A stretch of DNA of 62,578 bases, filler included, from Hausera hauseri (taxonomy: Eukaryota), in assembly GCA_046269625.1 (NCBI GenBank). It is 11 parts of 11 records of this genome, joined end to end, with 100 filler letters (N's around TTAATTAATTAA, not from the genome) between each part and the next. Parts side by side here need not be neighbours in the genome. Positions count along the whole stretch, not along the records: positions 31,260 to 36,189 come from JBJURY010388813.1; positions 36,290 to 44,210 come from JBJURY010874292.1; 9 more parts are not named here. One strand, written 5' to 3'. This document shows, in pieces, positions 1 to 62,578 of the stretch. The translations under genes and the position numbers were made by a program. The notes beneath the pieces are model-generated. The model saw only the letters and a program-made list of their open reading frames with translations, was not told where the DNA came from and did no database searches. How positions within the stretch are numbered: the stretch's first letter is position 1; every line of letters starts with the position of its first letter.

Positions 1-419
1 ATGCCTGATGCCCAAGAGTGCATCTGGTGAAAATGCTGTCTCATCAGCCCATAGAAAACATTCTGACTCAACAGTGTGATTTGGCTATTTAATTTAAATC
101 ATCAGATAATGTTAACTGTGTCCTTAGTCATGCCTCACACACTTAATAGCATAATTATTCAAGTTGCAGTGGATTTATTGAATCAAGGGCCTCAAATAGC
201 ATTCACATGCAATAAGCACATGCTATTTCTAAACTCTTGTTATAGAATTCTTTATAAATGAGCAGTTGTAATTTTTTTTGTTTAATTTTAGAATCCCAAA
301 TAATTTCAAAGTTCAGTTTGTCCAGTTGAATACAATGTATCATGATTTCCATTTGCAAATATGTCTGTCACCTAACCTAGTTAGCTGGGTTAGGTGATGT
401 TTATTTTTCCTTTATTATT

Positions 420-1452
420 CCAGTATACGCTGGTTGGGTTTCAGGCAGGGATTTTTGTATAGTGCAGATTATTAATCTTTTAATACCCAATGAAAATTCT
501 GTAATGCTGGAGTAAGGGCTTCCTTATATAATTCCTGTATAAAATTCAACAGTTCTCTGCCTTAGAATCTGTACAAACTTCTCCACCTATAGTACAGGGA
601 GTAAACAATTGTTAATTATATATTGCATATTTGTATGCATTAGCCTGGTACAAAGTATATTGCATATTTAGTTGTTAAAAATTATTCTTATGAATAAATA
701 GAATGGATATTTGAATCTGAGTGATGCTTTATGTTTCTTTTTGAGTTAGTGGTGGCAGGCCCCGGCCTAACCTGACACGCCTAGTTCTTCATGTCAAATA
801 TGTGTTATGATGGTTACTCTATTTTGGGTACAATATAGCATATATTCAGTTTACATATGTTTTAGCAGTAAACATAAAAAAGAAAGATATGTTACTTTTG
901 CAAGATCAGGCCTTCTTAGCTCAGTATATGATGGTTGGGTTTCAGACAGGAGAATCCTATCTTATGTACATTTGACATATTTACAAATAATTTACAGTAT
1001 CGCATTACATTAGTGAAATATGGATTTGTACCTAATATTAGCCAAAAAAGATATCCATGCTTTAAATAGATGCAGAATGGCAGCTTATGTAATTTTATTT
1101 ACAATTACATCTAATATATTGATTGCACTGCATGCAAATTGACTGTACCATTACAGGATATTCAAAAGACTAATAACACTGTACTGTAATAGGCCTAACA
1201 ATTTCCTTGTCTGGAACCCCACCACCTATACATTTTCTGCATTTATGATGTGGAAATATCTGTCATTCTCTAGGTCCACTGGTACATTATAGCAACAGAT
1301 ACATTTATAGCAATAAATCTTTATTTCATCTATGCCATTTACTCATTTTATTTAAGCAAGGCTTTATTCCACATTATAGCACCTTCATTGGCTATTAAAA
1401 GACTAATAATGCTGCTGAAATATTTCCCTGTCTGAAACCAAGCCACAATATA
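420..1452. repeat. Four dispersed copies of a ~30-bp motif (consensus approx. CAGTATANGNTGGTTGGGTTTCAGACAGG), two on + and two on -
   Basis: + copies at ~420-451 and ~922-951; reverse-complement copies at ~1201-1232 and ~1421-1452. Confidence 0.55.
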
Positions 1453-1787
1453 ATGGGCTAATAATGGCCAGACTGTGCAAAACTAACATTACATTTATTC
1501 ACTGACAGTTTGTATCGGAGGTGGTTTAACTAATAGATACACTAACCAAACACACTAAGTAGACAGTAGGTTACCTTTTGAATGGGAAACAACAGTCTTT
1601 AAAAAATAAATGTCTTAAGTGTAGGGTATATAATTTTAAGGTATGACCACATTTACAATGATAATATGGCAAAAAAAGTATAACACCAAATACATACTCT
1701 TTGAAATTGGTTATAAACAATAATAACATATTGACTGTAAGAATAATAATTTGACTGAAAGGAAATATAGCTGATCAGTATATTTAT

Positions 1788-3503
1788 CATCATCATCGGT
1801 CTTTCTGCTATCTAGCAGGTCTTCATGAAATATTTTTCCATGTCTCTCTGTCCTGTGCTGCTTTTTTTGTATCATTGTATCCTCTTCCAATCATTATATC
1901 ATCCATCAATTTGTGTCTTCTTCTTCCTCTCACTCTTCTCCCTTCCACCATCCCCTCCATAGCCGTCTTCAATACGCATTCCCTTCTCATTGTATGTCCC
2001 AGCCAATTTCTTTTTCTCTTCCTTATAACATTTACTATCTGTCTCTGTTCTCCCGCTCTTGCCAAAACTGCCTCATTTGTCATTCTATCCACCCAACGCA
2101 CCCCTTCCATCTGCCTCCACAACCACATTTCCATTGCTTCCAGTCTCTTTATATCTTTTTTCCTTACTGTCCAAGTTTCCGCTCCATAAAGCAATATACT
2201 CCAGATGTAACATTTCACTAATTTCTTTCTTAGCTCTTTTTCCAGTGGCCCACACAACAATCTCCTCTTTTTGTTAAAACCCTCCTTTGCCATAGCTATT
2301 CTTGTTCTCACTTCTGTTGTGCATCTCATATCTTTAGTGATCCAACTTCCCAGGTATTTGTACTTCCCTACCTGTTCTATTTCTTCACCTTTTAATATTA
2401 TTTGTATCTTCTCTTCTTCACCTCCTATAACCATACTTTTTGTCTTTTTAATGTTTATTCTCATGCCATATTTTTCGCATGAGTTGTCGAGGTCCCTCAT
2501 CATTCTTTTTAAGTCCTCTTCCTCTTCCGCCAACACTGCCATATCATCCGCAAATCTTATACACTCCACCCTTCTTCCACCTACTTTAACTCCTCTCCCT
2601 CCATCAAAACATTCCCCAATTATTTCTTCTAAATATATGTTAAACAGCGTTGGGGACAGACAACATCCCTGTCTAACACCTCTTCCTAAGCCAATTTCCT
2701 CTGAAAACTCCTCTTTAATTTTCACTTTAGCCTTCTGACTATAATATAGTTCTTTTATCAGTCTTCTTTCCTTCCATTCTACCCCATATCTCCTCAAAAT
2801 TTTCATCAGGCTAGTCCATTCTACTCTGTCGAAGGCTTTCTCTAGGTCAACATACACTACATACACCTTCCTGCCTTTTTCTATGTACCTCTCTCCAATC
2901 GTCCTTAATAAGCCTATAGCGTCTCTTGTTCCCATCCCCTTCCTAAAACCATATTGTTCTTCTTTTATGTTTTCATTCAATCTTCCATACAATCTTCTAT
3001 TTATAGTTCTTAGAAGTATTTTGGCCGTGTGTGATATTAAGCTGATTGTCCTGTATTCTTCGCATTTTCTGGCTTTATTCTTTTTTGGGATTGGTATCAT
3101 TATGGTTTCTGTAAAATCTTTAGGCCATTTTCCTGTTTCATATAAATAATTACATAGATTCAAAACTAATTTTCTTCCCTCTCCTTTCATCACTTTCAGT
3201 ATTTCTGCCGGTATTTCATCTCCTCCTGTTGCTTTATTATTTTTCATCTCACCTATTGATATCTCTATTTCTCTCTCCAGTATTTCGAAACCCTTATGAT
3301 CATTTAACACATTTCCTTCCTCTTCCACCTCCATTTCTTCCTCTTTAGGTCTATTGTTCCACTTGTATAAGTTCTCTATGTATTCTTTCCATTTGTTAAG
3401 CACTTCTTTAGTTTCATAGATGATTTCCCCTTCTTCCGTTTCTAGAGTTATTTCGCTTGTTTTATTTTCATTAAATATGAAAATAGTACATTAAATATTC
3501 ATT
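1788..3503 (-). mobile_element. 5'-truncated RTE-clade non-LTR retrotransposon with target-site duplication
   Basis: RT ORF; short 3' UTR with a CTGCTA..TAGCAG stem followed by a (GAT)n tail at ~1786-1797; 11-bp direct repeat AGTATATTTAT at 1777-1787 and 3504-3514. Confidence 0.9.
1823..3403 (-). CDS. RTE-type reverse transcriptase (AP endonuclease domain lost by 5' truncation; open frame continues to ~3485)
   Basis: Motifs YRTISLISH, QYGFRKG, YVDLEKAFD, GVRQGCCLSP, RFADD, YKYLG, LLYGAETW; no disruptions. Confidence 0.93.
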   Translation of the reverse strand: MLNKWKEYIENLYKWNNRPKEEEMEVEEEGNVLNDHKGFEILEREIEISIGEMKNNKATGGDEIPAEILKVMKGEGRKLVLNLCNYLYETGKWPKDFTETIMIPIPKKNKARKCEEYRTISLISHTAKILLRTINRRLYGRLNENIKEEQYGFRKGMGTRDAIGLLRTIGERYIEKGRKVYVVYVDLEKAFDRVEWTSLMKILRRYGVEWKERRLIKELYYSQKAKVKIKEEFSEEIGLGRGVRQGCCLSPTLFNIYLEEIIGECFDGGRGVKVGGRRVECIRFADDMAVLAEEEEDLKRMMRDLDNSCEKYGMRINIKKTKSMVIGGEEEKIQIILKGEEIEQVGKYKYLGSWITKDMRCTTEVRTRIAMAKEGFNKKRRLLCGPLEKELRKKLVKCYIWSILLYGAETWTVRKKDIKRLEAMEMWLWRQMEGVRWVDRMTNEAVLARAGEQRQIVNVIRKRKRNWLGHTMRRECVLKTAMEGMVEGRRVRGRRRHKLMDDIMIGRGYNDTKKAAQDRETWKNIS

Positions 3504-3597
3504 AGTATATTTATAATGCTCTTAAATATAAGGCTGTTAAAAGTATTTATAAATCTGGGTCACTCACTCACGACTGACATAAATTCTAACCCATAAG

Positions 3598-4137
3598 GAG
3601 GCCTTGGAGCGAAAAAACCCAAGGGACAAAAGTTGTAGTCCTCATCTCCAAACCCCCGGAAAAAATCCAAAATTTCCATAATTCCCCACCAGGGGCGAAT
3701 TAGGGGGGGCGTAATTCTGAGCTATTTATCTGTGCATCAGAGCAGGCCTGCTCAAATACAATAGGGGCCCATACATAGTAACCCCGAAAACCCCCAAGGG
3801 GGCTTGGGAGGCGCCCGACTGAAATACAGGGTGCTCCCTAGAACTCTAATCTACAACGAGGCCTCTGAGCGAAAAAACCCAAGGGAAGAATGTTGTAGCC
3901 CCGGTTCCCAAATCCCCGGGTAAAATCCGAAACTTTCATATTTCTCCCCTGGGGGGAATTTACGGGCGGCGGCTTTTTTTGAACTTTTTAACCGTAGCTT
4001 GTAGCGAAAAATGTCAAGAGGCTCTTTTTGTAGGTGACCTTAAACACAATAGTGATCCGTACTGTTCCCCATACCCCCAGAAAAAATCTGAAACTTCTCG
4101 ATTCCCCCCCCCCCTGCAAGGGAAATTACGGGGGCAT
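3598..4137 (+). repeat. Degenerate subterminal direct repeats (~260-bp period, two clear copies and one partial)
   Basis: GAGGCC...GAGCGAAAAAACCCAAGGGA...GTTGTAG...AAAATCC...TCCCC at 3598 and 3858; partial copy at ~4003-4137. Confidence 0.7.
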
Positions 4138-4584
4138 ATTTGCATCTAACTGGACTATTTGAAATTATGCGGGATTCGAAAATTAAACAATTTATAACTG
4201 CTCTAAAGAATTCTATGGCTGATAATGGGTATGTAGCTGAAAACGAACAAGTATGTTTGGAAAGTATCCGAGAAGACTTTCCCACTTCATCATACATACT
4301 TGATGATGTGTTAGGTCACCCAGGTCAATCACTTTGAATTTTATGAAGTTGAAACATGTTAAACATGTTTGCCGTATGTTACTTATGTTACTACTATGTT
4401 TATGATTTGTTACTTTCATTTTTTTTTGTTTGTTTTTATTTTCAGATTTTCCTGTTCAGCAAGTTATAGAAAGGAAAAATATATAAAAATACATAAATAA
4501 CAAAATTGTTAAACTAAATTAAAATCTAATCCAAAAACTAAAGTAAAACTAATAACTAAATTAACCAATTTTATTTGTTAGGCG

Positions 4585-5475
4585 ATGGCATACCTAAGTA
4601 TGAATGTGTGGGACCTGAGGAAACAGTGTCTCAAACAAGGATTGCCGATATTGGGGGGCAAGGATGTGCTCTTAACTACGTTAAGGGTTGCCGATGCCCT
4701 GAATATCAGGAAGTTGAGAGAGGAGCATTCTTCGTACAAGAAGGCATTGCAGTTATTGTCTGAGGACAATAAATCACTGAAAGCCCGCTTGGACAAAGCA
4801 ATGGCGGCGGAATCTTCGACCGTTAATCCCGGTCCCGGGGTTGCGGCCGAAATACCGACGCTCACTGCATCGGAACCCTCCGACAATAATGGGGAATCTC
4901 TTGATTCTGACGAGGGTTTTACTCTCGTTCAGAAATCAAGCCGTAGGCGGCGAAACCGCTGTAAGGTCAAGCGCCAAGTTCTTATCTTGGCTGATAGTCA
5001 TGGTAGACACTTGGCGCCCCTGATTCAGAAAGAATTAGGTTCGGGCTACCAGGTACAAGGTGTGGTAAAGCCAGGAGGCCCACTACCTTACGTCATGAGT
5101 GAGGTGGAGGACTTCACGGCGTCTTTCGACAAGAAAGACCACGTCCTTGTAATTGGTGGAACGAACCAATTAGAGAAGCTGCCTGCGCAACTTCCTCAGG
5201 TGTTTCAAACATTGAGAAATGTTCGTAACACGAAGGTCACCTTAACGGATGTCCTCTCGAGGTACGACACTTCTCAATTTGAAAAGCTGAGGAAGGATGT
5301 AAACGGTAGGATTAGGAAAGAAGTTAGGACAATATCACATTGTTCTATCGTCGATCCGAATTCTATCCTTACCCGAAACCACTACACTAGGCACGGCCTC
5401 CATTTAAATGCCTACGGGAAGGCAGTAATAAGTAAATATTTTGCTAAGGCTATTCTGCAAAAGGATAGGCCATAA
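4585..5475 (+). CDS. SAP-like domain + coiled coil + SGNH/GDSL-type esterase (LINE ORF1-like esterase)
   Basis: N-terminal YLSMNVWDLRKQCLKQGLPILGGKDVLLTTL fits the SAP pattern; SGNH blocks ILADSHG, PGG, GGTN, RHGLHLNAYG; intact 296 aa. Confidence 0.8.
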   Translation: MAYLSMNVWDLRKQCLKQGLPILGGKDVLLTTLRVADALNIRKLREEHSSYKKALQLLSEDNKSLKARLDKAMAAESSTVNPGPGVAAEIPTLTASEPSDNNGESLDSDEGFTLVQKSSRRRRNRCKVKRQVLILADSHGRHLAPLIQKELGSGYQVQGVVKPGGPLPYVMSEVEDFTASFDKKDHVLVIGGTNQLEKLPAQLPQVFQTLRNVRNTKVTLTDVLSRYDTSQFEKLRKDVNGRIRKEVRTISHCSIVDPNSILTRNHYTRHGLHLNAYGKAVISKYFAKAILQKDRP

Positions 5476-5530
5476 ATTAAATTATAAATTAAAAATAAAG
5501 CTTGGAGGAGGCTTGTAATATTAAACAATT

Positions 5531-7255
5531 ATGGACAGAAAAAATAAATTATATCAAAAAATTAAAAATAATAAATCTAATATGGCGTCTAGGTCTGTAG
5601 ATAGTACACCGCGTATGCCATTCCATTGTATAAGCTCTGGAAGCATTTCTCAAGATAATGCTAAGTTCGGTTGGTCCAGAAATGTTCAGTGCGTTTGCAT
5701 TTCTGTCACAACCTGTGCTTACGTACAGAATGTTTCCAGAGATTTATCATCCCGCATTATTGATAGGCTAATAGAGCAGGGAAACACATACTACAGAAAG
5801 ACGAAAGATATTCTAGGTCCGGCACATAATAATTTATATTTAAACACATCAGAAGTAGCTCAGGTCCTTAATTTAGAAGACAGGGTGCTCAGCATTGAAA
5901 CTTCATGGGTCTTTTCAGGTCTTTACCCCGCTTCAAAAAATTACTTAAATACAAGCGTGTGTCATCTTCAACGTTGTTTGTCTGAAGTATTTGACCAAGA
6001 TAGGGATTCTTGTCTGGTGTTTCTAGGGCTTAATTCTGCAGTTTCTTTGTGGCAATCTGGTTCATCATATTTGTTATTTAATTCTCATTCCGTAGATGTA
6101 GACAACAATTATTCAGATGAAGGAGTAGGTCGTTTGTTTCAGTGTCAGGATTTGCTGAGTTTATCCTGTCTTCTATTAAAAAACAGTCCCCTCGATGGAA
6201 TTAATAACAGGGAGTACGAGCTGTCGCGTGTCATTTCACATGTAGTACCCGCGGCACTTCCCAATCTTCAGGAAAGAAACCCCTCGAAGAAACCGAGATT
6301 AGATATAGCTTTAACAGATTCGAAACTTTTGGGGAAGGCCATGGTTGTGGTTGAGGATATACGTTTTTCACTGCCGCGATTAGTTATAAATACAACTACG
6401 AATAAAAACAAATTAGGTAGACCAAAAAAGAAATATCGTGGACGACCGAAGGTTTCTTCCTTAACAAAAGAGGAACAGCATCGTATGGCAGTAAAGAAGT
6501 ATACAGAAAATGTGCCAGAAGTGCACAGGACGGCCGTCAAGAAATACACAGAAAATGTGCCAGAAGTGCACAGAACGGCCGTTACGAAGTACAGTGATGA
6601 GCACCCTGAAATAAATAGAGCAGCCGTTAAGAAGTACAGTGGTGAGCATCCCGAAATAAATAGGAGAGCCGTTAAGAAGTACAATGATGAACATCCTGAA
6701 GTGAATAGAAAGTCTGTCGGTAAATACAAAAAGATACATCCAGGACGCCATCTGGCAACAAATTTGAGAAAAGGAGCCTTGATTGCAGAATATTCAGGAG
6801 ATGAATTGAATTGTGTGATCGCACATAAACTTAAAAATACGTTGATGTCCGAGTCATGTGAAAGATGTTCTCACTGTGGAGCCCGTCTCTTTGACGAGGA
6901 GAAAATCAACAATCTTCAGTGGTGTTGTGGACAGGGCCGATATAACGTTATGGATTTACCGCCACTAGAAAATACATTTTATGAGGACAAGCGTTTCCTG
7001 GCAAACCCGCGAATGTACAATGATATCTTTGCATTTTCCGCACTAGATATACCTGGTGGGTTGCATCACCCAAAGAAGGGTATATCATTTATTAAAATAT
7101 TGGGAAGGACCTACCATTTAGTGCATGACTTGTCATGTAAAGTGCAACAAAATACCGGTCGATTTTATATTGATGACGGAGAAGCACGAAAAGTGATAGC
7201 CGAGAAAAAAAATCTAAATCAAGAAGTCAAAAAATCGATCAGAATCCCAAATTGA
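5531..7255 (+). CDS. Helitron RepHel N-terminal region with herpes-tegument-like (peptidase C76) cysteine protease domain, AT-hook-like motifs and 15-aa repeats; incomplete
   Basis: GSISQ..FGWSRNVQC...GNTYY...YLLFNSHS (C76-like Gln/Cys/His motifs); GRPKK and RGRPK; CSHCGA.LF.EE...CCGQG...MYNDIFAFSAL...IKILGRTYH matches the RepHel N-terminal Zn-binding region. The stop lies 1 bp from the contig edge and may not be the true end. Confidence 0.75.
   Translation: MDRKNKLYQKIKNNKSNMASRSVDSTPRMPFHCISSGSISQDNAKFGWSRNVQCVCISVTTCAYVQNVSRDLSSRIIDRLIEQGNTYYRKTKDILGPAHNNLYLNTSEVAQVLNLEDRVLSIETSWVFSGLYPASKNYLNTSVCHLQRCLSEVFDQDRDSCLVFLGLNSAVSLWQSGSSYLLFNSHSVDVDNNYSDEGVGRLFQCQDLLSLSCLLLKNSPLDGINNREYELSRVISHVVPAALPNLQERNPSKKPRLDIALTDSKLLGKAMVVVEDIRFSLPRLVINTTTNKNKLGRPKKKYRGRPKVSSLTKEEQHRMAVKKYTENVPEVHRTAVKKYTENVPEVHRTAVTKYSDEHPEINRAAVKKYSGEHPEINRRAVKKYNDEHPEVNRKSVGKYKKIHPGRHLATNLRKGALIAEYSGDELNCVIAHKLKNTLMSESCERCSHCGARLFDEEKINNLQWCCGQGRYNVMDLPPLENTFYEDKRFLANPRMYNDIFAFSALDIPGGLHHPKKGISFIKILGRTYHLVHDLSCKVQQNTGRFYIDDGEARKVIAEKKNLNQEVKKSIRIPN
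6480..6735 (+). repeat. Coding 45-bp tandem repeat (~6 units; AVKKY[T/S/N]xxxPE[V/I][H/N]Rx)
   Basis: Visible in both the DNA and the translation of ORF 5531-7255. Confidence 0.9.
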
Positions 7256-7256
7256 C

Positions 7257-7356
7257 NNNNNNNNNNNNNNNNNNNNNNNNNNNNNNNNNNNNNNNNNNNN
7301 TTAATTAATTAANNNNNNNNNNNNNNNNNNNNNNNNNNNNNNNNNNNNNNNNNNNN
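7257..7356. other. Artificial contig linker (44 N + TTAATTAATTAA + 44 N); identical linkers at 11322-11421, 15423-15522, 19939-20038, 26494-26593, 31160-31259, 36190-36289, 44211-44310, 49069-49168, 58022-58121
   Basis: The same 100-bp layout occurs ten times; TTAATTAATTAA places stop codons in all six frames. Confidence 0.98.
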
Positions 7357-8618
7357 GACAAATTGATGATCCTAGACGCCTCGTAAATCTCTTTTTCGTA
7401 TTCCTCAAAGACCCCAGCTGCGGAAACAAAGTGACAGATAATCTAACGACATTCCTTTGCCTCTCGAGCGGCTGTTAATCCTGTGTCTTCTAATGTGAAC
7501 AGCTGGACAGAGCTATACGTTTTCCCCATTTAAATTAGTGTCATATTAAGTAACTGAATTCGTGCTCATGACTCAAGCACTCTAGCGAAGAGTATGAGTT
7601 GTGATGTCAACAAAATTAACACAAGTACGACGCAAAACAAATGAACGCTTGTGTTTCTCAGTTGCAAAAGAAAAATCCATGAAAACTATTTTATATTTAC
7701 AGCCATATATCTCTTCTTTTGTATCTTTTAAAGCATTTTAGTTGTTTGTTTATGTCTCCTTACTATCTCATGTAGTAGGCACCGTCCGTAAATGACGCCA
7801 CGAAATTTTGACGATACCCCCACATTGCATTTCGTCACAAAATCCATTGAATACAAAAATCGGATCTTTATTGACGCTTAATTATTTTTCCTTAAATGCA
7901 GTTCCATATATGATATTCCATATTTGATAAAATTTATAGTATTATGACGTTTTTCAATAATAATTTATATGTTCATTATTTTACGCAATATGAAATTAGG
8001 CGTAAAACATACTTATTGTTGGCATAATTTTTGTTGACTTTAAAACTTCTTTATGATATTATTTAATATTTAACCAGTTTGTTTAAAAGCCAGTAAATGT
8101 CGCTGTTCTGTAAAAATAAAAATGTCCATTCTTATATACAGATAATAGTTTATCGCTTGCTAGGACAAATTTAGAGTATTAAATGTATCACTGTTATCAG
8201 TGTTAACTCTATTACCATGTTAATATTAGATATCACATAAGTGCCAGTTTTAATAATTTGTTTTATGAAAATTAACAGAAACAACTTTGTTTAGTGTGAT
8301 TGAACACACCGAATACAAATAATCACAGGCTGAATAATCAGGTTACTCCATGATCAACATAGCAAAAAACCAGACGACCTTGTCAATTTGTTTAGCTTGG
8401 CATTTGTTTAAATAATTGCAAAATTTGTTTTCTACGATTTTTTCAACAAAATTTGATTATCTATAAAAACCAATTTGATACGAATTCAAAACATAATTAT
8501 TTCAGCATATTTTATTATCAATATAACGAAAAAAAATATTTTGATTCACATTTATGATTCGTAAGTATTGTTGACGAATTTGTCATTAAAACTGGAAGTA
8601 TAATTATAGAGTACTGTA

Positions 8619-8682
8619 ATGGAAGAAAATGATGAAAACAATCATGAAATGAATGTTGAGGAATTGGAGGTAATTGTTAAAG
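8619..8682 (+). CDS. DCAF8: Putative first coding exon of the DCAF8-like gene (MEENDENNHEMNVEELEVIVK)
   Basis: ATG at 8619, strong AG|GTAAGT donor at 8683, TTTTAG acceptor ending at 8805 joins in frame to the long exon. Confidence 0.65.
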
Positions 8683-8805
8683 GTAAGTTTTATTTGCGGG
8701 ATTGTTAGTTGATAACTGGAAATTGTAATTTGATTTTTCTTTGATATTAATGTTAAACTAGAATTCAAATTGTGTTTTGTTTTTAAATAGAATTTTAAAT
8801 TTTAG

Positions 8806-11021
8806 AAGTTGACCAAAATCCCAATGCTGCTGTAAATGTCACTCCAGTAGAACCCGACTTCAGCTCCGATGAGGACGATTCATTCAAAAGCTGCACAGCA
8901 GCGCCGTCTATTGTAATACGGGCCAATAATCCGGAAACTGAATGCTCATTAAATTATCCCCCAGAATTTTCCGACGATTCCGATTCAGTCAGTTGCAGTG
9001 GCAGCGGATCTGATGAAATATTCTACAGTGAACTGGAGGAAAATGATACTGATATAAGTGAACCCGGTAGAGAACGAGAAGAACAGGATGAACCTCAGAT
9101 AGAGTCGGCTTTCCAGAGGGAACTTCTTGATTATTTGGGTTCTATCTTTACTTATGGTGCGCGTAATCGAACTCGTGAGACAGGGTAGCATATTACAGTC
9201 GGCGACGAGCAGCTGGATGAATATATCGAATTACGTAATACTGTCAATCGAGATTTGCGGGTTTTGGGTGTGGGAAATTGTCAAGATACGGCCAGTACAG
9301 ATCAAAATATAGCCCGTAATCTTGTACAATTAGTTGCATCTCGTGAACGAGGGGATTGGTCGAGTTGTAGAAGATACCTGCGTGTTGTTCCCATGTGGAC
9401 ATTCGAAAGACGGATCCGCAACGGATCGTCGTACAAACATGAACGTCAGAAAACAGAACGTGACGATGCTGGTGAACCATGTGAGAAAACGATGAAAATG
9501 GAAATATCGGTGTCAGTTGGGAGGAATTGTGAAGAACAAGAGGAGAATAATTTAAATAAACCCGTGTCAACATCCGATGATAGGGCGAATGGTAATTTGT
9601 ATGAGGATGGATGGAATGAAAATATGAAATGGAAAGAAGAGACGATGGAAGCAGAGAGTGATGATGAACCATTCGTGGCGCCGACAGGAGATAAAATGGT
9701 GACCGTGGACCTCAGTGATAAACATCGTCGATGGCAGCAGCGCACAAAGACAGATGAAATATCGACAGGAGAGTCGACAGTCCTGGAACAAGTGGCTCGT
9801 CGTGGACAGAAGGATATTCGGACAGCTGTTTACGGCAGTAGATGGTCTGTTAGACGACTGGGATTGGAGATACGATTCCATGCGCATGACGGATGTGTGA
9901 ATGCGTTGGATTTCAGCAGCAATGGCCAATGGATTGCTAGTGGTAGTGATGATCGAATGGTTGTTGTAACTGATTGGCAACGGCAACGGCAATTATCTCG
10001 ATTTAAAATTGATCATAAAAGTAACATATTTCAAGTGAGATTTCTACCAGGCAGCAATGATCTGGAAATGGTAACGTGCAGTAGAGATTGTACAGTTCGT
10101 TATGCAGCATTATCATCGACTGGTCAACTGCAGTATTGCCGTTTGTTGACATCCCATAAGGATAGCTGCCATAAAATGGATGTACCGATTGACCAGCAAT
10201 CACTTGTAATTAGTGCTGGTGAGGATAAACGTGTGTTAGGTAGCGATGTGCGTATGGCACGTAGTTGTGGCAAAATTTGTTCTGTTGATAAAGTGCCGTT
10301 GTACAGTATTTCCTGTAGTCCGGTCCGTAGTCAGGAATTTGCTGTTGCTGGTAAGGATAGGGCAGTTTACATATTTGATCGTCGTAATGCTGCCAATTAT
10401 TTGTCTCGACTTTGTCCTGAACATCTTACTGGGAAATCGACACATGATTTGCATGTAACATCGGTGGTGTATGGTAGAGATGGGGATAGTGTATTAGCGT
10501 CATATAATGATGATGATATTTATTTGTTATCGACTAGGCAACGAGAATATGTGCAGAATGATTTGGCGGGTACTGCTGCTGGCACTGGCAGTTCAGTAAC
10601 ATTACATCGATACTGTGGTCATCGCAATATGCAAACTGTAACTGGAGTGGCATTTTATGGACCTGAACAAGAATACGTTGTTAGTGGTAGCAATGATGGA
10701 CATGTGTTACTATGGGAACGGGATACAGAGGCTATTGTCAATTGGTTTCGTGCTGATGATAATGGTGTTGTTAATGTATTAGAGCCACATCCGACAATGC
10801 CCGTATTGGCAACTGCTGGATTAGATCATGATGTGAAATTATGGAGTATGTTAGCTGCTGATTCTTCTCTACCTCGTATATTACCTTCTGACGGACCAAT
10901 ATTCGATAGGGAAACTGAAATGTCACGTATTGATTATGCATGGAAACGAATTGATGAGAGGACTGGTGAGAAAGAAGTAGAACCGTCACATTTGCCATTT
11001 TCATTGTGGGATCTTAAAACG
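8806..11021 (+). CDS. DCAF8: DDB1-CUL4-associated factor 8 (WDR42A)-like WD40 protein, large exon with acidic N-terminal extension; one in-frame TAG at 9186-9188; downstream exons absent
   Basis: HDGCVNALDF...ASGSDD, HKSNIFQVRFLP, ASYNDDDIYL, YCGHRNMQTVTGVAFYGP..EYVVSGS, VNVLEPHPTMPVLATAGLDHDVKLW; donor ACG|GTATGT at 11022. Confidence 0.85.
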
Positions 11022-11100
11022 GTATGTTTTCTCATTGCCTTTTATTAACTTTCCAAATTTTGTATTTACTAATTATTGTATACATTTTGTCAATTATAAC

Positions 11101-11321
11101 CATGATAATGACATGACCATGATAATGACATGACCGTGATAATGACATGACCGTGATAATGACATGACAATGATAATGACATGACCGTGATAATGACATG
11201 ACCGTGATAATGACATGACCATGATAATGACATGACCGTGATAATGACATGACCATGATAATGACATGACCATGATAATGACATGACCATGATAATGACA
11301 TGACAATGATAATGACATGAC
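11101..11321 (+). repeat. Intronic 17-bp minisatellite (CATGATAATGACATGAC), 13 units, running into the gap
   Basis: Direct tandem units with only CAT/CGT/AAT variation and no spacers. Confidence 0.97.
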
Positions 11322-11992
11322 NNNNNNNNNNNNNNNNNNNNNNNNNNNNNNNNNNNNNNNNNNNNTTAATTAATTAANNNNNNNNNNNNNNNNNNNNNNN
11401 NNNNNNNNNNNNNNNNNNNNNTTCTTTTTTAATGAAGATACGCTGTTTGAATATTGCAGAGCTGCCGATTATATTTCTTATTTTCAAACTATGTTTGGTT
11501 GCCTTAGTGAATCGAATATTCTATCGAGGCATTGAATACGCTACATAAAGTGCAGCGCCAAAGCGATTAGCATGTGAGTTTCTTTCTTTTCTATTAATGT
11601 TTACGGAACTCAATGCCGGTGATTGAACATTGTGGCACTATTGAATTTAGTGTGGTGTAATATATGTTTCAATGTTTTAAGTTCCGAGAAATTACATTAT
11701 AATCAATGTGTGTCGAGTTTGCGCATAATCATACATGGAAAATGATTGTGTCGAAGTGCGCAATTTTCACAGCTTACCCATTAAATTGTTTTCAAACTAC
11801 GCCAATACAGATGATTAAGGTTGTTCGCTGCTTTGAATTTCTCTTTACAGTCAATAGTTGGAAGCCTTATGACTTATTTTACAAATGCTCGATTTACGAA
11901 TACTGCCACAATAAAACAAAAGCTACCAAAGACGCTGCATTTTTCTTGTTTGGATCTAGTCTTTAAGAGCATATTCAGTATTGTCAGTCTAG

Positions 11993-11993
<1 letters not shown>

Positions 11994-12029
<36 letters not shown>

Positions 12030-12103
12030 TGTGTGTGTGTGCGTGCTTGCGTGCGTGAGGGAGACAGAGAGTGCGTGTGTGTGAGTATGTATGTGTGCGC
12101 GCG
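11994..12103. repeat. (GT)n/(GC)n compound microsatellite
   Basis: Seen directly. Confidence 0.95.
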
Positions 12104-12339
12104 CGCTTTTTTGGGAGGGGAGAGTCATGTTCCTTGAAGGCTGATTTATCTTGCTTCCAATCCACGACATTTATCTTATGATCTGTGTATGGTATTCGAA
12201 GGATCAACTTAAGAATCTCGTTTCAACATTTTGTATTTTACCTTCTAGTTTGCTGGTTAATGTCCATGGCTCACATGCATACATACACACGGAGATGACC
12301 AGTGCATCCATTAGTTTATTCTTTGATTTTTTCTTCAGA

Positions 12340-12530
12340 TTGGTTTAATTTTGGCCATTATTCCAGTTTTTTTTAGCCGTTCTTGTCTGTATTTCGTATT
12401 TTAATCTTGATTCAGTCTGGTATTTAACGTATATAACTCCCTCTGGATATTGCCCATTATATATATTTAAACTTTCCTTACTGTTCCACGCCAGCTTCGT
12501 CTTATCCGTGTTAATTTCCCTGCCATATTT
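12340..12530 (-). mobile_element. Highly decayed RTE-like RT fragment
   Basis: Minus strand reads YGREINTDKTK...KFKYI...EIQTRTAK, resembling the YGMRINIKKTK...KYKYLG...EVRTRIAM block of RTE RTs. Confidence 0.45.
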
Positions 12531-14548
12531 TATTATGCAATCTTAAGTTTATATTTATTTATTTGTATCGTACTACTTTGCCCATATGATTTACCACAAC
12601 ATTAGCTGCTTTTATTATCATCAGTACCACTGCTGTTATTAAGACAAGTGTACGTTTACATCACTGCATACTTGCCGTATACATGATGTAAGAATTGGCA
12701 GAATGTAAGACGGTCCTGCGAGCTCAATTAGCTATAATTATATAGCCTGCGAGCTATATTTGATCTCCTCATCGCCGAACGTCAGCTCTTCTGGATGACT
12801 CCAAGGGCTATAGGCCTAAGAAGGACTCACGAGTAATTGTGTTGCGAATTCCTGCTGTCGCAGTGGAGTCTAGTAGGGTGGACCGAGGTCCTCAAGTCTT
12901 TAGGGCAATGCTTGGCCTCTTAGAAGTGATCCACCTCTCAACTGGGGACTGTAGGCGATCATTCGATCATTGGCCAGAATTGCTTCTGTTTCCTGGACGC
13001 ACTACGAGGAAGTGTTGAAAGGTCTTGGCCAGAATGTTGGTTTCTGGCCTTGACGAGATCGTGAAGCGATCTCAAGTCTCGGCGCCCCCAAACCCTTTAA
13101 ATATAAAATTAGTTTAATTTGTATATCTTTTATCCGCAAGAACAGTGTGGGTTTGAGAGTTTGAATAAATTTGCATACAGATGACGTCAATGCCTAAGGA
13201 CCCGGTATATTTTTGCCAGTCAAAGGAAAACTAATCATCCATTGATGTTTTTCTGGACTGAATAGTTTCACACTAAGTTTGGTTTCGCACCCGACATTCT
13301 TGTATTTGCTTATCGATGGCATGGTCGTGGCTTCAATCGCAACTGAAGCGGGTTATCTTTATTCGACTAAAGACTACAGGGGGTCCACGAATTCTCTAGT
13401 TAGGAACTGAAGAAATTTCCTAGGCAAATAAAGACAGCCTGGTGTTACGCTGACGATATTATTCGATTATACGTCAGTGTCAACGCCTTTAGGCGTAACT
13501 GGCATGCTTTATTTACTGTACTTGCTGGATCGCTTGTTCAGTATCCTGAGTGGATTTCATCACAGTTTAGCTGAATAAAACGTGAAAGAGCTAAAAGGTG
13601 CCAAAAACGTTGGAGCTAAAACACAGAACTAAATAAAACTATATTTTTTAATTAACAAGCATCAGGGGATCATCAAGCAGAATCCAATATCCGATGATGT
13701 TTAACATGTCAGTTTTGCTTTTGTTCTTCCTTTACATTTCTTATGATCTTCTAAACATAAACTTTTGATAAATTTGATTAAGTGATGTGTTATTGTCTTA
13801 CTCGCTTCTGTTCTACAAACCGCTTGCATATTTCATTGTCTATCCTCTCTGTCTTGTTGTTAATAAAGTAATCAAGTCTGGTAGTAGAACTGGCCGCTAA
13901 ACCGCAAAGCACGATAATTGAACGTAAACTTGTGGGACGCAATTTGTGCGAACGCAAGAAAATGGTGCGTTCCAGAAATCAGTAGAAGAAAGAGCAAAAT
14001 TACGTTGTAGACAGGAAGACAAGAAATCAAGGAATTTTCTACAACGACAGGAACTGAATTTGATTGGCTGAAGAGCAACTTGCATAGCAATGCTAGAAGA
14101 CGCAAGAATGTCATGGAACGTCACAGAGTAGCAACGGAAGGCTATATAAACAAGACAGAGGCTAGCCACCGGATCACTTTGCACCCAGCCTTTGAGTGGA
14201 ACAGAAGCTTGTCTGTTGGTGTAGTGTTCGAAGGTGATCATGGAGGTCAACGTCAGTGACCGTTGATGTACACAACAACGAGTTGAAGATTATTGTCTTC
14301 TGAAGAATATTTCATGCGAAGCTTAGACATAGCCATTCAACAGTAAGTACGATGGCTCGAATGTTCGTCTCAACTTGAAATACCTATCAAGACCTTATCG
14401 TGGTCGTTTGAGAAATCGTTCGTCATCAGCCTACGTTGGCATAATTCAGCCATTAATGCACATCGTAATTTGAGAGCTCTCAATCTCGTTCATACTACTA
14501 AGAAGCATTGAACGCCACCGGTCGAAAACGTTGCGTCAACGGCAAAGA

Positions 14549-15101
14549 TTATCTGCAGGTGAATTGATTGAAGTAATTGTCCCACGGCAGTAGCAGCCAC
14601 CAGTGCCACTGGTGTATACCGGGTCTAGAGACAGCAGAACGTATCCGGAGTACGGGTTCATCACTAACTTTATCCGTTGTATGAGAAGACTCCAACATAT
14701 CAAGACAACACGTCCCATAGACACTACACCTTGACTTGTCGCAATCGCATGGAAAACATTCCTTATGCAGACACTTCGGAGGGTCAACTACGGATTTATC
14801 TCGTAATGTTCCGTTTTCGTTACACCTTAAAGAACAAATAGTTCCTTGATATTCTCCAGGAGACATGACATTTTTGTCCCAGGACAAAATTGTTTGTTCA
14901 CCTATATGGTCTTTTCGATAACTACATACAACTTCGTCATAGGTACCGAAATCGTAATCAGTGTACTGTGAAGAGGAAAAGACAACCCATGCATGTAAGA
15001 AAATAACACTTAGGAAATAACGCTTTTTCCAAAAACGGTGCTTGGTATTTAAATTAACAGTACACATATCGTAAAGTCGTTCAGATAACTCTGTCAACAA
15101 C
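14549..15101 (-). CDS. N-terminal exon of a secreted/membrane Cys-rich protein with a somatomedin-B-like motif (resembles invertebrate Methuselah-like/adhesion GPCR ectodomains); recognisable homology stops near 14640
   Basis: Pyrimidine-rich CAG acceptor at 15102-15103; hydrophobic segment YFLSVIFLHAWVVFSSS; C.PC.CD...C.VYGTCC.D. Confidence 0.45.
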
Positions 15102-15562
15102 CTGGACAGAGAATTTAAAAGAATACAAATATATCACAAAATAGATATCTTCAGCAGCACAAACCAAAATATGTTGTGGTATTAACTTGTAGACGTGTGT
15201 TTATAATGTTGCCGAAATGGCTGGTAATTTTCTGTGAGTATCGTATCGAAACCTTACATGCTCAGCAAACAAACAAATTACATTTCTTTGTTCAGCCACA
15301 TAAAAACAATATCAGGATTGACAGTACAATAAATATTTCATGACCAATTATTGAAACGTATGCGTTTGTTTGCATGAAGAATTTAAACATTAAATGCCGG
15401 TGTCCCGCTTGTCAGGACAATTNNNNNNNNNNNNNNNNNNNNNNNNNNNNNNNNNNNNNNNNNNNNTTAATTAATTAANNNNNNNNNNNNNNNNNNNNNN
15501 NNNNNNNNNNNNNNNNNNNNNNTTCGAACAATAGCTGAGATACTATATACCTTGCAGGTTGA

Positions 15563-16141
15563 TGTGACTACAAGTGGCGTAGATGAGAGCCGAATGTAGC
15601 AAACAAATCATTGATGAGGCCGGCTCAAACAGAGCTCCTGACCTTCAGTAGAACAATACCGGCGAAAAATGGTATTCTCACTGGCGATCTGCACGTAGGT
15701 GACTCTCCATAGTCACGTTGATCTTGAATCATTGCAATACACACGAATCAGGCTAATACCAGCCTTACATACGTATCCAGAGCAGAATTGCTCTGACAAA
15801 ATTGTGGTAACCAAACACTGAGTATTTCCACCCGAAAAATTGCTTGAGCACAACAGTTTTCTCTTTTTAAAACAGATTGCCCGACGAAAACTACGTCCTC
15901 TCACACTGAAGACACGGGCCAGACTGTCCGTTGCTATATTTCGATTCGTTCTTTTTCTTGAACTCCCCTGCTATCATGACATGAATTCAGCTCACTGACC
16001 TAAGCTCATATTCGTTAGTCTGAGTTGTGTAGTTTGTTTTCTTTTCACTGCTTTTCTTCGAGATAATATGTTTTCGAGTTTCAATGACGTTTATTTCTTA
16101 TACATTACGGTTCATTCAGTGCGTTCTGTCTTTCTGTCACA
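15563..16141 (-). repeat. 3' LTR (579 bp) of the contig-4 Gypsy element
   Basis: Perfect inverted ends TGTGAC (15563) and GTCACA (16136-16141); on the - strand it is immediately preceded by the polypurine tract AAGGAAGGGGCGTG (16142-16155). Confidence 0.8.
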
Positions 16142-16299
16142 CACGCCCCTTCCTTAAAAATAAGACAGCTTTTTTCTGCACACAAGTAGACAAAGCTTCT
16201 TATCTACTTGATCGGTTCCGTTGTTTCTATTTTCTGCTGGCGCTTCAGATATCTGGTTTGTGTTGTCTCCGTCTCCATAACACGCCCCTCTTTTCAATG

Positions 16300-16905
16300 A
16301 AGATATTTGCTATGATTGCAGGCAAATATCTCGCCTGGTGTTCTTCATGTTTTCATGATATGACGTGATGGATATAGAATCCTATGTCCCTATATACTAT
16401 CCGTGACTACTTATTTAGTATGTCTTCTGGTTGTGCTGTATCTATACTTGCCCAATGTTGGATGTCAATGTTGCTTGTTTCCACTGTCTGTACACCTGTA
16501 TTAATCTGAGATTCAAGTGTTTGAGTTTCTGTAATTGCCATTTCTTTCGAATGTAGGGAGCATCCGCTTGATATAGTAATTGTTTCGAGCTGTTTGGTGA
16601 CGTGGATTTCGTTTTTCGTGATCTTGCCGCTGCTTTCACATAACTTCTGTGTTTTGAGTTCGGTGTTTGTATCTATAGCACAGATTTCGTCTTGCACTAA
16701 GGAGTTGTTTTTCTGCATCGACAATCAGCTCCTGGTACACCGTTAAGGGCTGCACTATGACCAGTTAGGAATAGGCTCCCACTTCACTGACTTCTTTGAC
16801 TTTAGCACAAATTGTACCGTCTTTCTGAACTATATCTAATCTGTCTTTCGACTAGTTGACGTTCCTCTCAATTATAACGATCACTATCAACAGATAAGCA
16901 TTCAT
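16300..16905 (-). pseudogene. Env-like ORF relic, probably internally deleted
   Basis: Lies between pol and the PPT; splice acceptor TTCTTCCATACAG, then MNAYLLIVIVII (signal-like); later C..SGKIT...ITISSGCSLHSK resembles the C-terminal Cys block of errantivirus/F-type env proteins. Confidence 0.45.
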
Positions 16906-16948
16906 TTTGTTCGGGTTCTGTATGGAAGAACATAGGGTGTGTTAGCCG

Positions 16949-19938
16949 TTATGCTAACTTTACAACCGTTTGTAAGAGGAGTTTTAATATGTCTTTTCCA
17001 TTGTCGTCTCCCTTATCGACTATTGTTGTTTCTTGTGTCCTGTCGTGGACATCATCTTCGTGTACCCGTTGTGTTGCTTCATTCGTATGCATACTGCCAT
17101 TTATTAGACTCGTTAATTGTTTCCGTAACTTAGCTATTGTTTCAGTTTTCTCCCTATTTTCGTTCTCCAGTTTCATGGTCTGCATTTCCATATCATGTAG
17201 GATATCTTCTTTTGTCTGTACCTGGTTTTGAAGTGTGTGGATCTGCGTTTTGGCATTTCGTTTAGCCAGTGTCACATCCCCTATTAGTGTTTGAATCTCC
17301 ATTTCTTTGTCTTTTTCGTCAACAACTCTGCGTATTTCCGCAATTTTCGCATCCATTGCTGCTTTTGCCCCGGCTTGTTGGTTTCTGAGATCGATTGATT
17401 GCTTCAAATATTTCTTCTTCAGTGCCGCTTGTCGTGGAATCTTATTTCGTGGTTTTTCTCCATTATCAGATTCTGGGTCTCTGGTACGTTTGGTGTGTTT
17501 TACTATACATTCCATTTCCGATGTTTCTGTTTCGGAGTCTTCATCAGCAGTAATATGGGAAGGGTTTTCTTCTGTAGCGTTATTGCTGGACTGTTCTTCT
17601 TGTGTGTCTTTGTTATCTGTTTCGTCTTCTTGAGCTTGTCGAATTTTTCTGTCTTGCAATCTTCGTTTTCTTTCTAATAATGGGACATCGCTATCTTCGG
17701 ATGACGTTTCTCTCATTTTTCTTGCTCTTTTCATTTGTCTGGTTTTTGCCTCTTCGAACCTTCTTCTAGCAGCTGCTCTTGTATTTTCATAAGGTGCTGT
17801 AGTATCTAATTCCTTGTTGTTGTCGGCCAGTCTAGGTTTCTCTGGTTGGTTTGTGGTTGTTCTTGGCAAAGGCATAATTTCATAACGGGTGTCACTTTCT
17901 TCATCGTCTGTAGTGGTGTTGGTGCTGTCTGTTGTAGTTTCTGAACTTTCTTTGGGTGGGACAACATATCTGGATCGACGTGTACATGTGTCATTTTCTG
18001 GTTTACTTTCTTCTGGAAATTTCGTATCATCTTTCCTAAGTTGACTGGTGGTTGTAGTGGTGGATTGACCTGTATACTGGTTTTTGATGACATAGGTAAC
18101 TGGACCTTTTTGTTCAACTATCTGATACCCTGGGATCCATCTGTTATCCATTTTTGAGGATCGATGGTGATTCTTGTAGTACACTTTATCTCCGATCGCA
18201 AATTCTTGATTCGTTGTTTTTGGTTCGATGCGATCTTTTCTCTGTTTAAATGCGTGCCTTAAGTTCCTACTGACGTTGACAGATATCTCATGAAGTCTCT
18301 GTATTACATATTTGTGGAACTCTTCGCCGTAGTACTTTGGTCTTGGTTTCAGCAAGTTGTCCAATGGTAATATGGGCTCTCTTCCAAATAGCATTTCGTA
18401 TGGTGCGTATCGTCGACTCCCATTCTCCATGATTCTAACTACCATGGCTGCCTGCTGTAAGTACATGTCCCAGTCTTTCGGTTGATTATTTACATACTTG
18501 GTGATAACATCATATAGCGTGCTATGCTGACGTTCATTAATCCCGTTCGCTCCCGGGTTGTATGTAGCAGTTCTGACATGCTTGATGTTCAACTCTTGAA
18601 GCGTATCTGTCATTGCCTTATTGACAAATTCCCTGCCGTTATTGGTTATCAGAGTTTTCGGACAACCATAGCGTGGTATTACTTCCTCCAGTAGAACTTT
18701 GATAATGCCATTTGCTGATTTGTCTGGTAGGGCATGGAGTTGGGCCAGCAGCTATAAATATCTACAACGTGCAAGATGTAACTGTTTCCTGATGCCGTCA
18801 CTGGGTGAGGTCCCGACAAGTCCAAACTAATCTTTTCGAACGGGAAGGAGGCATAATCCGGTTCCTGAAGTGGATGTCGTAAAGCTTCCATATTTCGTAG
18901 TTTGCATTTTTCACACTTTTTCACATATCCGTTTATCTCCTTGTCCATGTTAGCCCAATAATATTTGCGAGCAATCATTTCGGTGGTACGGTCTCTGCCT
19001 AGATGACCTAGTTCATCATGATATTGCTTAATGACCTCTTCTTTCAGCTGTTTCGGGACACATTGTTGGAAATTGTGTTTTTGGTTGCCACCAATTCTGT
19101 ATAGTTCACCGTTTTCAAGTGTAAACTTCTGCCACTTTTGTAACTTGTCAGGCTCCCCTGACTTCAGATCGTCAATAATTCTTCTTAACGTGTCGTCTTT
19201 ACTTTGCTCGGTTCTCATAGCAAACATTGTTTCAGTATGTTCTTCCCTTGTTGAGTCAGTGTCGCTATCATCTACATATAGATGTTTCTGATCAGAATTG
19301 GTTACTGAAATCTGTAACGCGTGGTCATCGATATCTGGAGTTGCTTGGTCTGTTGTGGCTTCAGTTGGTTCTTTTGCTGGTATTGATTCTGGTATTCTTG
19401 ATAACATGTCGGCCACTGTAGTCTGTGGTCCTGGGATGTAGTCTATAGACATATTGTAGCATTGAAGGTTAAGTATCCATGGTTTTATTCTCTTGTTCTG
19501 GACGTCGGATCTTAACATTGATTTCAGAGGCATATGGTCAGTTCGGACTACAAACTGACTGTTATGCAAATAGAAGTTGAGATTTTGTAGAGCATAATGG
19601 ATGGCATATTCTTCTTTTTCTAGTACGGGCCACTTCTTCTGGGATTTGGTCGATCGGTGTGAGAGAAAGTATATCGGTTTTTCTTTAATTCTCGACTTTC
19701 CATTGACAATTTCTTCACCGTTTTCTTGGGTAAGAACGGCGCCTATGGCGTAATCGGAAGCGTCCGTATATAAAATATATCCTTTGCTGGTATCGGGTTG
19801 CTAAAAACGGGTTGACTGTCAAACTTTGCTTCAGCTGGTCAAAGGCTCTTTGGCATTCTTCTTCCCATCGAAATCTGGCAAATTTTCTTGTCAGGGCCAC
19901 TAGTGGTGCAGCTGTCCTGGAGAAATCTTTTATGAACC
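16949..19938 (-). pseudogene. Gypsy pol (frameshifted), integrase carrying a ~350-aa charged/coiled-coil C-terminal extension
   Basis: ORFs 19715-19900, 18679-19569 and 16949-18613 join through frameshifts. Confidence 0.85.
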
Positions 19939-20038
19939 NNNNNNNNNNNNNNNNNNNNNNNNNNNNNNNNNNNNNNNNNNNNTTAATTAATTAANNNNNN
20001 NNNNNNNNNNNNNNNNNNNNNNNNNNNNNNNNNNNNNN

Positions 20039-20139
20039 CCGGTTGCGCAATAACAGAAATTTTGGCATATTTATTTGGAACTAGATTATGTTTTGATTTC
20101 GCTTGTACAATAAAGATCCAATAGAACAAATGGTGTCAG
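20039..20139 (+). mobile_element. Possible end of a 5' LTR plus tRNA-Leu-type primer binding site
   Basis: AATAAA...AACA, 2-nt spacer, then TGGTGTCAG (20131-20139); only 9 nt of PBS match. Confidence 0.45.
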
Positions 20140-20363
20140 TTTACGCATTCCGCAATACTTCAGCGTCCAGAAGCAACCATCGTGGACATTTGCCCGCAGC
20201 GTACCGAGATGGACCGTGTAGAGCGGAGCACGGTAATACTGCTATTTTTCTATAATCCAACAATTGAATCTATTTTTATTTATTTCATAAATTTTACCAT
20301 GAGCCCTATTGAAATTTTATTCTCATGTTTTTTCACATATGTTTTTATTTATGTTTTTTCAAG

Positions 20364-21310
20364 CACCAAGTAAGTGGCAACAACATCACCGTCATTTTCG
20401 CATATAAAATATTCTAATGAGGGTTTTGTTACTTCTTTATGGTACTCAAATCATCGTGCAGCAACTACAATTTATGCCAAAAACACAGCTACCGGTCGTA
20501 TTGTACATTGTAACGTCATTCTTGACGTCATTAAGCATCTACCGGTTGAACTCCGACCACAGGAGTTATATTTACATGAAACTACCAATCATCAGACCTA
20601 CCGATGAATTCGGTAATACGTCCTTCACGTTGAACGGTTCACCATTTGAATGGTCAATACACTCATCGGGTTTAAATAGCGATACACAAGGTATTCTAGA
20701 ATTTATAACGTGGACTGAATCAGAATATTCAACGCCAATGTTTATCGCAAATTTGAAGCAGCAAGGACTTCCAGGTTATATGCAGTTTGTCAGTGGTCTA
20801 AAAACAGGGTCTACAACAGTTTCTTTAACATTTCGCGACGAAAACGTCAAAAGTATTGTGCATAGACCAGATTTTCTGCTTCTACTCATGGCTAATGCTG
20901 CTTTATCACTACAATGCGTATACTAGATTCCTAGCATTCACGTCCTATAAAATATACGTTCACAAGCAAGCATTATCTATAAAACCAAAACTTTCCAGTA
21001 GTCAATATTTATTCCAAGCTAACAGTAATATCACAGCCCTTGATACTCAGTGCTCAACTGTTACAGCAAAAATACGTCAAAACTGAAGTTATACTTATTA
21101 ACAAAAATATAACAGAAGAATTCCGACATACGTTTTCAGTTTCATTCGTCGTTGAAACGGGGTTCTTGTCATTTCATATTTCATTGAGAAAGAACGTTTG
21201 GGTTTTACAAAGGGGCAAAGCACATATTTATACCTTGATTGTGAAACCGTGTGATTCAAATAGTCATCAAATATACATGCCCGACAATACCTGTCTTGAA
21301 TCTACATTTC
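20364..21310 (+). pseudogene. NUP210: Nucleoporin gp210 N-terminal fragment, frameshifted and truncated by the Gypsy element
   Basis: IYAKNTATGRIVHCNVILD..ELYL, DEFGNTSFTLNGSPFEWSI, VSGLKTGS, VVETGFLSF, WVLQRG, QIYMPDN follow the Nup210 N-terminal order across several frames. Confidence 0.85.
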
Positions 21311-24300
21311 TGCGGGGAAGTCGGTCACCGCGAAGTTTGAGATTTGCCGCGGCGAGGCTGAAGTCCCTACTGTTCACCGTATGCCATTAAGTCGGCCAAC
21401 ACCGTTCGCTGACGCCCCACGACACGCCCCTGGCTATACATCCACACCATTTTCCTTCTTCTTTTTCTTAAATAACACATTTACACAATTGCATCAACAC
21501 ACACAAACACTACACATATCCACAACGCCATCTCCACTTTCCTTCACACATCTGACTTTTACATCACGCACAATGGCTCTACAGTACCTATCGCTTGGAC
21601 CCGACAAACTTCTTTAACTTATATCCACCTCCATTTACATTTCCGCATTCGTGGTGGCATGAACTCATCTGCAACTATAGACACCACGGATAAAACCATT
21701 ACGAAAGCAAAATATGTTAAACTGCTTCAAAAGCGCACTCCTACGTCTGCTAAGAACTCTTCACCTAGTACTTCTTGCGCTCCTTTCCCTCACTGGACTG
21801 AATTCTTTATTGACAATCAAGGCTCCAGCAAAACTTGGTTGCAATTCCACCAACTGTGGCTACAAGCAAACAATATTACCAATTCCTTAAATAAAGCACA
21901 CAATCTCCTCTTCTTACTCCGTGACAATATCAAAACACGAATTCACAACATCATCGAAATATTCGAACTTCCCGTTCCATATTTACTACTCTTCAAGGCT
22001 GTTCTTAAGATCACAGAACCCTCAATGGATACTATCATACAACGCTTCTTTCAAGACAATGCTATAGGCACACAACGACCATTAGACTTATTACGCACTT
22101 CTTTGACACATCTACACACCCTCGGTGTCACTAAAGAACACAATCCAGAACTACTGCGCTACTACTTCCTGAACGCGTTACCCATCCAAATTCGGGTTCT
22201 ACATACCGTGGTTGAAGACTCCACGGCTCTTGAAAAATTGGCCGAATTAGCCGATAGAACGCACTGCGTTCTATACTTAAACTCCCTACCAATCGTTTCG
22301 GCTACAGTTGCCGCTAACGGTACCCCAAACAACAACGCATTAATAGAGCAACAACTAAATCAATTATGTACCGAAAATACCGCACTACACGCAACAATTA
22401 ACAATATTAACAACAAATTAAATGAACTTTCCCTATCCCGCCGATGGGGTTTTGTCGCTGACCGAGCTCATTCTGCATCTAAAAACTGGTCACCACCGCC
22501 TGTGCGGTCAAATATCTGCTATTATCACAGAAGATTCAATAAAAGTGCCAAAAATGCTATCAAGGGTGCAAATTTTATAATAAAAGTTTATTTTAGACAC
22601 TGTTGTTTGCATCTACCATGCAAGGTTTAAAAACCAAGCTTGTAAATGTATTCCAGGCTGCATTTTCAAACCAGATACGAATGACGCACGTGCTATCTTT
22701 TCTTCTAATAGTAGTACTAGTTAACCCTTTCAAAAAAACTAAGTTTGCCGCCAGAGGTCACGGCAAATTCTGGCAAAGGAACTGCTACACTTTCGGAATG
22801 CCGACACGTCTCTTTTGCTGTCTTTACTCTAAATGCTGCAATCACCGCTCCTACAGCGCAGTACGTTGATTTCCTCATTGACACAGTTGCAGCGATTTCT
22901 TTATTACCACAAATTTTTCCTGTACAAAATTCGTCATTCAGAATTAAGCCCTTATACGCCGCTGCAGGTCAACCGCTGCACATTTCCGGCATGGCTAAAC
23001 TATCTTTTATCTTACCAAAATTCCCTTCACCTTTCCACTGGACGTTCACAGTTGCTAACATCCAGACTGCAATTCTAGGGTTCGATTTTCTATCGCATTA
23101 TAATTTATTGGTTGATTTCAGTTAACGATGTCTGAGGAGCGGCATCACTGGCATTGTTACTGAGCATATAAACAGCATTTCGACTGTCGCACAGTTGATC
23201 GGGAGGCGGAGATCAATTGTGAAAAAATCGAGAACTAATTCGAATTTTCATAACAATAATTCATTCCGTAAATTTTTAAATCATGGTATTGACATTTAGT
23301 CGAGGTACGATGTCATTAATTGTGGTACTATCACAAACATTAATTTACTCGACGAAATCACTTCATCCAACACCATTTTCAAATCGACAGTCTTACACCA
23401 ATACCAATTTACTTTACATCAGCAAACAATTCACAAATTGCATCCGCTACTACTCAGGCTGTTTCACCATCATTACGGAATCTTTCACAACTGCATACAA
23501 CTTTACAGCAATTCATTAACACATCATATGTACGAATACTTAAAAAAATAGTACGTTTACTCCTGTAAACAGCATTGTATATCACATAATTACACAGCAT
23601 CAAACACCAATATGCCAAAAGGTACGACCACTGTCGCCTCGTCGTAGGTAGGCCGTAGAAACCGAATTTCTTGAACTAGAACGCTTCGGCATTGTACGCC
23701 GTTCCAAATTTCCTTGGTCATCACCTTTACATGTCGTGCAAAAGAGGTAGAAACTTTTAGACCATGCGGTGATTACCGACAGTTTAACAACGTGACAATT
23801 ATGGATGCGTACCCACTGCCACTCATCAAGGATATCTTGCATCGCTTTAATTCAACCATCATTTATTCGACCATCGATTGAGCAAAGCATATCACCAAAT
23901 ACCGGTGGCACCCGAAGGTAGAAAAAACTGCTGTCATTACCCCTTTTGGCCTCTACCAGTACCTGTTTATGCCATTCGGTTTGCAAAATGCCGCACAGAC
24001 TTTTCAGGGACATATCGATTCAATTCTCTCAGATTTTCCGTTTGCGCTCCCTTACATTGATGACATTCTGATCGTTTCCTCTTTGGCCAAACAACACGAG
24101 GAACACATTCGCGCAATATTCCAACATCTTAACTACCATAATCTCCAAGTCAATTTTGACAAATTCCATTTCTTCACAAAGCGCATCAACTTTTTAGGCC
24201 ACGTTATTTCACCCGGCGGCCTTTCTCCTCAACCAAACCGAGTTGAAGTACTTAAGAAGATCCAGTTACCACGAACGATCACCGAAATGCGCAGCTTCCT

Positions 24301-26144
24301 TGGTACACTACACTTTGTACATAAACATGTACTATATTGCTCCGAATTGACAGCACTATTCGCACACTTAAGCGGCGGCGAAAAACATCAGCCAATGTCC
24401 AGCGGACACCCGAATTGGTTGATAAGTTTGATAAGCTACGCGAAGGAATTAAGACCGTCGACATTCTTGCTTTCCCCAAGCCTGACGCGGAACTTATCCT
24501 TACTACAGACGCTTTAGCCACTGCAGTAAGTGCTGTACTCCATCAAATCCACAAAGGAGAAAATCAACCGCTAGAATTTTTCTTTTGTAAGCTAACATTC
24601 TCTGACACTAGATATTCAACGTAGGATCGTGAATTATTGGCCATCGTTCTCGCTTTAAAGCATTTCTTCCACCTGCTTGTCGCTCGCCATTTTACCATAC
24701 AGACCGACCACAAACACTTACTTAACATCATGGCTATGAAATATCCTTCCACACGCCAAAAACGACAAATATCATACTTATCGGCATTTAACTTCGAAAT
24801 TAAACACATTGACGGGGTTAACAATTTAGTTGCTATGTTTTATATAGGACGGTTAGTTCGATTAATTTTTCACCAATTTTTACGCAAGATCAACTTCAAC
24901 AGAACCAGCCACATTAGAACATGCTTAATTCTTTCAAGTCTTGCACAATTGTAGACGGCGTGGCTTTAGACACATCCAAACAACGTCATTCCTTAATAAT
25001 CCTTGCACCATAGTTGCAAAGGCAAGCATTTAATTGTATACATTCGCTACACCACTCTGGTGCTAAAACCACTTTTTGTTTACTCCACCGATAAGTAGTT
25101 TGGCCGTCAATGCGTTCCGATGTGCAGGCATGGGTTAAGGAGTGTGCGGCTTGCCAAAAATGCAAAACAACTAAGCATTTAAAGCCACCGCTAGTTCAGT
25201 TCCCCTGCACATCGCGTTTTGAATCCATGCATATCGACATCGTTGGCCCTCTTCCTCCAGACAACGGCCATCAATTTATTCTTACCATGATGGGATGTTC
25301 CTTGTGATGGTCAAAAGCCATCCCTCTGCGTAGCACAAACACCTATACTATACATGACATTTTCATTCGTACATGGATTAGCAGGTTTGGATCAACTCGT
25401 TTCATTATCACGGACCAGGGTCCACAGTTTGAATCCATCCTGTTCAAATTCCTTGTTAACCGATTGGGGATCCATCACATACATACTACGCCTTACCATC
25501 CCAAATCGAATGGCTTTTTAGAACGTTTCAGAGAACATTAAAAATATCATTAAGAATTCTTGCAGAGTCTAACACTAGTTGGACAAATCTTCTTTCGCTT
25601 GTTCTGCTTGGCTGTCGGAATACTCCGTCCACTTCTACAGGATTCTTACATACTGAAGCCTTATTCGGAGCTCCTGTACGATCATTATTCGAACTAACTG
25701 CTCTAGACGACACTCCTACAGATTAAACGATACGGACGGTGCAAAACCACTTCGTTACGGTCAGCAAAGATTCGTTATGCAGGCTACGCCACAAAGACAA
25801 AGCATATTTACCCGAAGACTTGTATTCGGCAAAATTGTATGACTAAGGAATCAAACGTCGTGCGGTTTCAAACCGCGGTATCTGGGGCCCTATAAACTGA
25901 TACAGCTGCATTCGCATAACGATATTATTTCTAAAGACGGCAAAAAACTTACAGTGCATATTACCAAGTTAAAGCCCGCCTTCCTCGTCGACGACATTTC
26001 ACCAATCCACACGTCAACCTCTTTTCTCACACTTACACTTCCTGCTAGTCCTATATCTGCTGCCACACCTGTTCCACTTCCCTTTTGCTCCTAGTTCTGC
26101 TTCATCATTTTCTACACATTCTATTTCTTTTCCTACCCCTCTTC
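21311..26144 (+). mobile_element. Decayed Ty3/Gypsy element (CsRn1-like, CHCC gag), 3' end replaced by a Penelope-like fragment
   Basis: gag 21659-22700 with two C-x2-H-x9-C-x3-C knuckles; protease FLIDTVA; RT MPFGLQNA, YIDD; RNase H TTDA; integrase HIDIVGPLP, TDQGPQFES, GPY. Confidence 0.92.
21659..22630 (+). CDS. Gypsy gag (frameshifted near the zinc knuckles)
   Basis: Homologous to 53160-54120; LEKLAELAD, coiled coil, CYYHRRF. Confidence 0.75.
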   Translation: MNSSATIDTTDKTITKAKYVKLLQKRTPTSAKNSSPSTSCAPFPHWTEFFIDNQGSSKTWLQFHQLWLQANNITNSLNKAHNLLFLLRDNIKTRIHNIIEIFELPVPYLLLFKAVLKITEPSMDTIIQRFFQDNAIGTQRPLDLLRTSLTHLHTLGVTKEHNPELLRYYFLNALPIQIRVLHTVVEDSTALEKLAELADRTHCVLYLNSLPIVSATVAANGTPNNNALIEQQLNQLCTENTALHATINNINNKLNELSLSRRWGFVADRAHSASKNWSPPPVRSNICYYHRRFNKSAKNAIKGANFIIKVYFRHCCLHLPCKV

Positions 26145-26493
26145 CTATTTATTACTAAATAGATCAATGATTTGCTTAGTAGTAAACATAACATTTAAAT
26201 TGGCTTCTTTAGGCAATAATTTTAAAATTTTTGACTTTAATTTCTTAGAACCGTCTGAGAATGGCAATTTTAAAATTGATCGCCTTTTTAAATTTATATG
26301 TTTATTGTCTTTATTGTTTTCTATGCCGAAGGTTTCTAGAATGTTTTCTATTAAACCACCTGGATCGAAGTTATGCAAATCATTTGTGGTTTGATTAGAA
26401 TTCGTCATATTGTTTTCTGTATTTGTTTTCGGTGAATAGAATTTATTCAACACTTTCCTATGGCGTTGTATATTAAATAATCCGGATAACCAT
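26145..26493 (-). mobile_element. Penelope-like element fragment (RT thumb/linker region)
   Basis: GYPDYLI...ILKLPF...LNVMFTTKQIIDLFSNK; similar to the linker upstream of the GIY-YIG at ~46060. Confidence 0.65.
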
Positions 26494-26968
26494 NNNNNNN
26501 NNNNNNNNNNNNNNNNNNNNNNNNNNNNNNNNNNNNNTTAATTAATTAANNNNNNNNNNNNNNNNNNNNNNNNNNNNNNNNNNNNNNNNNNNNCCTTTTG
26601 CCACTTGTTTCTTCACAGGCGTTTATTCAGCCATTATATACATCGACTTCTTGACTTAAATAGTTTATTTTTGTTTGATAATCTTCGAAGCAAAATTTGC
26701 ATTTGATGTATCCGGCATTTTTACTACGATTTAATTGAACTGTACAAGATTCCTCATGATATCCACAATATTTTAGATTAGATTCCGAATTGGAAAGTAA
26801 TTGTTTCTAACGTAATGTTGTTGAGGTATGTTTTACATCAGATCGATAATTGATAATGAGCATTAAAATATTGTGGTAATGAAATCGTGATAATGATACG
26901 TTTTAATCCCTTTCTGTAAAAATCCAGAAATTTTACGGAATTAAGTTAGCTTCTGTATTTTGTTTTTT

Positions 26969-29900
26969 TGCAGGACTATGCAAAACCGATGAATTCAGTG
27001 GGTATTTTTATGTGCTCGACATGCTTTAGTTGGGCTTATATTGTCATTCATTACTTTCAACTTCAATCCAGGCTTTTCAATGACGATTATGAAACAAACG
27101 GTCAAAATTAAAAGATAAAATAATTGGTAGCCTGATAAACGACCAAATAAGAATATTGATTTTATTTGACACTGATATGGACTGTTCGGCTGCCAAACAA
27201 ACACAGGCCAAAAGGTAAAAAGGTAGGACGAAAACCGTGCCGGCTTAGCTGCACTGAACGGTGACCCGACTGCCAAAAATGGCGGGCCATATCTTAGACT
27301 GTGGCACTACATAATCTCACCCGTGTGGCAAAAAAGAAACTGTAAAGTAAAACAGAAAGAGGCAAAACGCAAAAATATGTTTAGTGCCTATTGGGTTTTG
27401 GTGTGTATAAGGCGTTGTATTCCATCTGCGGATTTTTCCGTATTATAGGTACTAAATGTCACTTTGCATGCCTTATTTGATTTGTGCTTGGCTGTTGAAC
27501 GATATTTTGTAGTAGACGTTTTATAAGGTTTTCTGATTCAATGCGCTGTGTTGCTTGTGGTAAAGACGTTAAAGATGGTGAGAGAATAAATCAAGCAAGA
27601 AAGGCGAAGAAACTGAAGGCAGTGGAGGTGATAAAAGAGAGGGAAAAGAGGCGGGCGGAGAAAACGGAATAAGCAACGTAGGCACTGTAAGCGTTGCGGA
27701 AGATGAGGATAGTTTAGCGTGAGAGAAAAGTGGTTGCTGCAATGGAGCGAAATCGTGGAGAAAGTTTGAGGAAGGAATGGAAGGAGTGAGAGTTGAGTTA
27801 GGGTTGGGGGTAGAATCGGCATCCGGTTTGTCGTCAACTAAGGAAGCGGGTTTAAGATTCGAAATGTAGACGTTGTAGGGTTTGTCTTGGCATAAGATGG
27901 TAGCTGTATGAGATGAGAAGTGAAGAAGTTTGTATGGGCCAACATACTGAGATCAAAAACCCGAAGGTGATTGATCCTTCAGCCACACAAACTTGGCTGA
28001 GTATAAATTCTTCGGAATGTACGATTTGTTATTGTTAAATATGCAGCAGAACAAGTCTGAGCTGACCTCAACAAAGTGAGTCTGGGCCGCGCGAATATTT
28101 TCGTCTGTCAGATTGTCGTCGAGGTTGGAAAGTTCGAACAGATCCCATATTGGAGTCCCAAAAAGTGCCTCAGCTGGAGCACACCCCGTGGTAGTGGAAG
28201 GAGTGTTGCGCCAATCGAGTAGAACAAATAGTAGGATAAACGTCAAATTGCCATGATTGTCTGCCAAGATTTTTAAAGAAATTTTCATTGTTCGATGGAA
28301 CCTTTCAAGAAGGCCATTTGATTATGGATAATACGGCGTTGTATGGAAATGTGATATTTCCAAGCGTTTAACAAGTGATTTAAAGAGTTCCGATTTGAAC
28401 TGCGGATTTTGGTCCGTTATTATGTGCCGTGGGGATCAAAAGCGACTGATCCAGATTTTAATAAAAGCATCTGCTACTGAATCAGTGTTTGTTGAACGGA
28501 GAGGAACGGCTTCAGGCAAGCAAAAATTACGATCCATTATAGTGAGAATATGTTGACAGCCGTTGTCAGAAGGTAAGGGTCCAACGAGATGAAGATGGAC
28601 GGTACAGGGGAAGTGGTAAAGCGGTAGTTTAAGATGTTTGTTATCTTTATATTTTTTTACAGGCTACGCATTTCTTAACCCAGCCCTGAACATCTGTGCG
28701 CATTGATGGCCAAACTACATGACATTGGAACAAACGAAACGTGGCTTTCGAGCCTGGATGATGAAGTAAAAGCGTGTGAAGGAAAGCTGGTTTCTGCAAA
28801 GAAGGAGCAAGAATGATTTTTTATTACCGGGATTAGATGTGTCATATACAATGTCATCAATGATTTCGAAGTATTTGAAAGAGCTACAAATATCAGCAGA
28901 CGGCTGATTGAGATTTAAAATTTCGGCAGAAAATATTTGTTCAACCGTAATTGAGTTGATCGATCGCCAGAGGAAATTCGCGACCAAATTATCAGTACCT
29001 GAAATAAACTTTATGACAAAACTAAATGTAGATAGGTACAATATTTGTCGTTCCTGCCTTAGTGATGTCTGTTTTAATGACATGAGGTGCATCAGAGAGA
29101 GGAGGAGATGTTTGAAATGTTTTACTGCCAGAGCTATGGCTAGTAGCTCACGATCAAATGTTAAATATCGGCTTTCTGGTTGTGTCAGTTTTCGAGAGCA
29201 AAATTCTAAATATTCATCTTGTGTAGTATTGCACCAGTAGCTGTGGTAGGGGCATCGATTGTGAGTATCAGCTGTTCGTCGGGTTTTTGATAGGCCAGTA
29301 TTTCGACGGTTTTTAGGTCTTCACGTAAGCGATAGAGTTTGGTGACTAAATCAGGTGTCCACTGCATTAATTGTCTTTTATTTCCAGATGAGAGGTGTGA
29401 GAAAGGTGCTGTAAGCTTAAAGCAATGCGATACGTATTTATGGACGAAATGTAGTGTGCCAAGAAAACTCCTCATATCTGTAGTGGTCGTTGGTAGTGTT
29501 ACATTTTTCAATTGCTGTAGTCGATCAGATTGTGGAGAGTGGCCGTTAGGTGTAATGCTGTGGCCTAAGAAATTAACACGTTTCTGAAAGAAGTTGCACT
29601 TGGAGAAGTTAACTTCTAAGTTGCTATGATGTAGTCTGTGAAAAATAATTCGGAGAAGTTCATGGCGTTGTTTGACGGAGTTGGAGGCAACTAATATGTC
29701 ATCGATGTACGAATGAGCAAAATCAAGGCCTGAGAGAACGGTGTCGATATGGCGTTGAAAGGTTTGGGATGCGTTACGTAAACCTAATGGCATAAAGATG
29801 TATTCGTAGAGGCCAAATGGAGTGATGACAGCAGTCTTTGGAATGTCATCGGGTGCAACGAAAATTTGGTGGTAGGCTTTGTGCAGATCTATTGTGGAAT

Positions 29901-30759
29901 AGGTATTGGTGCTGTTAAGACTGTGCAGGATGTCTTTTATGACCGGTAATGGGTAAGCATCCATGATGATTAGATAGTTTATTTGACGGTAGTCGTCACA
30001 TGGTCGAAAAGTACCGTCTTTTTGCTATTACGTGTAATGGTGAAGCCCATGGTGATTTTGACCTCCGAATGATACCAGATTTTTCGAGTTCCTTAAACTC
30101 TAATTCCACGGCTTTTCGTCTACGAGGAGATAAGGGTCTCACATTCTGTCTGATAGGTCTTTGGTGTTTGGTGACAATGTGGTGATAAGTTGTTGATGGC
30201 GGCTTAAACTAGAGTTTTTTTTGAGTATGCGAGAACTAAAAGAAATGATGTAAGATTCGAGATTGAAATCTAGTGATAAAAATAATTGAGGCATATTATC
30301 AGAGGAGGCGGTGACTGTGATTGGCGAAGAACGAACGACATCGCCGCCATGAACATTCGGTTTAACCGATTGTTTTAAAATCAATTTCGATATTTAAGAT
30401 GTAATTGAGAAAACAGATAAACTACTAGATGTATCGTTATCAACCGACGAGCAATTTGCCAAATTTACATGTGAGTTCGCAGACGAAGTGCCTGTTGAGC
30501 TGTATTGTAGACAATTGTTAACGTTCACGAGGGAGTCTCTACGTAGCAAACAGCCATACTTGCAGTCAACTAGCAGGTCGTGTGCGGCCAAAAAATATGA
30601 GCCTATTATTGGCGATTTAATATTGGCCACGTGGAATTTCTAGACAAACTTGCCTGGTAAATTTTAAAATGTAAAAATCAGTTCCGTGGTACTTGAGATT
30701 CGCAAAAGTTAACCACTAGCAGCGAAAATCGGGAGAGACGAAACTGCAATGGATGTAGG
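26969..30759 (-). mobile_element. Decayed Gypsy element of the same family as 21311-26144 (PR-RT-RH-INT, PPT, 3' LTR at ~26969-27311)
   Basis: DAYPLP, IDLHKAYHQ, YIDD, TIDA, integrase core; on the - strand the PPT-like GGGTGAGA is followed by TGTAGTGCC starting at 27311. The left boundary of the LTR is tentative. Confidence 0.9.
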
Positions 30760-31070
30760 TGTGGTGCCCATGGTGGCCGGTGGTCTTTGGCCTATTTGGT
30801 CGGGCGCGGCCGGGCGTCCGTTGCCGCGGCATCGGGTCCATAGTCGAGCCCGATCTTCGCATCTAAATCGACTGTCAAGAAAAACACATGTACTATAAAT
30901 GATCTTACTCAACAATGTCCTTCGATGAGTGATTATAAAATACCAATTCGAACCCATAACGTTAGTTCTGTATAGCGTACAATTAGTTCAAGTAAATGTC
31001 AGAGTCCTGAGAGTAAAAGTCCAATTTCGAATAAAAACGAATTAGATTGGATTAATATACCACCACTGCA
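30760..31070 (+). repeat. Solo-LTR-like repeat interrupting the Gypsy protease
   Basis: Starts TGTGGTGCCC exactly where protease homology ends; TATAAA and AATAAA inside; ends CACCACTGCA; GC-rich core shared with 35018-35308 and 59211-59265. Confidence 0.6.
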
Positions 31071-32089
31071 GTTGTTTTGTTCTAATTCTGGTAAGTCCAA
31101 TAATCAGACAAGTCGAGAAGTACAAACTACTGAATTAGACTTCTATAAGCACAATAGTTNNNNNNNNNNNNNNNNNNNNNNNNNNNNNNNNNNNNNNNNN
31201 NNNTTAATTAATTAANNNNNNNNNNNNNNNNNNNNNNNNNNNNNNNNNNNNNNNNNNNNAGAAATAAGTTAGTGTATATCAATTTATTATATAATTGTAT
31301 TTAATGTTTTCAATTTAAAGTTAACATTTACTTTAAATTGTTTAAATTTAGAAACGTTAACAATATCCCATGTACTGCATCTCTCGCGTACATGAGCAGG
31401 CAGAACAGTACCATCAACAGATGGCGAAATATTACAGCGTTAGAATGGACACATATTTGTGTCCAATGTGTAATATTTCAGCCCAATGTTCGTACCCCGA
31501 TTTTTATGAGATGCACAAGCATCATGTCGGACCATTTACACGGTCGAAGAAGATGATGCTAGTGCACTGACCCATGTGCCTACGGTACTGTATAGTACAG
31601 TGCACAACCTTGATGATTGCCATAGTTCAATGGAGCAATAATATGGCGCCACAACGGTGCACTGTAAATGAATTTTCGTTTGTTCCGGTTGTACAATAGG
31701 GGATGATGTCAACTATGAACAATTTTACTATGAGCACCAGGACCATTTAAACCAGTTTCATCAGTGGTCGAAAAAATAAATGTTAATGGAATCAACAAAA
31801 ATCAGCAACAATATCCCTTCAACAACACCAACAACAACTAGTAGGTAACGTAAGGCATCACAAGTTTGGACAAATACATTAGAACCAGTACCGATCTGAA
31901 AGACGAAGAATAAGAAGAGCAATGATTTGAACAAATCGTACGTGGACATAAAAGCGAACATGTTTCTGGCGAAAACAACAACGCAATTGAGACCTGCTCC
32001 GCAAAATGTGCGCAACCGGTTGGAATCAGAAGTGGAGAAATTCCAACATCACCACCATCACTGCAAAGTGCAATATTATGCACTTGCAG

Positions 32090-35017
32090 AATTTAAAAAC
32101 GTTTAAGGTGACAGGAAACAATGGTATCTGTCACAGCGAGCTGTACCATACGCCGAAGATTTTATTGCCAATATAGGCGAAAAGCTCCAGGAGAAAATTG
32201 CCAACTACACGGAAAAGGGCAGTGGATGGCGAATTATACAAATTGTCGCCCTCGGCTTTATTATAAGAAGGTCGAGTGACATAATATATTTGTCCGGCCG
32301 ATCATTTATACCAACATCTGTAGCTCTGAAGCAGTCTGGCGATAGTGAATGTAAAAATACTAACGGCGGTATTGAAATATGACGAAGTGGACACACATAG
32401 CTCATCTCGTCCAAAACACTATCAGAAATATTTTTCCGAATTGGATTTCGATGAAAGCTGGATGCCGATGAAACTGAAATCCATTCCGGCTTTTGAACAG
32501 CGTATTCCGACACTGCAATCAACGTGTTCCGGTACAACATCATCGTAGAAATACCGGCGGATAAAGAAATTTAGAAAGATCCTCATCTGAATATAATCTA
32601 TCGTACTCGGAACCCAAATGGCCGCTCAGCAAATTTGCTGCTACTGGAACAAAAAGAAAAGTACCTTTACGTTGCAGTGACAAATCTAGACAGACTACTG
32701 AACATGCAGCAAGACCATTTTCTTCAAAAACGGATACAGTGTAAATGGTGTCCTGTATGGCATCATGGATTCAGATCGGAAAAACATGGGAGAAACACGT
32801 CACTCTGTGCATAGAAGGTTCTTCAGGAACCACAATGTAAATCATGCCCGTCAAACAGAAACTCAGGTTCACTGATTGGTTAAAAACAGACAGTTCGGCA
32901 TAGGTATTATATGCCGATATCGAAGCTATGTTACCACGGCATAACATACATGACCAAAAACATGTTCCAATCGCCATCAAAATGTTGGTTGTTCAAATAA
33001 GAGCTGCAGATCAATATCAATTTTATGTTTTCCACGGATGGACTTGTGTACGCGATTTTTTGCAGCTGTTGCAAACCATAGTGGAAACTGAAATTGCACA
33101 CTGGTACAGTAGAAATAGCAATAAACTCTTGATGTGGACACATGAAGATGACCGCCTGATGATTGCAGTCACAGATAAATGTTATCCGTGCCACAAAATA
33201 TTACCGTTTGACGCATTGGAATGGCTCGTACCGGATCACGATCATTTTACTGGTCGATATCTCGGAGCAGCTTGCAATTCATGCAATTTGGCAAGGTGTG
33301 TGCGGCCATTTCTGCCGATGGTATTTCATAACTTCATGGGTTATGATTGTCACCATATTTTGAAATGGGCAATAAGTAAATTTTCGCAATGGGAACTATC
33401 CGTAATTCTGACTACAATGGAGAAATACATGTTAGTGTCTGCTCGTATAAACCGGTTCCACGTACGCTTCTTTGAATCATTGCAGTTTCTCAATGAATCA
33501 GTGGCAAAGCAGGTAAATGCCTTATGAGATATACCGATAGCACTGATGCAGTTCCCTGCAAATATTGGGCGCAGCAAAGACATATTTCAATATGAATTTG
33601 CAACATCGTATGAGCGACTCCGGAGAGCAGAGGAATTACCGCCGCGATGGACAGGTACTAGAATGAATATAGGATGAATACCAGAAAGCACAGTGGTGTT
33701 GGAAAGAACTCGGCTGTAGAAATATATTGGATTACATGCTGCGGTATCTTAAACGGTATGTGCGCTTATTAGCTGATGTATTCCAGGCGTTTCGAAAATG
33801 AGTTTGGCGTCAGCTCTAATGTCACTGGATCGAGACATTGAGCTGCTGCAAGACCCGGAAATGTACCGGCTGTTTGATGCTGGTATTCGCAGCGGCATGG
33901 CTTTTGTCAACAAGCATCAGGTCCTTACTACCGATATCACATCACTGCTGTATATTGATATTAATAACCTGTATGGCTGGGCGCTTTCGCATCCCTTACC
34001 GTACGGTTCATTCGAATGAGTTGTCGACAGACAAAATCTGGATGACATAATGGTCAACCTGCCAAGAGCACACATGGCAGGCTCAGTCGGATACCTGACG
34101 GAGGTTTTGGACGATTTACCGGTAGGGCCATTTAACCAATGTCCGCCAGGCTCAAAAGTGAAGAAACTGCTAATGACGCATTAACTGAAGCTGAACTACG
34201 TGGTCCATTGGCGTTTTCTACAGTTCTGCATGCAGCTCGGTGTGCGCGTAACACAGCTGCATCGTACAATCCCATTTTCTCAGCTTCTATATTCAAGGCC
34301 TACGTAAATGGAAATTCGGAGAAACGTCCCAGCTTGTACAAAGTTCGAAAATGATTACTACAAGCTAAAAAACAATTTCCTGTGCGAAAAAACAGCGGAG
34401 AATCTGAAAAAGTGGTTTAATGTACGCCTATACAATAGCTAAAAGTGATTGGTCACATACACAAGTAAGGTTCAGTTTCGGCGGTCAATCCAAACTGCCG
34501 ATGGATTGGTTGCGGTTCTGTTAAACCTTCTCCGGCCAAGTTACATAAGACAAGTGGTACTGACCTGAGCAAGTTGCGGATGTATGAGCTACAGTATCGC
34601 GATTTAGCACGTTACCGGCAAATGTTTGACGGCTGTGATATTAGTATAACTGCCGATGACACAGACAGTTTTTTCCTGCGGCTGAAAAATGTCAATCGCA
34701 AACAGCTACTGCAGTAAATATTGTCAGATGGATCACGGGACACGTCCAACTATCCACCGGATCATCCGTTGTACAGCAGCGCGATTACCAACAAAATCGG
34801 CTGCTTCAAGAATGAAAGTGAAGTTAGTGTCCGGTATTGGGAATGTATATTCCTACGCCTAAAGTGCTAGTCTTCTGACGGACTGTGGACCGAAAATACG
34901 GGCAAAGGGAGTCTAGCCGAGACACACGGAAATCGACAACGGTGATTATCGCCGTATATATAAAAAAGTAGCGGCAGAAGGAAAACAAACAGTGGCTGTT
35001 GTATCTCAAATGATCGT
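32090..35017 (+). pseudogene. Polinton/Maverick-type protein-primed DNA polymerase B relic with embedded HNH (endonuclease VII-like) module
   Basis: EKGSGW; LYADIE; DHDHFTGRYLGAACNSCNL; FHNFMGYD; YIDINNLYG (motif A); YYKLKNN (motif B); DTDSFF (motif C); DTSNYPPDHPLY..NKIGCFKNE; many stops and frameshifts. Confidence 0.88.
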
Positions 35018-35308
35018 CGTGGTGCCCGCGTCGATCTTCGCCCTCCGGCCCATTCGGTTGGTCACGGTTGGGCTTCCGCTGCCGGCGCGTCGGGCACATA
35101 GGCAGGCCCCGATCTCCTGCCAAGATTGTGTGGAAGAAACAAAAAATGCATTGCACCTATCAAGAAAGATGGTATTAAAGTTGTTTTTAATAAATTTGGT
35201 CGACAATATTATGTCGACGAAAGGGATCTCATTAATTATGAAGGTAATTATTTGTCAAGTAATTTTGGTGCTATTATTGGGAAGTGACGTAATATTTAAA
35301 GGCCCACA
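35018..35308 (+). repeat. Solo-LTR-like repeat truncating the pPolB relic
   Basis: CGTGGTGCCC...GGCCCACA ends; shares the GC-rich hairpin core with 30760-31070. Confidence 0.55.
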
Positions 35309-35586
35309 TTGCGTAATTTGATAAAAATTCATTTCATTTTACACATTAAATTTGCTTATCCTGTTCTTTAAGTCTTGACTCGATTTTTTTACCACACGAC
35401 TTGTTCAGACTGCAATGTGGATGTTTTATCTTCAACGAAATCTTTGATATATTCTACAGTATCAGACTCCGTGGACAGTTGTCAGATTTCTCCAAATAAA
35501 CTTGACGAAACGTCGCAAAATATTTTAAAGAGTGAAATTTTTCAAAATTTTTTGCTGGCATCTGAAATGGCATTTATCGAAGAAAA

Positions 35587-35815
35587 ATTGGATAACATTG
35601 TGTTGATATGTTGTACATTCTTCATAATATTTGGCATCCTGGGAGTTCAACTATTTAAAGGAAAATTTTATTATTGTGAAGGTGAAAATATTCAACATGT
35701 ACTAACAAAAAATGATTGTCAAAAGAATCCATTAAATTCGTGGAAAAATCAGCAGTATAATTTTGACAACCTTGGTCAGGCTCTTATGGCTTTGTTTGTG
35801 CTTTCATCAAAAGAT
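35587..35815 (+). pseudogene. Isolated fragment of a T-type (Cav3) calcium channel alpha1 subunit, repeat III S5 to P-loop
   Basis: [28 protein letters not shown]...[20 protein letters not shown]; homology ends at the selectivity-filter Asp with no GT donor, and there is a 1-nt frameshift at the start. Confidence 0.8.
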
Positions 35816-36290
35816 CATGTTCTCTTGTTCTGTTTAATGAAATGTTAAATGCATCATCCTCGTTGCTCATTGGACATAGCCCATAGGTGTCGTTCCGATT
35901 TCCAAGCCAACTGCTAAAAACTCAGTCACCTAGTAACCGTGAAAAGTGTTGCCTATTTACCACTAGGATTTTGCGTGGTCATCGGTTTTTCAGTCAAATA
36001 CCAATGCCAAAGTGATGCGCATCTTCTTAATCATAAAGGATTATCTTCTCATTCCTACCAATCCTATGATGAAGGATGTGGTCTTTTGTGTATGTGCCAA
36101 TCAGGTTTTGATAAGACGTATTGGCATCGCCAACTATTTTATGTTTCCTCTGTTTTAAACAAAAAAATGAATATGGCCTTCCCCCCGGANNNNNNNNNNN
36201 NNNNNNNNNNNNNNNNNNNNNNNNNNNNNNNNNTTAATTAATTAANNNNNNNNNNNNNNNNNNNNNNNNNNNNNNNNNNNNNNNNNNNNT

Positions 36291-36509
36291 TTGGAAATAT
36301 TGTACAAGATTTGGGGAAGATTTATAATTTTCGGATAAGCCGCATCTGGATTTCTAACTATTTCCTTTCTAGTCCAGTTAATTAAAGCCGTAATCCAAGC
36401 TATTATAAGCGGATATGGGATCTTCACATTGACAGGATTCTCTTGTAAAATTTTGACTCCGATCATTACACCCTTTGGGAAGACACTTAAGGCCCTAGAT
36501 TTTGTATAA
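36291..36509 (+). pseudogene. C-terminal membrane region of a chuvirus-like glycoprotein
   Basis: Frame from 36291: LEILYKIWGRFIIFG*AASGFLTISFLVQLIKAVIQAIISGYGIFTLTGFSCKILTPIITPFGKTL, matching the W..F..FG...SG......IK..I..II.GY.L....G.S..LL pattern; not in the ORF track. Confidence 0.65.
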
Positions 36510-36989
36510 ACGCAAAAACAAGAAAATAGTAACTTGGAGAGACGATTCAGACGATGACGACCCTAAGGAGGAGAAGTAAGTTCCAGAGGTAAGATGCACA
36601 AGATGTATTCAAAGGTTAACGCACCATTACCTATAATCCCACCAACCACACCAATATTTGAAGATTGTGATCGTAAATCGATAGTATCATGTAACTCCGA
36701 AATATACCAAAAGCCTATTAATTATGAAGATCCTTACGAAAGAACAAAACATTATGGAGTACTAAGGAAATGAATGTTATTAATCAAGAACTTACAAAAA
36801 AACAATCAAGGGATAATATATTCGAAAAGGGTACCTCGTAACATAAAATCCAAGTCAACTATTTGGGAGAACCCGAAACTGTGTTCCATCTCAGGTATGC
36901 TGCCGCAAAAACCACTCATTGACAATTACATTAATGAAATAGCGAGCAATAATTTGTACCCGAACGTAGAATTAAGGCAAGTAAAGGTG

Positions 36990-39900
36990 AATATCATGTT
37001 ATCGCCAAAAATAACAATAAACGGACACGGAGTCTCTACTATAAAGCCGTCGAAGATAGCGTCAGATTGTGTCGGAACAGTAGTAGTAGGGAGACCTTTT
37101 GCTAAAACACACATTGAAGATTGGGACGTATATGCCTTAATCGACATAGGATCAGAAAAATCATTTATAAAATATGAATCTATACAAACCACATTGCGTG
37201 ACCAGTTATGCCTACCCGCATCATCGAACCCAGATAGTGTAGGAACATTCGTACATATATCGAAGCCAAAATTCAAATGGACTCCTACCATTTATATGAT
37301 TGGTGAAGCAATTCAACACGAATTTGCCATAATTGACCAGTTAACAGACGATGTAGTACAGGATTGCGACGTATTAAAGAAGATACCAGGTCTAGCAATC
37401 GATGTGCATAACGGAAAACTAATTGAGCTCAAAACATTAAAAGGGACAAAGGTAATAAAGGAGAGGAAATCGGGCGAAGTATGGATTTCGGTAGATAAAG
37501 ACATTCCGCCCAGAACCGAAATGGTAATTTTCGCACAAATTCGTCAGGACGAAGATCTGCCAGTATACTTCGAGGCTCAAGGGAATATAGATCCAAACTT
37601 TATGTTTAGCAATATTCTATGTAGAGTAGTGACGGGACGAATACCTATTAGATTAATGAACAATGACCAACGATAGTGAGATTGCACAATAACACTACGT
37701 TAGATCACACTTGCAGAGTATCTGCAATAACAATCGAAGAAAAATCATACAAATGCGCTGAGTTTCCACCTCACGTCGAAGCCAAATTTTCTTTTGAGGC
37801 ATATTGCAAGTTCTATGAATTATTATTCAAATACAGTTAATAATTGCACAAAATGAGGAAGACATAGGTAGAGCAAAGGCCCTGAGATTAACAATCCCGT
37901 TAAGAAAAAAACATGGCTCGAATGACGAAATTGATCTAGAACAGAAAATGCCTAAGTGGTACCCACCTCGTCATTCATTGAGACCAGAGATAACTAAAGA
38001 GGTAGAGCGAATGTTAAAGCCCATATAATTTGATCAAGATATCGATCATGGTACTGACCAATACTTATGGTTAAAAAGAAAGGAACTACGAAACACATAT
38101 TTTGTATCGATTACAGGGCATTAAATACGCTTATGATAAAAGACTCGTTCCCATTACCATCGGTAAAAGAAGCATTAGACAGATTATCAGGAGCGAAATG
38201 GTTCACCACTCTCGACTTACAATCGGGATACTGGCAAGTGGAAATCAAGAAAGAAGACCGATTTAAGGCAGCATTCAAAACACACGATGATGTATACGAA
38301 TTTAATATTATGCCCTTTGGAATTACCACAGGACAACCTATTTTTACAATAATGATGAACAAGATGTTTATGGGACTCGATCATGCATTCGCGTACTTAG
38401 ATGACGTGATGATAGCGTCAAAAACAGAGAAAGAACACTTAAAGTACATCGAGGATACACTCATGCGACTGTAACAAGCAGTATTGAAATTAAGTCCAAA
38501 TAAATGTAAATGGGCACAAAATACAGTGTCATACCTCGGACACAAAGTCGGAGAAGGAGAATCAAAACCTTATAAATCCCTGTTAAATAAAATATCTGAT
38601 TGTATCGAACCCCAGAACCAAAAAGAGTTAAAACACTGGCTATGTGGGTATTATGCTACTTACGTGCCGGACAACTCAAAAATTAATGCACCACTATATC
38701 GCCTACTCAAAAAAAGGACTAAATGGAGATGACCGGAAATAGAGCCAAAAGCATTTGATAAAATGAAGAAAATTTTGACAAGCAAACAAATTCTGAGATA
38801 CCCTGATGTAGCTTACCATTCATCATTAAAACAGACGTAAGTAAGGAAGGTATAGGATATGAACTAGCTCAAAAACGAGAAGACGAAGAACTAGAACACT
38901 CAATAGCTTATGGGGACGTTCGCTGAAGAAAGCAGAAAAATTATTCACTTACCGAACTAGAAACGTTAGCCGTAAAGAAAGAACTACGAAACTTTAATGT
39001 CTATGTCTATGGACAAAATATTATAATATTGACCGACTACAAAGCAATTACGACATTGAAAGGAGGAGCTAATAACCCAACATACAGATTAAACCGTTGG
39101 ATCGAGAAAATCTCACAATATAACATCGAATTCCAATACAAACCAGGCAACAAACAAGTCGACGCCGACGCAATATCAAGGTTAATGACGAAAACAAGTG
39201 GGATTACTACAGTGAAGAAAACGCAACTTGAACAATTAATTGAACGTCAAGGAACCTTAACCTTGGATAAAACGATTAGGATCACTGCAGAGCAAGCTAA
39301 AGATAAGGTTATCCAGCAGATTGTCGACTTCGCACAGAACGATAAAATGCCCCAACGAAGACAACTGAAGAAGCATCTACAAAAACACGGACATAAATAT
39401 CGCGCATCGAACCAAGATAACATCCTATATTACGAACAAAAAGGTAGAAGACTAATAGTTATTCCAAAAGGATTACGCGTCGACGTACTTACGGCTGAAC
39501 ACGATTCATATTTAGCTGTACATACGTCTTGGAAAAAGACTTTGCAAATGATATTAAATAAATACTATTGGCCAAGCATTTATATTGATGTAAAAAATTG
39601 GATAAGTGCTTACGAAGTTTTTGCGACAACGCTAAAGAAAACGAAAGGCTACGCAGCAGAATTAAAGCCCATAAACGTACCAAACAGGTCCATGCAAGCT
39701 ATGTCTATTGAATATAGTTGGATCTTTGCCTAAAACTTATCGAAATAACATGTATATTCTGCCATGCGTAGATCGGTAAACGCATTTTGTCGAATTGATG
39801 GCACTATTATATCAAAAGACGGAAACTTTAGACGACGCAGTGGTAAGAAAAATCATTTGCAGATACGGACCACCAGAACAAGTCTTAATGGATAGAGGAA

Positions 39901-40574
39901 GGAATTTCACAAGCGAATTATTTAAAAAGATTACCAAAATATTCGAAATCGAACGCTTAATTACTACCGCGTACTACCCACAATGTAATGGAATGGTCGA
40001 ACGAATGAACGCAATAGTCATTCGCATACTATCAACAGTAGTAGCCAAGGATCAAAAGGATTGAGGCGAATTCTTAGAAGGGCCACACTTCGCCATTAAT
40101 ACGACCCCACATCCAGCAACCAGATTTACACCGTTCTTTATGATGTATGGACGAGAAGCAATATTACCTACAGATCTAGGTATGACACCATACGTAAAGT
40201 ACCTCGAGGATCTAGAGCAAAACTTTGCCGAAGTCTTATAGACAAAATCGCAAAAAGTGTTGGGAAGTCGCAAAAACACTGTCACTCGAATACCAGGAAC
40301 AATTTAAAAAACAATATGATAAAAAGACTAAGTCCCACGATTTGGGAAAAGGAAACTGGGTTTATATACATTACCCAGTCGCAAAGAAAGGTACATCCTT
40401 GAAATTAACTCGTACCGGAAGAGGACCATATGAAATCGTCCTCACAATGCCAACCACGGTCTATATTAAGAAAACGGTAAAGAGGAAGTTGTATCAATCC
40501 AAAGAGTAGTTAAGACAGATATAAGACCAGACAAACGCTACAATTTAAGACAGCGAGAAGCCAAGACATCGTAA
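36990..40574 (+). pseudogene. Gypsy pol: aspartic protease, RT, RNase H, integrase
   Basis: ALIDIGSEKSFI; CIDYRALN, LDLQSGYWQV, MPFGI, YLDDV; KTDVSKEGIG, TDYKA, DADAISR; HDSYLAVH, MDRGRNF, YYPQCNGMVER, GPY, RYNLR. Confidence 0.93.
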
Positions 40575-42000
40575 ATTGTCACCAAACCGGTATCTTACGC
40601 ACAGATAATAGTACCCTTATCGCTGATTGCTGTTCTAACACCCAAGTCTAACGTCCAATGGTGGGTCGACGAAACTTCGTTGAGCAATATATATGGAATT
40701 CGGAAAACAGGATTAAAATCTTTGCCACCAAAGGATTGAACTTCCGAACGCAAAGCAGAACAAAAGGATAAAAAATTCTCACGATAGATAAAATTAGATT
40801 ATTCTTCGCCAGAAATCCCATATGTCGGGTTTAGGATACCAGGACCATAAAAAGGCACATTCAAATAATATTCCACGACCTATTAAGCCGATTTGAGTCT
40901 GATTGTAACTTCGAACCAGAAGACGATCCAATTTGCTTTAACGTAAAATATGGACACTCTTACGCTCTCAGTTATCGTTTATATCTGTTGAACTGCAATG
41001 AAATACGCGCCGAAATAAAATTGAATTTACATCTAGTTATACCACGAACTTATGGAGACTACCTTAATATAGAGTTGGAAGAGATGCTCCAGTCTATCGA
41101 CCCATTAAAACGGATTCTAGAAGAAAATATAGCTAGTATAACGGAAAACCCAAAGGATTGCTGTATCCAAATAAACACAAAGGGGCGGCTAATTATAGGA
41201 CAAGTAATCACGGTTAAATTCATAAAAGAGGACGAAGCAGCTCATAGACTACAATATTGTCAGATTGACACCGAAAGACCGAATAATAAATATAGAATTC
41301 GACTAGATTTGTATGATGTTCGAACAAGCCAACCAAGGGTCTTCTTAGGAAGTTACCAATTGGGAAATCTAATTCAAGGAGCTCTGCCTCAAATAACGAC
41401 CAGTAGAATTACGACTACAAAATTGAATGTAACTATTTCATTTTTCATCAAATTCCTCCAGACAAGTGGATTACCTCAGAGGAATATAGAAATCATTCCT
41501 ATAAAATATTGGATACAACAACATGAGATAACGTTCATTGTGGAAGAAGCACTTAGTTAGGACGTAGAAATTAGCTGCCGAACATTACACAATAACCAGA
41601 AAGTCACAGTGACCAGAGGTAGCTATCGAATCAAATGTACCGGTTTGAAACCAAAAGCAGACTACATAATACAAATGAGCGCAGAGAACAAACAAAGTAG
41701 AACGTTTACGGTACGGACCCTAAACGAGCTTGCCTTAACGAAACCACTAATTAGTGAGAAAACGGCAGACAAAATTACGGCTACCGTTAAAACGAAAAAT
41801 TTAGCTCGACAGACAACTTTGTCATTAATATCGATTATTGGAACGTCAACATTTGCTCTTATAATTTTGATTGCGTTTTGTCGACTTATTACCAAAAATT
41901 TCTATAATAAGCGTCATAAAATCACTGAGAGTGAATTAAGGGTGATGGTACCACAGAAGGAAATCAATGATGTAGTAACCAAACAATTGCAGGTTGGGTT
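40575..42000 (+). pseudogene. Type I membrane protein relic: signal-like segment, ectodomain with fibronectin-III-like module, transmembrane helix
   Basis: IIVPLSLIAVL right after the integrase; CTGLKPKADYIIQMSAENK fits the FN3 L.P...Y...V.A.N signature; TM LSLISIIGTSTFALIILIAFC followed by basic residues. Confidence 0.6.
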
Positions 42001-42590
42001 ATTCCACCATCTAACAAAGAATTGGTTCAAATTTAGAACAATATTTTGTTATTGGATTGACCCTTATTTTTTATTTTTCAGAATGGTAAGTGTGGATAGC
42101 TGAATTAGCATCGACAAATATTTATGGGAATAGGCCACAGTATTTATCCCGAATTCAAAGTCTATTTACAGGCGTATAAACGACGCATTACAAACCAAGG
42201 TCTATATCGAAATCTTAAGAACCAGTGAAATACCGAATGATCTTAAAGGCATTACAGAGGAGAGTCGTGAAGTCTATCTTTATGCAATGCGTGAAAATAA
42301 CCAAGCAAAAGTGTATTCTTTAAAAGAATTAATCCGGAATCGACCCTGTAAAATACAAGATATATACATTCACTTAGCCGATGGAGAATTGTATTACAGA
42401 ATAACAGAACAACCTTGGAACTCTAGTGAAGAGCATTAATACCAATTTAGTACATTTAGAATAAATTGAAGGGGCTTAGAAATATCGACTATGGTTTTGA
42501 ATTCCAAGTAGCGGTCCTTCCTCTTAAGCTTATGTTCGAAGTGACCTACAGAGAAAACTGCAACTTAGGCTTGCTAGTTCTACAGTTTGA

Positions 42591-43158
42591 ACAAACTCCA
42601 ACAGAGGTAGAAAGGACGAACATTGTCAGTCGTATAGGTTATTCCAAGACGGTCGCAACATAAGAATTATAGCCATAAACAGTGGCAGAGGAGATGATGG
42701 ATATGGAACACCCATCGAAATATCTATTAGAGAAAGAGATGGGACTGAAATATATTCTACCGTCATAAACCCCCGGAAACATGTCCAAGAGTCGTACGCA
42801 GAGGTAACTGGTTTAAGAAGAGATCAGCTCATAAGAGGAAAGGATATCCAGATAATTCGTTTAGAGTTGGACCATTGTCTTTATGGCTGTATGTTAGCAG
42901 GTTATAATGTACAACGAGATTGAGCTATTAGGAATATCCGATGCAAATATTGCCGGACTTAGGGAAATAGCCACTCACCCAATAGTCCAAGAACGAATGG
43001 AGAAAGCCGTACAAGAAAGAAATCGACCAACCGCGACAGAAGCTTTCTTTAAACTAATGGTCGAAGCCATGAGCAATGATTCACATAGAATTCCAAGACT
43101 CCTAACGGGCAGTCAACGTTCCAAATATCTGCAAGAAATTTACAAGTCATTAAAATGA
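42591..43158 (+). pseudogene. DEDDh-family 3'-5' exonuclease relic (REX4/ISG20-like)
   Basis: Frame 42591-42923: IRIIAINSG...EISIRERDGTEIYSTVINPRKHVQESYAEVTGLRRDQLIRG...LYGCMLAGYNVQRD, then a frameshift to ELLGI..LREIA; fits the vSiv...G..lyd..v.P...v......vsGi....L...l.g..lvGh....D pattern; the ExoI acidic residues appear mutated. Confidence 0.7.
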
Positions 43159-44079
43159 GAACATGAATGGGCCCCGAGAAACCCCACACATAATTTACGT
43201 AGTTCCCTGGAACCCGAAAACAGACGTCAAATACAGAAAGAATATAAAACCATATTCCCCAATCAGAATCGTTCAACCGACAGACGACCATAGCCTTACA
43301 ATTGCTGTGCAACAAAAGACAGAAAACAAGATAAAATTACCAGAAATCAAAAAGGAAGACAAAATACCCACTAGAACGCCGATATTCCTAGGACAGCGAA
43401 AAAAAGAATCGAAGCCAGAAACAATAGTGAAGCGGCAAAAATTGGAAGAAGAGACTCAGCCAAAGAAAGCCCCATCTATCTATAACTATTTATTAAAAAA
43501 GGAAAAGAAGAAAATCAAAAGGACAAAAACCAACCAGTGGTACCAATCACCTCTCAAAAGGCTAAATTCGTAAAGAAAATTGGTAAATCTATGATAACCG
43601 AAATCAATGTTCTATTGGAAAAGAATACCGAAGAAAATGTCCACCGCAAAACGACTCGGAATTATCCAAGAATTCTGATAACTACCGAATACTGTAGCAA
43701 AGAAATGATTAAAGAAGCCATGTTTTTTATCAAAATTGCACCAGCCAGAGAAGTATTCGAGAATATATATGTGTGGGAAAACCCTAAGTTAGGGTAGTAT
43801 CGCACTTCAGTTTTCCGCTCAAAGAAGACAGGAAAATTAATAGTTCAAGTAGATAAGCAGATCCGGATACTATTGAAGAAGCAATACCAAAAATATCAAA
43901 TAGAAGTAAAAGTTTCCGATTTAGATCCAGATCTTATGGCGGACTGGACATTAATACAAGTAAATTGTGACCCCCGGAAAAGTTCCATTAACCCCAAACA
44001 AAAGGTAATAGATGGATACCTGTACCAAGACGGAGATGGTCTTGTGTTTGAGCCGATTGAATTAACAATTTAGGTAGAT

Positions 44080-44210
44080 TTGGATAGAGACTGTTGGGAC
44101 AAAGAAGATAATGAATGCCCTGTGTGCGATGCCAATATAAAGAAAGGTTATGTGGTATTAGATAATAACGTTTTCCGACACAAATACTGCCGAGATTGTC
44201 TGGAGAAGTG
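44080..44210 (+). CDS. RING-like zinc finger, truncated by the gap
   Basis: CPVC-x16-HKYCRDC; the Cys normally found two residues before the His is absent. Confidence 0.5.
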
Positions 44211-44310
44211 NNNNNNNNNNNNNNNNNNNNNNNNNNNNNNNNNNNNNNNNNNNNTTAATTAATTAANNNNNNNNNNNNNNNNNNNNNNNNNNNNNNNNNN
44301 NNNNNNNNNN

Positions 44311-45590
44311 TATGATGCATCTTATTGCTGTTTCTCTATTGTGCGATACATTTTCTTGGAACTTGTGTATTATGCCACACGTTTTATTGGTACGTGTGTG
44401 TTATGTGATAGATTTTATTGGTACTTGTGTATTATGTGATACGTCTTATTTATACATGTGTATTATGTGATAAATCTTATTGCTTCTTATGTATTGTGCA
44501 ATACAATTTATTGGTACTTGTGAATTATGTATAACATCTTATTGAACTTGTGTTTTATGTGATACATCTTATTGCTACTTGTGTATTGTGCGATCCATTT
44601 TATTGGAACTTGTGTATTATAGGATACATCTTATAGGTACTTTTGTATTATGTGAAACATCTTATTGCCACTTGTGTATTGTGCGATAAATTTTATTGGT
44701 TCGTGTTTGTTTTGCGACACTTTTTACTGGTACTTGTGTTTTGTGTGATACGGCTTATAGGTACTTGTGTTTTATGTGATTCATCTTATTGGTACTTGTT
44801 TATTGTATGATACATCTTATTAGTGCTTTTGTGTTATGTTATACATATTATTGCTACTTGAGTATTGTGCGATACATTTTATTGGTACTTGTTTTCATGC
44901 GATACATCTTATAGGTGCTTGTGTACTATGTGTACATCTCACTGGTACTTGTGTATTATATGATACATGTTATTAGTACTTACATCTTATTGGTACATCT
45001 TATTAGTACATCTTATTGGTACTTTTGTATTATGCTATACATTTCCTTGGAACTTGTGTGTTATGCGATGCATTTTATTGGTTGGTGTATTATGTGATGC
45101 AGCTTATTGCTACTTGTGCATTGTGCAATACATTTTCTTGGAACTTGTGTATTATGCGATACATCTTATTGGTAAGTGTGTGTTATGTGGTACATCTTAC
45201 CAGTACTTGTGTAATATGCGATACATCTTATAGGTACCTGTGTTTTATGTGATTCTTCCCACTGGTGCTTGTGTATTATATGATACATGTTATTAATACT
45301 TGTGTATTGTCATACGTTTTATTGGTACTTGTGTATTATGCTATACATTTTCTTGGAACTTGTGTATTATGCGATACATCGTATTGGTACGTGTGTGTTA
45401 TGTGATACATCTTATTGCCACTTGTGTATTGTGCGATACATTTTATTGGTACGTGTTTGTTTTGCGATACGTCTTATTGGTACTTGTGTTTTATGTGATT
45501 CATCTTATTGGTACTTGTGTATTATGTGATACATCTTATTGGTATTTGTGTACTATGTGATACATCTTATTGGTACTTGTGTATTATGTG
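44311..45590 (+). repeat. 31-bp minisatellite (GGTACTTGTGTATTATGTGATACATCTTATT), about 40 diverged units
   Basis: Head-to-tail tandem units with no unique spacers. Confidence 0.95.
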
Positions 45591-46019
45591 GTTTGCACAA
45601 ATGATAATGACGATGTATGAAACGTTTGAATTTCAATTCCGTCAAATTATACACAACGAGAATCAAAGAGATTAGGTGCAATGATGAAAAGTACTTTTGT
45701 TTAATAATATATATCGGGCGATTCATTAAAAGTGTCGATTTGTGAATTCAGCCTTGCCATCTTATAACTATATTGAATAAAACTTTGAAACCATCGTTGT
45801 TGGAGTTATTTTTAGTCCTATGATTCGAATTTAATAGTGGATTTTGTCAGAATGATTGTATTTTACTATTCATGGCGATACTACTTTGCTACAACATTCC
45901 AAAAGTTCCCTTACGGATAATTGATTATAATGTTGGGAGGTGTGAGGTTGTGTTTAGGGGAAGACCGGCTCTCTTAACAACTGCCGGTACCACAACTATA
46001 TTATGCAAACTTAAATCAA

Positions 46020-46680
46020 CTCAGAAAAAAATAATAATACATTTTGCAAAATTACATTCCTGATGTTAAATTAATTTTTACATCAACGAAAATAATAGAT
46101 TACTTTTCAGATAAATGTCGCACTCTCCAAGTTTTAAAATTAGATTTGGTTTATGAACTTAAATATCATGGATGCGATAATTCATAGATTGGAGAGACAA
46201 ATCGTCAAGTCTGGAGTAGAATGTTAGAACATGTGCAACAGGGAAGAAATTGGTCCATAAATGGGCATATTTCGAAATGTGTTTACCCCAATAAAAAATG
46301 GATGAGAGAATTCAAAATTTTAAATTCTAATTTTAATAATTATTTTGAAAGAGTGACATGTGAAGCGTAGAGAATACAGGATTTAAAGCCTAGTTTGAAT
46401 GTCCAAGCGGAAGATTCGGGCTTGCTTCAGATTATTTATTCTTAATTTACAAGTTTAGCGTTTTTTGTGCATATTAAATAACACTCTCTTCACATATTTA
46501 AGGTTGCGGTTTCATGTCACTTTCAGTATATTATCTGATTGTGGCCCTTGAAATCGAAATATGTCATAAAGGGAATAAACAATTTGAACCGAGTTCAACA
46601 TTTTTAAATATATTTATTTACTTCGAAATATCAGTACTTCGAAAACCCTGAAAGCCGTATCTACCGAAACGTCGATCAGA
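46020..46680 (+). mobile_element. Penelope-like element 3' end (GIY-YIG endonuclease relic and 3' region)
   Basis: LVYELKYHGCDNS*IGETNRQVWSRMLEH...H...C...FKIL...R...EA..IQDLKPSLN. Confidence 0.8.
46531..46570 (+). ncRNA. Mutated minimal type-I hammerhead ribozyme-like motif
   Basis: TTAT-CTGATTG-N14-GAAA-TATG-TC-ATAA: stem I TTAT/ATAA, core deviates from CTGANGA; located where Penelope-like elements carry hammerheads. Confidence 0.4.
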
Positions 46681-46825
46681 AATACATTTTTTGCAGTATC
46701 GGTCTTGTTTAAAAATTATGTTGCTCAGAGAAAATTTCTAAATGTTACTGAATCGTTTTTTAAACCCACTTAAAATTTTCATGGGAATTATTTATGAGAA
46801 TCAGAGTTATTTGTTTGACATTATA

Positions 46826-48034
46826 CGTGAGGGTATCATAAAGTTTTAATTATCACTATGAAGTATTTGATCTATTCAGTTATAAACTTACTGCATAATC
46901 ATTGACTCCTATGTTCATGATGTTGTAAATTACAGCTGCTTATGTCAACTTGTTTTGTTTCATAAACCGGTAATTGTCAATAACCCGCCTGATGGACAAA
47001 AATTGAAGCACCCAGTGTTATCAAGTTCCAACATTTGAAAGGTAACAGTGGCAGCCAAATTTATGATGAAATGAAGGCTGTTTATGGTGATGATAGTCCA
47101 TCATAAGGCACTGTTGTGAAGTGAAAAAGGCAGTTTTTAACTGGTCACATGTCCCTCACAGATGACCCTCAATCCGGGAGACCCTCAATTACGGATGACC
47201 TTGACATGGTAAAGAAAGTGGAGGTTCTTATTGTTGAAGACAGACGAATATCTATTGAAATGGTCGTGAATGAAGTTTGTCTTAGTTATGGAAGCGTGCG
47301 GAAAATTATAAATGACCAACTATATGACTCCATTTTAAAAGCAAACTCGATGTGAAGAGAATATTTTTTTGCTCGTTTTGTAACTGTTTATGAATGCTGA
47401 GCCTACATGTATGATCCAGAGACCAAAGAAATGATCAAGCAGTGGCAATACTCCTCCCCTCTTCCAAAAATGCTAAGGTGCAGAAATCTGCAGGAAAGGT
47501 TATGCTGTCTGTTTTTGGGACTGTAATGGTGTGATCCTAACTAATTACCTTCTGAAGAGTCAAAAGCTAACTAATGCTTACTACTGCACCCTTCTGCAGA
47601 AATAACGAGATGCAATAAAAGAAAAACGCCGCGGTATGATTAGCAAAGGCGTCTGTCTCCTAGCCGACAATGCCCTCGCACATTCGGCCCAAAGATCTAT
47701 GGTGGAAGCTGAGGTGTGGTTACGAAATATTGCCCCATCCTCCCATATTCGCCTGATCTCACATCTAGCGACTTCTTTTTCTTTCCTGAAATAAAGAAAC
47801 CACTACGGGGTCGGCGATTTGATAACACAGATGACGTGATTTTGGAAGTTGAGCAGTGGGTTCTTGACGCCATCTCAGGATTTCTTTAATGATGGGTTGC
47901 GGAAGATCAAGAAACGCTGGCAGAAATGTGTGGCTTTGCAGAATGACCATGTGGAGAAGACTTAACTTCAACATATCACATTTGACTTGTCATTCTGTTG
48001 ATGGTAATAATTAAAACGTTATGATACCCCCACG
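46826..48034 (+). mobile_element. Mariner transposon, both TIRs present, transposase disrupted
   Basis: 27-bp TIRs CGTG[A/G]GGGTATCATAA[A/C]GTTTTAATTA flanked by TA; SGRP, YDPETK, SAGKVM, DNA..H, HPP/YSPDL motifs. Confidence 0.95.
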
Positions 48035-48571
48035 TATTTATTTTATTAATCAATTAAGTGGTATGCTTTTTGTATATACAACTATGTATAATTACAAAAC
48101 AAATTTATTATAGTTCGAATATTCTAATTTGGATTTGGTAAGTTCTTTGTCATTTTTGATTAACTCTTACAAACAGTTAAACTTATAAATGAATTTATGT
48201 TATTCTTAACAGACATGGGATGTACATAATTGTGGTTTGTAAATTTTGTTGGAACATTCGTTTTAACATTTGTGGAGAGCACAGTTTAATCAGATGTATG
48301 ATAACGTATCCATATACCGGTATGACATATGTTTTGGTACATAACGAAGGACCATGTTGGTTGAGTAACTGCTGTACTACAACATAAATCCCAATGAAAA
48401 ATTCCGATTGAAGAAAGAATTGAATCAAATGGTAATCGACATCCACAGAAATTAGGTTTTAAATGCATAAATAATAATAATAACAGTAATAATAATAAAA
48501 AGCCGACCCAGATCAATAACAAAAGAAAATTATTTGATATTAATTTACAAATTGTGAAAATGTAGTTTTAC

Positions 48572-48968
48572 CTAAACACCCAATGCTACCATCAAGTCCA
48601 ATATAATTAAGTTGAGCAGCGGCAGCCTTAACGTCTCTTTCATCTTCTTGACTCCAGTCACGGAGTTCGAATATTTCTTTTTGCCGATATTCGGCATTAT
48701 CGTCAAATTTCATTTTACAGTCCATACAAAACACTGGTTTACGAGTTAATGCATAATTGAACTAATGATAAACCATACCATGACCGGTGATGTCTTCGGC
48801 CATGGGGTTTATTTCCAGAAGTGTACAGTCACTTTTGACAAAAAAATTGTACATATTTTCAATTTGTGATGCAGCACTCATTATTTGTTCCGGCCCTGAA
48901 AACCCCATACTTTTAGCAACTTCTTCGCATTGTTCTTTACTAACACCATAATTTATATCAACGGGTAC
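48572..48968 (-). CDS. SUCLA2: Succinyl-CoA ligase [ADP-forming] beta subunit, two internal exons (48968-48779 and 48733-48572) with a 45-nt intron
   Basis: [49 protein letters not shown]; canonical GT-AG sites with consistent phase. Confidence 0.92.
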
Positions 48969-49168
48969 CTGTAACAAATATTCGTACTAAGGTATAAGAA
49001 TATAATAAGAAATATAACTATATTACAGTATTGTATATGACAATAAGTAAAACATAATAAATTTCACTNNNNNNNNNNNNNNNNNNNNNNNNNNNNNNNN
49101 NNNNNNNNNNNNTTAATTAATTAANNNNNNNNNNNNNNNNNNNNNNNNNNNNNNNNNNNNNNNNNNNN

Positions 49169-49864
49169 AGAACAATAAAAAGTCTGTGTAACACATTTAA
49201 TCATGGAAGAACGTCCCTAGAAGATGCTGAAAAGCAAGGTCGTCCTCCTGAGCACATTATCCAAATTTGACAACTGTTAGATAACAACCCCAGATTAAGT
49301 ACTAGAGGTTTAGTAGAGGTTTGACTGTTGTCTGTGTTATTATAAACCTTAGCTTATAATACAGACATGTTTGCAGTGTGTGGATGCCAATAATTTTAAC
49401 AGAACAACAGAATGAAGCACGAGTTACTTCTTGTAATGCTATTCGAGGAGAATTAGTTCTTCTGAGTGAAATTAAGTACAACTCATATGTTGTTGAAAAT
49501 GTAACATGGGTATTCTTTTTACCTCAAATACACAAAGAAGGGAATAAGGTATGGATTTCTAAAGATGCTAAACTTCACCAGATTCTAGGACCTACGCTTA
49601 CTAACAAAAAGATACCCCTTCCTCTTGCTTTCAGTGTGACTGGACATTTTTCTGTGAAAACACTGTCCTTGTGGAACGACGATAAATTCAGTCGTTTATC
49701 ATGATTTTGTACAAGCAACTTACAACAAATGGAGGACATTAAGAAATAATCCAAATCTTTTGAAAGACATTACAAGGCAAAGTGATAAAGCACGTTGTCA
49801 TATTTTTTTGACTACAAGAGACTTCTACCAAAAGAAAGGTATCAAAACAATTTTCCAAGCATCT
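49169..49864 (+). mobile_element. Decayed mariner-like transposase fragment
   Basis: GRTSLED...GRP, VWMPIILTEQQ (WVPH.L-like), DKARCH (DNA..H-like). Confidence 0.7.
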
Positions 49865-49912
49865 NNNNNNNNNNACATGTTTACAATGATCATCATAAAG
49901 CTGAAATATCTG

Positions 49913-50193
49913 TGTGGTGTCCTGCTGCTATGTTGCCGCGCGACCAAATCGGCATTTTGCCCGAAATTCAAATGTATCGAATATGTACAACGAATTGTTA
50001 CAAGCAATTGTTGAACAGAATGCCAATAGTGAAGATGTAGCAGAATTAGGAAAACTCTTTCAAATAAGTCAAGTTTTTGAATATATTCTGGGTATAGTGC
50101 TGTCGGGTTTTTCGGGAGGACGGGAGTCGATTCACCCGATTTTTGTGAAATAAAAATAAACTATATAGAAAAAAAATGTTTAAATACATCACG
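49913..50193 (+). repeat. LTR-like repeat, direct copy of the 3' LTR at 57797-58021
   Basis: Colinear over ~215 bp, roughly 85-90% identical by eye; starts TGTGGTG and contains AATAAA. Confidence 0.8.
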
Positions 50194-51149
50194 GTAAAAA
50201 AATAAATAAATGAGCCACCAAAGTGAAAGTGAAAGTAAATAAAAAATTTTGTTCGTGTAGTTCTGTCTTTTGCAACTTAACCTATCTCATTTAGTGAATT
50301 AATTGTTAAAAGATTTTCGTGTTCTCATATCACAGTAATTTTCGTAATTATATTTTCATTGAGACAGTTGAGCAACCTACAGTATAACAGAAAATATTGT
50401 TGTTTCATCATTCCTTCGAAGATACGACCGAATCATTAAAATGTTTCAAGTCAGGAAATGCTTTAATCATCATTATCTTTCTAAAGAGTCTGATCTACCA
50501 TTATTGCCCAACGCTCCAAAGATATCGACTCGATTAATTCTTGATCAACATTTCAATGTTGAAGGAGATGAAGGAAAAGTTAATGACCCAATATTTTGAG
50601 GGATTCCTATTAAAGCCAAGATTGACGTTATACGTTTTGGTGGTGACATACAGATCAGATTTGATAATGATGACAGAAAGTCGAATTATGGTTCTTTATT
50701 TGTTTGCTTCCCAATAAATCCGATGTCAACCAGTGGAATCTTGAATATAACTACGGTAAAATGCCCAAGTGTGTCGTCTACTTTATTTTGTTGGGGTGCC
50801 ATCAACTTTATCTGGGGGTAAGTTGATTCCCCAAAGAGCGCAGGTTATCAATTTGTTTACTAACCGGCTTAATTCCGATAAGAGACGTTACCAAAATCCG
50901 GTCATCCAGATCTGCTGGAATCCCAGGGAGCAAATAACCAACAGTTGGTGTCAGATCTACCACACAACTTGCTATCTACGTGGACCAGGCTCAGCCGGAA
51001 CTTCGGAGACGTTACAACGACAATTAAATGGGATGAGTCTGATTCTTGTTCTTCGGGAGCGCGGCGGCACTTTGTTCCCGGAATTTGTTTTTATTTCTGT
51101 TTTTAATCAATTCACAAACATTCTTGGATTTTGTTATGTGCCTCAACCA

Positions 51150-52778
51150 ATGACTGACAGTCACAATGACACAATGGAAATCGCGAAAAATGTCGTTTCA
51201 GTTAGTCTTGAATTGGTTACATTACATGTTCAAATGACATTTTCCACCACCAATTTCTTTACACACAATTTTCTACAACTAAAACAATTACTTAACAAAC
51301 AACCAGTATATGTTAAATCACTGCTATTTGATACATACAGTTATGCCTCTGTTAATCCATTAAGTAATATGTTGATATGGGACAATTTAAAGCAACTCCA
51401 TTGTGTCCCTGGCCGAATTGAATTTAGATGAACAAATCCACATAGATATGATCTGCCAAGAGCAGGGATCAAATCTATCAATACAAATACACTTGGATCA
51501 TTTGATCAGATATTTTGTTATTTCGACGAGAAACATCATAAAGGATGTCAGTTACAAAGACCTGCAGTCAGTGTCAATTTCGGATATTACAAAGAATGCC
51601 CATAGAGCCATAAGGTATTCAGAAGAAATAAAACATGGATTGGATCTTGTAGCTTTTAGAACTCTCACAGAATCCGATTTTTTGTATTTAACAATCGTAA
51701 TCCACGGAACGTACAACTTATGAAGCCTAATGCACTCCCTGTTGTTGATATGGTGAAGTTGTCTTATCACATCACTGGAATAATAAGCAAGTACATAAAA
51801 ATGCCGTCGTATTCGACATTTAAAAATCTCACAAAATCTAAGAACAACACCGATGTGTGCGATTTTGCCAAGTCCACCTTTTCAGACCGGTGGCACATCC
51901 AGTGTCGGGTACTGTATGCGCATTGCTTAATGCGTTGGTCAAGGCCAAGACCTTATACTGTAGAATAAGCTACAGGATTGCATTCGCTAACGGCAGAGAT
52001 TGCTGCAAAGCAAACATCTCTATTCTGTTACACTTTAGTTCGGATGGCTTCTATAATACAGACCTTAGTTGGTTGCGCAGCGATACAAAAAGTCATGCAA
52101 TCGACATCTCGTAAATTCATTCCCACTCAACAATGGCTTTATTGTCATGTTCTTGAAATCCTTCACAACTCGAACATAAAAATTTTGCAGAACACAGCAG
52201 CTAACTGTATTTTGGATAGCCAACATTGTGATACAATGGCTGTGTTCTCAAGTAAATCTCGACATTTTGGAAATCGTTGTTGGACCAGAAAACTTCTTTT
52301 CGTGACTGATAATGGTAACATCAAAAAATCACACCTCAATCGACAATTTCTATTTTGTACTCAAGACACACACGAAAAACGAAATCATAATTCGCCGTTA
52401 AGACTGGTAAAACTATGAACCTAGAGAGTGGCTTCGAAGCCTATCAAGACCTTATGTGCCAAAATATCAAACGTGTTTGTAACAAAATTATTCCCAACGC
52501 AATGGTATCGCTAATACTTTTGACACTGTCACTACTCGAACTCACATGTATAGGTTTTGGGCTCTCAACCGAAAACCCTTTTCGGACTCCGGAACTCTTG
52601 GCACCAAAGGAAGTTGTCAAGCGACTGTACTGTTCCTAACAAAATCTTGTTCATCATTACAAGATCCTCCAGAAAAGGTCATTTCCATTTGCACATGAAA
52701 AATGTATCACATCAAATTGAACGTACCCTACTTTGGGTTAGGGATCTATATCAGGGTCTAATTATACACCCGACACGT
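51150..52778 (+). pseudogene. UBA1: Ubiquitin-activating enzyme E1 pseudogene (N-terminal ~60%, no evident introns, many lesions)
   Basis: MEIAKNVV..VTLH; CDFAK; QKVMQSTSRKFIPTQQWLY; VTDNGNIKKSHLNRQFLF; SGTLGTKG..QDPPEK.ISICT (catalytic Cys context); HQIERTLLWVRDLYQGL. Confidence 0.9.
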
Positions 52779-55700
52779 TGTATGCCCGCTGTTTGCCCCA
52801 TGGCCGTGGGTCGCGCGGCGCGTACTGTGGGGTTACCGCGTCGCGCCCCTAGATCCAGCCATCGCATTTTTTCCATTTTCATTTTTAAATACAACACACA
52901 TTCACACACATACCACAAATCATGATACCTTAGGAAAAGTGCTATATGCTTCAATCTTACACGCCACCGACATGTCCGAGTTTGCCTTGTTTTTCAATGG
53001 CTTCATCATCCGTCGACATGATCGGCTGTGTAGCTTTCTTTTGCATCCATTTTCATCCATTTGTGTCACGCTTCAGTCTAAACTGTATAATGGTTCTGAT
53101 CCCAACGCTGATGAGATAAAAAGTCACCTAACATAACCTTCGTGTCGCCAACTCCTTCCTCCTTTTTACACTTTTAGTGCGTCGATTTTTTCCTTGATAG
53201 TCAGAATTCCAGCAAAACATGCCTAGATTTCCACGAATAGATGCTATCCTCACACAATGTCACCGATTCCTTCCAGAAAGCCAACAGTTTACTGATTCAT
53301 CTGCCACCCAACATAAAATCTTTCATCACTAATCTATCTGATATTTTCAATCACTCCGACCCCTACAAATCTCTATTGGACGCCGTAACTACATCAACAG
53401 AGCCTTCGCTAAACTCCATAATTCAAAAATACTTCAACGAAAATGCTCTTGGCCAGAAAAAACCTTCAGAATTTCTTCAAACCACAATCTCACAACTAAA
53501 TTCACTAGGCGTGAACCAACAAAATAACACTGATCTTCTCAGACGTTATTTCTTATAATCTTTTCCAATCAAAATCCGCGCACTCGTCACTGTAGTGGAG
53601 GATTCTATGTCGTTAGACAAACTGGCGCAACTTGCAGACAAAAGTTATGAAAATTTTCACAACAATGATACACATACAACGATTTCAGCTTTACAAGCAA
53701 CACAATCACCAACAATAGTTGCACATCTATAGTCAAAAAACTCATCAAACATCGCAAACAACATAGTTAATGAAATACAAAATCTTCAAGCCAAAAATGC
53801 GGACTTACATCAGGCTATTTCAGCTATATCTAGCAAACTCGACGCTTTATCCTTTCCGCGTCGTGATCAGTTTAGCGCAAATCGAAGTACGCAATAGTCT
53901 GTAAACTTCAGGTGTGCCCAGTCACCTTCGCGATGGATAGTGTGCTATTATCACACAAAATTCAATCGAAATGTCAAAAAATGCCGTATAGGCTGTAAAT
54001 TCTACATGCAGAATTTCCAATCACGCGATGTAGTCTGCATCGATCACAATAAGTTCAAAGACAATGCAAAACGCTGCTTATATGGGTGTACGTTTTACAC
54101 CCAGAACACTCCGACTTCTTCATCTAGTCAAAAAAGAAGAAACCGCCAGAAACTACGACAAATTCTGGCAAAGGCCATCTTTCATCACTTAACAGCTGTA
54201 CTAATGCTGTTTTTCTATTAGACGGTGCACTCACATCTTCTCCACACCATACTAAATTCTTGATTGATTCGGGTGCAACCGTCTCATTATTACCTTCATC
54301 TTTCCATTCTTTAAAAATTCTTCCAACCTTTGCTAGGCTATTTACTACCAATGGGCAAGCCTTACGCATTTCTGGTACTGCAGAACTCTCCTTCACTTTA
54401 GCACATTTCTCTGAACTTTTTCAATAGAAGTTTATTGTTGCTGACATCAAAACTCCCATCTTAAGCATTGATTTTCTATTGCATTACAATTTACTTGTCG
54501 ACTGCGGACAGCATCGTGTGATCAAAAATACCATTAATCATACAAAATCACAAAATAATGCACCATTTGTCGCGCAATTGGCTGTAACGTCACAGTCTAT
54601 AATAAAGAAATCTTTTGTTAAACTAGATAAATTGAATGTTAATAACTCCGATTGTGACGTTTCCATTCATACTGTAACAACAAAAACAATTGCCAACACC
54701 GACACAACCTCTCACCTCACCTACCCATTAATGCAACTGAATAGAGCTCTTCGTGACTACATCACAACTTTTTGTTCTAAAGCATTGAAGAAAGACCCAA
54801 ATTTCAAGCCTGCTTCTACGACGTAACATCACATCGTCACTGATCACCAAAGACCAACTAAACAGAAGGTTAGGCTACTTTCTCCAAGCAGACGCAAAGC
54901 TGTGGAATCGGAGTTAAATGAATTAGAAAAGGCAGGAATTATAAAAAAATCAAAGTCACCTTGGGCCTCATATCTGCACATAGTGCCCAAGAAGGACGGT
55001 ACTTTCAGGGCCTGTGCCAAAAACCATTGAACACCATTACGATAATGGACGCATATCCATTACCGCTCGTCAATGATATCCTATACAGACTTAATGGCAA
55101 CACCATATTTTCATCCATCGATCTTCATAAAGCCTACCATCAAATTCCTCTCTCACCTGCTGACATACCGAAGCAGCCTCTTTGAGTATGTCTTCATGCC
55201 GTTTGGTTTGCGTAATGCCTCTCAGACATTTCAAAGTCACATAGACACAATTCGTTCTGGTCTAAACTTTGCATTTCCTTACATAGATGACATTCTCATA
55301 GCCTCGTCATCCCCTAAACAATATTTTGAGCACTTACGCATAATCTTTCAACGCCTTTACCAAAATAATTTAGAAGTAAATTTCGCCAAATACTCTTTTT
55401 TCCAACACAAGATCCATTTCCTTGCTTATGTCATCACCAAATTTTGCCACTCTTCTTAGCAATACCGCATAACTCAACTTAAGGACATTAAATTGCCTCA
55501 AAAAACTGAAATGCGCTCTTTTCTTGGCACAGTCCACTTTATTAACAAACATGTGCAGCAGTGCTCTGAATTAATCTCACCGTTTGCGTTTTTATCGTCT
55601 GAAAAGAAGAAACAATTATTTCACTGGACTCCTGAACTTGTCAACCAGTTTGATCATTTACGTGAAGGTTTAAAAACTATCGAGATTCTAGCTTATCTCA

Positions 55701-58021
55701 AGCCTGACGCAGAGCTGATATTAACCACAGATGCCTCTACCACAGCAGTCAGTGCAATACTGCACAAAATTTCTACTGGTGTCAAGGAGCCTCTGGAATT
55801 TTATTCTCGGAAACTTACACCACCAGAAATTCATTACTCAACGTTCGACAAAAAGCTCCTAACTATAGTATTAGCCGTGAAACATTTATCGCATTTGTTA
55901 ATTGTCAGATCGTTTACGATTCAAACTGACAGCAGACCTCTTATTCGCATCATGGACACGAAAACTCTCTCACCTCGACAAGAACGTCACATATCGTACT
56001 TGTCGACATTCAATTTGAAAATGGTACTTATTTCAGGTACTGGCAATTTGGTTGCCAATTTTTTGTCGAGATCGGTTAACATCATAGGTGTCACTCCCAT
56101 TTTCTCTCAGGCAGTGCTTCGGCAAAACGTACCAGTTCAGGAAATTCTTAAGTTTTTTAAAAGGCACCAAATCATCGACGGAATAGCCTATGACAATTCT
56201 AAACCCGCAACCACAAATCAATTTTGTCTTCATCTTTGTAGAAAACTGCATTTCACAACGTACATTCCCTTCATCATCCGGATGCCAAAGCAACCTTTCG
56301 TCTTCTGCAACATAGCGTTATATGGCCATCCATGAGATCAGACGTACGGGCTTGGTTTAAGGAATGCGTGGCATGCCAAAAATTCAGAACTCACAAGCAT
56401 CTGAAGCCACCATCATATAACTTTCCCTGGATGTCTCGTTTTAAATCCATTCATATTGATCTAGTCGGCTGTCTTCGTCCAAACAACGGTCATCAATTCA
56501 TACTCACCATGATGGACCGTTCTTCTCAATGGCCAGAAGCCATCCCACTACGTTTCACTAACACAGACACTATCGCGGAGGTCTTTGTCAAAACGTGGAT
56601 CAGCATATTTGGCTCCCCTGGCTTCATAATCACGGATCAAGGTCCACAAGTCAAAATTTTTTAAGTCCTTAGTCAATCGATTGGGGATCAAACATATACA
56701 CACTTCTTTATATCATCCCCAAGCGAACGGTTTACTAGAAAGATTTCACCGCATAATGAAGACCTCACTCAAAATCCTTACTGAATCACACAGCAACTGG
56801 ACAGCTCTTCTACTTCTGGTCCTGCTTGGCTGGCGAAGCACACTCCCAACCACCACGGTTTGTGCACCAGCTGAAGCACTGTTTGGAACACCGAATCGAA
56901 CATTTTACGAGTTAACTGATCTGGATGACACACCAACGGGCGAGCTGATTCGTACTGCGCAAAATCACTTTGTCATACTAAACAAAGACTCATTTTGCAA
57001 AATAGTAAATTATAACAAGTCAAATATACCAAATGATTTGTATACAGCCAAGTTTGTCTGGCTTCTCAATCATTCACCTAGTAGTTTCCAACCGCAGTAT
57101 GTGGGACCATTCAAACTTTTACCTTTATTCTGTCTTACAGCTACCATTCTTAAAAGTGGTAAAGAACAAACTGTGCACATCACAAAATTAAAACCAGCCT
57201 TATTCATTGACTATTCTCCCGAAGACACGCAAACCAACACCAACCCTACTGGCACTTTTCTTGATTTCTTTTCCACCATTTCACCCTCATGAAATTTAAC
57301 TAACTAAGCACGACCTTCAACTGAAGACAAATCTTTTTTCGATTCTTCTTTTCAACCTTTTCCACATTTGCAGTCTCCTCCAAACCTTCACCTTTCTTCA
57401 GACACGCATTCTTCAAGTTCTGATTCACTTCGTATCTTTCCGCACTTCTTATCAACGTCTGAGCCCTCCACAAATCCTCAATCTTTTACATCTCCACGTC
57501 CTCTTTCACCTTCAAATATTACTAATTACCCTTTGCAACCTTCACTTTCCTCAACCAAAATAATACCCTTCATAAAATCCGACATTTTTTCCTCAACTGA
57601 CGCCTCGGCAAGCAAACTCAAATTACGCCAGCAAAACACGCAGAGTCACTTTTAGTAAGTACAGTAGAGAACAAAACTTCGACAAAGTACAACGTTTTGT
57701 ACACAGAAAAACCGAATAGGGCATAAACACTTTTCCTCCTTCCTTTTTTGTTGCGTCATAGTTTAATCTTTGCCACGAGGGGGGGGAGGGCGATATTGTG
57801 CCCTCCTGCTGTTTCCGCGCGATCAAATCGGCATTTTGCCCGATATTCAAATGTATCGAATTCGTACAGCGAATTGTTACAAGCAATTGTTGACCAGAAT
57901 GCCAATAGTGAGGATGTAGCAGAATTACGAGAACTCTTTCAAATGGGTTAAGTTTTTGAATATATTCCGGTAACAGTGCTGTCAGGTTTCTCGGGGGGGG
58001 GGACGGGAGTCGATTCACCCG
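52779..58021 (+). mobile_element. Decayed near-complete CsRn1-like Gypsy element (gag with two CHCC knuckles, PR, RT, RH, INT, PPT, 3' LTR from 57797)
   Basis: FLIDSGA; DAYPLP; YIDD; TTDAS; HIDLVG; YHPQANGLLERFH; GPF; G-rich PPT at 57778-57792 followed by TGTGCCC. Confidence 0.93.
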
Positions 58022-59210
58022 NNNNNNNNNNNNNNNNNNNNNNNNNNNNNNNNNNNNNNNNNNNNTTAATTAATTAANNNNNNNNNNNNNNNNNNNNNNN
58101 NNNNNNNNNNNNNNNNNNNNNAATGGAGCAATATAGTTTTCTAGATGAGTAGATTAGTTGAGGCCATAAAGTTAAATAAAAACTGAAAATCTTTGAACGT
58201 GTCTTCAAAATACTGTTGCTAAAATGTCAACATATAACTATTTGCTTGGCAAGAATGAAAAGTTAATTTAAGAATTTGTTTTTTATCGGCCATCTTGGGT
58301 TTATGGAAGCACATGATCATAATATCATCGTTTAATGGTATAGTAAAGGGCACAATAATTTCGGTGTATGAACATGTCTTAGAGGATCATTTATATAAAT
58401 TCTGAAAACAGTCTGATGATTTTACCTCTTATTGGTTTCATATATGGAAAGTTTGATAAATTCATACTAAACAAATATACAGTGGAATGACAACTTTGGA
58501 GCTAATTCATACTAGAGTAAAGATTCGTATACCCTTCGAATCTTCGACAAGATACTGGTATTGTCTTTATCACCTTATTGTTGAGGTTTAAGTAGGCTTT
58601 CATCGTGACACTCTCTGAGATCCTTTCTTGTTAGTGGGTCATAATAGTACAAATGTGAATATATCATTAAAACCAATAGAGGTATCCACTGTTGACGGTA
58701 ACACTTCTGAGTCTCTCATCAAGTCTGGAGAAAGAGGTCATGGAACTTTGTAATACTTCTTGTGAAACCGACTTCATTGTCTGAATTTTTGAGTTATTTT
58801 ATTGCCTGATTAGTGGCACTAGTGTTGGTTAACATCGATACGAAACGTTCATATATGATGATTCTGAATTGGCTCTGTCTCTGTGTGGTTTTTGAAATTA
58901 AAGTCTGATTTACATTTGTATCATCGGATAATGAAGTACCAATGTGATTTAGAGTGATGTTTGAAGTATACTGAGTTTCATCGGTGCGATCATTTTCGGA
59001 CTAACGCGATTGATTTGCACATAATTCATGCGCTTTTTCGGTGAAATTGCGGACGGATGTTGCTAATGTTTTGATTTGTATGTTGTCGCTGAAAAGAGAA
59101 ACACGAAGTTGAGTCGAGGACTGTGAATTTCCAACTGAGTAATTTGATTTCAACTGGCTGTGTTTTCCAAAGCTTAATCTGGCGGCATTTCAGAATTTTT
59201 TTTGAGACGG

Positions 59211-59265
59211 AAGATCGGGGTCCGCCTATGGGCCCGATGCGGCGGCGACGGATGCCCGGTGTAGA
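59211..59265 (-). repeat. Third copy of the GC-rich hairpin core seen at 30810-30858 and 35070-35118
   Basis: Reverse complement CCGGGCATCCGTCGCCGCCGCATCGGGCCCATAGGCGGACCCCGATCTT. Confidence 0.65.
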
Positions 59266-60307
59266 GCCTTTTAAAGCTTCTAGGTTTGGGAAATGGATGT
59301 TGTGCCCAACGAGTTTGTGCTTCCGTATTCCATCGTTATCAATAACTATGTACTTTTCCAGTGTTCCCAATCGTAAAGAGAAAACTAATTAGTCAGATCA
59401 AAATTTATTATCGCCATTATTCGACTATGAGGTAATCCTCGTTTTATCCAAACCACCATTGAATACTTCTTTAGTGGTATCCGAATGACTTTTATAAGAA
59501 CAAGAATTAGAAGAATCGCTATTTGAATTTGGTATATCCAGTCTACTGTTTTTGTCTAAAAATAACTTCGGTCGATTGTGTAAAATTTTGTTCTGAGTGA
59601 ATCTGAACTCTATCATGGTCACAATTAGAATATGTCTTCATTTTTGGATTACTTAATATGGAATATTCTATATTCGGTCAATTTCATCTCCATTCAATTT
59701 GAAGTCAGTAAATTCAGATCACGCAGTTATTTAAATAGTGTTCTGAATACGGTTCGAAATATATTTGAAAACAACGCATATTACAAACAGTCATCGGGGG
59801 TTTGGGAATCGTTGCCGGGCTGTGCCCAAAAAGAAAATATAGCCGAAAGTTGTTTTAATATTCAACAGTTGACAACGACGGCAAGGATTTAAATTAAACT
59901 TTTAAAATAATGGAAAATTTGTGAACAATATTGATTATTGAACGTTTATTGTTTTGGTTACAACAATTAAAGAATTGTAGTAATTTTGTATCGTCAAAAT
60001 AAATTTTCTCTGGATTTATTTACACATTTTGGACCAGTTTTCTATACATTCAATATGCTTAAATCCCCCTTGGATTGTCATGATATCGGAGTGCTATATA
60101 TCGTTCTCGGGGGTCGGTTGACGCACTCCAAAAACTCTGGTATTATTTTTAAATTAAACAAGTTTAAACTTTGTCAGTGGCATCCAGTACTAAATCTAAA
60201 ATTCAACGATAATGCGCTGTTATATCCTCTAAGAAATTCTAAGAAACACACTCATAAACATTTTAAGATTATTTTCAAGTAAACTAATGTAATTTTTAGC
60301 ATTCATA

Positions 60308-61567
60308 AAGCGTGTCCATAATTTAATGTCGCAACATAAAAATAATGATTTTATGAAAACCAATCAAAATGGAACTAAAAGAAACATGTCTATTAAAATT
60401 AACGCAAAATGTACTTACTTCATACAAAAAGAATTACAATCTTTCAAAACGATTTTTATGCGATTTTTGTCTAAAATATTGGAACAAGTTTTTACCGTGT
60501 TCTTCAGCAAGTTTTTTAGAAATTGGGTACCATATCCTTTTAAAAATTGACAATTCTTTACAAACAATGTCCTTTGCTTTGAGTTCATGTTTTCACACCA
60601 ATACTAACGTAGTCAACTTTTTGGTCATGTAAATAATATAGCACTACATTGGTGTAGTGGCTTGTTGCGAGGTCTGACGAGAAGTGAACATTGTGATTTT
60701 GTTTAGATTTATTGATGAATGCAACCAATCTCTTTTTAACGCATTCTTCTAAGTATTTCCATTCATTGTGCCCATGGTTACGTAGGGTTCTGATACCTCA
60801 CCATTCTCAGCGATCGCCTGCCAAACCATAAATTTGGTGAAAATTGTCTCCTTTCTTTTTAATTAAGCCTAGATATAAACTAGAAAACCATCAACAATAT
60901 TAAAATATTCATTACCAGGCATTTGACATGGATCCGCTGGACAGTAAGTTTGATCATCAAGTACAAAAAATTTCCTTCCAGCAGATGGTATTGAAACTTT
61001 GTACAACTTTCTAGGTGCTCTTTCTGCACGTTGTTTTTGACCTTTTCTATATTTTGATGCTACTTTCTTCTTTCTGCAGACAATATTCAACTTTTTTTAG
61101 CATTATATATACTTCCTTTTGATAACTTGTATTTTTGGACTACTTTTCTTTCGCTACTGTTTAAGTTTTTTAAATAATGCTTCTTGATGGTGTTCAATCG
61201 TCTTTTGGTTTAGACAGATGGTTTAGAGCCGCAATTTTTAGAATATTTGATTTTACCTTCAGGAATGTACCGAGCTAATACATGTTCCACAGTTCTTTTC
61301 ACCATACCTTCTAGCACTAAATGATCAATTGTTAACTTCCTGTCACTTATGATTTTAAAAATGTTTATAATTCTTTTACCATCTTTTTGACACTAGATTT
61401 CATCTTGCTTCCTATGGATGAAAACTTTCTTTGATATAAAAGAAAAATAAATGTTCAATGCCAAATAATCAAGGCCTGAGAAGCAAAAAATCACGTAATT
61501 CATGCTTGCCGTTATGCAGCAGTTGATAAGTACTTTAATGTTGCGACATTAAACCCTGGACATGCTG
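60308..61567 (-). mobile_element. IS630-Tc1-mariner transposon, ITmD37E-like, TIRs present, transposase disrupted
   Basis: ~30-bp imperfect TIRs [C/A]AGC[A/G]TGTCCA...TTTAATGTCGCAACAT flanked by TA; VLDDQTY, KFMVWQAI, GTMN, ECVKKRL, SDLATSHY. Confidence 0.85.
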
Positions 61568-61569
61568 TA

Positions 61570-62045
61570 GTTGAACGGTAGATATTTTCCAGATGCAGAA
61601 AAGGCACCACATATCATTCAAGAAGGTGGGTGTTTTACAGTTGGTCATGTATATTTCAAGTTAAATCTTTGACCCGAGAGTCTCCTAACTGTGTTTTTAT
61701 AAGAACCAAACATAGAAAATGTTGATTCATCAGAAAACAGCACTTTACTCCATTCTCGCAAAGTCCAGAGTTTGTACATACCATAGAATGCAATTCGGTC
61801 AGTAATGTTCTTTTTGGAAAGCAATGGCTTTCACACTGGTTTACTTGAAGGAAGATGGAATTTTTAAAGCAACCGTCTTCTTATTGACCGTTCACTTATG
61901 TTCAAATAGGGAAGCTCATGCTTTATTTGTTTGGAGGAGTGAAAAGGATTTCAAACGCAATTTCTTCTAATGAGACTGTCTTTACGGTTTGAAGTTTTTC
62001 GTGGCCTGCCTGATCTGGCAATGTTTCGAACTGTACTTCATAACA
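61570..62045 (-). mobile_element. Tc1-like transposase fragment
   Basis: RSGRPRKTS, ISERSIRRRL, KPLLS, WSKVLFSDES. Confidence 0.8.
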
Positions 62046-62049
62046 ATAA

Positions 62050-62578
62050 AACGTATTTGCCCGACAATTTGCAATCTGCAGTTCGTTTGGTTACGTAATC
62101 AAACACCTTGTGGTTTTCTACCGCAGTATCTAGGACCCTATAAGCTAATTCAACTGCATTACCACAACGCGATAATCCTTAAGGACGGAAAGGAATTGGC
62201 AGTCCATATAAATAATGTGAAACCTGCCTTTCTTGTGGATGACACTTCTCCAATCGAAATTTTGACAAATTTTCTGACTCCTACATTTCCTTCTGTTTCT
62301 TCTCCTGCATCTGCACTTACCCCATTACTAGAATTGACTCCTCATACTCCTTCCACTAATCTCCCAATTTTTTCCCCTCTTTCTACTACATTCTCACCTC
62401 CAATCCTTTCTTCGTCTCTGAACAATACACCAAATTCAACTACGACATCTGACATAGTTCTGCCTCCACCAACTTGTCCACCAGCTTTAACAATACAAAA
62501 AAATACAAATCGGTCACGTTCAGTACCTATAGTAGAGTGCTCAATACTGATGGAATACAACGACTTGTACATACGAAG
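62050..62578 (+). mobile_element. 3' integrase tail of the CsRn1-like Gypsy family
   Basis: FVWLRNQTPCGFLPQYLGPYKLIQLH...VHINNVKPAFL, homologous to 25800-26000 and 57020-57210. Confidence 0.85.

What the first reader, a model, noticed from the sequence alone, without database searches (positions are those of the whole stretch)
36290..44210. Virus-like Gypsy retroelement with four cargo modules: glycoprotein - pol - FN3/TM protein - DEDDh exonuclease - RING-like finger
Seen: one contig, all modules on the + strand, uniformly A-rich, similarly decayed and closely packed around a Gypsy pol, with no PPT or LTR in the 3.6 kb after the integrase. Established: env-bearing Metaviridae normally have a single env after pol; extra DEDD-type or esterase ORFs are known in some invertebrate LTR elements. 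Inference: this is one large element encoding a fusogen, a separate surface protein, an RNA exonuclease and a possible E3 ligase, a gene set resembling a complex virus. I do not know of a described lineage with this combination.
Basis: partly seen in the sequence, partly recalled or inferred. Interest (0 to 1): 0.85.

Follow-up and report, generated by a model that had tools for sequence, protein, structure and literature searches.

The report
Envelope-first retroelement with virus-like accessory genes
A dead copy of a many-copy Gypsy-type jumping gene, likely from an invertebrate animal, carries the end of a virus-type envelope gene in front of its replication genes (an order already described) and behind them 3.6 kb of further decayed genes, predicted to be a surface protein, an RNA-trimming enzyme and a RING-type ubiquitin ligase, which likely belong to the same element and would make it unusually virus-like.

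Summary
The finding is one 7.9-kb contig, cut at both ends. Confirmed, all on the + strand: the membrane-anchor end of a chuvirus/herpes-gB-type fusion glycoprotein (Pfam E 5.6e-5), then Ty3/Gypsy protease-RT-RNase H-integrase, then 3.6 kb of decayed coding sequence: a membrane protein with a weak FN3 match, an RNase T/ISG20-like exonuclease (catalytic residues not intact here) and a RING-like finger cut by the contig end. In one public run, 13,560 contigs, mostly 80-95% alike, cover every part, cargo included, and only 1% run on into unlike DNA, so the cargo is repeated DNA that likely travels with this pol; no single record spans pol to RING. This scan noted env-before-pol and other nuclease cargo before on other DNA, not this set. 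What I did not find described is the 3' block FN3/TM + DEDDh + RING. No relative was found outside this organism. Verdict: new variant of a known kind; about 0.65 that it is one element with working accessory genes.

The parts
36290..36506 (+). C-terminal membrane-anchor end of a chuvirus/gB-type (class III) fusion glycoprotein; cut by the contig start; one stop at 36336
   Evidence: PF24664 E 5.6e-5 on 36339-36503; hydropathy 2.06; stops listed
36507..37133 (+). Linker of about 210 codons between env end and protease, same frame as both, stops at 36507, 36555, 36564, 36771; no Gag match
37134..37676 (+). Aspartic protease plus the protease-RT spacer
   Evidence: motif at 37134; 32% over 126 aa to P0001, E 6e-16; P0001 has Pfam RVP
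38058..38732 (+). Reverse transcriptase (YLDD), broken by stops
   Evidence: RVT_1 E 1.9e-24; best solved relative Ty3 RT E 1.4e-30
38733..39250 (+). RNase H, in pieces over two frames
   Evidence: RT_RNaseH E 3.7e-12, RT_RNaseH_2
39460..40574 (+). Integrase: zinc-binding domain, core, GPY module; in pieces over three frames; likely end of pol at the stop 40572-40574
   Evidence: Integrase_H2C2 E 1.1e-12, rve 2.5e-5, MLVIN_C 0.0027; motifs; translation
40575..42103 (+). Predicted type I membrane protein: disturbed 5' end with a short hydrophobic stretch (40605-40637), 241-codon and 180-codon open stretches in one frame separated by one stop (41558), FN3-like segment near 41570-41720, TM helix 41813-41893, cytoplasmic tail
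   Evidence: Pfam fn3 E 0.044; no homologue
42134..42663 (+). Two unassigned open stretches (101 and 67 codons)
   Evidence: no credible family
42591..43158 (+). DEDDh-family (RNase T / ISG20 / REX4-like) 3'-5' exonuclease in two frames; first acidic motif not intact in this copy
   Evidence: Atlas; PDB; NCBIfam DnaQ-family E 0.046-0.066; translation
43154..43573 (+). Lys/Pro-rich low-complexity open stretch, unassigned
   Evidence: 18% Lys, 10% Pro
43486..44210 (+). One frame of about 240 codons with two stops (43795, 44071) ending in a RING-like zinc finger (44116-44199) cut by the contig end
   Evidence: weak RING matches

Best explanation
The contig is an internal piece of a dead copy of a many-copy Ty3/Gypsy element that has a gB/chuvirus-type envelope gene in front of pol and that likely carries, behind pol, its own block of accessory genes predicted to encode an FN3-like membrane protein, a DEDDh exonuclease and a RING-type ubiquitin ligase. 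Shown: gene order, the pol domains, the envelope tail, the + strand coding signal of the 3' block, and that all parts are repeated, diverged DNA in one run. Inferred: the live element copied itself by the usual protease/RT/RNase H/integrase route; env, protease and RT lie in one frame, so env was likely made as part of a gag-env-pol polyprotein and cut out by the element's protease, as described for Burro; the class III fusogen would let particles pass between cells. The 3' genes would be read from separate (spliced or subgenomic) RNAs and would act on the host: the membrane protein as an attachment or decoy surface protein, the exonuclease to trim element RNA or destroy RNA that triggers silencing, the RING protein to ubiquitinate host defence or apoptosis proteins. 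Gag and both LTRs would lie beyond the contig ends.
For: Order and families. No Gag match and only about 210 codons between the envelope anchor and the protease, all in one frame. 3' block 84% coding-like on + versus at most 25% in 300 shuffles; no internal repeats, poly-A or tRNA. The membrane-protein region begins directly behind the likely pol stop. Run X1: 13,560 records laid, 11,520 of them under 95% alike, 30 of 30 bins covered at summed depth 182-34,267 whereas exact-match records have depth 5.5 and 12.6; share running on into unlike DNA 0.01. Diverged records (61-76 differences) bridge the stop inside the membrane-protein gene, the run-up into the exonuclease, and the exonuclease end to 43489; deletion joints tie integrase to the membrane-protein gene (40174-41648, 40551-41251) and that gene to the pre-exonuclease region (42049-42507). 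Pooled cargo codon usage correlates 0.70 with this pol, against 0.23-0.64 for seven other ORFs of the window. Precedent for each trait singly: PMC13524379, PMC6431247, PMC5408684, PMC13465017.
Against: No record spans pol to RING, and only 8 of 13,634 pieces and 15 of 71 joints were shown; the tool warns that joints at this likeness or with a side under 30 letters (the 40551-41251 joint has 27) can come from repeats. No shown diverged record bridges env to protease or enters the RING frame by more than 3 nt. One run, one study, possibly the source sample. No LTR, PBS, PPT, TSD or gag on the contig. No relative with the cargo outside this organism: searches were blank or gave only generic RT fragments. 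FN3 and RING matches are below threshold; the exonuclease's first acidic motif and the third RING ligand are not intact here (motifs recalled). Each cargo module alone matches pol codon usage (0.46-0.59) no better than an unrelated A-rich Gypsy in the window (0.58-0.64). Four stops lie between env and protease, so the in-frame fusion is not shown. All functions are by analogy.
Confidence: 0.65

Rival explanations
1. The 3' block is a second repeated element (another mobile element or an endogenous large-DNA-virus fragment) that sits next to or inside the Gypsy copy; the Gypsy element itself is an ordinary env-before-pol type.
For: No record spans the whole contig; summed depth is much lower over most of the 3' block than over pol (the tool says depth cannot rank parts). 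An exonuclease, a RING ligase and an FN3 surface protein are also a gene set of large DNA viruses (recalled). Codon usage per module does not single out this pol.
Against: Same strand, no gap behind the integrase, no termini or PPT/LTR at the junction; only 1% of laid records run on into unlike DNA and the six best-supported loose ends shown (of 1,616) all lie inside pol, none at a module border; deletion joints link integrase to the membrane-protein gene in other copies.
Confidence: 0.18
2. One element, but the 3' genes are passively carried, never-functional host or viral fragments that were amplified with it.
For: Catalytic and zinc-ligand positions are not intact in this copy; no test of selection on the cargo was possible; the few shown difference sites in the 3' block (6 of 9 at codon positions 1-2) say nothing.
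Against: Long open frames persist (241, 180, 139, 110, 103, 101 codons), intron-free and with the element's own A-rich third positions; copies 82-83% alike still align across these genes, two of the three shown with few or no gaps. Pol is broken to a similar degree.
Confidence: 0.1
3. The 5' glycoprotein end is a separate chuvirus-derived endogenous viral element or the env of an upstream element, and not part of this pol's element.
For: Chuvirus glycoprotein fragments often lie beside fragmentary Gypsy copies without capture (PMC10084718). Only about 70 codons are on the contig.
Against: Same strand and frame as protease and RT, no LTR, PBS or gag between; the env end is itself high-copy (30 records differ at the two shown sites); env-before-pol elements are described.
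Confidence: 0.07

Closest known systems
GAG-ENV-POL 'ancient errantiviruses' with HSV/gB-type ENV (Nematoda, Bryozoa, Platyhelminthes; Chary & Hayashi, eLife 2026, PMC13524379; Sacco et al. 2022 seen only as cited there)
   Same: Ty3/Gypsy pol; gB/chuvirus-type envelope directly in front of pol; multi-copy.
   Different: That paper has 0 occurrences of 'fibronectin', 'exonuclease', 'RING' or 'accessory' in its main text and describes three-ORF elements. In its table 8 of 9 flatworm and 4 of 10 bryozoan rows have no LTR or PBS entry (search window 3 kb), which leaves room for unannotated 3' extensions (my inference). Clade membership untested.
Burro / GYPSM1 giant Gypsy elements of planarians (PMC6431247 section 7; Burro1 B-IAP via PMC13465017)
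   Same: Mononegavirus-like env in frame between gag and protease; extra region between protease and RT; RING and other host-control cargo; thousands of copies.
   Different: Burro's listed cargo is BIR, BCL2, MATH, ankyrin, SUMO-like, Smc, AIR1, inside or upstream of the polyprotein; FN3/TM and a DEDDh nuclease are not listed. Here the cargo lies behind the integrase in separate frames.
Juno and Vesta LTR retrotransposons of bdelloid rotifers with DEDDy ORF3 (PMC5408684)
   Same: A DEDD-superfamily 3'-5' exonuclease gene behind pol.
   Different: RNase D-like DEDDy there, RNase T/ISG20-like here; there it takes the place of env as a single ORF3, here it comes with env and two more genes.
Anakin BEL/Pao elements with chuvirus glycoprotein (PMC7642597, listing only; PMC10084718)
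   Same: Same glycoprotein family.
   Different: BEL/Pao pol, not Ty3/Gypsy.

Membership tests
Ty3/Gypsy (Metaviridae) | pol order protease-RT-RNase H-integrase | tested here: met
Ty3/Gypsy (Metaviridae) | RT closest to Ty3-type RT | tested here: met
   Ty3 E 1.4e-30, next solved RTs 8.6e-19 and 1.8e-8 or weaker; no tree built
Ty3/Gypsy (Metaviridae) | LTRs, PBS, PPT, TSD, gag | not testable with these tools
   contig cut at both ends; no genome held
GAG-ENV-POL gB-type errantiviruses | gB/chuvirus-type env | tested here: met
   PF24664 E 5.6e-5, below the curated cut-off, on the C-terminal 44 profile positions only
GAG-ENV-POL gB-type errantiviruses | env directly upstream of pol with no gag between | tested here: met
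   about 210 codons, no Gag match
GAG-ENV-POL gB-type errantiviruses | gag upstream of env; ectodomain cysteine pattern | not testable with these tools
   off the contig
GAG-ENV-POL gB-type errantiviruses | placement in the published POL tree | not tested
   reference sequences not obtainable with the tools
Burro giant elements | env in one frame with protease (single polyprotein) | tested here: inconclusive
   same frame, four stops between
Burro giant elements | dUTPase-like region between protease and RT | tested here: inconclusive
   a conserved spacer is present but no Pfam dUTPase match
Burro giant elements | BIR/BCL2/MATH/ankyrin cargo, length over 25 kb, planarian host | not testable with these tools
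   would lie upstream of the contig; host is coded
DEDDh exonucleases (RNase T / ISG20 / REX4) | sequence family | tested here: met
   Atlas 0.91, 154 shared features, 10 of 10 in one clan; concordant weak matches over the same residues; Pfam itself gave no hit
DEDDh exonucleases (RNase T / ISG20 / REX4) | intact acidic catalytic motifs | tested here: not met
   first motif non-acidic and third motif not canonical in this copy (motif recalled); other copies not readable
Rotifer DEDDy ORF3 | RNase D-like DEDDy subtype | tested here: not met
   matches point to RNase T/DnaQ/ISG20
RING finger E3 | eight zinc ligands | tested here: inconclusive
   five of the first six positions present, last pair beyond the contig end
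Fibronectin type III domain | FN3 profile or fold | tested here: inconclusive
   Pfam fn3 E 0.044, Pur_ac_phosph_N E 0.013; fold not tested
Kuafuorterviruses | IADD/VADD/LADD in place of YXDD | tested here: not met
   YLDD versus PMC11673190

The most novel reading that the evidence does not exclude
This is a fossil of an undescribed lineage of large, enveloped, invertebrate reverse-transcribing viruses with a two-protein surface (class III fusogen plus an FN3 attachment protein) and dedicated host-control genes (an RNA exonuclease against silencing and a RING ligase), that is, a Metaviridae counterpart of complex retroviruses; the LTR-less flatworm and bryozoan env-before-pol elements in published tables may be further members whose 3' genes were never annotated.
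Probability: 0.25. Interest if true: 0.82.

Novelty: new variant of a known kind. Interest (0 to 1): 0.55.

Why it matters
Whether env-bearing Gypsy elements outside Drosophila are true infectious viruses, and how they get past small-RNA silencing, is open. An element family that keeps a fusogen together with a second surface protein, a nuclease and a ubiquitin ligase would give concrete genes with which to study entry and counter-defence, and would show that published three-ORF maps of env-before-pol elements miss a 3' accessory block. It also warns that such cargo can be mis-annotated as host ISG20/REX4-like, RING or FN3 genes.

Tried and rejected
No host genome held. Protein homologue searches were blank: membrane protein (0 of 3,190 candidates), protease region in longer proteins (0 of 1,164), RNase H-integrase in longer proteins at E 1e-10 (0 of 1,727); the representative library gave 1 hit for the protease region. 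Since even pol found almost nothing, these libraries are poor in such elements and the blanks say little about novelty. Viral-contig scans with RNase H-integrase, RT, exonuclease, env end and an RT alignment found no locus; the metagenome scan gave 2 short generic RT loci at 38-40%, with no cargo match in the stored loci file. Atlas gave no usable hit for the env end. Single-sequence folds were low-confidence: exonuclease piece pLDDT 52.5, with no match at E 0.001 in PDB or viral libraries; pre-RING piece pLDDT 44.1, not searched. No RNA holder listed. Codon position of difference sites: 34 of the 40 shown sites fall in listed frames, 27 of 34 at positions 1-2; not tested statistically, not used. 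Depth differences between modules were not used to rank them. PHROGs and NCBIfam matches for the unassigned stretches are not credible. FixL matches to the exonuclease piece cover a different, N-terminal part and were rejected as chance. Kuafuortervirus and BEL/Pao identities rejected. No other contig of the window carries the cargo. The fold of the FN3-like protein remains untested.
Full report
Setting. The window is a string of 11 contigs joined by N-linkers; the finding is one whole contig, 36290-44210 (7,921 nt), cut at both ends. No host genome is held. The host is coded; an invertebrate animal is my inference from the element type.

Anatomy. The first 220 nt encode a hydrophobic segment that matches the C-terminal end of Pfam PF24664, the chuvirus/gB-type fusion glycoprotein (E 5.6e-5, profile 551-594 of 653, below the curated cut-off). 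The same frame runs, with stops at 36507, 36555, 36564 and 36771, into a 300-codon open stretch holding the aspartic protease motif at 37134. Its only hit among 1.84 billion representatives, P0001, is a retroviral-type protease with the same spacer. Nothing between env and protease matches Gag, and about 210 codons leave little room for one, so the order is env-pol with gag, if any, upstream. RT (YLDD), RNase H and integrase with a GPY module follow; the best solved relative is Ty3 RT. Pol likely ends at 40574. Every gene is broken by stops or frame changes, so this copy is dead.

The 3' block. The 3,636 nt behind pol are coding-like on the + strand: 84% covered by stop-free stretches of 85+ codons, against 8% on the - strand and a mean of 3%, maximum 25%, in 300 shuffles. 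First comes a predicted type I membrane protein: 241 and 180 codons in one frame around one stop, a weak FN3 match (E 0.044) and one clear TM helix; no homologue was found and its fold is untested. After two unassigned stretches lies an exonuclease in two frames. The Atlas places its first part with RNase T-family proteins (0.91, 10 of 10 named hits in one clan), and ISG20L2, ISG20, PolC and DnaQ-family models match the same residues weakly; Pfam gave no hit and the single-sequence fold was uninformative. Its first acidic motif is not intact in this copy (motif recalled). A Lys/Pro-rich stretch and a frame of about 240 codons with two stops end in a RING-like finger cut by the contig end; all matches are weak but most are RING proteins.

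One element or several? The contig has no internal repeat better than E 0.18, no poly-A, no tRNA gene, and AT skew is positive in 30 of 31 bins. One public run holds 47% of the sampled words. Laid at 80% likeness, 13,560 of its contigs fit: 439 at 99%+, 1,601 at 95-99%, 5,015 at 90-95%, 6,505 under 90%. All 30 bins are covered, at summed depth 182-34,267, while the two exact-match records shown have depth 5.5 and 12.6; only 1% run on into unlike DNA. So the envelope end and each cargo gene are repeated, diverged DNA, not single-copy host genes. Three diverged records bridge parts of the block (41286-41632, 42517-42963, 43087-43489), and deletion joints connect integrase to the membrane-protein gene and that gene to the pre-exonuclease region. 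Against: the records are short, none spans pol to RING, only 8 of 13,634 pieces and 15 of 71 joints were shown, such joints can arise from repeats, and the run may be the source sample. Pooled cargo codon usage follows this pol (0.70) better than seven other ORFs of the window (0.23-0.64), but single modules (0.46-0.59) do no better than another A-rich Gypsy. I put one element at about 0.75, and one element with once-working accessory genes at 0.65.

How it likely works. Shown: order, families, decay, repetition. Inferred: ordinary Ty3/Gypsy copying; env made in a gag-env-pol polyprotein and released by the protease; class III fusion for spread between cells; 3' genes read from separate RNAs (rotifer ORF3s are described as separate, spliced units) and acting on the host as a second surface protein, an RNA-trimming or anti-silencing nuclease, and a ubiquitin ligase. 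The Burro1 RING-BIR region is reported to protect stem cells from apoptosis (seen only as summarised in PMC13465017), a precedent for host-control cargo. None of these functions was tested.

Comparison with what is known. Env-before-pol with gB-type env is described in Nematoda, Bryozoa and Platyhelminthes (PMC13524379: abstract, passages, section 5 part 1 of 2, section 6 part 1 of 2, sections 14 and 22, and searched rows of Supplementary file 1). I was led to this paper by earlier scan notes. Burro giants have env in frame before the protease and RING, BIR, BCL2 and other cargo (PMC6431247: passages and section 7). Rotifer elements carry a DEDDy ORF3 (PMC5408684: abstract and passages). Chuvirus glycoproteins often lie near Gypsy fragments (PMC10084718: parts 1-3 of 5). 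Kuafuorterviruses are excluded by the RT motif (PMC11673190: parts 1-2 of 3). PMC8532177 (passages) added nothing on structure; PMC7642597 was seen as a listing only. Sacco 2022, Lee 2026 and Grohme 2018 were not held. Full-text searches for the combination found none: searches returned 0 papers, and one search returned 3, none with 'fibronectin'. The library lacks most subscription journals and RepBase; figure supplements and sequence files of PMC13524379 could not be read and may show 3' ORFs. Earlier scan notes report env-before-pol, RRP6-like, TatD and SET cargo on other DNA (unchecked), and none with this set; none matched this sequence.

Verdict. Observation confirmed; interpretation partly supported. 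The backbone is a new example of a described arrangement; the 3' block of FN3-like membrane protein, DEDDh exonuclease and RING finger was not found described and is probably real cargo, but is known here from one decayed, truncated copy and short-read fragments of one organism. New variant of a known kind, interest 0.55; the complex-virus reading has probability about 0.25 and would deserve about 0.82.

Noticed in passing
window 1-62578: The window is 11 eukaryote-like contigs of 4-9 kb joined by N-linkers, so neighbours of the finding's contig are not genomic context and may come from different organisms.
   Followed up: yes
window 4582-7252 (+): An SGNH-hydrolase-like ORF (297 aa, Pfam SGNH E 6.2e-6) followed by an ORF with a herpes-tegument-type deubiquitinase-like domain (Herpes_teg_N E 1.5e-5) and 45-nt tandem repeats; looks like the start of a Helitron-type element (label recalled), beside a LINE RT on the - strand at 1826-3490.
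   Followed up: partly
window 15523-19938 (-): Another A-rich Gypsy element: RNase H-integrase with a very long charged, partly coiled-coil C-terminal extension (600-codon open stretch).
   Followed up: no
window 31260-34750 (+): Decayed Polinton/Maverick-like region with an endonuclease VII domain (Pfam E 8.7e-6) and DNA-polymerase-B-like pieces (label from motifs, recalled).
   Followed up: partly
window 9189-11045 (+): Uninterrupted 619-codon WD40 ORF, DCAF8-like by recall, followed by a 17-nt tandem array.
   Followed up: no
window 20039-31159, 52900-58021, 61900-62578: Four decayed copies of one other Gypsy clade (about 70% alike in DNA over short arms; RT 28-34% to the finding's RT).
   Followed up: no
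window 44313-45590: 31-nt satellite, 41 copies, on the contig next to the finding.
   Followed up: no
PMC13524379 Supplementary file 1: 8 of 9 flatworm env-before-pol rows, including families with 45 and 215 copies, have no LTR entry, which may mean long unannotated flanking cargo.
   Followed up: no

Follow-up and report, generated by a model that had tools for sequence, protein, structure and literature searches.

In the planarian element Burro/GYPSM1, as described in the accessible parts of PMC6431247, an env gene with matches to mononegavirus glycoproteins lies in frame between gag and pol, the element also has Ubi/SUMO, BCL2, BIR and ankyrin domains, and the authors call the arrangement a first case. 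GAG-ENV-POL errantiviruses with an HSV/gB-type env are reported from Nematoda, Bryozoa and Platyhelminthes in the portions of PMC13524379 available, which count 114 Gypsy elements with a Chuviridae-like glycoprotein, argue for an ancient origin and leave open how retroelement gB-type fusogens find their target cells. By the accessible text of PMC10084718 (2023), there was no clear capture by Gypsy, and many chuvirus EVEs lay beside fragmentary Gypsy pieces. Two further systems are relevant: Anakin (PMC7642597), a BEL/Pao element with a chuvirus glycoprotein, and bdelloid Juno/Vesta (PMC5408684), in which an ORF of its own behind pol encodes a 3'-5' exonuclease. The available text of PMC5408684 and PMC6338049 shows that LTR elements with exonuclease ORFs were already known.

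Here we describe a piece of a Hausera hauseri assembly (GCA_046269625.1) that is probably the internal part of a decayed copy of a Burro-like animal Ty3/gypsy element with the order gag-env-PR-RT-RNase H-integrase-FN3 protein, followed by accessory ORFs. The window, the whole stretch of 62,578 nucleotides that was analysed, consists of 11 pieces with ten identical N44-TTAATTAATTAA-N44 linkers between them, so adjacency across linkers is biologically meaningless. One such linker, an unstranded assembly feature, occupies 36190..36289, and the 7.9-kb unplaced piece 36290-44210 begins directly after it and is cut by linkers at both ends. The env relic sits at the extreme left end of this piece; with 36290 as the first position of the piece, the sequence includes neither the env ectodomain nor gag nor the 5' LTR. 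The piece is a broken copy, unable to encode its proteins.

Judged by its sequence, the window points to animal DNA, given its ion-channel and NUP210 fragments and its several retroelements. The former are an isolated Ion_trans fragment (35372-35845, + strand) and a NUP210 Ig-domain fragment (20408-20923, +), each probably an exon or gene relic. Fragmented retroelements are abundant: four Gypsy-type pol fragments and one long non-LTR-type RT ORF occur at 16952-19936 (-), 21476-25982 (+), 27893-30252 (-), 54740-57289 (+) and 1826-3490 (-), and three of these four other Gypsy-type fragments are 63-65% alike in DNA. The region 4582-7252 (+) holds an SGNH-like ORF and then a second ORF, in which short repeats accompany a Herpes_teg_N domain (E 1.5e-5), and we take the region to be Helitron-like, while an Endonuclease VII plus DNA_pol_B_2 fragment at 32904-33524 (+) is presumably Polinton-like. 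An uninterrupted 619-aa WD40 ORF at 9189-11045 (+), which we assume to be DCAF8-like, lies in a G+C-richer piece and is a possible retrocopy. A degenerate tandem array of ~1.3 kb (44311-45590) and, by eye only, a GIY-YIG-like relic near 45900-46400 were also seen.

At the left end of the piece, the sequence-only reading had recognised a peptide with the hydrophobic pattern of a chuvirus-type glycoprotein C-terminus. This peptide is present on the + strand in the frame of 36291, with its K at 36306 and a single stop at 36336, and it contains two hydrophobic stretches, starting at 36318 and 36351. The 72-residue peptide, with X at the stop, matched Pfam PF24664 (Monjiviricetes_fusion) with E 1.1e-9 and 37.2 bits, above the cut-off of 27, at profile positions 536-593 of 653, that is, over the C-terminal 58 positions only; the stop-free 56-aa part alone matched with E 5.9e-5. 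When 1.84 billion representatives were scanned with HMMER, 20 proteins matched, of which 11 were PF24664 proteins and nine WD40 repeats; the WD40 matches were spurious and were left out of the 19-protein tail comparison. Profile similarity thus confirmed the predicted identity of 36291..36506 (+) as the membrane-anchor end of a gB-type (Monjiviricetes/chuvirus-like) fusion glycoprotein, covering its C-terminal membrane-proximal and transmembrane part.

The same reading had placed this glycoprotein where gag is expected, a view that the relatives described below do not bear out: they have gag further 5', before env, so gag appears cut off rather than replaced. That no gag knuckle is seen follows from the piece beginning 16 bases before the peptide, and carries no information on gag replacement.

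The charged, proline-rich relic noted behind the peptide was recovered at 36510-36773, leading in the same frame to the protease ORF. We annotate 36507..36773 (+) as a putative decayed cytoplasmic tail or spacer; it has no Pfam match and no LTR-like repeat, and its stops in the env frame fall at 36507, 36555, 36564 and 36771. The protease open frame (36774..37673, +) continues in the env-tail frame and comprises a YP motif at 36957, an aspartic protease relic with its Asp at 37143 in the motif D-I-G, and a post-protease domain. Tblastn of this ORF against the protease regions of relatives gave E values of 4e-5 to 8e-8; the ORF has no Pfam match of its own, and a word-based homolog search with it returned 0 matches among 459 candidates. 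The post-protease region is homologous to the post-protease domain of the relatives, and Pfam shows no dUTPase in it. The end of the env match lies ~0.68 kb from the protease Asp on the same strand, within the 2 kb upstream of pol allowed for a gB-type env in the GAG-ENV-POL definition.

Eight of nine polyproteins have one YP motif, a motif of two residues only, 41-62 aa before the protease Asp, where it ends the env tail. The window's YP likewise lies 62 aa before the Asp and falls inside the protease ORF, which favours a polyprotein. In the window, 277 codons separate a conserved W from the protease Asp, more than in any relative (148-211). A glycoprotein-Pol polyprotein, suggested from the sequence at the outset, is accordingly probable for the element on the strength of the shared frame, the YP inside the protease ORF and the continuous relatives, while the window copy itself speaks against it, with five stops between env and protease.

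The pol domains follow on the + strand, all broken by stops and frameshifts: reverse transcriptase with stops at 38025..38810 (RVT_1 E 5.4e-32; 42% to the polyprotein P0010), RNase H and the integrase zinc-binding domain at 38801..39730 (RT_RNaseH E 5.8e-19; Integrase_H2C2 E 1.4e-12), and the integrase core with a GPY/F C-terminal module, in two frames, at 39669..40488 (rve E 1.4e-8; MLVIN_C E 0.002). The PR-RT-RH-IN order, the Gypsy-type RT and the GPY/F integrase end place this pol in Ty3/gypsy; the named RT matches are Ty3/Gypsy-type pol proteins, and the features of a BEL/Pao-type pol were not found.

Collinear relatives revealed how such a pol is connected to env. P0010 (HBK71150.1; 2627 aa) encodes env, protease, RT, RNase H and integrase in a single ORF collinear with the piece. 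At NCBI this gag-env-pol retroelement polyprotein carries a Flavobacteriaceae label, which most likely reflects animal DNA assigned to a bacterial genome bin. A search with the P0010 env among proteins of 1444-4598 aa found seven proteins including P0010 itself, six of which have env followed by PR-RT-RH-IN in one ORF; the seventh, P0022, has env and then proteases only. Scanning metagenomes with the env alignment gave at least three loci (L001, L002 and L003) among at least 593 pattern matches, while the same scan gave 0 loci from 76 pattern matches in viral_contigs and 0 from 49 in prokaryote genomes.

With L001 and L003, each a single env-pol ORF, the polyproteins total nine, eight with env-PR-RT-RH-IN and the ninth with env-PR, and env runs continuously into protease in all nine relatives that reach the protease. 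A zf-CCHC knuckle precedes env in four of the nine and in L002, where a stop separates the gag ORF from env, which indicates that the lineage is able to split its ORFs. Extra aspartic protease copies occur in P0021-P0026, P0022 having as many as four stretches, and C2H2 zinc-finger matches lie between env and RT in P0023 and P0026.

Ranking of the window's pol segments, in a set of eight pol-bearing relatives and 120 Gypsy pols picked for RT likeness to the window, had an env-bearing protein as top match for five of five segments. The env-bearing proteins held ranks 1-7 and 86 of 86 for the protease region, 1 to 121 of 125 for RT, 1-6, 8 and 17 of 93 for RH-H2C2, 1-32 of 77 for the integrase core, and 1-7 and 45 of 72 for the integrase C-terminus. 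The RT motif HAxxY[ILVM]DD, present in the window, occurs in 6/8 env-bearing proteins and 0/116 others. In an RT tree (131 rows, quick search) the eight relatives group with an SH-aLRT of 91, and the window stands unplaced on a long branch of 2.7. Scores and motifs together suggest that the window pol goes with the env-bearing lineage, while the RT tree leaves it unplaced.

Downstream of the integrase, a YxLR motif with a hydrophobic stretch (40539..40634, +), shared with relatives, would probably act as an internal signal for the membrane protein that follows. YxLR follows GPY/F in seven of the eight relatives having GPY/F, and the hydrophobic stretch of the window, with a 15-aa average of 1.95, falls slightly short of the threshold of 2.0 applied to the relatives. 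At least two hydrophobic stretches follow the integrase in seven of eight pol-bearing relatives, compared with any at all in one of 11 other long-tailed pols.

A second membrane protein occupies 40781..42100 (+), with stops at 40832 and 41558. Structure prediction, Foldseek, profile and hydropathy divide it into an FN3-fold domain (41477-41728), a Thr-rich stalk, a transmembrane helix from 41813 and a tail, all on the + strand. AF2 with a 7-row alignment modelled 41477-41728 as a seven-strand sandwich (pLDDT 83), for which Foldseek returned neogenin and fibronectin FN3 domains (E 3.9e-4, TM up to 0.77). A profile built from the rows of six relatives found the window domain at iE 8.6e-11 (next best in the window, 5.4) and also P0023, absent from the alignment, at 1.8e-5, values that are optimistic because the rows, selected by eye, had been aligned jointly with that of the window; it found none among 120 other Gypsy pols (best iE 2.3). 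According to the model, what follows the integrase is a membrane-anchored FN3-fold domain, and this FN3-TM cargo is common to six of nine relatives.

Of the pairwise and whole-region profile comparisons of the post-integrase regions, that with P0010 gave nothing, P0024 did best with an iE of 0.16 over the whole window, and a five-sequence profile missed the signal, which appeared only after trimming to the domain. A single-sequence AF2 model of the 374-aa second membrane protein reached pLDDT 39 and was set aside. In the ESM Atlas, 40835-41557 had no usable match; the FN3-TM part gave a 0.92 match to fn3 proteins with 163 shared features, which we treat as a lead only. The gag-env-pol ORF of L003 (L003:440-8518) ends in a Cys-rich post-integrase membrane protein that the FN3 profile does not match, so the cargo slot may be exchangeable.

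Further 3', 42591..42960 (+) is probably the relic of an ISG20-like DEDDh 3'-5' exonuclease, spread over two frames and with its first acidic motif lost. Its counterpart is a separate, intact ORF after the polyprotein of L001, an RNase_T-family exonuclease (E 1.4e-5) nearest to ISG20L2/ISG20 among solved structures (E 2e-8); the evidence for exonuclease cargo comes from this one relative. The relic matches the L001 exonuclease in the collinear place with a pairwise E of 7e-6; its identity is graded only probable on account of the whole-window tblastn, where the same query reached E 1.3. The segment had no Pfam match, and a PDB sequence search with it returned ISG20L2, ISG20 and PolC at E 0.68-1.6, below spurious FixL matches. 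Further decayed coding sequence extends over 43160..44208 (+), where a RING-like Cys/His cluster at 44116-44208, seen by eye and by Prok-RING_4 at E 0.021, under the cut-off, is truncated by the piece end. Between 40470 and 44208, none of the frames scanned gave a Pfam match to BIR or ankyrin at E <= 1.

Among the closest known systems, compared through their accessible descriptions, Burro/GYPSM1 resembles the window's lineage in having env between gag and protease, accessory domains and, to judge from the relatives, one polyprotein. As in the parts of PMC6431247 describing Burro, the relatives show weak ubiquitin (P0024, E 0.018; L002, E 0.005) and Bcl-2 (P0019, E 0.001) matches before env. 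Burro differs, in the same available text, by its BIR and ankyrin domains, whereas the window has the FN3-TM protein and the probable DEDDh exonuclease after the integrase, neither of which that text lists for Burro; Burro is further defined there by a length >25 kb and a dUTPase-like domain between PR and RT, and the window lacks a Pfam dUTPase match. We file the element as Burro-like, not as Burro, since BIR and ankyrin were not found and the piece ends at 44210.

The GAG-ENV-POL errantiviruses, as far as the available text of PMC13524379 describes them, share with the window a Ty3/gypsy pol and a gB-type env before pol. The relatives' env has, by eye, a YQESDF-type stretch in common with the Schmidtea rows in the accessible part of supplement 2 of that paper; the broken window copy would fail the intactness filter described there. 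Anakin, in the portions of PMC7642597 at hand, has the same Pfam glycoprotein family in an LTR retrotransposon, but it is BEL/Pao, and the window pol is Gypsy-type by its best matches to Ty3/Gypsy and its GPY/F module. Juno/Vesta resemble L001 in their separate 3'-5' exonuclease ORF downstream of pol; by the available text of PMC5408684, however, their ORF3 is RNase D-like DEDDy and replaces env, whereas that of L001 is ISG20/ISG20L2-like and additional to env and the FN3-TM protein.

How env and pol are joined can be read in other ways, each of which has some evidence behind it. The same element might express env and pol from separate ORFs, with TGA at 36771 and ATG at 36774 used by stop-start coupling or readthrough; the two codons are adjacent and in frame, the window spacer exceeds that of the polyprotein relatives, and L002 demonstrates that ORFs in this lineage can split. 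We nevertheless consider this unlikely, as the YP motif, which ends the env tail in 8/9 relatives, falls after ATG 36774, one more stop is expected from decay in a copy with many stops elsewhere, and 9/9 protease-reaching relatives are continuous from env. An independent capture, or an env swap, of a chuvirus-type glycoprotein by a Gypsy lineage had been proposed from the sequence; here it went unsupported and is quite improbable. The env tail does score 66.9 bits against a profile of stand-alone insect-type glycoproteins, a set chosen by likeness to this very tail, versus 55.0 against the polyprotein profile, and the window RT is unplaced in the tree. Yet the tail scores under most members of both groups, and its best single blastp matches are polyproteins (P0010, 53.1 bits; L001, 52.0), barely ahead of a stand-alone glycoprotein (51.6). 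Pol, YP spacing and FN3 cargo moreover tie the window to a lineage in which env was already present; in-frame env is described for Burro in the available text of PMC6431247, and GAG-ENV-POL order for Gypsy in that of PMC13524379, where an ancient acquisition is argued.

In an accidental junction, nesting, deletion or misassembly would have brought an unrelated pol lacking gag next to a solo chuvirus EVE or to the 3' end of an element with env. This would suit a window full of fragmented retroelements, and chuvirus EVEs beside Gypsy pieces without capture are on record in the accessible parts of PMC10084718. Such a junction is highly improbable here: env and protease are in the same frame, order and cargo are common to relatives, and no repeat, polypurine-TG site or change in strand bias marks a boundary. 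Two CA..TGG matches fall in the env-spacer region, at 36343 and 36750. The A-rich strand bias keeps to the same strand along the whole piece, and LTR-like repeats were found neither in the piece nor in the window, including 36510-36990, the interval in which an LTR or insertion junction had been named as evidence against a single element.

Sequence data bear on this point as well. Public run X1, possibly the sample from which the window was built, contains 11,110 contigs at >=85% identity on the piece, 439 of them at >=99%, covering 30/30 bins; this identifies a repeat family, of which the summed contig depth is a sign but gives no copy number. A 335-nt contig without differences covers 36712-37046 and another connects 36671 with 37073, so the spacer-protease junction is present in the data, and these two contigs connecting spacer and protease region argue against an accident. 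Among the X1 contigs listed, none joins the transmembrane part to 36712.

Collectively, the matching order in relatives, the pol scores and motifs and the absence of an intervening LTR make the originally proposed env-before-pol order on a Gypsy pol very likely. This architecture is already published, and the order alone carries little weight since it repeats published findings. The conserved FN3-TM protein and the probable ISG20-like exonuclease are an added variant worth a note. Neither FN3 nor ISG20 cargo was found in the literature searched, which covered few subscription papers and did not extend to Repbase, and figures or supplements of the Burro paper may show such cargo; the words 'fibronectin', 'exonuclease' and 'polyprotein' are absent from the main text of PMC13524379 in the form available.

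Returning to the Burro-like polyprotein element as the preferred reading, intact relatives suggest that the whole element would be translated into a single polyprotein. Its env ectodomain would be directed into the ER lumen by an internal signal preceding env, and a transmembrane segment of the window type would bring the chain back into the cytosol for the protease to release RT and integrase. Another signal, behind the integrase, would then place the FN3 domain outside, held by the second transmembrane helix. Capsid, fusogen, enzymes and another surface protein would in this way all come from one ORF, and the exonuclease from an accessory ORF of its own. To judge from the protein families involved, env most likely gave particles entry to neighbouring cells of the germline or stem-cell type, the FN3 protein most likely served as an attachment or host-receptor-like surface protein, and the exonuclease may have helped to evade RNA defence. 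The env itself would have been inherited with the lineage, not freshly captured.

Herpes gB requires a separate partner protein. It is a tentative possibility that this Gypsy lineage is a two-surface-protein virus, with one polyprotein bearing a gB-type fusogen before pol and an FN3 attachment or decoy protein after the integrase, a separate ISG20-like exonuclease directed against host RNA defence, and hosts perhaps beyond flatworms, nematodes and bryozoans. If the cargo is functional, an invertebrate retroelement would here have two envelope-side proteins and a nuclease that may counter defence, which would bear on how retroelement gB-type fusogens find their target cells.

Follow-up and report, generated by a model that had tools for sequence, protein, structure and literature searches.

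Sequence comparison very probably identifies the region downstream of pol in a decayed Ty3/gypsy-type element of Hausera hauseri (GenBank assembly GCA_046269625.1) as the remains of a roughly 800-aa protein, ORF4, which is composed of an N-terminal domain, a DEDDh pseudo-exonuclease, a basic linker, a C-terminal domain, and a C3HC4 RING. On balance, we favor its reading as a pseudo-exonuclease and RING E3 accessory protein of the gypsy element, which would act as a counter-defense adaptor through binding plus E3 activity; given the identity and architecture, we regard that mechanism as evenly balanced. The stretch of DNA analyzed here (the window; 62,578 nucleotides) joins 11 parts of the assembly, and the element lies in contig JBJURY010874292.1 (36290 to 44210, plus strand), an internal piece that is bounded by N-spacers and has its 3′ end inside the RING. 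What is new, in our best reading, is an exonuclease-type LTR cargo that is catalytically dead in all known family members and joined to a RING.

Domain architecture and relatives of ORF4

ORF4, downstream of pol and ORF3, covers about 700 decayed codons and extends from 42104 up to 44210, where the contig stops; all of its parts are on the plus strand. The N-terminal domain (42104 to 42612), which belongs to no known family, is interrupted by stops at 42131 and 42437 and by a frame change between 42478 and 42499; it is identical to the relative P0004 at 53/123 and 15/38 positions, with tblastn E values of 2e-24 (P0004) and 1e-26 (P0005). The DEDDh-fold pseudo-exonuclease domain (42636 to 43179; frame change at 42921, stop at 43156) is identical to P0004 at 50/93 and 32/86 positions. 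It is followed by a Lys-rich, low-complexity linker with frame changes (43180 to 43665), which aligns weakly to P0004 (38/132 identical) and in which a motif scan located NLS-like motifs, KRQK at 43430 in the window and KKRR in P0004. The conserved C-terminal domain (43666 to 44085; stops at 43795 and 44071) shares 70/137 residues with P0004, belongs to no known family, and has no match in Pfam or the PDB. The contig closes with the first half of a C3HC4 RING (44098 to 44210), degenerate and truncated by the contig end, with 21/36 residues identical to P0004. Identity to P0004 by part amounts to 54% and 37% in the DEDDh domain, 51% in the C-terminal domain, 58% in the RING, and 29% in the linker. 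The RING of P0004 matches zf-C3HC4 (E=2.6e-7; 30.8 bits against a cutoff of 21) with complete C3HC4 zinc-ligand spacing, and the window piece by itself gives weak RING matches in Pfam. Tpt1/KptA, SPRY, MAM, SRA, and WWE were rejected as identities of the family-less domains, having no Pfam or PDB support.

Among 1.84 billion representatives, a full HMMER scan gave three matches, two of which are true relatives. P0004 (870 aa; E=2e-24; 53% identical) has an uninterrupted frame, and P0005 (333 aa; E=7e-17; 45%) has an open frame that stops short of ExoII; both are ENA singletons. The third match, P0006, was a repeat-driven 34-aa artifact and no relative. The ORF4 family as treated here comprises three sequences (the window copy, P0004, and P0005), with genomic context read for the window copy alone, and P0001 denotes the window peptide read through the frame break with an X. 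Word-indexed protein searches found no relative among 40 candidates with P0001, P0004 alone among 5,167 candidates, and P0004 and P0005 alone among 6,839. No related loci were found in viral contigs (including with an RT query and a reference exonuclease query) or in JGI metagenomes, and tblastn against phages gave no matches for P0005 and two weak ones for P0004. All of the matches from a motif-based search (8/8) were unrelated.

P0004 is colinear with the window across 42110 to 44205 and carries its RING at the C-terminal end. This colinearity with an open-frame protein makes the hidden exonuclease one domain of a single long ORF4. The initial annotation had seen a separate small exonuclease ORF in a unit ending at 43158; the region is instead the middle domain of a protein that ends in a RING, and homology continues on both sides of it, from 42104 to 44205.

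The DEDDh-like fold and its catalytic residues

The frame at 42591 to 42923 (110 aa) reads IIAINSG...PIEISI...GTEIY..VINP...VTGL...LYG..LAGYNVQRD, and its RNase T/REX4-like core motifs, the AINSG at ExoI, and the frame change (at 42921) are all present as initially described. With an HMM built from 13 bacterial DEDDh domains, 2 of which are of a subtype first met through P0004 and somewhat favor the result, this ORF, at 12.2 bits, ranked first among the 697 six-frame pieces of the window that were 40 aa or longer; the runner-up scored 5.2. By the same HMM, P0001 scored 13.1 bits and P0004 23.1 bits, whereas 2000 shuffles of each reached at most 10.4 and 6.0, respectively; P0005 scored 16.9 bits. 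In the ESM Atlas, RNase_T (PF00929) ranked first (0.90) for the window ORF as well as for the P0004 domain; these shared 147 and 161, respectively, of 256 features, short of the tool mark of 170.

The initial annotation had staked its exonuclease on a DEDD-family match of the repaired peptide. Taken to the letter, Pfam goes against it, since RNase_T gave no match for the window ORF, the repaired P0001, P0004, or P0005, and a PDB search with P0001 gave nothing better than ISG20L2 (E=0.53) and ISG20 (E=0.59). With Pfam silent and the PDB weak for P0001, the significance of the fold comes through the relative P0004 and the profile. The P0004 domain matched DnaQ (8h18; E=8e-4) and the PolC exonuclease (2p1j; E=3e-3) in the PDB, polC/DnaQ in NCBIfam (E=0.004 to 0.011), and PHROG 192 (E=1.1e-4), and a plasmid 3′-5′ exonuclease was matched by hhalign (85%; 71 columns; 30%). 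AlphaFold models were of low quality (pLDDT, 30.9 and 34.8), and Foldseek on these low-quality models found nothing at E≤0.001 (VIA best Z, 3.9). As judged from the sequence profiles, the DEDDh-like (DnaQ-like) fold in ORF4 is real and more than chance; the HMM with its shuffles and the PDB, NCBIfam, and PHROG matches of P0004 uphold the proposal of such a domain downstream of gypsy pol.

The family profile, built on an alignment (A4) that misplaces the start of one row from the window, scored 23.1 bits against a bacterial mobile-type DEDDh target that had been picked by similarity, 20.0 against PolC, 18.8 against ISG20L2, 18.1 against DnaQ, and 14.7 against SDN1. The spacing of ISG20L2 matched the profile ungapped over 66 columns (E=0.0063). 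By these scores the DEDDh subfamilies are effectively tied, with no apparent REX4/ISG20 preference, and the REX4/ISG20-specific origin suggested earlier is not supported, as bacterial domains of the DnaQ/PolC type reach equal or higher scores. Over 301 bacterial genomes, the profile gave three weak matches in DEDDh regions (19.7 to 21.1 bits) and no close donor. For the P0004 domain, the ESM Atlas further lists an RNase_T cluster of chlorophyte origin, as well as the NP exonuclease of arenaviruses. All significant matches of the ORF4 domain were DEDDh-type, and no rotifer-type DEDDy domain with intact residues was among them. REXO4, ISG20, ISG20L2, and SDN1, as well as bacterial DnaQ/PolC-type enzymes, have the ExoI-to-ExoII core spacing in common with the ORF4 family; all of these are active with D-E-D-H-D, whereas the ORF4 family retains one of these five residues or none.

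Catalytic columns were read from an alignment to 13 active bacterial DEDDh enzymes. In all three family sequences the ExoI Asp column holds Asn (window position 42678) and D-x-E is absent at ExoI, and the alternative register offered by HMMER is also without an acidic pair. The ExoII Asp is kept in one of the two covering sequences, the window copy (42918), and is absent in P0004. The ExoIII His and Asp columns, assigned by spacing in a gappy alignment, hold Leu (43102) and Arg (43117) in the window and Leu and Cys in P0004, so that both residues are absent in 2/2 sequences. The frame reading RIPRLLTGSQRSKYLQEIY aligns ungapped to P0004 with a score of 105, compared with 16 for the FQDS frame, and the ExoIII-like remnant FQDS*RAVN that had been proposed is an off-frame coincidence.

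Since the same residues are missing in open-frame relatives at about 50% identity, the catalytic loss is common to the family and is not the copy-specific decay that had been suspected. The ORF4 DEDDh domain shows the sequence pattern of a pseudo-exonuclease, with the predicted metal-binding residues lost family-wide (three sequences). The dead domain is as conserved as the other folded domains, a pattern that speaks for earlier selection in the absence of catalysis. A role in primer or RNA trimming, as originally put forward, is unlikely, since trimming needs catalysis and the residues are missing. The ExoI Asp-to-Asn change of the ORF4 domain is the change that abolishes catalysis in TREX1 (D18N). 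It is also the same change as D61N in Plex9.1, for which the available text of PMC10123124 describes catalysis as abolished and DNA binding as kept. The DEDDh domain of P0004 is charge neutral (22 K+R versus 23 D+E) and thus not strongly basic, so an avid nucleic-acid sensor is not favored.

Probable membership in a Ty3/gypsy element

All features of the contig described here lie on the plus strand. A protease-like ORF (36774 to 37676; from the ORF list) has no Pfam match and contains the motif ALIDIGSEKSFI, which, judged by eye, we take to be a retropepsin site. It is followed by a reverse transcriptase interrupted by stops (38058 to 38732; RVT_1 E=1.9e-24 over 38058 to 38471) and by a segment comprising RNase H, an integrase zinc finger, rve, and an integrase C terminus (38927 to 40572), which is interrupted by stops and frame changes and whose 3′ limit was set by translation. 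Pfam matches in this segment are RT_RNaseH (E=3.7e-12), Integrase_H2C2 (1.1e-12), rve (2.5e-5), and MLVIN_C (0.0027). The domain order PR-RT-RH-IN, with RT, RH, and IN identified by Pfam and the protease by motif alone, leads to the Ty3/gypsy assignment. No LTR or long direct repeat and no Rfam match was found within the contig (36290 to 44210). Reading the contig with an alternative genetic code is rejected, since frames are interrupted by all three of TAA, TAG, and TGA.

ORF3 (40835 to 42103; one stop at 41558) is membrane-protein-like and lies in the env position. It contains a transmembrane segment at 41825 to 41881 (hydropathy, 2.46) and a weak FN3-like stretch at ~41573 to 41698 (fn3, E=0.044; FN3con, E=1.7; both below significance); its ectodomain is without family assignment, and no fusogen match was found for ORF3. 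A mildly hydrophobic stretch in another frame, at ~40587 to 40643, could be a decayed ORF3 signal peptide. Between ORF3 and ORF4, at 42057 to 42091, are splice-like signals consisting of a branch point, a pyrimidine tract, CAG, four bases, and GTAAGT, and this is the sole match on both strands of the window to a pattern composed after the site was seen. ORF4 may be expressed by splicing, with these as candidate signals. The N termini of P0004 and P0005 read F-rich...VS...IDxFFQ and could be translated splice-like signals of this site.

Copies of the element were surveyed in run X1, a single public run from one study that is possibly the window's own source. At 80% likeness, 13,560 contigs of this run match the element contig, 6,505 of them less than 90% alike, and 30/30 bins are covered. 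Position 42709 is overlapped by 62 contigs, and a 499-nt diverged sister piece over 42517 to 42963 has 76 differences. Deletion joints in other copies join integrase to ORF3 (40174 to 41648 and 40551 to 41251) and ORF3 to ORF4 (42049 to 42507). The plus strand is uniformly A-rich along the element contig, each of whose five segments, pol among them, shows an A-T skew between +0.13 and +0.27. No sister of ORF3 or ORF4 was found elsewhere in the window, where other contigs match pol only. Our best reading of strand, skew, deletion joints, and divergent copies is that ORF3 and ORF4 belong to a multicopy decayed Ty3/gypsy element.

The window holds four other decayed gypsy-type elements, at 16949 to 19800 (−), 21476 to 25600 (+), 27569 to 30024 (−), and 52762 to 57292 (+), the first of which encodes an integrase whose long C-terminal extension carries a coiled-coil-like tail. 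By eye, a 555-aa open frame at 1823 to 3490 (−) is a non-LTR reverse transcriptase of RTE-like type, and fragments at 32904 to 34717 (+) resemble a Polinton/Maverick-type protein-primed DNA polymerase B (VLYADIE, HNFMGYD, and YIDINNLYG). The region 4582 to 7255 (+) contains an ORF with the motifs ADSHGRH, GGTN, and DGLH-like, which by eye we take to be SGNH/GDSL-esterase-like. A second ORF follows it, with tandem 15-aa repeats and with motifs that look Helitron-like and possibly cysteine-protease-like (also by eye). An uninterrupted 619-aa frame with WD40 repeats at 9189 to 11048 (+) resembles DCAF8 by eye, with a 17-bp tandem array after it (11045 to 11355). A 31-bp tandem satellite array occupies 44304 to 45682.

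Proposed function, alternatives, and known systems

In the reading that we favor, the dead DEDDh domain would bind RNPs or the 3′ ends of nucleic acids and leave them uncut. A host protein encountered at that site, for example a silencing factor or a restriction factor, would next be ubiquitinated by the RING; the ORF4 protein would be an element-encoded counter-defense adaptor and not a trimming enzyme. Countering of silencing, which had been raised as a role at the outset, may proceed, if at all, by binding and ubiquitination rather than by degradation of nucleic acid. Two of the four conserved ORF4 domains belong to no known family and could give the protein another role. The mechanism draws its support from analogy. 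According to the available text of PMC10123124, the restriction of L1 by TREX1 does not depend on catalysis, and degradation of L1 ORF1p is promoted by PML-I. PML joins a RING to a DEDD pseudo-exonuclease (PXL) that binds G-rich nucleic acid and is without activity, as outlined in the accessible part of PMC13659232. A more specific version, which we advance tentatively and consider doubtful, is a “mirror-image PML,” in which a substrate-trap DEDDh domain with a RING E3 would recognize nucleic-acid 3′ ends or small-RNA complexes and direct host silencing or restriction factors to degradation, in an undescribed gypsy lineage with an FN3-bearing membrane ORF3. If true, a retrotransposon would here encode a ubiquitin ligase directed against silencing, akin to viral RING counter-defense proteins.

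The pseudo-exonuclease could instead serve the element itself, by capping or chaperoning, within the particle, the element's RNA or cDNA at the 3′ ends and shielding these from host TREX1/ISG20-like exonucleases, or as a protein scaffold, with the RING acting separately, for instance in trafficking with ORF3. The fold and residue evidence fits this equally, an env-position transmembrane ORF adjoins ORF4, and the near-neutral charge of the P0004 domain points the same way; the NLS-like linker motifs in both long copies and the union of the DEDDh domain and the RING in one polypeptide speak against it, and we consider it rather unlikely. It is highly improbable that ORF3 and ORF4 derive from another mobile unit or an adjoining host gene and not from the gypsy element. 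The contig is without an LTR, the retroelement context was read for the window copy alone, and the splice-like signals at 42057 to 42091 would suit such a neighbor. Against this, strand, skew, and degree of decay equal those of pol, the joints tie integrase to ORF3 and ORF3 to ORF4 in other copies, the divergent copies are many, and P0004 is an uninterrupted frame of 870 codons.

The two enzymatic alternatives turn on the catalytic residues. An active REX4/ISG20-like exonuclease for primer or RNA trimming, dead in the window copy only, would agree with the ungapped ISG20L2 spacing, with the ExoII Asp retained in the window, and with the intact residues of rotifer DEDDy ORFs in LTR elements (as presented in the available portion of PMC5408684). 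This reading is largely refuted and keeps minimal probability, given that the open-frame relatives are without the same residues, the FQDS motif is off-frame, and the scores show no REX4/ISG20 preference. A nuclease with a remodeled active site, for which Maelstrom (a DEDD fold without the DEDD motif) is a precedent, is very unlikely. The arenavirus NP exonuclease, a structural sister of Maelstrom (both points from the accessible text of PMC7968707), is second in the ESM Atlas ranking (0.90), although the row has few shared features (132). In both relatives, ExoI is followed by acidic residues, and the His of L-x-H-x-L-Y-G is kept in 3/3 sequences, but no conserved ECHC-type Cys/His tetrad can be seen, and the Cys beside that His is kept in 2/3.

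Exonuclease-type LTR cargo is itself already known from rotifers. Bdelloid Juno and Vesta LTR retrotransposons and Athena/Terminon elements carry a DEDDy (RNase D-like) ORF3, according to the available text of PMC5408684 (restated in PMC6338049), and, like ORF4, this is DEDD-superfamily cargo downstream of pol. In the same portion of PMC5408684, the rotifer ORF3 is DEDDy with intact DEED residues, in small separate ORFs with no RING described, and exonuclease activity of the cargo is not presented as demonstrated. Set against the rotifer proteins as described, the ORF4 domain is of DEDDh type and catalytically dead, and it belongs to a long protein with a RING. KolobokD elements also carry a DEDDh (DnaQ) exonuclease, but they are DNA transposons, and their enzyme is Exu/TREX/ERI1-like and proposed to be active, with no RING in the available description (PMC9587614). 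The giant gypsy elements of planarians, Burro, resemble the ORF4 element as gypsy elements with ubiquitin- or apoptosis-related cargo (AIR1/RING-labeled, MATH, BIR, SUMO-like, and BCL2 in Burro) and env homology. As far as the accessible part of PMC6431247 goes, that cargo lies mostly within a 5,000-aa gag-pol upstream of RT, with no DEDD domain listed, whereas ORF4 lies downstream of integrase.

PML-1 (RBCC plus PXL) and Exuperantia resemble ORF4 as DEDD-fold pseudo-nucleases and are linked to retroelement control, and PML also has a RING (PMC13659232 and PMC10123124, in their available parts). In the same accounts, PML and Exuperantia are host proteins, and PML has its RING N-terminal in the RBCC and a TREX-like domain, whereas the RING of ORF4 is C-terminal. 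P0004 had no match to Pfam PML_C or B-box. The likeness to PML, as far as sequence goes, is an architectural analogy with no apparent homology beyond the fold.

No gypsy-borne DEDDh pseudo-nuclease–RING protein was found in open-literature titles and abstracts. An exonuclease is also associated with nematode Cer elements, for which the literature search gave no confirmation. To our knowledge, proteins of animal LTR retrotransposons that actively counter host silencing have rarely been documented. A nuclease fold that is kept while catalysis is lost and a RING is fused suggests that binding rather than cutting can be selected; if the ORF4 domain is merely a scaffold, it would be one more unusual transposable-element cargo. 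P0004 is a natural open-frame protein suited to a direct test.
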